Shown here: positions 1 to 33,865 of the stretch, one piece after another
Layout of the letters: each line of letters opens with the position of its first letter
Numbering within the stretch: the stretch's first letter is position 1
Origin: Thiohalobacter sp.
Lineage (GTDB): Bacteria; Pseudomonadota; Gammaproteobacteria; DSM-19610
DNA: 33,865 nt
Assembly: GCA_027080445.1 (NCBI GenBank)
Contig: JALWRY010000496.1
Coordinates: 1-33,865 of the forward strand
Direction: 5' to 3'
Program-made: the position numbers and the translations under genes
Notes under the pieces: generated by a model
What the model was told of the DNA's origin: nothing
Database searches by the model: none
The model's input: only the letters and a program-made list of their open reading frames with translations

Positions 1-445
1 TCATGGGTTCGGGGAATACCGAAGCGCGGTACGCCGCGCCCACCTGCGTGGTCTGCAGGTCTGTACACACCTGATTGTCGGCCTGCCTGGCGAACGCCGT
101 TCCGACTGCCTCACCACACTGGAACGTGTGCTTGAACACGGCGTGCAAGGCCTGAAACTGCACCCCCTGCATGTGGTAAAAGGCACGATGCTCGCCAATC
201 AGTGGCGACGCGGTGAATACACAGCATTGCCACTGGATACCTATATTTCCATCGCTGCCGATTTGATCCTGTTGACGCCTCCCGAGGTTATCTATCACCG
301 GGTGACGGGAACCGCTTCGAGTCAACTGCTCCTTGCGCCAACCTGGTGTTCCTGGAAGTGGCGCGTACTCAACCGCCTGACCGCGGAACTTCACCAGCGC
401 CGGATGATCACGCCCCGGACACACACCCCGGGAACACTAAACTGA
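1..445 (+). CDS. Radical SAM protein, TIGR01212/YhcC family (5'-truncated by window edge)
   Basis: Frame 2 is open from base 2: HGFGEYRSAV...VCTHLIVGLPGE...GLKLHPLHVVKGT...LTPPEVIYHRVTG...LLAPTW. This matches the C-terminal half of the YhcC family as I recall it. Confidence 0.85.
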   Translation, partial: HGFGEYRSAVRRAHLRGLQVCTHLIVGLPGERRSDCLTTLERVLEHGVQGLKLHPLHVVKGTMLANQWRRGEYTALPLDTYISIAADLILLTPPEVIYHRVTGTASSQLLLAPTWCSWKWRVLNRLTAELHQRRMITPRTHTPGTLN

Positions 446-1461
446 TGCCGGAAACACACACAAAGATGGAACTGGTCTGCCCGGCCGGCAACCTCCCCGC
501 CCTGAAGACCGCTGTCGATCATGGCGCCGATGCGGTCTACATTGGTTTTCGCGACGACACCAATGCACGGCACTTCGCCGGTCTTAACTTCAATGAAAAA
601 CGTTCCCGGGAAGGCATTGACTATGCCCACCGGCGTGGCGTGAAGGTTTTTGTCGCCATCAATACCTACGCACAGGCATCCGGCTGGGAACGCTGGCAAC
701 ACTCGGTAGACCTCGCCGCCTCTCTTGATGCTGATGCCCTGATCCTGGCTGATATCGGGGTCATGGACTACGCCGCCAGACGCTGGCCGGACCTGCGCCT
801 GCACCTGTCCGTACAGGCTTCCGCGACCAACCCGGAGGCGATCCGCTTCTATCACGATAACTTTGGTATCCGACGTGTCGTCGTGCCGCGTGTCCTGTCA
901 CTGAAACAGGTCCGGCAGGTGGCCGAACACAGCCCGGTTCCGCTGGAAGTCTTCGGTTTTGGCAGCCTGTGCGTGATGGTGGAAGGGCGCTGCCTGTTGT
1001 CTTCCTATGCCACCGGCCAGTCGCCCAATACCTTCGGGGCCTGCTCACCGGCCTCCGCGGTGCGCTGGATCGATACGCCAAACGGCATGGAATCCCGGCT
1101 GAACGATATCCTCATCGATTGTTACCGCCATAACGAACCGGCGGCCTACCCAACCCTGTGCAAGGGCCGCTTTAACGTCAGCGGCAATACCTACTATGCC
1201 ATCGAGGAACCCACCAGCCTGAATACACTGGCCCTGTTGCCGGAACTGCAAGCCATCGGTATCGCGGCGATCAAAATCGAAGGGCGCCAGCGCAGTCCGG
1301 CCTACGTCAGGCGGGTAACACAGGTATGGCGCGCAGCACTCGACAGTTGTCAAAAAGATCCCGCACAGTACCAGCCCAGGACACCCTGGCTGGAAGCCCT
1401 GCAAACTGTTTCGGAGGGCGCCCAGACCACGCTGGGCGCCTATCACCGCCCATGGCAATGA
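445..1461 (+). CDS. ubiU: O2-independent ubiquinone biosynthesis protein UbiU (peptidase U32 family)
   Basis: MELVCPAGNLPALKTAVDHGADAVYIG, TNARHFAGLNF, Fe-S cysteines in SLCVMVEGRC..GAC..LCKGRF, KIEGRQRSPAY, C-terminal LGAYHRPWQ. ATG at 445 overlaps the upstream TGA; alternative start at 466. Confidence 0.95.
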   Translation: MPETHTKMELVCPAGNLPALKTAVDHGADAVYIGFRDDTNARHFAGLNFNEKRSREGIDYAHRRGVKVFVAINTYAQASGWERWQHSVDLAASLDADALILADIGVMDYAARRWPDLRLHLSVQASATNPEAIRFYHDNFGIRRVVVPRVLSLKQVRQVAEHSPVPLEVFGFGSLCVMVEGRCLLSSYATGQSPNTFGACSPASAVRWIDTPNGMESRLNDILIDCYRHNEPAAYPTLCKGRFNVSGNTYYAIEEPTSLNTLALLPELQAIGIAAIKIEGRQRSPAYVRRVTQVWRAALDSCQKDPAQYQPRTPWLEALQTVSEGAQTTLGAYHRPWQ

Positions 1462-2384
1462 CAGAACCCCTGCGTATTTCCCTTGGCCCCGTGCTCTATT
1501 ACTGGAGCCGCGATGACCTGTTTGATTTTTATGCACGCATGGCAGACACAGAGGTCGATATTGTCTACCTCGGCGAGACTGTCTGCGCCAAACGACGCTC
1601 ACTGCGTAGCGAGGACTGGATACAACTTGCGGAACAATTGACTGCGGCGGGCAAGGAAGTCGTGCTTTCCACCTTGACCCTGATCGAGGCCGGATCCGAA
1701 TCAGCCGCCATGCAAGGGCTGTGTGAAAACGGCCGGTTTACTGTGGAAGCCAATGATATGGGGGCCGTCAACCTGCTGGCCGGCAGGCATCCCTTCACCA
1801 CGGGCCCCTCGGTCAATATCTATAATCCCCGCACGCTGAAAGTGCTTGCCGAGCGAGGCCTGAAGCGCTGGGTCCTCCCCGTGGAACTTTCACGGCAAAC
1901 ACTCGCTGACATACAGGCGCAACGCCCGGCTGGCGTTGAAACGGAGGTGCTGGTTTACGGGAGACTGCCGCTGGCCTATTCCGCACGCTGTTTCACCGCA
2001 CGCGCGCACAACCTGCCAAAAGACGACTGCCAGTTCCGTTGCCTTGACTACCCTGATGGCCTGTTGCTGTCTACGCAGGAAAACCAGGACTTCCTGGTTC
2101 TTAACGGTATCCAGACCCAGTCAGCCAGATCGTGTAACCTGATTGCGGAAATCGACGACATGCGCGCACTCGGTGTCGACATCCTGCGCATCAGCCCGCA
2201 ATCCAGGCATACCGAACGCATCATCCAGGCCTTCCACCAACGCATGTGCCACCACTGTTCTGTCGAAGCAGCCAGTGCGTTACTGGAGCCTCTCATGCCC
2301 GGCAAAAGCTGCAATGGGTACTGGCACGGCGCAGCCGGCATGGACGCCGCCGCTGGACATGCCGGGTTGATTCAAACGACGTAA
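1458..2384 (+). CDS. ubiV: O2-independent ubiquinone biosynthesis protein UbiV (peptidase U32 family)
   Basis: ISLGPVLYYW, YLGETVCAKRR, LAYSARCFTARAHNLPKDDCQFRC, NGIQTQS, CNGYWHG. ATGA overlap with the ubiU stop. Confidence 0.95.
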   Translation: MTEPLRISLGPVLYYWSRDDLFDFYARMADTEVDIVYLGETVCAKRRSLRSEDWIQLAEQLTAAGKEVVLSTLTLIEAGSESAAMQGLCENGRFTVEANDMGAVNLLAGRHPFTTGPSVNIYNPRTLKVLAERGLKRWVLPVELSRQTLADIQAQRPAGVETEVLVYGRLPLAYSARCFTARAHNLPKDDCQFRCLDYPDGLLLSTQENQDFLVLNGIQTQSARSCNLIAEIDDMRALGVDILRISPQSRHTERIIQAFHQRMCHHCSVEAASALLEPLMPGKSCNGYWHGAAGMDAAAGHAGLIQTT

Positions 2385-2430
2385 TAGACAACGCTATACT
2401 ACAGCGGTTTTCTCCCCGCCATGATCGTGA

Positions 2431-3489
2431 ATGATTGCCAACCGCCTGGTCTTTCGAAGGATGCTCAGCTGGATTGCGGAAACCGGAACCCGTTTTTCCG
2501 GCAGCCCGGAACAGCAAGCTGATCCTGCCATCCTCAGTGATGACTTTATCTTCACCAGCGCCCCCTACGCCATGAGCCATGCCTCGACCATCGCCGCCTC
2601 CGGCGGCAGGCTGGTTGCGGCCTGGTTTGGCGGATCACTGGAATCCCGCCCTGACGTTGGCATCCAGGTTTCCCTGAATGATGGTAGCGGCTGGTCAACG
2701 CCGTTCGAAGTCGCCAATGGCATACAGCCCGACGGCAGCCGCTACGCGTGCTGGAACCCGGTACTGTTTCAGCCCGATTCAGGTCCCCTGATGCTCTTCT
2801 ATAAAGTCGGGAGAAACCCGAGAAGCTGGTGGGGCATGTACACGGAATCCACTGACCATGGACAGACCTGGTGTACACCCGGGCGTCTTGCCGAAGGCAT
2901 ACTCGGTCCCGTCAAGAACAAACCCGTGCAGCTGCCGACAGGGGAACTGCTAAGTCCCTCCAGCACCGAACACGACAACTGGCGCATTCATATCGAGCAT
3001 AGTAACAACCTGGGGAAATCCTGGACACGCATCAACCCGATCGAACACGACCATGGCATTGCCGCCATCCAGCCGAGTATCCTTACCCATGGCGAAAACC
3101 GTCTACAGCTCATCTGCCGAAGCCCGCACAAACGCATCGCGGAAAGCTGGTCCAGTGATGGCGGAAAAACCTGGAGCCGCTTACAACTCACCCCATTGAA
3201 AAACCCCAACTCGGGTACCGACGCAGTCAGCCTTGCCGATGGCCGTCAGCTACTGGTTTATAACCCCTCGACCCGCCGACGCACACCCCTGAACGTGGCG
3301 CTGTCGCATGACGGCAGGCACTGGCAGGACTGCCTGGTACTGGCCCGGGGCTTCGGGGAATACTCCTACCCCGCCGTCATCCAGACCGGCGACGGCCTGG
3401 TACATATCACCTACAGCTGGAACCTGTCTCGCATTCGCCACGTTGTGCTCGACCCGGAAAAACTCCCGTGTGGCTATCCCGGGCAGTAA
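2431..3489 (+). CDS. BNR/Asp-box sialidase-like (exo-alpha-sialidase family) protein
   Basis: Five Asp-box-like motifs (SLNDGSGW, STDHGQTW, SNNLGKSW, SSDGGKTW, SHDGRHW), plus CWNPVL, GPVKNKP, IQP, NPNSG and YSYP. No clear signal peptide. Confidence 0.8.
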   Translation: MIANRLVFRRMLSWIAETGTRFSGSPEQQADPAILSDDFIFTSAPYAMSHASTIAASGGRLVAAWFGGSLESRPDVGIQVSLNDGSGWSTPFEVANGIQPDGSRYACWNPVLFQPDSGPLMLFYKVGRNPRSWWGMYTESTDHGQTWCTPGRLAEGILGPVKNKPVQLPTGELLSPSSTEHDNWRIHIEHSNNLGKSWTRINPIEHDHGIAAIQPSILTHGENRLQLICRSPHKRIAESWSSDGGKTWSRLQLTPLKNPNSGTDAVSLADGRQLLVYNPSTRRRTPLNVALSHDGRHWQDCLVLARGFGEYSYPAVIQTGDGLVHITYSWNLSRIRHVVLDPEKLPCGYPGQ

Positions 3490-5777
3490 ATATCCCTGTC
3501 CGTCCTTACCCCGGCGCTTTCGTATCAAGCGCTGCCCTGATACTGCCTGCCGCCGTCCTGGTAGCCCCCCACCTGGGCGAAGCAGCCTATCTACTGCTTA
3601 CCCTGGGCGGCATTTATGCACTGTTGCGTCGGGAAAACGGCAAGGAAGCCAGTCAACGGCTCAAAAACGTGCAGTTACTCAGCCTGCTCACGCTGGGCTT
3701 TTACCTGGTCGCCTTTACCTCGCAATTTATTTCCGGCCCTGTCTCCACGGCATCGTGGAACCCCGGCGGCCTGCGCGAGTTCCTTGCCGCCCCGTTTATC
3801 GGCCTGTGGCTGCCGGGCCGTATCAACACACGCTTTCTCATGCCGGCCATCAAAGTCTGCGCACTACTGGTCTTCGCTGTAGCGCTATACCAGTTCCTGC
3901 AAGGTACAGACCGGCCCGGGGGAGCTGTCAACCCACTGATATTCGGACTCCTGTCATTATTGCTTGGCTTCTTTTCCCTGGTCCGTCTACCGCTGGAATC
4001 GACACCGGAAAAACTCTTATCGCTGGCCGCTTTTTCTTCCGGGTGCATGGCTTCCGTGCTTTCCCAATCCCGTGCAACCTGGATGATGTCGGTTTTTCTG
4101 CTCGCCTGCATCCTCTTCGTCTGGCGCAGAAACGGCCAACTGACCCGGCGTGTGGCACTGGGAATGTCCGGCCTGTTTCTGGCGCTGGCATTGCTCTCGT
4201 CATATATTCCTGTCGTGCAAGAGAGAATTTCCTCCGGCCTGAAGGACTATCACACGTTCAACATGCACGACGCATGGAACACCTCGTTCGGCCAACGCAT
4301 CATTATGTGGAAAGGCGGTCTGTTGGCGGCCCGGGAAAAACCGGTTCTCGGCTGGGGCATCGCCAATACCCGGTCGGCTGCCGCTTCAGAACTTGAATCC
4401 CCCGCCATGAAAAAGGTCGTTCTGGGATATAACCATTTACACAATGAATATATCACCAACCTGGTGGCAAAGGGTCTGCCGGGCCTGCTGAGTGTGCTGT
4501 TACTGCTTTTCGTCCCACTAACAATTTTCCTGCGTCATCGCGGTAATCCTGAGCACCTGGTCTACCAGGGTATCGGTTCCCTGCTATGTATCGGTTACGC
4601 GTTTTCCGGTTTGAGCAACCAGGCCTTTGGTGATGACACGCTGAATATTTTCTTTGTCTTTTTCCTGGCAATGACACTTCCCCGGGCCGGTTTTATGCGA
4701 GGTCGCAACAAAAACACCACGGACAAATCGCACCGGATCTGGCTGCTGCAAAGCCACAATATCGGTGACAACAACCAGGCGCTGGCGCTGGCGGAATCGC
4801 TGGGGCTCCCTTACGAGACAAAGCGCATCGTTCGTCGCCACAAGGGACTGATATCCCGGTTGGCCTGGAAACAGTTGCTTGGCGTTACACTGGCCGGCAT
4901 CGATCGCTCCCGTTCAAGTCCTCTCGCCCCGCCCTGGCCTGAGCTGGTGATCAGCGCCTCCCGCACCAGTGAGATGGTCGCAAGGTGGATTGCCAGAAGG
5001 TCCGGCGGACATACCCGACTGGTTCACCTGGGCAGTCCCAAAGGCCCTCTTGAGGCATTCGACCTGATCATTGCCACCCCCCAACACCCCCTGCCGGAAA
5101 GAAACAATATCCTGGTAATCGACCTCCCCCTGCACCGTATATCGCCTGAGCGCCTGCATAAGGCGGCCGCTGAATGGCGCCCGGCATTCTCTCACCTGAA
5201 ACGCCCCTATACCGCCGTACTCGTTGGCGGGAATTCCGGAGAGTTTATCCTGGACTGCAATACCGCACGCCGCCTTGCCCAACGGGTCAATACACTGTCA
5301 CATGCCTCCGGCGGCTCGGTACTGGTCACAGACAGCGCCCGCACACCGCCTGCGGCCTATGATGAACTTGTTCGCCAACTGACCGTACCCGCCTATATTC
5401 ACCGCTGGAAAGACAGTGCGGACAATAACCCTTTCCATGCCTATCTCGCCCTCGCTGAGCAACTGGTGGTGACAGCGGAAAGTACTTCCATGCTGGTCGA
5501 GGCCAGCGCCACCGGGAAACCCGTATTCATGTTCGACTTTGGTCACGAACACGGCCACGGGAAAAACATAAAAGCAGGATATTGGTACAGGATGATACGC
5601 CACCTGAAACGGCAGCATTGTCCGCGTGACGTAGGCAGCATACATCAAATATTGATCAATTGCGGCCGTGCACGCTGGCTGCATGACGAGGCGCCGGCTG
5701 AAAAACCAGGAAAGAAACCCGGCGTTATACCCTGTGGCCTTCAACGCGCTGTGGCGCGTGTACAACGTCTACTCTAG
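3468..5777 (+). CDS. Fusion of an O-antigen ligase/Wzy_C membrane domain and an ELM1/GtrOC1-family putative glycosyltransferase domain
   Basis: N-terminal ~400 aa are multi-TM with SQSRATW, R..MWKGG...PVLGWG and HLHNEY. The C-terminal part has GDNNQALALAE, PWPELVI, FDLIIATPQH, VLVGG, SARTP, NPFHAYL and VTAESTSMLVEASATGKP. One uninterrupted frame; exact start uncertain. Confidence 0.8.
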   Translation: MWLSRAVNIPVRPYPGAFVSSAALILPAAVLVAPHLGEAAYLLLTLGGIYALLRRENGKEASQRLKNVQLLSLLTLGFYLVAFTSQFISGPVSTASWNPGGLREFLAAPFIGLWLPGRINTRFLMPAIKVCALLVFAVALYQFLQGTDRPGGAVNPLIFGLLSLLLGFFSLVRLPLESTPEKLLSLAAFSSGCMASVLSQSRATWMMSVFLLACILFVWRRNGQLTRRVALGMSGLFLALALLSSYIPVVQERISSGLKDYHTFNMHDAWNTSFGQRIIMWKGGLLAAREKPVLGWGIANTRSAAASELESPAMKKVVLGYNHLHNEYITNLVAKGLPGLLSVLLLLFVPLTIFLRHRGNPEHLVYQGIGSLLCIGYAFSGLSNQAFGDDTLNIFFVFFLAMTLPRAGFMRGRNKNTTDKSHRIWLLQSHNIGDNNQALALAESLGLPYETKRIVRRHKGLISRLAWKQLLGVTLAGIDRSRSSPLAPPWPELVISASRTSEMVARWIARRSGGHTRLVHLGSPKGPLEAFDLIIATPQHPLPERNNILVIDLPLHRISPERLHKAAAEWRPAFSHLKRPYTAVLVGGNSGEFILDCNTARRLAQRVNTLSHASGGSVLVTDSARTPPAAYDELVRQLTVPAYIHRWKDSADNNPFHAYLALAEQLVVTAESTSMLVEASATGKPVFMFDFGHEHGHGKNIKAGYWYRMIRHLKRQHCPRDVGSIHQILINCGRARWLHDEAPAEKPGKKPGVIPCGLQRAVARVQRLL

Positions 5778-6710
5778 CTGTTCCAGCAGATTTTTTGCAC
5801 TTCGATAGTGGGCTTCAAGCGGGTAGTCCGACTTCTTCTGACGAATCGGGTAACAACGTACATGGAACCCGAACGGTTCCCGATTCCACAGGAATTCCTC
5901 CCAGCCATTTGATTGCACATCCGGGAACCCGTGAACGGCAAAACCGGTTTTGCTGAAATAACCACGTCGTTTTGGCGTCAGGCTGAGATGATCCGGGAAA
6001 AACAGGTCCAGCATACGCCGCACCACCCTGGGCTTGAATACCGGTTGAAAACATTCGACCTTCACGGAAGGATGTTCCCTGTGGTAATGAAGCAGTCGCC
6101 AGCCGGTATCCCGTGCACGGCCTACGCGCCGCCGCCTGGCAAGCGTCAACCGTGCAATCACGGCATTGAGCCGGGAGCCCGGGTGCTCCCTGAGACCGAG
6201 CCAGGCCGGGTCGCCTTCATAGTCGGGGGAAAAGTCCAGCCTGTCCCGGTGAATCTTGTGCAGATCAATAAAAGTACAATGCGCACAGGGGAAATAGCGG
6301 AATTTACTGGATCTTTTCGGATGCCACGGCGCCCCCAGGATCGCTACATCCCGGGAGCGCATATAGGCAATGACATCCTTGATCCAGTTTCTGCGGATAA
6401 TAAAAAAATCCGGGTCCAGGATCAGCAGGTAGCGTGTCGATGCAATCCGGGTGATTACATTCAGCCCGGCGGCATGGTGGTAGCTGGCAGAACCATAGCG
6501 CCGGTCTTCATATTCAGCGCCATCAAATACCTCGAAACCGGGTTCACAACGGTATAGTCGCCCGCTGGAACCGGGCGGTGAATTTTCTGCCACCAGCCAA
6601 TGAAACCTGACACCCGGGTTGAGCTGTTTCACCAGGTCGAGGTTCAGACGAAGCCACTCGGCGGACTCGTAGGATACCGTACAGAGCGTCAGTTCCGGGC
6701 AGGATGGCAT
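5769..6710 (-). CDS. Hypothetical GT-A-fold (glycosyltransferase family 2-like) protein
   Basis: 313 aa ORF with N-terminal TLCTVSY..VAENS, HAAGLN and DxD motif LILDPDF. Last gene of the minus-strand glycan operon. Confidence 0.6.
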   Translation of the reverse strand: MPSCPELTLCTVSYESAEWLRLNLDLVKQLNPGVRFHWLVAENSPPGSSGRLYRCEPGFEVFDGAEYEDRRYGSASYHHAAGLNVITRIASTRYLLILDPDFFIIRRNWIKDVIAYMRSRDVAILGAPWHPKRSSKFRYFPCAHCTFIDLHKIHRDRLDFSPDYEGDPAWLGLREHPGSRLNAVIARLTLARRRRVGRARDTGWRLLHYHREHPSVKVECFQPVFKPRVVRRMLDLFFPDHLSLTPKRRGYFSKTGFAVHGFPDVQSNGWEEFLWNREPFGFHVRCYPIRQKKSDYPLEAHYRSAKNLLEQLE

Positions 6711-6728
6711 CAGGCAACTCCCCCGGCT

Positions 6729-7238
6729 TTATGAAAGTGCTGACACCCGGGCCTTGCCCCGGGACAGGACTTTCCCGATCAGGTCACACACTTCACGAAC
6801 GGCGCCATACCCCCCGGCCCGTTCCGTCCGATACACTGCATGCGCAATCACATCGGGGTGCGCATTCCGTACAACGATCGGCAGGCCAACGTTGCGAAGG
6901 ACATCGAGGTCGTTGATATCATTGCCTACGAAAGCCACCTCCGACAGCATGATGCCCCGCTCCGCAGCAAAATGTTCCAGCGCGATGCATTTGTCCCTGA
7001 CATCCTGTATACAATGAATCTTCAGCTTGGCTGCCCTGGCCGACACCACCGGGTTGGCCTCTGTTGAGATAATGACGGTTTCGATACCGAGCCGATCAAG
7101 CTTCTGCAGACCGATACCGTCACCACGAAAGCAACGCACCGCTTCGCTACCATCCTGGATAACGTACACCATGTCATCAGTAAACACGCCATCAAAATCA
7201 AAAGCCACGAGGCGAATGTGACGGATAAGCGCTTCCAT
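6729..7238 (-). CDS. KdsC-type HAD phosphatase (Kdo-8-P / Kdn-9-P phosphatase family)
   Basis: HAD motif I FDFDGVFTD, DGIG, GNDINDL, and GGYGAVREVCD. Confidence 0.9.
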   Translation of the reverse strand: MEALIRHIRLVAFDFDGVFTDDMVYVIQDGSEAVRCFRGDGIGLQKLDRLGIETVIISTEANPVVSARAAKLKIHCIQDVRDKCIALEHFAAERGIMLSEVAFVGNDINDLDVLRNVGLPIVVRNAHPDVIAHAVYRTERAGGYGAVREVCDLIGKVLSRGKARVSALS

Positions 7239-8113
7239 CAGCCCGCTTTCCTGCCGAACAGACGCCAGGCCTTGTTTTTGAGTTTCCTGGCCGTATCCAG
7301 GGGTACGCGTGATGTCAGGCGCTGCATATAGGCCGAGGCGAATTCAGGCTCGATGACAGGGTGGGAACTGATGGCCCAATCACCTGTGTCGTAACCCGTA
7401 AGCGCCATATAAGGCAGGTAGGCCGGCCTGAAGAGTTCAACATCCTCCTCGGTAAACCAGTGGCGCCAGTCGCCGCTTGCCTTCTTGCGCACCACCTTGG
7501 CGTTACCGGTGGAATTCGGTACTTCGGCATCCGCTTCAATCCCGAACCCGAGATAGTCGTTGAGTGCCGTAAAATTTTTACTGACCATATTTTCGTAGGT
7601 AAAAAGGAACCAGTCGTCACCCAGGCCACGAATAAAGTCGGACATCTGTTGATAGCGGTCATATTCCTCGTCAACCACGGACTGCAGATCTGCCGGCCAG
7701 TCACCGTGCCCGGTATAACGACAGAGCTCGTGGAAGGGGACAGACAGGGGGTCTCGTTCTTTCTTTTTCACCAGTTCAAGGTGCTCATTGAATTGTTGCC
7801 TGTGCCCAACGCAACCGCGGTTCCAACGGTACAACATCCTGCTGACGGCAACGTCCCGCGGATCGCGTGCGATCCAGACCTTGCGGTCATAGTGTTCATG
7901 CTTCAGATGCTCCCGGTATAAATCAAAGTCCTTGCCTTTGCGTGCCTCGTAGGTGTGCTTGTAGACGGCATTTTTATAATCACCGATATACTTGCCCGGT
8001 TTGCCCCCGGAAAAAGCCTCGCAGCCGGGCAGACCTGCGGCAATCTTGTACAGCAGCGCCGTTGTGCCCGACTTGCCCAGCCCCAGTATCAATATTTTCA
8101 TTTCATGCTCCAC
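7238..8113 (-). CDS. Sulfotransferase-like P-loop protein
   Basis: 5'-PSB-like GLGKSGTT, 3'-PB-like RDPRDVAVS, YE motif (FTYENM) and C-terminal RKKASGDWRHWF. Start at 8113 or 8104. Confidence 0.7.
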   Translation of the reverse strand: MEHEMKILILGLGKSGTTALLYKIAAGLPGCEAFSGGKPGKYIGDYKNAVYKHTYEARKGKDFDLYREHLKHEHYDRKVWIARDPRDVAVSRMLYRWNRGCVGHRQQFNEHLELVKKKERDPLSVPFHELCRYTGHGDWPADLQSVVDEEYDRYQQMSDFIRGLGDDWFLFTYENMVSKNFTALNDYLGFGIEADAEVPNSTGNAKVVRKKASGDWRHWFTEEDVELFRPAYLPYMALTGYDTGDWAISSHPVIEPEFASAYMQRLTSRVPLDTARKLKNKAWRLFGRKAG

Positions 8114-8116
8114 TCA

Positions 8117-9520
8117 TCAGGCGCTGATTCGAAATATCTGGTCATGAATCTGCTCGGCCCTGAGCTCGGTTGTATCGCCCAGCGCCTGCTGAAACAGCGA
8201 TATCCGTTCACGCAAGGCCTCAAGGGTAATGCCGGGATAACGGTGGCGATGAAATGCCGGTGGCGCGTGGGTTCCCGGCAGATCACGCTTTGTCCATTTG
8301 ATCAGTCGCCGTCCATTGGCTGTCATATAACCCGCCAGGTAGGTCAACAACGCCGGTTTCGGTAATCCGGCCTTGCCAGTCGTGATATTTTCCAGCACAT
8401 CCACCATGCGATCACACGCCAGCGGGCCATCCTGTGCCACGATATAGCGGTCGAACAGCGCCTTGCGCTCATCGCCAGCTGCAGCACCCATCTCACCGGA
8501 CAAAATCCTGCCCAGGGTATCTTCCAGTTCCTGCTCACTGAAACACGGGTAACTCAACTGGTTCGGGAGATGATAAAACCCCTCGTCTATGGCTTCATCG
8601 ATGTTCGGACGGTAACTGATGGCTGGCACCCCCATGCTGTACGCCTCGACGGCTGTGGTGCAGCCGTTATGAACCAGCGCCTTTGCCGCCATTAACCAGG
8701 GTACGACATTACCCTCGTTGCTTACCTTGACGTGTTGGCAGGTCGCCGCGATACGCTGGTAGATCGCCGGGTTTTCGGTCGGATGCGGCCGGACAATGAC
8801 TGTAAAATCCGGGAACGCCCGGTCCAGCACCGGGATCAATGCCTTGAACGCTTCAAACAGGGCCTGTTTGTGATCTCTCAGGGCTTCGGCAAATTCGACA
8901 CTCATCCCCCTGGCGGCTTTCCCGAATTTGGCTTTCTGCCCAGGTCTTGTTACCGGCCTGAACAGATTCTGCGCGGGATAGAAGGCATTGACGTGGTTGA
9001 AGTTGGTGTTAAGCAGGATAAATTTTCCGTGTTCCCGGCGCAGCGCATCGACCTCGTCCCGGTAGAAGGCGCCCATTTCACGGCGCAACATATCAGCGCG
9101 CGGGTTACCAGTGATATGTATCGGCTTTTCCCCGGGCATCTGCGGGTACTGACGCCACAGGCTGGCATTCTCTTCACCCCAGGCAAAGAGATGAGAAACA
9201 TATTTCAACGACACGGGTGACAAGCGGCGGGAAAAATACATGTCTGCGGGCAGATGTACCAGTGCTTCCTCATCCCAGGACACAATTTTCTGGCCGAGCT
9301 TGTGCATGATCCTGAACATGTTCAGGTTCATACGGGTAAAACTCTTGCACAGGTACAGGCTTCTGGGCAGCGAGGCGATTCTCAAATCGATCTTGCGATG
9401 TGAACCAATGATCGAGGGGAAACCCCGTTTCGCCGCGACACAGGCCAGTAACAACTTTGGATCAAGTTCACGCACCTGGTTTTCAACCGGGATAATGAGT
9501 GATACTTTTTGTGTCGTCAT
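8117..9520 (-). CDS. Surface carbohydrate biosynthesis protein (TIGR04396-like, GT-B-like), paralog 2
   Basis: IPVENQVRELDPKLLLA, WDEEAL, FAWG, TGNPRADML, NTNF, VRPHPTE and HNGCTTAVEA. Confidence 0.7.
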   Translation of the reverse strand: MTTQKVSLIIPVENQVRELDPKLLLACVAAKRGFPSIIGSHRKIDLRIASLPRSLYLCKSFTRMNLNMFRIMHKLGQKIVSWDEEALVHLPADMYFSRRLSPVSLKYVSHLFAWGEENASLWRQYPQMPGEKPIHITGNPRADMLRREMGAFYRDEVDALRREHGKFILLNTNFNHVNAFYPAQNLFRPVTRPGQKAKFGKAARGMSVEFAEALRDHKQALFEAFKALIPVLDRAFPDFTVIVRPHPTENPAIYQRIAATCQHVKVSNEGNVVPWLMAAKALVHNGCTTAVEAYSMGVPAISYRPNIDEAIDEGFYHLPNQLSYPCFSEQELEDTLGRILSGEMGAAAGDERKALFDRYIVAQDGPLACDRMVDVLENITTGKAGLPKPALLTYLAGYMTANGRRLIKWTKRDLPGTHAPPAFHRHRYPGITLEALRERISLFQQALGDTTELRAEQIHDQIFRISA

Positions 9521-10953
9521 ATCATTGCACGTCCACTCAGGGCCTGTACCCTGAACATGACGTCAGATACCGGTTCGATATGGATCTCGTTCCTGTAACC
9601 GAGCAGTTGCTGAAACCGCGCCATACGACCGCGAATATCGTCGAGGGGAAGCGCCGGGTAACGATGCAGCTGGTACTCGGGTTTGTTATGCGAGCCGGGC
9701 AGGTGTGATTTCACCCGCCGGGCCAGATCAAGCCCCCTGGCCAGTATCCAGCGTTGCAACCCGCCGGAAAGGGATGACGATGAAGAATCATCGGGGTACT
9801 TCTCCAGGCTCTCCAGCACGCGCACCATCCTTTCGCAGGCCAGCGGGCCGTCCTGGGCCTCCAGATAACGGTCAACCAACGACTGGCGCTCTGCGCCTGC
9901 CGGTGGCCCAAGTTCACCCCGCAGCACGCTGTCCAGCGTCTGCTTCAACTCATCAAAACTGAAACACTCGTGGCTGAGCCCGTTGGGCAGGCGATAAAAA
10001 CCTGTGTCATAGTCTTCATTGACCACTGCCCGGTAGCTAATGGCCGGCACATCCATCACAAAAGCCTCGACGGCCGTGGTGCAGCCGTTGTGGACCAGTG
10101 CCTTCGCCGCCATCAACCAGGGGACAACATTCCCCTCATTGGTCACCCGGACACGCTGGCAACGGGCGGCGATCTCCCGGTAGACATGATGATTCTCGGT
10201 CGGGTGGGGTCGCACCACGATAGTATGGGCGGGGAATGCCGCCTCCAGCGCCGGGATGAGCGCTTTAAACCGCTCGAACACGGCAAGCTTGTGTTCATAT
10301 AAACCCTTGGCGTATTCCCGGCTCATACCCCGGGCCGCGCGACCGAAACGGGCTTTCTCGCCAGGCTTTTTCACCGGCCTGAACAGATTAATGTCCGCAC
10401 CAAACGCATTTACATGATTGAAGTTGGTATTGATCAGGATAAAATCACCGTACTTCTCCCGCAGCGCTTCGGCATCATGCTCGTAATAGGTGCGGATCTC
10501 GGTTCGCAGCATATCGCCACGCGGATTTCCGACCGCGTGTATCGGCGTCTCTTTCGGTGTATGCGGGTATTGCCGCCACAGATCAACATTGTCCTGGCCC
10601 CAGGCAAACAGGCTCAGCACATACTTGATCGTCGCCGCATCGAGTCGTCGCGAGAAATAGGTCTTCGGTGGCAGGTGTACCAGTGCCTCCTCGTCCCAGG
10701 CAACGATTTTATGGCCAAAGCGCCGCGCAATGCGGAAAAACAGCAGGCTGCGAATCGTCATGCTCTTGGACAGGTAGATGGCGCGGGGAAAGGCATCGAT
10801 ATTAAATTCCATCTCCCGACGTGAACCGACAATCGATGAAAACCCGTGCTTTGCGGCGACACAGGCAAGCAACAGCTTGGGGTCCAGTTCGCGAACCTGA
10901 TTTTCGACAGGAATCAACAGTAATGGACGTGTTCCGTTCATCATCGATGTCAA
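9517..10953 (-). CDS. Surface carbohydrate biosynthesis protein (TIGR04396-like, GT-B-like), paralog 1
   Basis: Same motif set as the neighbouring ORF. Start is TTG 10953 or ATG 10944/10941. Confidence 0.7.
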   Translation of the reverse strand: MTSMMNGTRPLLLIPVENQVRELDPKLLLACVAAKHGFSSIVGSRREMEFNIDAFPRAIYLSKSMTIRSLLFFRIARRFGHKIVAWDEEALVHLPPKTYFSRRLDAATIKYVLSLFAWGQDNVDLWRQYPHTPKETPIHAVGNPRGDMLRTEIRTYYEHDAEALREKYGDFILINTNFNHVNAFGADINLFRPVKKPGEKARFGRAARGMSREYAKGLYEHKLAVFERFKALIPALEAAFPAHTIVVRPHPTENHHVYREIAARCQRVRVTNEGNVVPWLMAAKALVHNGCTTAVEAFVMDVPAISYRAVVNEDYDTGFYRLPNGLSHECFSFDELKQTLDSVLRGELGPPAGAERQSLVDRYLEAQDGPLACERMVRVLESLEKYPDDSSSSSLSGGLQRWILARGLDLARRVKSHLPGSHNKPEYQLHRYPALPLDDIRGRMARFQQLLGYRNEIHIEPVSDVMFRVQALSGRAMI

Positions 10954-10954
10954 C

Positions 10955-12913
10955 CTAGGAAGCCGCTTCCAGTAATTGATCCGGCTTGTCCTTCATGGCC
11001 AGCAGGATGCGTACCGCCAGTTTGTCACCACTCAGGCCATGGTAATCCAGCACCTCCAGGGGTGTTCCGCATGCCGGATGATTATCGACCGCGAACTTGA
11101 GCAACGGCCTGCCGCGCAGCAGCTCAGATGACATCAACGCATTCAGCAGCGCATCACCAAGTCCACCGTAACCGGCATGATCATCCAGTACAAATACGCT
11201 TTCTGTATCGCCGATGACCGTTTCCAGCCAGTCAACATCAACCCGGTTGAGCCAGGGCATATTGATGACCTTTAATGAAAACCCGTGCGACTTTAAACGT
11301 TCCGCCGCTGTCAGCGCCTCGTTCAACATCACCGGACCGTAGCTGAACAGGACAGCGTCATCCCCTTCATTCAACACCGTGCCCTGCCCAAAGGTGAAAC
11401 GGCCATCTTCTGCGACAGGGATCACACCCGGCGACGGACCGATCACCAGGCGTATCATGCAACTCTGTTGCGCTTCATTCACACACCAGCGCAAGGCCTG
11501 GCGGGTTTCGACCTCATTACCGGGTTCAAGGATGATGCAGTCCGGCAAGGCGCCGAACAGGGAGATATCCCGCAGGCTCTGGTGCGACTTGCCCGGCCCG
11601 GCCGGAATCAGTCCGGCGTAATGACACACATAGATAATTTTTGTTTTTTCCGTTGCATTGTTATAGATCTGTTCGTTGGAGCGCGAGGCAAGGAACACCC
11701 CGAAGGAATTCACTATGGGCAGGCAGCCATTCAGCGCCAACCCCCCCGCCGTGGACACCATATCCTGTTCGGCAATACCGCTTTCGATAAACCTGTCCGG
11801 GAAGGCATTTTCGAAGGGCCGTAAACCACAGTCGGCGGAAAGATCCGCATCCATAACCACGATATCCTGTCTTTCCCGCCCCAGTTCAAGCAGCGCCTTG
11901 CCATAGGCGGTGACCACCTTGTCCGCCCGGTCTTTTAGCCTCACGCGGTTTCTCTCGCGACGATCAATGACCTCGGTAGCCAGTTCGCCCAGACCGAAAG
12001 CATCCAGCTGCGCGTTGATGCGTGCGGCGATTTCTGCATAGGCTGTTTCAAATGCCTCATCGTCCGGCGCACCGGAATGCCAGGGATACAGACCGTTTCC
12101 GGCTTTCAGGGCCGCAGGTCCTTCCATGAAGGAAACGCCCTTGCCCTTGATGGTGTCAGCAATCAACACTTTCGGCTTGTCACTGACCTGCCGGAATTCG
12201 GTGAAGACGCGTTCCAGTTCCGCAAAGTCGTGGCCATCACAACGCGCTGTATGCCAGCCGAAAGTCTCGAATTTTCTCTCCAGCTCACCAAGATCGATGA
12301 TCGCTTCCACCGGCTTGTCGGACTGAATCCTGTTCATATCAACAATGGCGGTAATATTGTTGACCGACTGGTGGGCCGTGGTCTGCAGTGATTCCCAGAC
12401 CTGCCCTTCCTGCAACTCGCCATCACCGGTCATCACGAATACCTGTCCGCCGGCGCCTTGCAGTTTTTTCGCCAGCGCCATGCCCTTGGCCTTGGATATT
12501 CCCATACCCAGTGATCCCGAGTTGGTCTCTATGCCGGGCAGGCTGACATCCGGGTGACCGTGTGTACCACCGAGCCGACGCAGGTTGATAAACAGCTCTT
12601 TGGGCAGGATGCCCAACGAATACAGGACCGCGTAGTACGCGGGCGCATCGTGGCCCTTGGAAGAAAAATAGATATCGCGGTCCGGGTGGTCGAATCCCAG
12701 CTCAAGGGTATTCATACCGGCATGGTAGAGCCAGGCAACGATATCCAGCGAGCTTAAACTGGAACCCAGGTGTCCCGAACCTGCCCGTTTGACAGTGGCC
12801 AGCGTATTGGCGCGACACATATCCGCCAGCAGGCGGAGCGTGTCATGTGCATCCAGGCCGCTTTCGCGTACCCGCTGAAATTCATTTGCCGCAATAAGTT
12901 TTATTTCTAGCAT
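10955..12913 (-). CDS. Single-chain transketolase-like ThDP-dependent enzyme
   Basis: GHLGSSLS, SKGH, GHPD, GSLGMG, ThDP-binding GDGELQEG...N, TIKGKG, GIAEQDM, SHQ, and a C-terminal transketolase domain. Confidence 0.85.
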   Translation of the reverse strand: MLEIKLIAANEFQRVRESGLDAHDTLRLLADMCRANTLATVKRAGSGHLGSSLSSLDIVAWLYHAGMNTLELGFDHPDRDIYFSSKGHDAPAYYAVLYSLGILPKELFINLRRLGGTHGHPDVSLPGIETNSGSLGMGISKAKGMALAKKLQGAGGQVFVMTGDGELQEGQVWESLQTTAHQSVNNITAIVDMNRIQSDKPVEAIIDLGELERKFETFGWHTARCDGHDFAELERVFTEFRQVSDKPKVLIADTIKGKGVSFMEGPAALKAGNGLYPWHSGAPDDEAFETAYAEIAARINAQLDAFGLGELATEVIDRRERNRVRLKDRADKVVTAYGKALLELGRERQDIVVMDADLSADCGLRPFENAFPDRFIESGIAEQDMVSTAGGLALNGCLPIVNSFGVFLASRSNEQIYNNATEKTKIIYVCHYAGLIPAGPGKSHQSLRDISLFGALPDCIILEPGNEVETRQALRWCVNEAQQSCMIRLVIGPSPGVIPVAEDGRFTFGQGTVLNEGDDAVLFSYGPVMLNEALTAAERLKSHGFSLKVINMPWLNRVDVDWLETVIGDTESVFVLDDHAGYGGLGDALLNALMSSELLRGRPLLKFAVDNHPACGTPLEVLDYHGLSGDKLAVRILLAMKDKPDQLLEAAS

Positions 12914-13686
12914 TGTTTCGATTGCCCCTTTAACAAATACGGGAAGTCAGTAACGGACGGCAGTTCAGCCTGACAGGTGTCGACAAGGTACTCAGCCAGA
13001 CCCCAGTCGTACTCGGTGTTGACATCAAGACCTTCATAGCCCTCGGTAAAAAATGGCATCAGCACGTCACCGGCGATACTGCCCTGTTCAAACACCACAC
13101 GTGACCAGGCAATCTCCAGGCTGGCATTCTGTACATACACTTCAGGCAGCGCCGGGTACTGACTGCTGTGCCATGGCAGACCGGAGGAACGCAATGGCAT
13201 CAGCGGAACCATGCGCTTGCCCTGGAGCACCCACATCTTGCCGGGGTGCTGCTGGCATTTCTCGACAGCCCGCAACGAATCGATACCGCTTTCTGCACGG
13301 AAAGCCTGCCAGGCGCGCTGAATCGTCTGCGGCAGGCGAAAAGGACTGGTTGGACGCAGGATACTGAAACAGTCATATTCACGGCCTTCGGCCTTCAGCC
13401 TGTCCAGCGTATAGGCCAGCCAGCCAATATCCGGGGAAACATCGCCCGCGAACCGCTCCGGGCGCAGGAAAGGAACCTCCGCGCCATAGTGCCGGGCGAT
13501 CCCGGCGTAGTACTCCGAATCCGTGGAAACAATCACATCGGAAAAAATACCGCTCTGCAAGGCGGCCGAAATCGTGTAGGCGATCATGGGATGTCCTGAC
13601 AGATCGCGGATATTCTTGTCCGCGACCCGTTTTGAACCCGCCCTCGCCGGGATCAAGGCTACGACATTGTGATCTGTTTCTGTCAT
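12907..13686 (-). CDS. Acylneuraminate cytidylyltransferase family (NeuA-like CMP-ulosonate synthetase)
   Basis: IPARAGSKRVADKN, VSTDS, VPFLRP, LRPTSPFR, QNAS and DVNTEYD. Confidence 0.9.
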   Translation of the reverse strand: MTETDHNVVALIPARAGSKRVADKNIRDLSGHPMIAYTISAALQSGIFSDVIVSTDSEYYAGIARHYGAEVPFLRPERFAGDVSPDIGWLAYTLDRLKAEGREYDCFSILRPTSPFRLPQTIQRAWQAFRAESGIDSLRAVEKCQQHPGKMWVLQGKRMVPLMPLRSSGLPWHSSQYPALPEVYVQNASLEIAWSRVVFEQGSIAGDVLMPFFTEGYEGLDVNTEYDWGLAEYLVDTCQAELPSVTDFPYLLKGQSKQC

Positions 13687-13688
13687 GG

Positions 13689-15161
13689 CTAAACCAGGCC
13701 CGGATCAATATTGATGTAGATGTCTTTCAGTTCGGAGTACACATCGAGCGCCTCGGGACCCGGCTCACGCGAGCCGTTGCCCGATTGCTTCAGGCCGCCA
13801 AACGGCATGTGCGGTTCGCTACCGTGCGTGCCGCCGTTAACGACAGCCACACCGGCCTGAATCTTCCGGGTGAACTCGGTGGCGCGGTGAATACTGCGTG
13901 TATGAATGGCGGCTGTCAGGCCATAGGGCGAGTCATTCGCCATGTGCAGGGCCTGTGCAAAATCTCTGGCCCGGTAAAGGCAGGTAATCGGACCAAACAG
14001 TTCCGTCACAGAGATTTCATCATGGGGGTCGACATTCTCGATAATCGTCGGCGCCATGTAGAAACCCTTTGCATGTGCCTCATCGTCCAGCCTGTGTCCG
14101 CCGAGGCTTATCGATGCACCGGCCTGCCTGGCCCTTTCGACAACAGCCAGCATGTTGTTGAGCTGTTTCTCGTTTATGACCGGCCCGAGGTCGTCACTGT
14201 CATCGGGACCGAGTTTGAGCGACCGGGCACGTTCTACAAGGCTGTTACGGAACTGGTCATAAACGGCATCAAAAACGATAATGCGACTCGCCGCTGCACA
14301 GCGTTGGCCGGCATTACTGAAAGCGGCAAGCAGCGTCCAGTTCACAGCCTTATCCAGGTCGGCATCGTCACAGACCAGCAAGGGATTCTTGCCACCCAGT
14401 TCAAGCGATACCTTCACCAGCCGCTCACCGGCTGTTTTGGCAATGCGTCGTCCCACGGCAGTAGAACCGGTGAAACTGATGACATCCACACCGGAACTGG
14501 CCGCCAGTGGCGCACCGGCTTCCTCACCCAGCCCCTGGATAATATTGAGCACACCATCAGGCAGACCGGCTTCTTCCGCAATCAGGCCGAATAACCAGGC
14601 GGTAGCCGGCGTATCCTCGGCCGCTTTAAGCACCACGGCATTGCCACAGATCAGCGCCGGAAAGACTTTCCAGGCAATGTTGGCGATCGGTGTATTGGCG
14701 GCGATAATCAACCCCGCTACGCCCATAGGCTGGCGTATGATGCTGGCGTACTTGTCCGGTATTGCGCTGGTCGTGGTACGTCCATAAAAGCGTCGCCCTT
14801 CCCCGGCCATGAACTCACCCTGCGCAATAGCTGCAGCCGTTTCACCCGTGGCGGCCGAAAAACTCATGCCGGTTTCCAGGGCAACCATCCCGGCAATATC
14901 ATCCTGGTAACTCCGCATCAGATGCGCAATGGTGTGCAACACCTCGCCCCGTTGTACCGGGCCCAGCCCGGCCCAGCCCGGCTGGGCATCTCTTGCCACC
15001 TGGATGGCCTGTTCAACATCAACCGCCGATGAGCGGCTTGCCCCGAACAGTTTCCCGCCGCTGTGAGGAGACAGCTTGTCAAACACCCTGCCGGACTGCG
15101 CATCGCTTTGCTCGCCATTGATCCAGTTGGGAATGATTGCAGGAATTAAATCGGTGAACAT
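13689..15161 (-). CDS. NAD(P)-dependent aldehyde dehydrogenase
   Basis: FTGSTAVG, catalytic Glu in LELGGKNP, catalytic Cys in NAGQRC, ELFGP and PFGGLKQSG. Start reassigned to ATG 15161 (MFTDLIP) because the longer ORF overlaps the SDR gene. Confidence 0.9.
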   Translation of the reverse strand: MFTDLIPAIIPNWINGEQSDAQSGRVFDKLSPHSGGKLFGASRSSAVDVEQAIQVARDAQPGWAGLGPVQRGEVLHTIAHLMRSYQDDIAGMVALETGMSFSAATGETAAAIAQGEFMAGEGRRFYGRTTTSAIPDKYASIIRQPMGVAGLIIAANTPIANIAWKVFPALICGNAVVLKAAEDTPATAWLFGLIAEEAGLPDGVLNIIQGLGEEAGAPLAASSGVDVISFTGSTAVGRRIAKTAGERLVKVSLELGGKNPLLVCDDADLDKAVNWTLLAAFSNAGQRCAAASRIIVFDAVYDQFRNSLVERARSLKLGPDDSDDLGPVINEKQLNNMLAVVERARQAGASISLGGHRLDDEAHAKGFYMAPTIIENVDPHDEISVTELFGPITCLYRARDFAQALHMANDSPYGLTAAIHTRSIHRATEFTRKIQAGVAVVNGGTHGSEPHMPFGGLKQSGNGSREPGPEALDVYSELKDIYINIDPGLV

Positions 15162-15180
15162 CAGAATAATCCGTCTGTGA

Positions 15181-16014
15181 CTACCAGGCAGTAAAACCAC
15201 CGTCGACCACCAGTTCCGTACCGGTAACGTATGACGATGCACCTGATGCGAGGAACAACAAGGGACCGCACAGGTCATGGTTGACCGCCATCCTTCCCAT
15301 GGGTACCCGGTGGCAAAATTTCGCCCTGAAGATTTCATCCTGCCCGCCCAGCACACCACCTGGCGACAGGGCATTGACCCGCACACCATGTGGCGCCCAG
15401 TGTGTCGCCAGGTAGCGGGTCAGGTTGACAACGGCCGCCTTGGATGCACCGTAAGCCGGGGGTTTAATAAAAGGCGGATCATCCTGTATGTGGTCATAAA
15501 ATCGCACATCGGGTGAAACACCGGCATACAGCGAGCCGATATTAATGATTGAGCCATGGCCGGCCCGCAACATGGGTTTGCCGAATACCTGGCTGGTCAG
15601 GAAAAGCCCCAGTGTATTCACCTCCAGTATCTCGCGGTTTTCCTCCAGGGGAATATCTTCCAGCCGGTAGCCGGTTTCCGTGCTGGCAGGCGGTCGATCA
15701 ATACCGGCGTTATTCACCAGGATCGAGGGAACGCCCAAAGTAGCCATACACGCTTCGCAAGCCTCTTCCAGTACGGCGCGTTCGCGAATGTCTGTACGCT
15801 GCAGTCTGAGATGCGTTTCATCGAAGCGCGCCTGCAGGCCGAGAAAATCTTCGGATACCGGCGTACCCGGCAAATCCAGGGCAAATACCCGCGCACCGGC
15901 TTCAAGCAATGCTTCGATCCAGACGGAACCAAGCCTGCCCAGTGCGCCGGTGACAACGGCAATATCAGACTCCAGGCTGAAGAGCTTGTTCAGGAGGCGG
16001 CCAGTTGCTGCCAA
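15181..16014 (-). CDS. Short-chain dehydrogenase/reductase, PtmA-like
   Basis: TGALGRLG, NNAG, NIGSLY, YGASK, RVNALSPGG and VDGG. The SP...Y insertion before YxxxK resembles Campylobacter PtmA-type SDRs of nonulosonate loci. TTG start uncertain. Confidence 0.85.
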   Translation of the reverse strand: MAATGRLLNKLFSLESDIAVVTGALGRLGSVWIEALLEAGARVFALDLPGTPVSEDFLGLQARFDETHLRLQRTDIRERAVLEEACEACMATLGVPSILVNNAGIDRPPASTETGYRLEDIPLEENREILEVNTLGLFLTSQVFGKPMLRAGHGSIINIGSLYAGVSPDVRFYDHIQDDPPFIKPPAYGASKAAVVNLTRYLATHWAPHGVRVNALSPGGVLGGQDEIFRAKFCHRVPMGRMAVNHDLCGPLLFLASGASSYVTGTELVVDGGFTAW

Positions 16015-17069
16015 CGCTCTGCACCATTCAGCTTCTCGAAGGAAATATCCTCATCTTCCGCCATTGGCTGGCAGGTGACCCGACCAATGACCTTGTCCAT
16101 ATCATAGGGCGGCAAACCATCCCCCGGCGATTTGATCGCCAGGTCTTCGCGCCGCAGCGTGTGCCCTTCCGGCAGGTCGCGCGCGGCTACCAGCTTCTTG
16201 CCCATTTTAATGATCGGTTCGACTTCACTCTCGTAAGTACGTTTGACGCCGTCACCGATCGCCACCTTCAAACGACTCAAATCACGAACCAGCTTGCGGA
16301 ATCCGCCTGGCTCAAGTGAAAAGGCATGGTCCGTACCCTTCCAGGTATGGTTAAAGGTGAAATGCTTTTCAACAATCCTCGCGCCCAGCATAAAGGCGGC
16401 GATCGCCATGGCGATACCGTTGTCGTGTGATGACAGACCAATGGTGGCATGGGGAAAACGTTCACGGAATGTTGTGATCACACGAAGATTCAGCTCCTCG
16501 AATTCTGCCGGGTAACCTGCAGTGCACTGTAGAATGCCGAGCCTGGGGTTGATTGGCATGATGGCGTCGTAGGCCCGGTTGACATCATCCATGGAGCCAC
16601 CGCCGGTACTGACTATCATGGGCTTTCCAAACGCGGCAATATGGGTCAGCAGGGGTATGTTTTTCAGGTCTCCCGAGGCCACCTTGAAAGCCGGTATATC
16701 GAGCTTCGCCAGGAAATCCGCGCTGGGGATATCAAAGGCCGTCGCAATCACCGTAACGCCGATTTCCCTGGCGTAGTCCAGTAACTCACGGTATTCACTC
16801 CAGCCGAATTCCAGAAACTCACGGTGCTCACCGTAGGTTTTTCCGAAACTGTTCTCGTTCTCGTAAGGCTTGTTATAGCTCGCCTTTGTGTACAGGCTGC
16901 GGTTGTCGCGTTTCTGCAACTTCACTGCATTCGCACCACATTCCCTTGCCACACGAAACATCTCCATGGCGGTTTCCAGCTTGCCCTGATGATTATTTCC
17001 AATTTCCGCAATGACATAACACCCGCCATCATCCTGGATGTTTACGCCATCGATTGAGAGTTTCCGCAT
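15990..17069 (-). CDS. N-acetylneuraminate synthase family (NeuB) with C-terminal SAF/antifreeze domain; NANS/Kdn-9-P synthase-like
   Basis: IAEIGNNHQG, KLQKR, SFGKTYGEHREFLEF, KVASGD, VSTG, LQCTAGYP, GLSSHD, EKHFT, GTDH and KSPGDGLPP. Confidence 0.92.
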   Translation of the reverse strand: MRKLSIDGVNIQDDGGCYVIAEIGNNHQGKLETAMEMFRVARECGANAVKLQKRDNRSLYTKASYNKPYENENSFGKTYGEHREFLEFGWSEYRELLDYAREIGVTVIATAFDIPSADFLAKLDIPAFKVASGDLKNIPLLTHIAAFGKPMIVSTGGGSMDDVNRAYDAIMPINPRLGILQCTAGYPAEFEELNLRVITTFRERFPHATIGLSSHDNGIAMAIAAFMLGARIVEKHFTFNHTWKGTDHAFSLEPGGFRKLVRDLSRLKVAIGDGVKRTYESEVEPIIKMGKKLVAARDLPEGHTLRREDLAIKSPGDGLPPYDMDKVIGRVTCQPMAEDEDISFEKLNGAERWQQLAAS

Positions 17070-17218
17070 CGCTTTACTGCTCCTTCACAGCACCTGTGTT
17101 GGCGCCGGAGTATACGCATCGGCACCCGGGTTTGAATCATCCCCCGGTGTCGAGCGACATCATCCAGCGACACATCGTATGCTTTGTCGCAATACGCGCC
17201 ACGATGAGGGAACGATAA

Positions 17219-18142
17219 TTGGGCCGCCTGCTTTTCCGTAAACTGTCACCCCGTTCACGCTGGCTGCAAACTGTCGGCCAGTATGGAGAAGGCGCTTTCC
17301 TCTACCTGTTCTGGCTGATCTCGCGTCAGCTGTCCCCGGAACACGCCTCGGCATGCGGGCACAGGCTGATCCGCTGGCTGGGTCCGAAAACACACAAACA
17401 CCGACAAATAAACCGCAACCTGCAACTCGCTTTCCCTGAACTGGATGACGGACAGCGTGAATCCCTGGCACTTGATATCTGGGGGAACTTCGGGGCGGTA
17501 ATGGCCGAATACCCTCACCTGCGCACGATTACAGCCGGGGGCTCACCGCCTTTTGTTGACCGGGTAATCGACCGGTCGGCATGCAAAATACTGGAAAGCA
17601 GGCAGCCCGCGATCTACGTCACCGCGCATATCGGCAATTGGGAACTGGTGGGATCAACCATCACCCACCTGGGTATACCGTTCAGCGTGCTATACAGCCC
17701 GCAACCCAACCCGGTACTGGAACGCATGATCCAGCAGCAACGTAACTTGCCCGGTTATCACTTTATTTCCAAAACCAACGGGATACGCCAACTGGTACGC
17801 CACATGCGCGCCGGTCACTCGATCGGTATGTTGTCTGACCAGCGGGTGGACAGTGGGAAACCGGTGCCTTTCTTTGGCCATAACGCCTGGACAACGACCA
17901 GCCCCGCCTCGCTGGCGCTGAAACTCAACTGCCCGCTGATACCCGTGCAGATAGAACGCACGGGCAATGCCCGTTTTCGCGCAATTTTCCACCGCCCGCT
18001 CATCAACGGCAGCGAAACAGACCGGGAGAAAAATCCTGTGGAGATTACCGCTGAACTGAATCACCTGTTCGAGCACTGGATTCGCCAGCAGCCGGGGCAG
18101 TGGGCGTGCATCAAACGCCGCTGGAACACTGTCACGCCATAA
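17219..18142 (+). CDS. Lipid A late acyltransferase (LpxL/HtrB family)
   Basis: NLQLAFPE, catalytic H(x)4E in AHIGNWE, DQ, VPFFG and PGQWACIKRRW. Confidence 0.88.
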   Translation: MGRLLFRKLSPRSRWLQTVGQYGEGAFLYLFWLISRQLSPEHASACGHRLIRWLGPKTHKHRQINRNLQLAFPELDDGQRESLALDIWGNFGAVMAEYPHLRTITAGGSPPFVDRVIDRSACKILESRQPAIYVTAHIGNWELVGSTITHLGIPFSVLYSPQPNPVLERMIQQQRNLPGYHFISKTNGIRQLVRHMRAGHSIGMLSDQRVDSGKPVPFFGHNAWTTTSPASLALKLNCPLIPVQIERTGNARFRAIFHRPLINGSETDREKNPVEITAELNHLFEHWIRQQPGQWACIKRRWNTVTP

Positions 18143-18154
18143 CCGTGACCTGGT

Positions 18155-18646
18155 CTAGCCGAATACCCGCCGGTAGACCGGCAGCAGTCGCTTCAGTAAC
18201 GGTTCTATTCTCCTGTACAGGCCGAGGGATTCAACATCCAGCCCATCGAGAAAATTCTTTACCTCCAGTCCCAGTTCCGTATCCCCCTGCGTCACCAGCC
18301 GGCGCTGGAACACCAGGGTATCCGGGTCTTCTTCACCGCTGATCAGCGCCAGGAAGTCGTAGACGGTCCCGGCGATAGACAGATCGCAGGTTCTGCGCTG
18401 ATGGCAGGCCATCAGACGGTTTCCGTCAAAGGTGAGTCCAATCGTCATGCCTGCGTCGCAGATCCTGATGGCTAGCGTGCGATTTTCCAGGAAATCCAGG
18501 TCACCGTCGCGCATTGGCTCATCAAGGGCCTTGTTGAGTACACGTGCCAGAAAGTGAGAATGTAGCGGGTCGGGCAACAGGGACAGGGGCGCCGCAAGCT
18601 GGCGGGGTAACCGGGGCGAGGTATTATTTGCGTGATCAGGCGTCAT
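18155..18646 (-). CDS. ubiT: Anaerobic ubiquinone biosynthesis accessory factor UbiT (SCP2 domain)
   Basis: GDLDFLE, EDPDTLVFQRRL and GDTELGLEVKNFLD signature. Start chosen at ATG 18646 from the promoter position; alternative 18679. Confidence 0.9.
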   Translation of the reverse strand: MTPDHANNTSPRLPRQLAAPLSLLPDPLHSHFLARVLNKALDEPMRDGDLDFLENRTLAIRICDAGMTIGLTFDGNRLMACHQRRTCDLSIAGTVYDFLALISGEEDPDTLVFQRRLVTQGDTELGLEVKNFLDGLDVESLGLYRRIEPLLKRLLPVYRRVFG

Positions 18647-18682
18647 GGTTGGAATACTATAGCCATTCGCCGCAACCATCCT

Positions 18683-18696
18683 TTAAGCCAGATCAA
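18683..18696 (-). promoter_or_regulatory. FNR/Anr-like box for ubiT
   Basis: TTGAT-CTGG-CTTAA on the minus strand (8/10 to TTGAT-N4-ATCAA), with -10-like TATAGT at 18661-18656 at roughly class II spacing. Confidence 0.6.
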
Positions 18697-18707
18697 GGTT
18701 TATGCAG

Positions 18708-18968
18708 ATGAAAAAACTGAAACATGAATCCGGGTTGGTCAAGGAAGCCATTCTTGCCGGTATGAAATACGGCGAGGAACGTGGTGTCGTCGAATTCGAA
18801 CCGACTGATTCAGCACACGAAAAAATAGAGTATATCTATCGCCTGCTGGTGCACGACAAACTGATACAGCCCTTGCCCGAAGACCAGGTATCGCAAAAAT
18901 CCATGCGTCACCGGCTGGCGATCTGGGTGTCCAAACAGCTGCCCAAAGATCACCCGCTGCTGAAATAG
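18708..18968 (+). CDS. DUF5062-like small conserved protein
   Basis: MKKLKHE...YIYRLLVHDKLIQPLP...RLAIW...DHPLL resembles DUF5062 as I recall it. Start 18702 or 18708. Confidence 0.65.
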   Translation: MKKLKHESGLVKEAILAGMKYGEERGVVEFEPTDSAHEKIEYIYRLLVHDKLIQPLPEDQVSQKSMRHRLAIWVSKQLPKDHPLLK

Positions 18969-19131
18969 CCTCCACGCCTAGGCCATACACGCCCAAGGGG
19001 CTACAAACTGCGCCGGGGAATCGCGCAATATTTTAGTGGTATTTGGCCGCATAATTCTGGCGGGCGTGGCGTCTCCACGAGAAAATTTTTGCCGGTCCGG
19101 CTATCATTGGGCCTCTTTCAAAGTGGTCTAT

Positions 19132-20379
19132 ATGATGTCATCCAGCAAGCTTCCCCTCTCCCGACACCCGACACGCGCCGTCAACATCGGCAAGGTCACG
19201 GTCGGCGGCAATGCGCCGGTTGTCGTGCAATCCATGACCAACACCGACACGGCCAGTGTCCAGGACACTGTGTCACAGGTCGCGCAGCTGGCAAAAGCCG
19301 GATCGGAGCTGGTACGCCTTACCGTCAACAGCGATGCCGCGGCTGCGGCCGTACCGGCTATCCGGGAACAACTGGATGCCATGAACCTGGATGTCCCCCT
19401 GATTGGCGATTTCCATTTCAATGGCCACAAGCTGCTGGCCGGTCACCCGGAATGCGCCAGGGCGCTGGGCAAGTACCGCATCAACCCCGGCAACGTGGGA
19501 CGCGGCAAGAAACGTGACGAGCAGTTTGCCAGCATGATCGAGACGGCCTGCCGCTATGACAAGCCGGTGCGGATTGGCGTTAACTGGGGCAGCCTCGACC
19601 AGGCGCTGGTCGTGCGCCTGATGGACGAGAACAGTCGTGCGGCCCAGCCGCGCGATACGCAGGATATTATTCACGAGGCCATGGTCACGTCGGCGCTGGA
19701 CAATGCCGCGCGTGCCGAGGAGCTGGGGCTTGGGCGTGAACGTATTATCCTGTCCGTCAAAATGAGTGGTGTACAGGACCTGATTGCGGTCTACCGTACC
19801 CTGGCTAAACGTTGTGACTATGCCCTGCACCTGGGGCTGACCGAAGCAGGCATGGGCGCGAAGGGCATCGTGGCCTCGACTGCGGCACTATCCGTACTGC
19901 TACAGGAAGGTATTGGCGATACGATACGCATTTCACTGACCCCTGAACCGGGTGGCAGTCGTACTGAAGAAGTGCGCGTGGCGCAGGAAATCCTGCAGTC
20001 CATGGGCTTGCGCGCCTTCACACCCAGCGTGGTCGCCTGCCCCGGCTGTGGCCGCACTTCCAGTGATTATTTCCAGAAACTTGCCCAGGACATCCAGCAC
20101 TACCTGCGTGAACAGATGCCGGTGTGGCGCAGACAACACCCGGGTGTGGAAGACATGACTGTCGCTGTCATGGGCTGTGTCGTGAATGGTCCGGGCGAGA
20201 GCAAGCACGCCAATATCGGCATCAGCCTGCCCGGTACCGGTGAACGACCGGTGGCGCCGGTGTATGTGGATGGAGAAAAAACCGTTACGCTGAAAGGCGA
20301 CCACATTGCCGAGGAGTTCCAGCAACTGGTCGACCGTTACGTCGCCGAGCACTACGAAAGCACATCAACAACAGGCTGA
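19132..20379 (+). CDS. ispG: Flavodoxin-dependent HMBPP synthase IspG (GcpE)
   Basis: [58 protein letters not shown] and [10 protein letters not shown]. Confidence 0.97.
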
Positions 20380-20391
20380 TGATCGACTGAG

Positions 20392-21690
20392 TCAGTGCAC
20401 TTCTTCCAGGGGTGAGACCCTGGCCACCCGATCCTGGTTATCGAAAATCCTGCACAGTGTCAGCAGGGCATCACGCCCCCGGTCCAGGGTACGGATCTCG
20501 CGCTCACCGAGCATCAGCCTTCCCTGCTGCTCCAGTTCCCGCAACCGGGGAAGTTCCGCTTCAAAATAGCGTGAGAATATAATGCCCCAGCGTTCTTCCA
20601 GTGCCTCGATATCAAATCGTTCATTCACCAGCAAGGCCGACATCACGCTGCGCCGCAACACGTCATCCGACTCCAGTTCGACACCACTTTCGGTGGGTAT
20701 TTCTCCCAGGTTCACCAGCTGCTGGTAGTCCGCCCGTTGCAAGGCATTCCGGCTGCTGGCGTCCTCAAGGACAGAAACCGCACCCGGTCCCGCACCAATG
20801 ATGTCCAGCCCCCTGATATTGGTATACCCCAGTGGTGACCAGTGTAATGGCGCGCCTGATCCCAATGAAGGGTCAGCTGCCGTGACGTACCAGTCCATCC
20901 CGAGATGATGGTAGCCCAACCCTGCCAGGATGCCCGGGCGCAGTAATGACAACGGGGTGGTCGTACTGTCCTGGCGGGGCCCTGTCACCATCAGGCGGAG
21001 GCATTCTGCGCGGGTTTGCGCCAGGAAGGTTTCGATACGCCGCACCAGCGCATCAGACACGACGGCCGGCAACATCAGGTCGACGGCCAGTGCGCGGTAA
21101 CCGAGATTTCTGGCCTCGACCAGCAGGTGCCCGGCATGCCCGAATTCGGACAGCCGCTCTGCCTCGTGCTGGCGCGGTTGCGACAGGTCAACGCCAAGAC
21201 GGATCTTGCTGAAACCCAGTACACGCAATAACTTCAGGCGCGCGACGGAAGGTCGGGTTTTCCCAAAGCAGGCGCACCAGCGTGCAAATGCCGCCGGGGC
21301 CAGGGTAAATGCTTGCTGGATACTGCTGGTCAGATCATACAGCGCATCGTTGCTCCAGCCGGTTGTGATCGCCGGCGCGCACACAATGCCCTCCAGCGGC
21401 CGATCCCGGTCAAACAGGGCGCCCTGGAGATGTATTTCCCGCGTAATCGCCGCATGCCAGTCAAGTTGACGCGCGCTGGTATCCCTGCCCCCCGCATGCG
21501 TGCTGTCCTGCACGACCAGCATCAGTGGCGCAGGAACCGGATCTCCATTGCTTCGGGACACCCATTCACGATAGTCAGAGGCATCGTACTCACGGGTAAA
21601 CGATGAGATACCCGGGTACAGCCCGCAATAGGGCTCGAACAGCTCCGGGATACCTGTTTCGTTGCGTGATAGTTCCTTGGATTTCCCCAT
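20392..21690 (-). CDS. Divergent HemN-like protein lacking the CxxxCxxC radical-SAM motif
   Basis: HemN-like landmarks: LGFSKIRLGV, GYHHLGMDWY, LHWSPLGYT, GAGPGAVS, DDVLRRSVMSAL, FSRYFEAEL and CRIFD. PLMLVVQDSTHAGG replaces the PLSLYxHIPFCxxxCxxC segment. Start at ATG 21690 because the longer ORF runs into the att repeat. Confidence 0.75.
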   Translation of the reverse strand: MGKSKELSRNETGIPELFEPYCGLYPGISSFTREYDASDYREWVSRSNGDPVPAPLMLVVQDSTHAGGRDTSARQLDWHAAITREIHLQGALFDRDRPLEGIVCAPAITTGWSNDALYDLTSSIQQAFTLAPAAFARWCACFGKTRPSVARLKLLRVLGFSKIRLGVDLSQPRQHEAERLSEFGHAGHLLVEARNLGYRALAVDLMLPAVVSDALVRRIETFLAQTRAECLRLMVTGPRQDSTTTPLSLLRPGILAGLGYHHLGMDWYVTAADPSLGSGAPLHWSPLGYTNIRGLDIIGAGPGAVSVLEDASSRNALQRADYQQLVNLGEIPTESGVELESDDVLRRSVMSALLVNERFDIEALEERWGIIFSRYFEAELPRLRELEQQGRLMLGEREIRTLDRGRDALLTLCRIFDNQDRVARVSPLEEVH

Positions 21691-21747
21691 ACGATATATC
21701 CGTCCAGTGACGGTTTTGCATGGTATTACTCCTGCAATGACACCACC

Positions 21748-21761
21748 TTGACGCAGATCAA
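21748..21761 (-). promoter_or_regulatory. FNR/Anr box for the hemN-like gene
   Basis: TTGAT-CTGC-GTCAA (9/10). TACCAT at 21725-21720 falls exactly at -12..-7 if the box is centred at -41.5. Confidence 0.8.
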
Positions 21762-21786
21762 AGGGAAGCGGAAGGTATGAAATCGG

Positions 21787-21839
21787 GATAAATGGAGCCG
21801 GTGAGAGGAGTCGAACCCCCGACAAACTGATTACAAGTC
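21787..21839. repeat. Distal att site: duplicated 3' half of tRNA-Thr
   Basis: GATAAATGGAGCCGGTGAGAGGAGTCGAACCCCCGACAAACTGATTACAAGTC, identical to 29648-29700. Confidence 0.97.
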
Positions 21840-21953
21840 CAGCCCAACGGGCAAAATACCACCAGCAACAACACGGGGCAATAATCAAAACAGCAGCTTA
21901 TCCCGCCCCTTTGCTTGCAGGTTCTTGTGGATAACTGCCATAATTTGCCGGTG

Positions 21954-21974
21954 AGTGCGCCACCAGTGCGCCAT
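21954..21974 (+). repeat. Tandem integrase arm-type sites (distal arm)
   Basis: AGTGCGCCACCAGTGCGCCAT: two AGTGCGCC units at 11-bp period, 20/21 identical to 29589-29609. Confidence 0.75.
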
Positions 21975-22093
21975 GAGAAGGGGTACCCCCCCCCTTCCTG
22001 CATACGCGGTAATGCTGATAGCCCGCTCTCACTTTTTACGGCCATTTTTTCTGCACATCAGTCACGGCATAAAACACGCTTGGAGCTGCGCAA

Positions 22094-22384
22094 ATGAGCA
22101 AATTCTGGGACTTTGACGACAACGGCGTTTTCACTATCTCCGATGTCTACGGTTTCTTCCTACTACCCGGTAACTTATTTGCCAATTACATCCAGCACAC
22201 CTGGATTGGAACGTTTTTTGAAATGAAACCGACAGTCTATGATAGCTGGGATATGGTGCTTACTTCATCAGCTATCTGGATTTTCATCGGTTTGTTTATC
22301 TGGTGGTTTATTGATGCTACCTGTGAAACTGTCCAAGACTGGAAAGCCGCGATAGACAAAAAATTTCATCCGAAAGATGACTAA
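22094..22384 (+). CDS. Small membrane protein with an N-terminal DxDxNG Ca-binding-like motif (island cargo)
   Basis: GGAG RBS upstream, DFDDNGVFTISD motif, and hydrophobic AIWIFIGLFIWWFI segment. Confidence 0.6.
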   Translation: MSKFWDFDDNGVFTISDVYGFFLLPGNLFANYIQHTWIGTFFEMKPTVYDSWDMVLTSSAIWIFIGLFIWWFIDATCETVQDWKAAIDKKFHPKDD

Positions 22385-22463
22385 CCTGGTAAAGAAAGGC
22401 GCTGAAAAGTCTGTAATCTTAAATTTGTAATGGTAATGGGCTGACACCGAAGTTTGTGACTAG

Positions 22464-22715
22464 TTAAGCTGAATACTTACTTTCAAGTTCATTTAAGATA
22501 CGCTGAACGCAAAGCCGGGTAATGTTTAATTCGCCAGTAACGGACTTAAGCTCATGCAACTGCTGCTCATCTACGACCTTCGTAGTATATTTTAACGCTA
22601 GGTCGATGCGATTAGACATGAGACTTAGAGCTCTATTTGTCTCTACAAGTTGCTTGGCGATAATCACAAGTGCAATGAGGATTCCAGAAAGTAGTATCAA
22701 TATTAACAATGACAT
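22464..22715 (-). CDS. Small single-TM coiled-coil protein (island cargo)
   Basis: N-terminal hydrophobic helix MSLLILILLSGILIALVII, then an amphipathic helical region. AAGGGG RBS-like sequence upstream. Confidence 0.6.
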   Translation of the reverse strand: MSLLILILLSGILIALVIIAKQLVETNRALSLMSNRIDLALKYTTKVVDEQQLHELKSVTGELNITRLCVQRILNELESKYSA

Positions 22716-22795
22716 TAGCTTCCCCTTATAGAGATGCCTGTTCTACACAGTAAAGCAGATTGCGCCATTCATATCGACGATTACAAGTGAACACG

Positions 22796-23305
22796 ATGAA
22801 AATAATTCAAACATTGACGTTCATTTTTATTGCGGCCCTGTTATTTTATAGGAGTTCACCTTCCGATCAGTACACCACGTTGTATTCAATAAATTGCCCT
22901 GGAGGTTTTGAACGTGCGGATTATTCTTGTGTGACGGGAAAACCTATATTTTCTACTATACGATTTCATGTCGATTTCGAAACTCAAACTGTTGTAGCCA
23001 ACCATGTCAAACATCACCCAATTGTTATTGGCAATTTTAATAAAAAGACGGGGACGCTTGAACCCTTGCCTTACGGAAAACCAATATATAATAACGATGG
23101 TTACAATAGGAAATTGTACAATTGCGTGGTCTTTAATGCACGGAATTGGCAATGTAGCGAACCTTCCGAAAACGGAATATATGTAGCAAATGCAGGAAGG
23201 GTTGATTTCCATTATTCAGGTAACACACAACCACAACAAGTTGAAACATACTACGTTGATGAAGACGTGTACCGGGAACAAAAAGAGATTTCAAAAATAC
23301 GTTGA
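22796..23305 (+). CDS. Exported/periplasmic hypothetical protein with four Cys (island cargo)
   Basis: Signal or anchor MKIIQTLTFIFIAALLFY, then Cys pairs (NC..SC, NCVVFNARNWQC). AT-rich. Confidence 0.65.
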   Translation: MKIIQTLTFIFIAALLFYRSSPSDQYTTLYSINCPGGFERADYSCVTGKPIFSTIRFHVDFETQTVVANHVKHHPIVIGNFNKKTGTLEPLPYGKPIYNNDGYNRKLYNCVVFNARNWQCSEPSENGIYVANAGRVDFHYSGNTQPQQVETYYVDEDVYREQKEISKIR

Positions 23306-23382
23306 AACAGCTCTTTTCTGAAACCAAACAGTTTGGCATAAGTTAGCAAGCGATAACTCCCTGACAACAAACAGCTAAGTAT

Positions 23383-23808
23383 CTATACCCGCGTAAATAA
23401 TCGGCAACTGGAAATAGCGGTTTTATTCGTCACATCCTGCCCGGAATGAGTGCAAACCCGGCCGTTCAGGTGAATACAAGACTGACAGCAGGCCGCAAGG
23501 CCACCCGGTTCAAAACAGGCGCAGTTCCGCCATATCAGCGGCGACAGTACCCCGAAATAATCCATACCTTCACTGCAAGCCCCCCAGCCGGCAAAGTACC
23601 GGCAGGCAACACACTGCACCAAGTGAGCATGGTTTGGCTTTCCAAGGCGTTCAGGCTTCGGGTTGGCAGCACCCTGCAAAAACAATTCGCACTTCCTTGA
23701 ATGACGACTACCTGAGACTGTACGCTTTCTTGCCTTGCACCAATGATCCGGGCCAAGGTTCAGGCATTCGGCACAGTTTGGCAGTCCCTCTCCCTCTTTC
23801 TCTCTCAT
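23383..23808 (-). CDS. Cys-rich protein with three C-x2-C-x7/8-C-x15/17-C-x2-F repeats
   Basis: GAGG RBS, starts 6 bp after the upstream stop, and the repeats are visible in the translation. Confidence 0.7.
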   Translation of the reverse strand: MREKEGEGLPNCAECLNLGPDHWCKARKRTVSGSRHSRKCELFLQGAANPKPERLGKPNHAHLVQCVACRYFAGWGACSEGMDYFGVLSPLIWRNCACFEPGGLAACCQSCIHLNGRVCTHSGQDVTNKTAISSCRLFTRV

Positions 23809-23814
23809 AATTCC

Positions 23815-24144
23815 TCAAGCATGTGTCACCAGCGCCAACCTGCGGCTGTAAACCTCCAGCAGTTCACTACGCGCAGCGGTTAATGTCACTGCGTCAGTCA
23901 GGTATGTGCCGCCACCTTCGCCGTTGTGCAGCCGGAAACGGTAGGCATGGCGCAACGGCTTAATTGTGTTTTTCTCCAACGAAACCTTTTTTTTGGGTAA
24001 CGTTGGTAACGCGGGTAACGATTTTTCTAACTCATTGTTCTTATGATTGTTTTGTTTTTTTTCAAGCGTTACACATTCCCTGTTACGTTGGGTTACATGG
24101 GTTACATAATCGGGTAGCAAGTCGTCAAAGTAGTCAGTCCGCAT
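23815..24144 (-). CDS. Hypothetical protein downstream of the primase-helicase (overlaps iteron array)
   Basis: ATG 24144 overlaps the end of the primase gene. The C-terminal half (HAYRFRLHNGEGGGTYLTD...) looks protein-like. Confidence 0.55.
   Translation of the reverse strand: MRTDYFDDLLPDYVTHVTQRNRECVTLEKKQNNHKNNELEKSLPALPTLPKKKVSLEKNTIKPLRHAYRFRLHNGEGGGTYLTDAVTLTAARSELLEVYSRRLALVTHA
23996..24105. repeat. Putative replication origin: inverted GTAAC/GTTAC iteron sets around a T-rich spacer
   Basis: GTAAC at 23997, 24006 and 24015 (9-bp period); GTTAC at 24068, 24082, 24092 and 24101; AT-rich spacer between them. Confidence 0.65.
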
Positions 24145-26860
24145 TGTCTGATCCACATATGCTTGTGAAGTGATAACAGCGTGTCGGCCCCATATCACCA
24201 AGCCGATGAACAGACGTATGTTTGCCGTCCCTGCCAGGTTTTATCATCCCGCGTTCAACGCATAAGCGCGCAACGAATCGCGCATCGAGTCCGGTGCAAA
24301 CTTCTGATCTCCAAACCTCTGGCAGCAGGAAATATTCAGCCGTTCCGTCCTGGGTCTCGCGCTTGAATCCGGCACGGTTTATCGTCGGCCTGCTCTCGTC
24401 ACCGTCCAGCCGCGAGAAACGGCTGTTCCCGTGCAACTCGAAAAATTCTCTTACTTGCGCAAGTGCTGTCTTTTCTTCCTGCGAACCAGCACCGCCGCGA
24501 TTGTCCAACCAAGCACGGAAACAAACGCTTGCCGCCTGCGTCGCTGCGCCACGCTCCCAACCTGTCAAATTAAGCCCCGTTGCCAACTCACCACCAGCGG
24601 CGATAAGCGCAAACCTATCGCAAACTCTGCGAGCCTGCCCGTCGGCATTGTTTGGTAACGATTCGCCTGTGAAGTCTGCTCGTAAGGAGCGCAGCCGCTC
24701 CCACAGCTTGTCGCGGTTCATATCTACCAGCGCCGCCAGAAATGCCCGCACGGGTGTTCCATAATTCGTGCGTGCAGCGTCCTTTATCGAGTCAGCCAAT
24801 GCAGCACCATCAGGGTAGCCGTGCAGGACTTCAAACAATCCGTATTCTGCACCTGCATCGGCCGGAATATCAGCCAGCCGTACCTCTTGCCCGGCGCGTG
24901 CTTTCTTTCCTGCTTCGCGCATGTGCTGGGCCAGTCCGATTTCACCAGCAGACAAAAACAGCAATCTCCACGTAGATTTCGGCTTTGCCATCCCGTCACG
25001 CCTTGCCCGTTGCTTGCCTGTCCCGTTCGCGAGCATATAGGCCACGTTCCCGGCTTCGCGTGCGTCCACCTGCGCCAGTTCATCGAGACACAGCAGCGCG
25101 TCATTGTGTACCGTGGCGGTGGCTTCTAGGCCGTTGGTTGTCGCCCGCCAGCGTTGCAGGTAATCAGGCCCGCCCCATACTGAAACCGCCGCCGCCAGCG
25201 CCGTGGTTTTCCCGGTGCTACTTGCACCCTGAAAGTTAAGCCCGCCGGACTCATCGCCTGTAATATCCAGCAGCGGCGCGGCAAATGCCGCAGAGACAGC
25301 AAGCGTTAAGCGGGAATTGCCAATGCAAAAACGGCCAACACCTGCACGCCACTGCTCAAGGTTGCCAGCGGTGCGCATCGCGGCCGGTTCGTGCAGGCTT
25401 TGAAGTAACAGGCGCTCGCCATTCTCGCCCAGGGTTTCATCGGCCAACACGAAAGCGTCATCGTGCCATCCGGTTTTATTGACACAGCGCGCCCGTGCCG
25501 TGACGGGTGCGGTTTGTATGTATTCAGTGAGCCGTTGCCGCGCTTGGAGACTGGGTGCGATTTCAAGGCCCATTGATAACAGTGCCCGCCGGTACTCGCC
25601 ACCATCGCCTGCCAACAGTTCTAATGGCATCGCCCAGCGGTGCGGGTGATTGTCGTTGTCGTTGAATTCAAGCAGACGGCCCCACGCGTTGCCGTCGGCG
25701 TCGCGCGTCATTGCGGTTATGTGCAGCGGTGAGCATACCCAGGCCGGTGGTAATGCCTCGCCGTTTTTGTCGGTGCCGTGGTAATAAATGCCGGTGGTGT
25801 CCAGGGTGAAGCGTTCCGGCAGTTCAGGTGCAGGCTTGCCGGGTTTCTGGATTTCCTGCCATGCCTCTGGATCAGCAAGTAACGCCGCGCCGGTTTCAGC
25901 AGTCCACGTTACGTCCGCCGCGTCGCCTTTCGTCGGCATCGGTTCCGGCAGTTTTTCAATTCGTAGCACGGTGACATTATCGGCACCAGCCGCATACGCA
26001 AGTTTTGCGATTTCATCAGCATAGGCTTTGCCCTGCTCGTCATTGTCCGGCCAGATCAGGACAGCACGGCCTTTCAGTGGCGACAGATCAGCCTTGCCCG
26101 CAGCCTTCGCGCCGTTGGGTGTTGTTGTGGTTACACAGTCAGGAAGTAAACCGGCGGCAGCTTCGGCGGCTTTTTCACCTTCACAAATTAGTACCGGTGC
26201 ATCCGGCCTGTTAGTAAGGTGGTGCAGGTTGTATAGCGGACGCGGTGCCTGTATGCCTTTCCACCACCAGGCTTTGCCGTCATAGGTGTGTGGCAGTATT
26301 TGCTTGTCGTTTGGCGTGTCGAAGCGGCAAACGTAAAACAGCGGCCTGCCTTGTACGTCGTGATACGTCCACGTTATAGAAGGTTCTCCATGCGCCGGGT
26401 GTTTGAATGTCGGCGGTGGTGCGGTTTCGGGTATTGGCGTTACCCTTGTAACCCTCGTGTTACACTTTTGGATAACGCTTTCAGTATCATGTAACTTACT
26501 GTTTTTTATCTGTGTTTTATTATCCGTTACCCTTGTTACCCTTGTTACCCTTTTTTTTGAATGTAACCCGAGAAAATCAGCTAATCGGCTTTCAGCTTCG
26601 GACTGTTGGCAATTATCCAGATATGCAACCAGCGAAACAAAATCGCCGCCCGCATCGTCGGTGGCGAAGTCGGCCCACGCCCCGGTGGTGGTGTTGATTC
26701 TGAAACTGCCTGAGTTGTTATCCGTGCGCGTCGGGTTAATCGCGGTGTACTCCGGCCCGTTGTATTTCCCGCCCGGTAGCCACTGGCGCAATACCATGTC
26801 AGCGGCAGCCAAAGCAGCGGCGGCGGTTCTCTCAAAGTCGCGGGAATGTACAGAATTCAT
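24134..26860 (-). CDS. Primase-helicase (ZBD-like N-terminus, Toprim, DUF927 / Cch-like ATPase)
   Basis: NPTRTD..GSFRIN...GAWADFA...GGD; Toprim ICEGEKAA and WPDNDEQG; DUF927-like WGRLLEF and TGWH; Walker A GASSTGKT; Walker B LCLDE; GQEVR. Confidence 0.88.
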   Translation of the reverse strand: MNSVHSRDFERTAAAALAAADMVLRQWLPGGKYNGPEYTAINPTRTDNNSGSFRINTTTGAWADFATDDAGGDFVSLVAYLDNCQQSEAESRLADFLGLHSKKRVTRVTRVTDNKTQIKNSKLHDTESVIQKCNTRVTRVTPIPETAPPPTFKHPAHGEPSITWTYHDVQGRPLFYVCRFDTPNDKQILPHTYDGKAWWWKGIQAPRPLYNLHHLTNRPDAPVLICEGEKAAEAAAGLLPDCVTTTTPNGAKAAGKADLSPLKGRAVLIWPDNDEQGKAYADEIAKLAYAAGADNVTVLRIEKLPEPMPTKGDAADVTWTAETGAALLADPEAWQEIQKPGKPAPELPERFTLDTTGIYYHGTDKNGEALPPAWVCSPLHITAMTRDADGNAWGRLLEFNDNDNHPHRWAMPLELLAGDGGEYRRALLSMGLEIAPSLQARQRLTEYIQTAPVTARARCVNKTGWHDDAFVLADETLGENGERLLLQSLHEPAAMRTAGNLEQWRAGVGRFCIGNSRLTLAVSAAFAAPLLDITGDESGGLNFQGASSTGKTTALAAAVSVWGGPDYLQRWRATTNGLEATATVHNDALLCLDELAQVDAREAGNVAYMLANGTGKQRARRDGMAKPKSTWRLLFLSAGEIGLAQHMREAGKKARAGQEVRLADIPADAGAEYGLFEVLHGYPDGAALADSIKDAARTNYGTPVRAFLAALVDMNRDKLWERLRSLRADFTGESLPNNADGQARRVCDRFALIAAGGELATGLNLTGWERGAATQAASVCFRAWLDNRGGAGSQEEKTALAQVREFFELHGNSRFSRLDGDESRPTINRAGFKRETQDGTAEYFLLPEVWRSEVCTGLDARFVARLCVERGMIKPGRDGKHTSVHRLGDMGPTRCYHFTSICGSDNAD
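26439..26567. repeat. Second GTTAC/GTAAC array inside the primase gene
   Basis: GTWAC at 26439, 26448, 26459, 26491, 26526, 26535, 26544 and 26563. (GTTACCCTT)x3 at 26526-26552. AT-rich middle. Confidence 0.7.
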
Positions 26861-27066
26861 AAATCCCCCCGAATTGCTCGTATCGCCCGCATGGCCTGTT
26901 GCACTGCATTAAAGTGAATACGCCAGCGGTAGCAGGCAGGGCACAACGGGTAACAAGTATGAGTACCGCAGTTTTTACAGTTGTTGCGTGAGGGCGTAGA
27001 ATTCAGCTTGTTGAGAGCGTTTTGAAATTCTTTGCCAGCCCCGTCTTCGTGCGGGGCTTTTCTCAC
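26857..27066 (-). CDS. Small Zn-finger-like protein coupled to the primase gene
   Basis: CKNC..C...CPAC motif. GTGA overlap with the upstream gene and ATGA overlap with the primase gene. Confidence 0.6.
   Translation of the reverse strand: MRKAPHEDGAGKEFQNALNKLNSTPSRNNCKNCGTHTCYPLCPACYRWRIHFNAVQQAMRAIRAIRGDL
26974..27002 (+). promoter_or_regulatory. Sigma70 promoter antisense to the replication operon
   Basis: TTTACA-N17-TAGAAT; each hexamer is 5/6 to consensus. Confidence 0.65.
27009..27062 (+). ncRNA. Predicted ~55-nt counter-transcribed antisense RNA
   Basis: Follows the promoter above and ends in the hairpin AGCCCCG-N8-CGGGGCT plus TTTCT (27037-27063). Confidence 0.5.
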
Positions 27067-27260
27067 TTCGCACCCCCTGTCAGCCAGTCGAAGAAGCGTT
27101 CCTCATTGATTAATATCCGGCGTCCGTTTCTGACAATAACGCCACAGCTTTCCATGCCGTTTTGCTTGCCGTTAAAGATTCTGAAACGCAACCCGCCAAT
27201 GGGGAAAGCCGGGTGCTTTTGGGAAAATTGCTTAACGGTTAAAAATGTTGGTATAGCCAT
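27063..27260 (-). CDS. Excisionase/AlpA-like winged-HTH DNA-binding protein
   Basis: FLTVKQF...GGLRFRIF...VRNGRRILINEERFFDWL; GAGGG RBS; position between the int module and the primase gene. Confidence 0.75.
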   Translation of the reverse strand: MAIPTFLTVKQFSQKHPAFPIGGLRFRIFNGKQNGMESCGVIVRNGRRILINEERFFDWLTGGAK

Positions 27261-27370
27261 ATTTTGCCCTCGTTGACAATTCAACATGAACGCAAGCAGC
27301 GAATTGCTGTTTGCCGTCAGGGCTTAGTTTCGGGGATAGAACCCGTGTTGAGAAAGGGAGGAAACTTACG

Positions 27371-28072
27371 TTATTTCGTTGAAGTTTTAGGGATTCTCTT
27401 CAATGATTGTTCAATTAATTTTCCAAGCTGTGCATTCTGTCTTGGGCAATCAATAGCTGTTAAAAAAGAGTCAACAAAACCAAAGAACTTACCTCCATAA
27501 CTCAGGTCAGGCGTATCGGAAATTTTTGTTAGACGATCATCTCGGCCAGTCCCATCTTTAAAAATCGCATGAAGGTCAAGAATTAGCTTCCTATCCAATA
27601 TGTTTAATGGCCTTCCCCCCTTCGCAGTTCTCCGCGTAAGTTCAGACAGTGCTTTTACACTCGCATTTCTCCAATTATTGACTTGATACTCTAGTTCAGG
27701 GCGGCTCAGTGGACGTTCACCGCCTCGAATAGACGGGTCGTTTTGAGCAAGCAAGTGAATATCAATGTCACATTCTTCCTGCAAGCCAAGCTTCCCCAAG
27801 ACATCAAGAAGCGCATTAGCATGTTTCTCCAACGCTTTAAGCAAACTCTTTTGCTCACCAACCGCAGCTTCGGGCATATTCCGATACGCTAGATAATCAC
27901 ATGCACATTGATCTAACCTTTTACGTAAAGGAAAAGACGCTTTAAATCCAAACTTGGTTTTAAGTTCCTTAGTTTGTTTATATTTGAATGACAGGACAAC
28001 GCCCGTGCCGCAAATATCCGAATGATCGGGAAGCGGCTTCTTTTCCCTATTTTTCCTTTTCGCTTCCTTCAT
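27371..28072 (-). CDS. Hypothetical protein translationally coupled to the integrase
   Basis: 233 aa basic AT-rich ORF whose ATG overlaps the int TGA. KGGRP motif followed by a helical C-terminus. Confidence 0.7.
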   Translation of the reverse strand: MKEAKRKNREKKPLPDHSDICGTGVVLSFKYKQTKELKTKFGFKASFPLRKRLDQCACDYLAYRNMPEAAVGEQKSLLKALEKHANALLDVLGKLGLQEECDIDIHLLAQNDPSIRGGERPLSRPELEYQVNNWRNASVKALSELTRRTAKGGRPLNILDRKLILDLHAIFKDGTGRDDRLTKISDTPDLSYGGKFFGFVDSFLTAIDCPRQNAQLGKLIEQSLKRIPKTSTK

Positions 28073-29187
28073 CAGCCGAATATCCGCGCATTCATACGCG
28101 CCACCACGCCCGCTGTATGGACTTCACTCAGGTGGCTGTACCGTTTCACCATCTGCAAGGTTTTATGTCCCAGCACTTCGGCTATTTCGGCTATGCTTGC
28201 GCCGTTCATGGCAAGGTAGGAAGCCGCACTGTGCCGAAGATCATGAAACCGGAAGTCTTCAATGCCTGCCGCCTTCAATGCCACTTCCCAAGGGGCGCGA
28301 AGATCCACAGGCTTGTACTGGTTCTTGCCGTTCTTGTCTTTGCTTGGCTTACCGGGGAAAAGCAGGGGGGTATCCAGTCGCCTTACCTTGGCGTGTTCTT
28401 TCAGCAGTTCCAGTGCCTTCCCGGCTACCGGAACCACCCGCAGTTCGCCATTCTTTGTTTCGTGCAACGTGATACGGCACTGATTCAGGTCTACGTTATC
28501 CCAAGTCAGGCCCATGATTTCACCCTGCCGCATTCCGGTAGACAGGGCCAGCACCACCACAGGGTATAGGTAAGAGTTCTTGGAGGCTTCGCAGGCTTTT
28601 AGTAAGCGGGTACGCTCTCCTTCAATAACAGTGCCGTCCGGCGCTGTAGTGTCGTCTGACAGGAAACGTACACGGCCCCGTGGTTCCTTGGGCTTCTTCA
28701 CCTTGCGCATGGGAGAATCGTCCAGCCAGCCCCATTCATTGACGGCTGTAGTAAACGCGTGAGACAGGGCGGCAAGGTAACGGTTTACCGTCGCAGGACT
28801 GCGCAGCTTTTTCGTTTTGGTGGACGTCTGCGTTAGCAGCTTGTCCCGACATTCAACAATCTTCGCCGGGGTTATATCCGCCAGGGTGTAGTCACCGATT
28901 TCATCCTTGAACCATTCAAGCTGCTGTTTCTGGCTCACTGCCTTGGGCTTTGTCGGCAATACGTCCCTGATATAGCGGTCTATCAGTTCACCGAAGGTGT
29001 GTTTGTTGGCTTCCGCTGTCTTGAAATAGCGGTTTTCCTTAATGGCCGCTTCGGTGTTCTTCCCCCACTGCCGCGCATCTGTCAGCCGGGAGAATGTCGC
29101 ACGTTGTGGCGGGAAGCCCTTTAACCGCACATCCACGCGGTAGGATAGCGAACCGTCCTTATTGGTTCGCTTGCGTATGGAAGCCAT
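28072..29187 (-). CDS. int: Tyrosine recombinase/integrase
   Basis: N-terminal arm-binding-like MASIRKR...YRVDVR, SPATVNRYL, and catalytic TGMRQGE, TKNG, HDLRH, LGH, RY. Confidence 0.95.
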   Translation of the reverse strand: MASIRKRTNKDGSLSYRVDVRLKGFPPQRATFSRLTDARQWGKNTEAAIKENRYFKTAEANKHTFGELIDRYIRDVLPTKPKAVSQKQQLEWFKDEIGDYTLADITPAKIVECRDKLLTQTSTKTKKLRSPATVNRYLAALSHAFTTAVNEWGWLDDSPMRKVKKPKEPRGRVRFLSDDTTAPDGTVIEGERTRLLKACEASKNSYLYPVVVLALSTGMRQGEIMGLTWDNVDLNQCRITLHETKNGELRVVPVAGKALELLKEHAKVRRLDTPLLFPGKPSKDKNGKNQYKPVDLRAPWEVALKAAGIEDFRFHDLRHSAASYLAMNGASIAEIAEVLGHKTLQMVKRYSHLSEVHTAGVVARMNARIFG

Positions 29188-29219
29188 TACACGGCCCCCG
29201 TAGAATCACTGTTAGCCAT
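29187..29219 (-). CDS. Putative 10-aa leader peptide (MANSDSTGAV) coupled to int
   Basis: AGGAGG SD at 29232-29227, ATG at 29219, and TAA overlapping the int ATG (TAATG). Confidence 0.45.
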   Translation of the reverse strand: MANSDSTGAV

Positions 29220-29294
29220 TGCCGAACCTCCTGAACAGGTTGGTGGTGGTCAGGGCCGCAAGGGTGTTAGCGCACCCTGCTGGCCTGTCTTTTT
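29213..29294 (+). ncRNA. Predicted SymR-like cis-antisense RNA over the int leader
   Basis: TAGAAT -10 at 29201-29206 (weak -35); hairpin AGGGTG-TTAGCG-CACCCT with an extended stem, then TCTTTTT. Confidence 0.45.
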
Positions 29295-29307
29295 CACTCA
29301 GGAAAAA

Positions 29308-29336
29308 ACACTACAACAATCCACGGAAATAAGCAA
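29308..29336 (-). promoter_or_regulatory. Putative sigma70 promoter of int
   Basis: TTGCTT-N17-TAGTGT on the minus strand. Confidence 0.5.
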
Positions 29337-29394
29337 CTGTAGATATACAGTCAGATGTTGATTAACCTCAACACATTGTTATTAATATGATTAA

Positions 29395-29609
29395 CCAGTG
29401 CGCCTCGATGCTATGGCGCACTTATGGCGCAACTAACGCATAAAATCGCACCTGCGGGATATTGCCAGGCTTGGGGTTTTGGCTGATTTAGCGTGATTTT
29501 ATTCAGCCGAAAGGCCGGGGAAGTAGAATAGAGCTAGACGAATTCAGGCGTTGAAAATGTGCGCCTTTATGGTGGTTTGTTGCTATGAAGTGCGCCGCCA
29601 GTGCGCCAT
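29395..29609. repeat. Integrase arm-type sites (proximal arm)
   Basis: CCAGTGCGCC at 29395; inverted pair ATGGCGCACT 29413 / ATGGCGCAAC 29424; TGTGCGCC at 29558; tandem AGTGCGCCGCCAGTGCGCCAT at 29589-29609. Confidence 0.7.
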
Positions 29610-29638
29610 TTCAGGCCGTCTAGCGGGTAGAGTCTTCG

Positions 29639-29647
29639 TAAGTCATT

Positions 29648-29651
<4 letters not shown>
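29639..29651 (-). promoter_or_regulatory. IHF binding site adjacent to the att core
   Basis: TATCAATGACTTA, an exact match to WATCAANNNNTTR. Confidence 0.65.
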
Positions 29652-29732
<81 letters not shown>

Positions 29733-29758
29733 ATAGAACAGCCCCAAACGGGACGGGT

Positions 29759-29787
29759 ATTGTATTCGAGCGGCCGAAACGGCGCAA
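29759..29787 (-). promoter_or_regulatory. tRNA promoter
   Basis: TTGCGC-N17-TACAAT followed by a GC-rich discriminator. Confidence 0.65.
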
Positions 29788-29788
29788 A

Positions 29789-30526
29789 CTATTCACAACT
29801 GACCTGCTGAACCTGGATGTCCTGATCATCCGCCATCACCTGTTGCCAGTCTTCAGCACCCATCGGGGTATGCTTATCGCCCTCGATATCGATCCAGTAC
29901 ACCTTGCGTGTTCTGTAACGCGCCTGGATGAGCGCGTCATAGTCCAGGCGGCGAACCTTGTTCTGGCGAATACGCGCCTTGCCCTTGCTGGAAAAAATGC
30001 CGAGCGATATACGGTTACGCTTGCCGACATAATAATCGTTCATACCGGCTGATTTGAGCGTACTGACGACCTCGGCCGCCTTCTCTGCAGACATCGCGGG
30101 CAGGTAGACCTGGTAACCGGACGGCAGCTGGATTTTACCCTCTCTCAAGGTAGCCACATGCCCCTGCCGCGACAGCCGGGCGAGCAAATCGGAAGGTTCT
30201 TTGCGCGCATCGATTGGTCCGATCGTCCAGCAAGCAGGTGGAGCTTCAACGTCAGCAGGCTGTGTAACGCTGTCAGCTGTCGGTGAGATCGTTTCCGCTT
30301 GCGGGGCGGGTTCCGGCTTAACAGGCGAGGCAGATTCTGCCGCCTGTCTGGCCGCTTCACTGGCTGTTGAAATTCCCCGGTTACGCTCCGACAACAGCAC
30401 GAGGGGTTTGACCCCGGACGGCAAGGGCGCCAATTGCCGGGGCGGGGGTGTGTCGGCAGGTTGTACCTGGTTCCAGGCGAAGTATGCCAGGTTCAGGCCA
30501 AGCAGAAGATAAACCAGGTATTTCAT
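29789..30526 (-). CDS. SPOR-domain protein
   Basis: N-terminal TM (LLLGLNLAYFAW), LVLLSE, CWTIGP, YQVYLP and ISLGIFS. Usual position after birA-coaX. Confidence 0.8.
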   Translation of the reverse strand: MKYLVYLLLGLNLAYFAWNQVQPADTPPPRQLAPLPSGVKPLVLLSERNRGISTASEAARQAAESASPVKPEPAPQAETISPTADSVTQPADVEAPPACWTIGPIDARKEPSDLLARLSRQGHVATLREGKIQLPSGYQVYLPAMSAEKAAEVVSTLKSAGMNDYYVGKRNRISLGIFSSKGKARIRQNKVRRLDYDALIQARYRTRKVYWIDIEGDKHTPMGAEDWQQVMADDQDIQVQQVSCE

Positions 30527-31275
30527 GCCCTTGCCTCCTCTGCAAACACCGCGAGCCCCTTGAGAACAAGTTCCGGGTCGTATGTCGGTTGGCTCTGAAG
30601 CAATGGCATCAGGCGTTCCGCATCCCCGCCCGTGAGCAAAACCGGGGTTCCGGCGCCCAGTTCGCCACGCAGATCTTCGCTGACCCGGTCAAGCAGGGAT
30701 ACCGCCGCATACACGCTGCCGCCAAGTACAGCTGACTCGGTACTGCTGGCCAGCAGTGCAATCTCTCCCGAATCACCCGCCTGCAGACTGACATCTGCGG
30801 CGCCTTCCGTTAGCGAGGAAATCATAAGATCCACGCCGGGCGTGATCAGACCACCCAGGTGGCGACCGTCGGCAGACAAGGCATCGATGGTAATGGCTGT
30901 GCCACAACTGAGGATAATCGCGGCGCCCCGACAACGCGCGCGGGCCGCGATCAATGCTGCCCAGCGGTCATTCCCCAGCCGCTCCGGCTTCGCGTAGGCA
31001 TTGCTCACCCCGCACTGTTCAGCCTGGCTATGCAGGAATTCCGGCAGGATCTTCCAGCGTCGCTTTACCCAGGTTCGTACAGATTTTTCGAACTCGGCGC
31101 CCGCAACGTTGGACACAATGACCCGCTCCGGTGCCTCGAGCTCTTTCCACGCCGGCCGGGCAATATCCTTGAAGGCCTTGTTACCGCGTAGCAAGGGTGT
31201 CCCGCTGTTCCAGTCCTCACCGTTTTGCAACGCCCACTTGATACGGGTATTGCCGATATCAATCAGTAAGTTCAT
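30523..31275 (-). CDS. coaX: Type III pantothenate kinase
   Basis: LIDIGNTRIKW, LGNDRW, GTAITID, GGLITPG, TGGDA and LVLKGL. Confidence 0.95.
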   Translation of the reverse strand: MNLLIDIGNTRIKWALQNGEDWNSGTPLLRGNKAFKDIARPAWKELEAPERVIVSNVAGAEFEKSVRTWVKRRWKILPEFLHSQAEQCGVSNAYAKPERLGNDRWAALIAARARCRGAAIILSCGTAITIDALSADGRHLGGLITPGVDLMISSLTEGAADVSLQAGDSGEIALLASSTESAVLGGSVYAAVSLLDRVSEDLRGELGAGTPVLLTGGDAERLMPLLQSQPTYDPELVLKGLAVFAEEARA

Positions 31276-32252
31276 CCCGCCAGCCGCACACTGACTTCGC
31301 CGGCATGGAAAGCGCGCAGCTCACCCGCCTGTTCGATGAGCAGGGCGCCACGGGCATCGATGCCCCTTGCCACACCACTCACGTCCGCCTGCTGACCGGT
31401 GTGCAGCTCGACGGGCAGACCCGCCGTGATATCGTGGCGCCGCCACTCTTCAGCAAAGGCCGGGAGTCCCTGTCGGGAAAAGGTATCCATCACTATCACC
31501 AGATTTTCCAAAAGCTTACCTGCCAGTTTGTTCCGTTGTTGTTCAAGGCCACTGGCCCTGAGATCCGCCCAGGGCTGGTCGATTTTTCCGCCGGCGTTGT
31601 CCGGCATATGCAAATTGATGCCGACACCGATAATGACCTGGTAGTTGCCACTGCCCTCACCGGAAAGATCCAGCAGGATACCCGCCAATTTGCGCTGGTG
31701 AAAGAAAATATCGTTCGGCCATTTCAGACCAAGGCCGTTTATACCCAGCCCGGTTAATGTCCGGTGGACTGAGATCGCCACGGCAAGGCTCAGCCCGCCC
31801 GACTGGAGCACACCTTCATCGAGTATGAACGCCAGCGACAGGTACAGGTTTGCGCCATAGGGTGACACCCAGTGACGTCCACGGCGCCCCCGCCCGGCGC
31901 GTTGCCACTCTGCGAGGCAGACATGGATACCCTGGCGGATCGTGGTCGTTTGCCGGCGTTTCAGAAATTCGCTGGTCGAATCCACTTCGCGCAGCACCTC
32001 GAGTGATTCAATTCGCGGCTTTATCGCCGCGTTGATATGCCGGTGAATCGCGTCTGCATCCAGCGGCTCAAACGGTGTCGTCAGGCGATAGCCACGACCA
32101 CGCACCGCATGGATATCCAGTCCGACCTCATCGAGCTTGCGCACCTGTTTCCACACCGCTGCCCGGCTGACGCCGAGTTGCTTCGCCAGGCCTTCACCGG
32201 AGTGGAAACGGCCATCGGCAAGCGTCTCGATCAATCGATAACATATTGACAT
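31272..32252 (-). CDS. birA: Bifunctional biotin-protein ligase / repressor BirA
   Basis: HTH (FHSGE..LGVSRAAVWK), GRGRRGRHW, KWPND, KLAGIL and GEVSVR. Confidence 0.96.
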   Translation of the reverse strand: MSICYRLIETLADGRFHSGEGLAKQLGVSRAAVWKQVRKLDEVGLDIHAVRGRGYRLTTPFEPLDADAIHRHINAAIKPRIESLEVLREVDSTSEFLKRRQTTTIRQGIHVCLAEWQRAGRGRRGRHWVSPYGANLYLSLAFILDEGVLQSGGLSLAVAISVHRTLTGLGINGLGLKWPNDIFFHQRKLAGILLDLSGEGSGNYQVIIGVGINLHMPDNAGGKIDQPWADLRASGLEQQRNKLAGKLLENLVIVMDTFSRQGLPAFAEEWRRHDITAGLPVELHTGQQADVSGVARGIDARGALLIEQAGELRAFHAGEVSVRLAG

Positions 32253-32403
32253 TACATAAGTTTAACACAGGACAGGGATGCCTCCACAAGAAACAGGGTG
32301 CAGGGAAAATGCACCGGAATTCAATGTTGGGATAGCTCCGCCGATAGCGGGAACAGGTTCAAGCCTGACAACGACAACCCAAGCCGAGAACACGGAAATA
32401 GCC

Positions 32404-32763
32404 ATGAATGCACGACAAAAGGCAGCTCAATCCAGCCTGATCAACTCGCCGGATTTCATCCCGGCGCTGCCATTGTACAAGCGCGCACCACGCGAGGACG
32501 AGGATGGACGTCCACTTTCGGACTTTATGATGATTATCCCCAAACTGCGTGAACGCCCTGATCACCTGGTCAGGGAAACAGTAACCCGGATCGAGCGTGT
32601 CCTGAACCGCTTTACGCACGCCGTGGTGTTTGCGGATCTTAACCTGAAGCTAAACGTCCTCTGGGTCATCGTGCGACCTGAAGCCAAGGTCTCCTGGCGA
32701 CTGCCGGCTGCCATCAATAACGCTGTGCCTGAAGCCTTGCTGGTCGCGCAACCTGCCTTCTGA
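32404..32763 (+). CDS. Conserved-looking hypothetical protein
   Basis: PLYKRAPREDEDGRPLSDFMMIIPKL...VVFADLNLKLNVLWV...VPEALLV. Plausible start at ATG 32404. Function not recognised. Confidence 0.65.
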   Translation: MNARQKAAQSSLINSPDFIPALPLYKRAPREDEDGRPLSDFMMIIPKLRERPDHLVRETVTRIERVLNRFTHAVVFADLNLKLNVLWVIVRPEAKVSWRLPAAINNAVPEALLVAQPAF

Positions 32764-32765
32764 GG

Positions 32766-33359
32766 CTAGCTGTTCAGCGCGGATTCCACTTCGGCAAACG
32801 TTCGCGCAATACCGATTGTCTCGATCACCCGATCAAGCTGCTTTTCAATCTGGCTGGCTGAAAAGATGCCGCGAATGGCCGGCTTGCCGGTATGCGGATC
32901 CTGGTCCACCACCAAAGCGTGCCGCCGCCCCACTTGCTCCAGCATCGATACGACATCCGCAACACTGGCCTGCATGACGTCCGACAGATCAGTTACTTCG
33001 AGTTCACTGTGCGGCGTCATGATATCGCGCACCATGATTTCTTCATGGCGCAAACTCAGCGCCTCACGAAACTTGATCGGTTTTTCACCCTGTATATCCA
33101 TTGAGGTAATCACCCCGAGCACACGCTTGTCGGAATTCACCACGAGCAGCAGGCGAACACCGGAAGATTTCATGCGCTGCAGGGCCCAGTCGATCGACAT
33201 ATTCGGCTCAATCGTGATCGCAATCTGCTGACGCAAATCCGTCATGACCAGGATCGCCGGTGAGTCCATGCCCACACGTGACGCAAGCTCCTGACTTGGC
33301 TCGAAATAGCCTATTGAAGAGGATACCGGGTGAAGCTTCAGTTCACTGGATTCCGCCAT
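32766..33359 (-). CDS. CBS-domain protein
   Basis: Two CBS-like repeats (VMTD...GVRLLLVV...GVITSMD; VRDIMTP...HALVVD...GIFSASQ). Confidence 0.85.
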   Translation of the reverse strand: MAESSELKLHPVSSSIGYFEPSQELASRVGMDSPAILVMTDLRQQIAITIEPNMSIDWALQRMKSSGVRLLLVVNSDKRVLGVITSMDIQGEKPIKFREALSLRHEEIMVRDIMTPHSELEVTDLSDVMQASVADVVSMLEQVGRRHALVVDQDPHTGKPAIRGIFSASQIEKQLDRVIETIGIARTFAEVESALNS

Positions 33360-33448
33360 TGTCCCAATCCCGTCCGACCGTTATAGATTAACGTATAGAC
33401 CAGCGGGGTCGATCCTTCAACATATCCACCCGGGAATAAATCCCGGAC

Positions 33449-33483
33449 AAAAAAATACCCGGCCACAAGTGACCGGGTATTTT
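33449..33483 (-). terminator. Rho-independent terminator of the rRNA operon
   Basis: AAAATACCCGG...CCGGGTATTTT stem with a T-run on the minus strand, directly after 5S. Confidence 0.85.
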
Positions 33484-33492
33484 GGTATTAAA

Positions 33493-33609
33493 GCCTGGCA
33501 GTGTCCTACTTTCACATGGGAACCCCCACACTATCATCGGCGCAGAGCGGTTTCACTTCCGAGTTCGGGATGGGATCGGGTGGTTCACACTCGCTATGGC
33601 CGCCAGGCA
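33493..33609 (-). rRNA. rrf: 5S rRNA
   Basis: TGCCTGGCGGCCATAGCGAG...CCCATCCCGAACTCGGAAGTGAAAC...AGTAGGACACTGCCAGGC. Confidence 0.98.
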
Positions 33610-33621
33610 AACTGGTTGCCA

Positions 33622-33693
33622 CAAAGGGGACAGATTTATTTCTCCTCTGTCTTCATCATACTGGACAGAAGAGAAATAAATCTGTCCCCTTTG
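33622..33693. repeat. Long inverted repeat (REP/MITE-like) in the 23S-5S spacer
   Basis: CAAAGGGGACAGATTTATTTCTC / GAGAAATAAATCTGTCCCCTTTG: perfect 23-bp arms, extending to 30 bp with one mismatch. Confidence 0.85.
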
Positions 33694-33766
33694 AGGCGAA
33701 TAAGGAAAGTTGTTAAGGATTGGTATGTTGCGCTTGAATCAACACCCAGATCGTTTGGGTGTTATA

Positions 33767-33865
33767 TGGTCAAGCCTCACGGGCAATTAGTACTGGTTAG
33801 CTTCATGCATTACTGCACTTCCACACCCAGCCTATCAACGTCGTAGTCTTCGACGACCCTTCAGG
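33767..33865 (-). rRNA. rrl: 23S rRNA 3' end (partial)
   Basis: CCTGAAGGGTCGTCGAAGACTACGACGTTGATAGGCTGGGTGTGGAAG...CTAACCAGTACTAATTGCCCGTGAGGCTTGACCA. Confidence 0.97.

What the first reader, a model, noticed from the sequence alone, without database searches (positions are those of the whole stretch)
5769..17069. Candidate undescribed ulosonic-acid pathway: NANS/Kdn-type synthase, phosphatase and CMP-synthetase plus transketolase, SDR and ALDH
Seen: a tightly coupled 10-gene operon (neuB-like, SDR, ALDH, neuA-like, transketolase, 2x GT-B-like, sulfotransferase-like, kdsC-like, GT-A-like). It has no NeuC epimerase, NeuD, or Leg/Pse dehydratase, aminotransferase or acetyltransferase genes in this window. 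Established: synthase + HAD phosphatase + cytidylyltransferase is the phosphorylated-intermediate route used for Kdn in Bacteroides and Neu5Ac in animals, and that route needs no transketolase or ALDH. Inference: the transketolase supplies a non-standard aldose-phosphate or adds a C2 branch, and SDR+ALDH oxidise a terminal CH2OH to COOH. The product would be an N-free ulosonic or dicarboxylic 'ulosaric' acid (e.g. Dha-like or nonulosaric), possibly sulfated. I know of no characterised pathway with this gene set.
Basis: partly seen in the sequence, partly recalled or inferred. Interest (0 to 1): 0.85.

Follow-up and report, generated by a model that had tools for sequence, protein, structure and literature searches.

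The report
Kdn pathway with tail-trimming transketolase
This is a real ten-gene operon, conserved in gene order across distant bacteria, that likely builds the sialic-acid-like sugar Kdn and then, using a transketolase that has lost its phosphate-binding site, is predicted to cut two carbons off its tail to give a doubly acidic surface sugar with no described biosynthetic route.

Summary
The ten-gene operon is real, and its core recurs in order in Gammaproteobacteria, Desulfobacterota and metagenomes. Of 45 well-covered NeuB loci, SDR and NeuA are in 45, ALDH in 38, transketolase in 33. In reverse, 9 of 10 sampled transketolase loci have NeuB, SDR and ALDH alongside. Synthase and phosphatase carry Kdn-9-phosphate-route signatures. 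The SDR's best solved relative is the search model used for the C8 oxidoreductase ElaC. The transketolase keeps every thiamine and catalytic residue but has lost its phosphate and 2-hydroxyl binding residues. Best reading (0.45): the SDR oxidises C8 of Kdn, the transketolase removes C8-C9, and ALDH oxidises C7, giving a 3-deoxy-heptulosaric acid (predicted L-arabino, not plant Dha). Against it: 6 of 45 loci keep ALDH without the transketolase. NeuB-SDR-transketolase also occurs without ALDH in phage head-gene blocks and actinomycete clusters. My searches found no paper on the cassette; nothing is shown biochemically. The scan noted this cassette before in at least eight other genomes.

The parts
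15990..17069 (-). NeuB-family ulosonate synthase of the phosphorylated-substrate (NANS/Kdn-9-P) type
   Evidence: PF03102+SAF; below the TIGR03569 and TIGR03586 cut-offs. Asp at the N. meningitidis E134 position and no Arg at R314, the eukaryote-type changes reported in PMC8208679.
15181..16014 (-). NAD-type SDR of the PtmA/ElaC group; predicted C8 oxidoreductase; start uncertain
   Evidence: Best PDB hit 6UH2, E 2e-37 against 5e-28 for the next; 6UH2 was the search model for ElaC (PMC13656337). Invariant Asp after beta2, Ser, YxxxK and loop Tyr. Present in 78 of 78 loci with downstream sequence.
13689..15161 (-). Aldehyde dehydrogenase; predicted to oxidise the C7 aldehyde to carboxylate
   Evidence: PF00171. 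Catalytic Asn156, Glu254 and Cys288 invariant in 14 of 14. Present in 38 of 45 loci.
12907..13686 (-). NeuA-type CMP-ulosonate synthetase
   Evidence: PF02348. NeuA/CMAS structures hit at E 1e-15 to 1e-19, KdsB at 1e-9 or weaker. Present in 45 of 45 loci.
10955..12913 (-). Remodelled transketolase-family ThDP enzyme lacking the sugar-phosphate site; predicted to cleave C8-C9 from 8-oxo-Kdn
   Evidence: Alignment to PDB 4KXU; site survey of 240 homologues; present in 33 of 45 loci.
9517..10953 (-). TIGR04396 GT-B protein 1; predicted CMP-ulosonate transferase
   Evidence: TIGR04396 over cut-off. Model pLDDT 94.6, GT-B fold, Z 17-19 to TarL, capsule polymerases and UDP-GlcNAc 2-epimerases. Family consensus carries D-E-E-G and HP motifs, like bacterial sialyltransferases (PMC2169525 abstract); the window protein has Ala for the Gly.
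8117..9520 (-). TIGR04396 GT-B protein 2 (paralogue)
   Evidence: TIGR04396 over cut-off; 58% identical to protein 1.
7238..8113 (-). Sulfotransferase-like protein (accessory)
   Evidence: PF00685 E 4e-8; no PDB hit; present in 23 of 45 loci.
6729..7238 (-). KdsC-family HAD phosphatase with a Kdn-9-phosphate-type signature
   Evidence: TIGR01670. Invariant E60/K71 in 10 of 10 align with E56/K67 of PDB 3E81. The genome's second KdsC has Arg and Asn there. The role of these residues is recalled.
5769..6710 (-). GT-A/GT2-like protein, lineage-specific accessory
   Evidence: No Pfam hit; several homologues carry PF00535; found in 1 of 45 loci, limited by the 10 kb flank.

Best explanation
The operon encodes a Kdn-type pathway plus three tailoring enzymes that likely shorten the sugar's tail. 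Predicted steps: NeuB condenses mannose-6-phosphate with PEP to Kdn-9-phosphate, and the HAD enzyme removes the phosphate. The SDR oxidises C8, making a terminal ketol whose C7/C6 configuration matches a transketolase donor. The remodelled transketolase removes C8-C9, leaving a C7 aldehyde; the fate of the two-carbon unit is unknown. ALDH oxidises C7 to carboxylate. NeuA activates the sugar as a CMP derivative (before or after tailoring), and the TIGR04396 proteins transfer it to a surface glycan or glycolipid, which may be sulfated. The predicted product is 3-deoxy-L-arabino-hept-2-ulosaric acid, a diastereomer of plant Dha (D-lyxo). Shown: gene content, synteny and active-site residues. Inferred: every substrate and reaction.
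For: (1) Kdn backbone: synthase has the eukaryote-type Asp and lacks the R314 Arg; phosphatase has E/K as in 3E81, unlike the genome's other KdsC; no amino-sugar genes in the window. (2) The SDR acts next to the terminal carbon: top NCBIfam hits include mannonate oxidoreductase, gluconate 5-dehydrogenase, PRK09186 and KduD, all below cut-off; best structure 6UH2 links it to ElaC, proposed to act at C8. (3) The transketolase is catalytically intact: His48/88/120/279, Asp164, Asn194 and Glu382 are invariant in 240 homologues (one gap). The human S345 position is Asp in 240 of 240, D424 is Pro in 240 of 240, H416 is Tyr/Phe/Leu and R474 is Ile/Ser (roles of these residues recalled). Other split transketolases in the same genomes keep the Asp. 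Loss of D424 fits a donor whose matching oxygen is the ring oxygen (inference). (4) SDR and transketolase travel together without ALDH: 6 of 10 viral transketolase contigs, the other 4 cut at the contig edge; Streptomyces plasmid L096 and metagenome loci L136 and L147. In the actinomycete type an aminotransferase and a reductase follow, as expected for an aldehyde product. (5) Transketolase orthologues found by genome sampling sit beside NeuB+SDR+ALDH in 9 of 10 fetched loci; 5 of 5 further genomes hold both orthologues; 31 of 31 metagenome loci with at least 4.9 kb upstream carry a NeuB, ALDH or NeuA motif (counted by hand).
Against: 6 of 45 loci keep an intact ALDH without the transketolase, and 6 of 45 have neither. 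A transketolase orthologue was found elsewhere in only 1 of 17 such genomes and an ALDH orthologue in 1 of 12 (mostly draft MAGs). So ALDH does not strictly need this transketolase, and the product of SDR-only loci is unexplained. ElaC is proposed to be a reductase, and only from structure and docking. The R318 position lies at an alignment gap, and a Lys/Arg two residues upstream may replace it. No acceptor for the two-carbon unit is identified. No cultured organism with both the cassette and a solved glycan was found. The tree meant to count independent losses was not obtained.
Confidence: 0.45

Rival explanations
1. Terminal oxidation: SDR and ALDH oxidise C9 of Kdn to carboxylate, giving a nonulosaric acid. 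The transketolase is an optional extra step, for example decarboxylating or extending an intermediate.
For: ALDH lies directly after the SDR and persists intact without the transketolase in 6 of 45 loci; ALDH (38 of 45) is commoner than the transketolase (33 of 45).
Against: The SDR's relatives act on secondary alcohols at the penultimate carbon. SDR+transketolase without ALDH occur in phages, actinomycetes and two chromosome-level MAGs. It leaves the remodelled transketolase unexplained.
Confidence: 0.2
2. Carboligation: the SDR makes a carbonyl on the ulosonate and the ThDP enzyme adds a two-carbon or acyl unit, giving a branched or longer (C10-C11) ulosonic acid.
For: ThDP enzymes add acyl branches to keto-sugars (YerE, ErwE; PMC9306805). 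Loss of the phosphate site fits any non-phosphorylated acceptor. Possible higher-carbon ulosonic acids have been seen by MS (PMC8157484).
Against: Gives ALDH no substrate. The reported higher-carbon compound is triply acetylated, and this operon has no acetyltransferase. No second reductase like YerF/ErwF is in the glycan-type cassette.
Confidence: 0.15
3. The product is plain Kdn or a C8 epimer, and ALDH and transketolase are dispensable or serve salvage or catabolism.
For: 6 of 45 loci have only NeuB-SDR-NeuA; ElaC-type SDRs serve C8 epimerisation.
Against: No Gfo/Idh/MocA (ElaA-like) partner in the operon. The transketolase has a clade-wide invariant remodelled site and is almost always linked to this NeuB.
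Confidence: 0.08
4. The transketolase supplies a non-standard aldose-phosphate (for example threose-4-P or a heptose-7-P) to NeuB.
For: A threose-4-P route would give true D-lyxo Dha after C7 oxidation (stereochemical inference); catalytic residues are intact.
Against: Phosphate-binding residues are replaced, one by invariant Asp. The same NeuB clade occurs without the transketolase in 12 of 45 loci. The phosphatase has the nine-carbon-type signature.
Confidence: 0.07
5. The ThDP enzyme decarboxylates the ulosonate itself as a 2-oxo-acid donor; ALDH or an acceptor takes the resulting 2-deoxy-acyl unit.
For: ThDP enzymes using hydroxylated 2-oxo acids of C4-C8 as donors are described (PMC9306805).
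Against: NeuA, which needs the intact ulosonate, is in 45 of 45 glycan-type loci, and a sialyltransferase-like GT follows.
Confidence: 0.05

Closest known systems
Kdn-9-phosphate route (Bacteroides thetaiotaomicron; animal NANS/NANP). Pathway details recalled; NanS/NanP summarised in PMC8208679 passages
   Same: Phosphorylated-type synthase, HAD phosphatase with the E/K signature, CMP synthetase, no amino-sugar enzymes.
   Different: Adds a constant SDR, and usually ALDH and a remodelled transketolase; dedicated TIGR04396 transferases.
ElaABC C8 epimerisation of legionaminic acid (Acinetobacter KL49; PMC13656337) and PtmA-like SDRs
   Same: SDR of the same structural group (6UH2), next to a CMP synthetase, proposed to act at C8.
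   Different: No ElaA-like partner and no Leg pathway; here the partner is a ThDP enzyme, so the keto group is predicted to be cleaved, not reduced back.
Transketolase (human TKT 4KXU; split transketolase 6YAK)
   Same: Fold, ThDP motif and catalytic His/Glu residues.
   Different: Phosphate-binding Ser, His and Arg and the hydroxyl-binding Asp are replaced across the clade; the phage versions are shortened to about 420 aa.
Acyl-branched sugar pathways (YerE, ErwE; PMC9306805)
   Same: A ThDP enzyme and an oxidoreductase in a surface-glycan cluster.
   Different: Those act on CDP-4-keto-deoxyhexoses; no NeuB, NeuA or ALDH of this kind.
Dha (3-deoxy-D-lyxo-heptulosaric acid) of plant RG-II
   Same: C7 dicarboxylic ulosonate, biosynthesis listed as unknown (PMC12168206).
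   Different: A Kdn-derived product would be L-arabino, not D-lyxo; whether plants have these genes was not tested.

Membership tests
Kdn-9-phosphate pathway | NeuB-family synthase of the phosphorylated-substrate type | tested here: met
   Asp at E134 and no R314 as in PMC8208679. Sequence signature only; no direct alignment to NANS or BT1714 was available.
Kdn-9-phosphate pathway | HAD phosphatase with the Kdn9P-type Glu/Lys | tested here: met
   NF058599 score 95 is below its cut-off of 180.
Kdn-9-phosphate pathway | NeuA-type CMP synthetase | tested here: met
Kdn-9-phosphate pathway | Only synthase, phosphatase and CMP synthetase are needed; the end product is Kdn | tested here: not met
   SDR in 45 of 45, ALDH in 38, transketolase in 33 loci. 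The product itself cannot be tested here.
Bacterial Neu5Ac / Leg / Pse pathways | NeuC, or dehydratase + aminotransferase + acetyltransferase, in the cluster; synthase over the TIGR03569/TIGR03586 cut-off | tested here: not met
   One unlinked 2-epimerase-family gene elsewhere.
ElaABC C8 epimerase | ElaC-like SDR | tested here: inconclusive
   Indirect, through 6UH2; the ElaC sequence was not compared.
ElaABC C8 epimerase | ElaA-like Gfo/Idh/MocA oxidoreductase | tested here: not met
   None among the window's ORFs.
Canonical transketolase | ThDP-binding and catalytic residues | tested here: met
Canonical transketolase | Sugar-phosphate site (R318, S345, H416, R474) and D424 | tested here: not met
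   the R318 mapping is uncertain.
Bacterial CMP-ulosonate transferases | GT-B fold with D/E-D/E-G and HP motifs | tested here: met
   Closest folds also include TagF/TarL and 2-epimerases, so family placement remains open.
Any of the above | Enzymatic activity and product structure | not testable with these tools
   Needs biochemistry.

The most novel reading that the evidence does not exclude
The cassette is the first biosynthetic route to a 3-deoxy-heptulosaric acid. It works by a new reaction, ThDP-dependent trimming of a sialic-acid tail. The same NeuB-SDR-transketolase module is reused to decorate bacterial surface glycans, possibly ceramides (a ganglioside-like lipid), flagella and phage particles, and to make a polyhydroxylated building block in actinomycete peptide clusters.
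Probability: 0.4. Interest if true: 0.82.

Novelty: new variant of a known kind. Interest (0 to 1): 0.64.

Why it matters
Ulosonic-acid pathways are predicted from gene content, and this widespread clade would be mis-called as Kdn or sialic acid. If the trimming model holds, it adds a new carbohydrate reaction and a new acidic surface sugar. It would also give the first enzymes for making a heptulosaric acid, a class whose biosynthesis is listed as unknown for plant Dha (PMC12168206). The pathway can be tested in vitro with six soluble enzymes and purchasable Kdn. The transketolase, which would accept non-phosphorylated substrates, is of biocatalytic interest.

Tried and rejected
Literature: ten full-text searches were run. 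Six aimed at this cassette or its product and found no description of it; the library lacks most subscription papers. Two papers I wanted (Lewis 2009; the Kdn9P/Kdo8P phosphatase specificity paper) were not held, so those points are recalled. The supplements of PMC8157484 could not be read and may list C7 ulosonic acids by organism. The Magnetospirillum higher-carbon compound was rejected as a match because it is triply acetylated. Split-cluster idea (missing genes elsewhere in the genome): mostly not supported. Sphingolipid as the obligate acceptor: rejected; SPT is in 17 of 18 genus members with or without the cassette, and in only 4 of 10 other transketolase-bearing genomes. A NeuB tree to count independent losses was not obtained (script machine lost). 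The transketolase was not folded, so its site is judged from sequence only. Atlas look-ups gave nothing. A profile search of TIGR04396 against PDB found nothing meaningful. Promoter and terminator scans were at chance level. The plasmid search gave one orthologue and the annotated-phage search none. No known actinomycete product was tied to the module.


Full report
Observation. The window holds ten consecutive minus-strand ORFs from 17069 to 5769, with gaps or overlaps of about 20 nt or less. Pfam and NCBIfam name them as NeuB+SAF, SDR, ALDH, CMP synthetase, fused transketolase, two TIGR04396 proteins, a weak sulfotransferase and a KdsC-family HAD. The last ORF is unannotated, but some homologues carry PF00535. 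The ALDH probably starts at 15161. The genome (2.84 Mb, 92.9% complete) has one NeuB, a separate housekeeping transketolase, a second KdsC and one unlinked UDP-GlcNAc 2-epimerase-family gene. Its nearest NeuB relatives lie in Thiohalobacter and Thiogranum MAGs.

Conservation from the NeuB side. A scan of GTDB genomes found 331 relatives of the NeuB and kept the best 80, mostly Gammaproteobacteria and Desulfobacterota by record title. The SDR follows NeuB in 78 of 78 loci with downstream sequence. Of the 45 of 80 loci with at least 5.5 kb downstream, NeuA is in 45, ALDH in 38, a TIGR04396 protein in 38, the transketolase in 33 and the sulfotransferase in 23. Thirty-two have both ALDH and transketolase, 6 ALDH only, 1 transketolase only, 6 neither. 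Whole-genome searches found a transketolase orthologue in 1 of 17 genomes whose locus lacked it (beside a TIGR04396 gene) and an ALDH orthologue in 1 of 12. Most are draft MAGs, but these two genes look optional. Many of these loci are related, so the counts are not independent events; the tree meant to resolve this was lost.

Conservation from the transketolase side. Orthologues were found in 7 of 399 other genomes of the window's class (one more was not scored). In the phylum sample centred on G002 there were 5 matches in 201 genomes, counting the centre; one was only 38% identical. A further class sample gave 5 of 401. Of 10 loci fetched, 9 have NeuB, SDR and ALDH alongside, 9 have NeuA and 7 have KdsC; the tenth is a 2.7 kb contig with NeuA. 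The five other genomes all hold NeuB and ALDH orthologues, some on separate contigs. In metagenomes, 31 of 80 loci had at least 4.9 kb upstream. Exact motifs found NeuB in 17, ALDH in 22, NeuA in 25 and at least one in all 31 (hand count; exact motifs are a floor).

Backbone. The synthase has Asp where N. meningitidis NeuB has E134 and lacks R314. PMC8208679 (passages) reports both changes for eukaryotic NanS, which uses a phosphorylated substrate and needs a phosphatase. The HAD enzyme has invariant E60 and K71, aligning with E56 and K67 of PDB 3E81, whereas the genome's other KdsC has Arg and Asn. That 3E81 is the Bacteroides Kdn-9-P phosphatase and that these residues set its specificity is recalled. 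With no amino-sugar genes in the cluster, Kdn is the most likely first product (inference).

SDR. Its best solved relative is 6UH2, the molecular-replacement model for ElaC, which is proposed to reduce CMP-8-keto-legionaminate (PMC13656337; first fifth of the text and passages). Other near families (gluconate 5-dehydrogenase, mannonate oxidoreductase, KduD; all below cut-off) act on the carbon next to the terminal one (recalled). An invariant Asp after the second strand suggests NAD.

Transketolase. Aligned to 4KXU and surveyed over 240 homologues, all ThDP and catalytic residues are kept. The S345 position is Asp and the D424 position Pro in 240 of 240; H416 is Tyr, Phe or Leu; R474 is Ile or Ser. 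R318 maps to Val or Pro, but at a gap with a Lys/Arg nearby. Other split transketolases from the same genomes keep the Asp. These residues bind the substrate phosphate and the 2-hydroxyl (recalled). The enzyme is therefore unlikely to handle ordinary sugar phosphates. By textbook stereochemistry, oxidising C8 of Kdn gives a terminal ketol with the D-threo arrangement of a transketolase donor, in which the oxygen normally bound by D424 is the ring oxygen. Cleavage leaves a C7 aldehyde, and the ALDH, with intact catalytic residues, would give 3-deoxy-L-arabino-heptulosaric acid. Plant Dha is D-lyxo and its synthesis is listed as unknown (PMC12168206 passages).

Other settings. Six of 10 viral contigs with this transketolase read NeuB-SDR-NeuA-short transketolase, with no ALDH; the other 4 are cut at the edge. 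In the three scanned, the block lies between terminase and portal. A Streptomyces plasmid and two metagenome loci carry NeuB-SDR-transketolase followed by an RraA-like aldolase, an RmlD-like reductase and an aminotransferase, with no NeuA or ALDH detected. The plasmid copy lies beside an NRPS, and homologues are named from many actinomycete genera. This ties the SDR to the transketolase directly and suggests action on the free sugar acid.

Transfer and acceptor. The TIGR04396 model is confident (pLDDT 94.6) and GT-B, closest to TarL/TagF, capsule polymerases and UDP-GlcNAc 2-epimerases (Z 17-19, rmsd about 4, about 310 aligned). The family consensus has D-E-E-G and HP motifs, matching bacterial sialyltransferases (PMC2169525 abstract). 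The acceptor varies. An SPT gene lies upstream in 28 of 43 loci, usually with other sphingolipid-type genes, and this genome has SPT on another contig. SPT is nonetheless missing from 6 of 10 other carriers. Three loci follow flagellar hook genes by my reading of the translations, and here the neighbours are LPS-type genes.

Against the model. ALDH persists without the transketolase in 6 of 45 loci, the SDR-only product is unexplained, the C2 acceptor is unknown and nothing is shown biochemically. Terminal oxidation (0.2) and carboligation (0.15; PMC9306805, first third read) remain live. I put about 0.75 on the general claim that this is an undescribed Kdn-tailoring pathway, and 0.45 on the specific trimming mechanism.

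Prior knowledge. Six literature searches (listings only) found no description. I noted the tail-cutting idea. The scan's earlier notes then showed the same cassette in eight other genomes, several with the same reading; these are not independent evidence. They gave the leads to phage, actinomycete and sphingolipid settings, which I checked. Verdict: real, conserved, a new variant of a known kind, interest 0.64.

Noticed in passing
window 3468-5777 (+): A 769-aa ORF fuses an O-antigen-ligase (Wzy_C) domain to an ELM1-like domain in one frame; in relative L027 the two are separate genes. Its 3' end overlaps the operon's last stop codon.
   Followed up: partly
window 2431-3489 (+): BNR_2 (sialidase-like) protein, E 2e-87, two genes from the operon; it could act on the ulosonic acid.
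   Followed up: no
window 22760-29187: Low-GC island with an integrase (28072-29187), a DUF927/DUF6371 protein (24134-26860) and small unknown ORFs; probably an integrative element or satellite.
   Followed up: no
window 346-2384, 18155-18679: Anaerobic ubiquinone genes ubiU/ubiV and ubiT flank the glycan cluster on both sides, suggesting it was inserted into that region.
   Followed up: no
G000 contigs C6 and C224 (L107, L108): Sphingolipid-type gene set: SPT over the NF047599 cut-off, fatty acyl-AMP ligase, and putative ceramide synthase and reductase. SPT is in 17 of 18 genus members.
   Followed up: partly
L098, L100-L104 (IMG/VR contigs): Phages carry NeuB-SDR-NeuA and a transketolase shortened to about 420 aa; in those inspected an FkbM methyltransferase follows, and in L098, L102 and L104 the block lies between terminase and portal. 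Possible virion glycosylation.
   Followed up: partly
L096 18105-25419; L136; L147: Actinomycete-type module NeuB-SDR-transketolase-RraA-RmlD-like reductase-aminotransferase, with HAD and FAD oxidase in some, beside an NRPS or an ATP-grasp ligase; product unknown.
   Followed up: partly
L119, L121, L123: The cassette directly follows flagellar hook-associated genes (read from translations, not scanned); possible flagellin glycosylation.
   Followed up: no
L014 8633-9826, L018, L019: A 397-aa protein with no Pfam or NCBIfam hit sits between kdsC and neuB in several loci whose cassette lacks ALDH and transketolase.
   Followed up: partly
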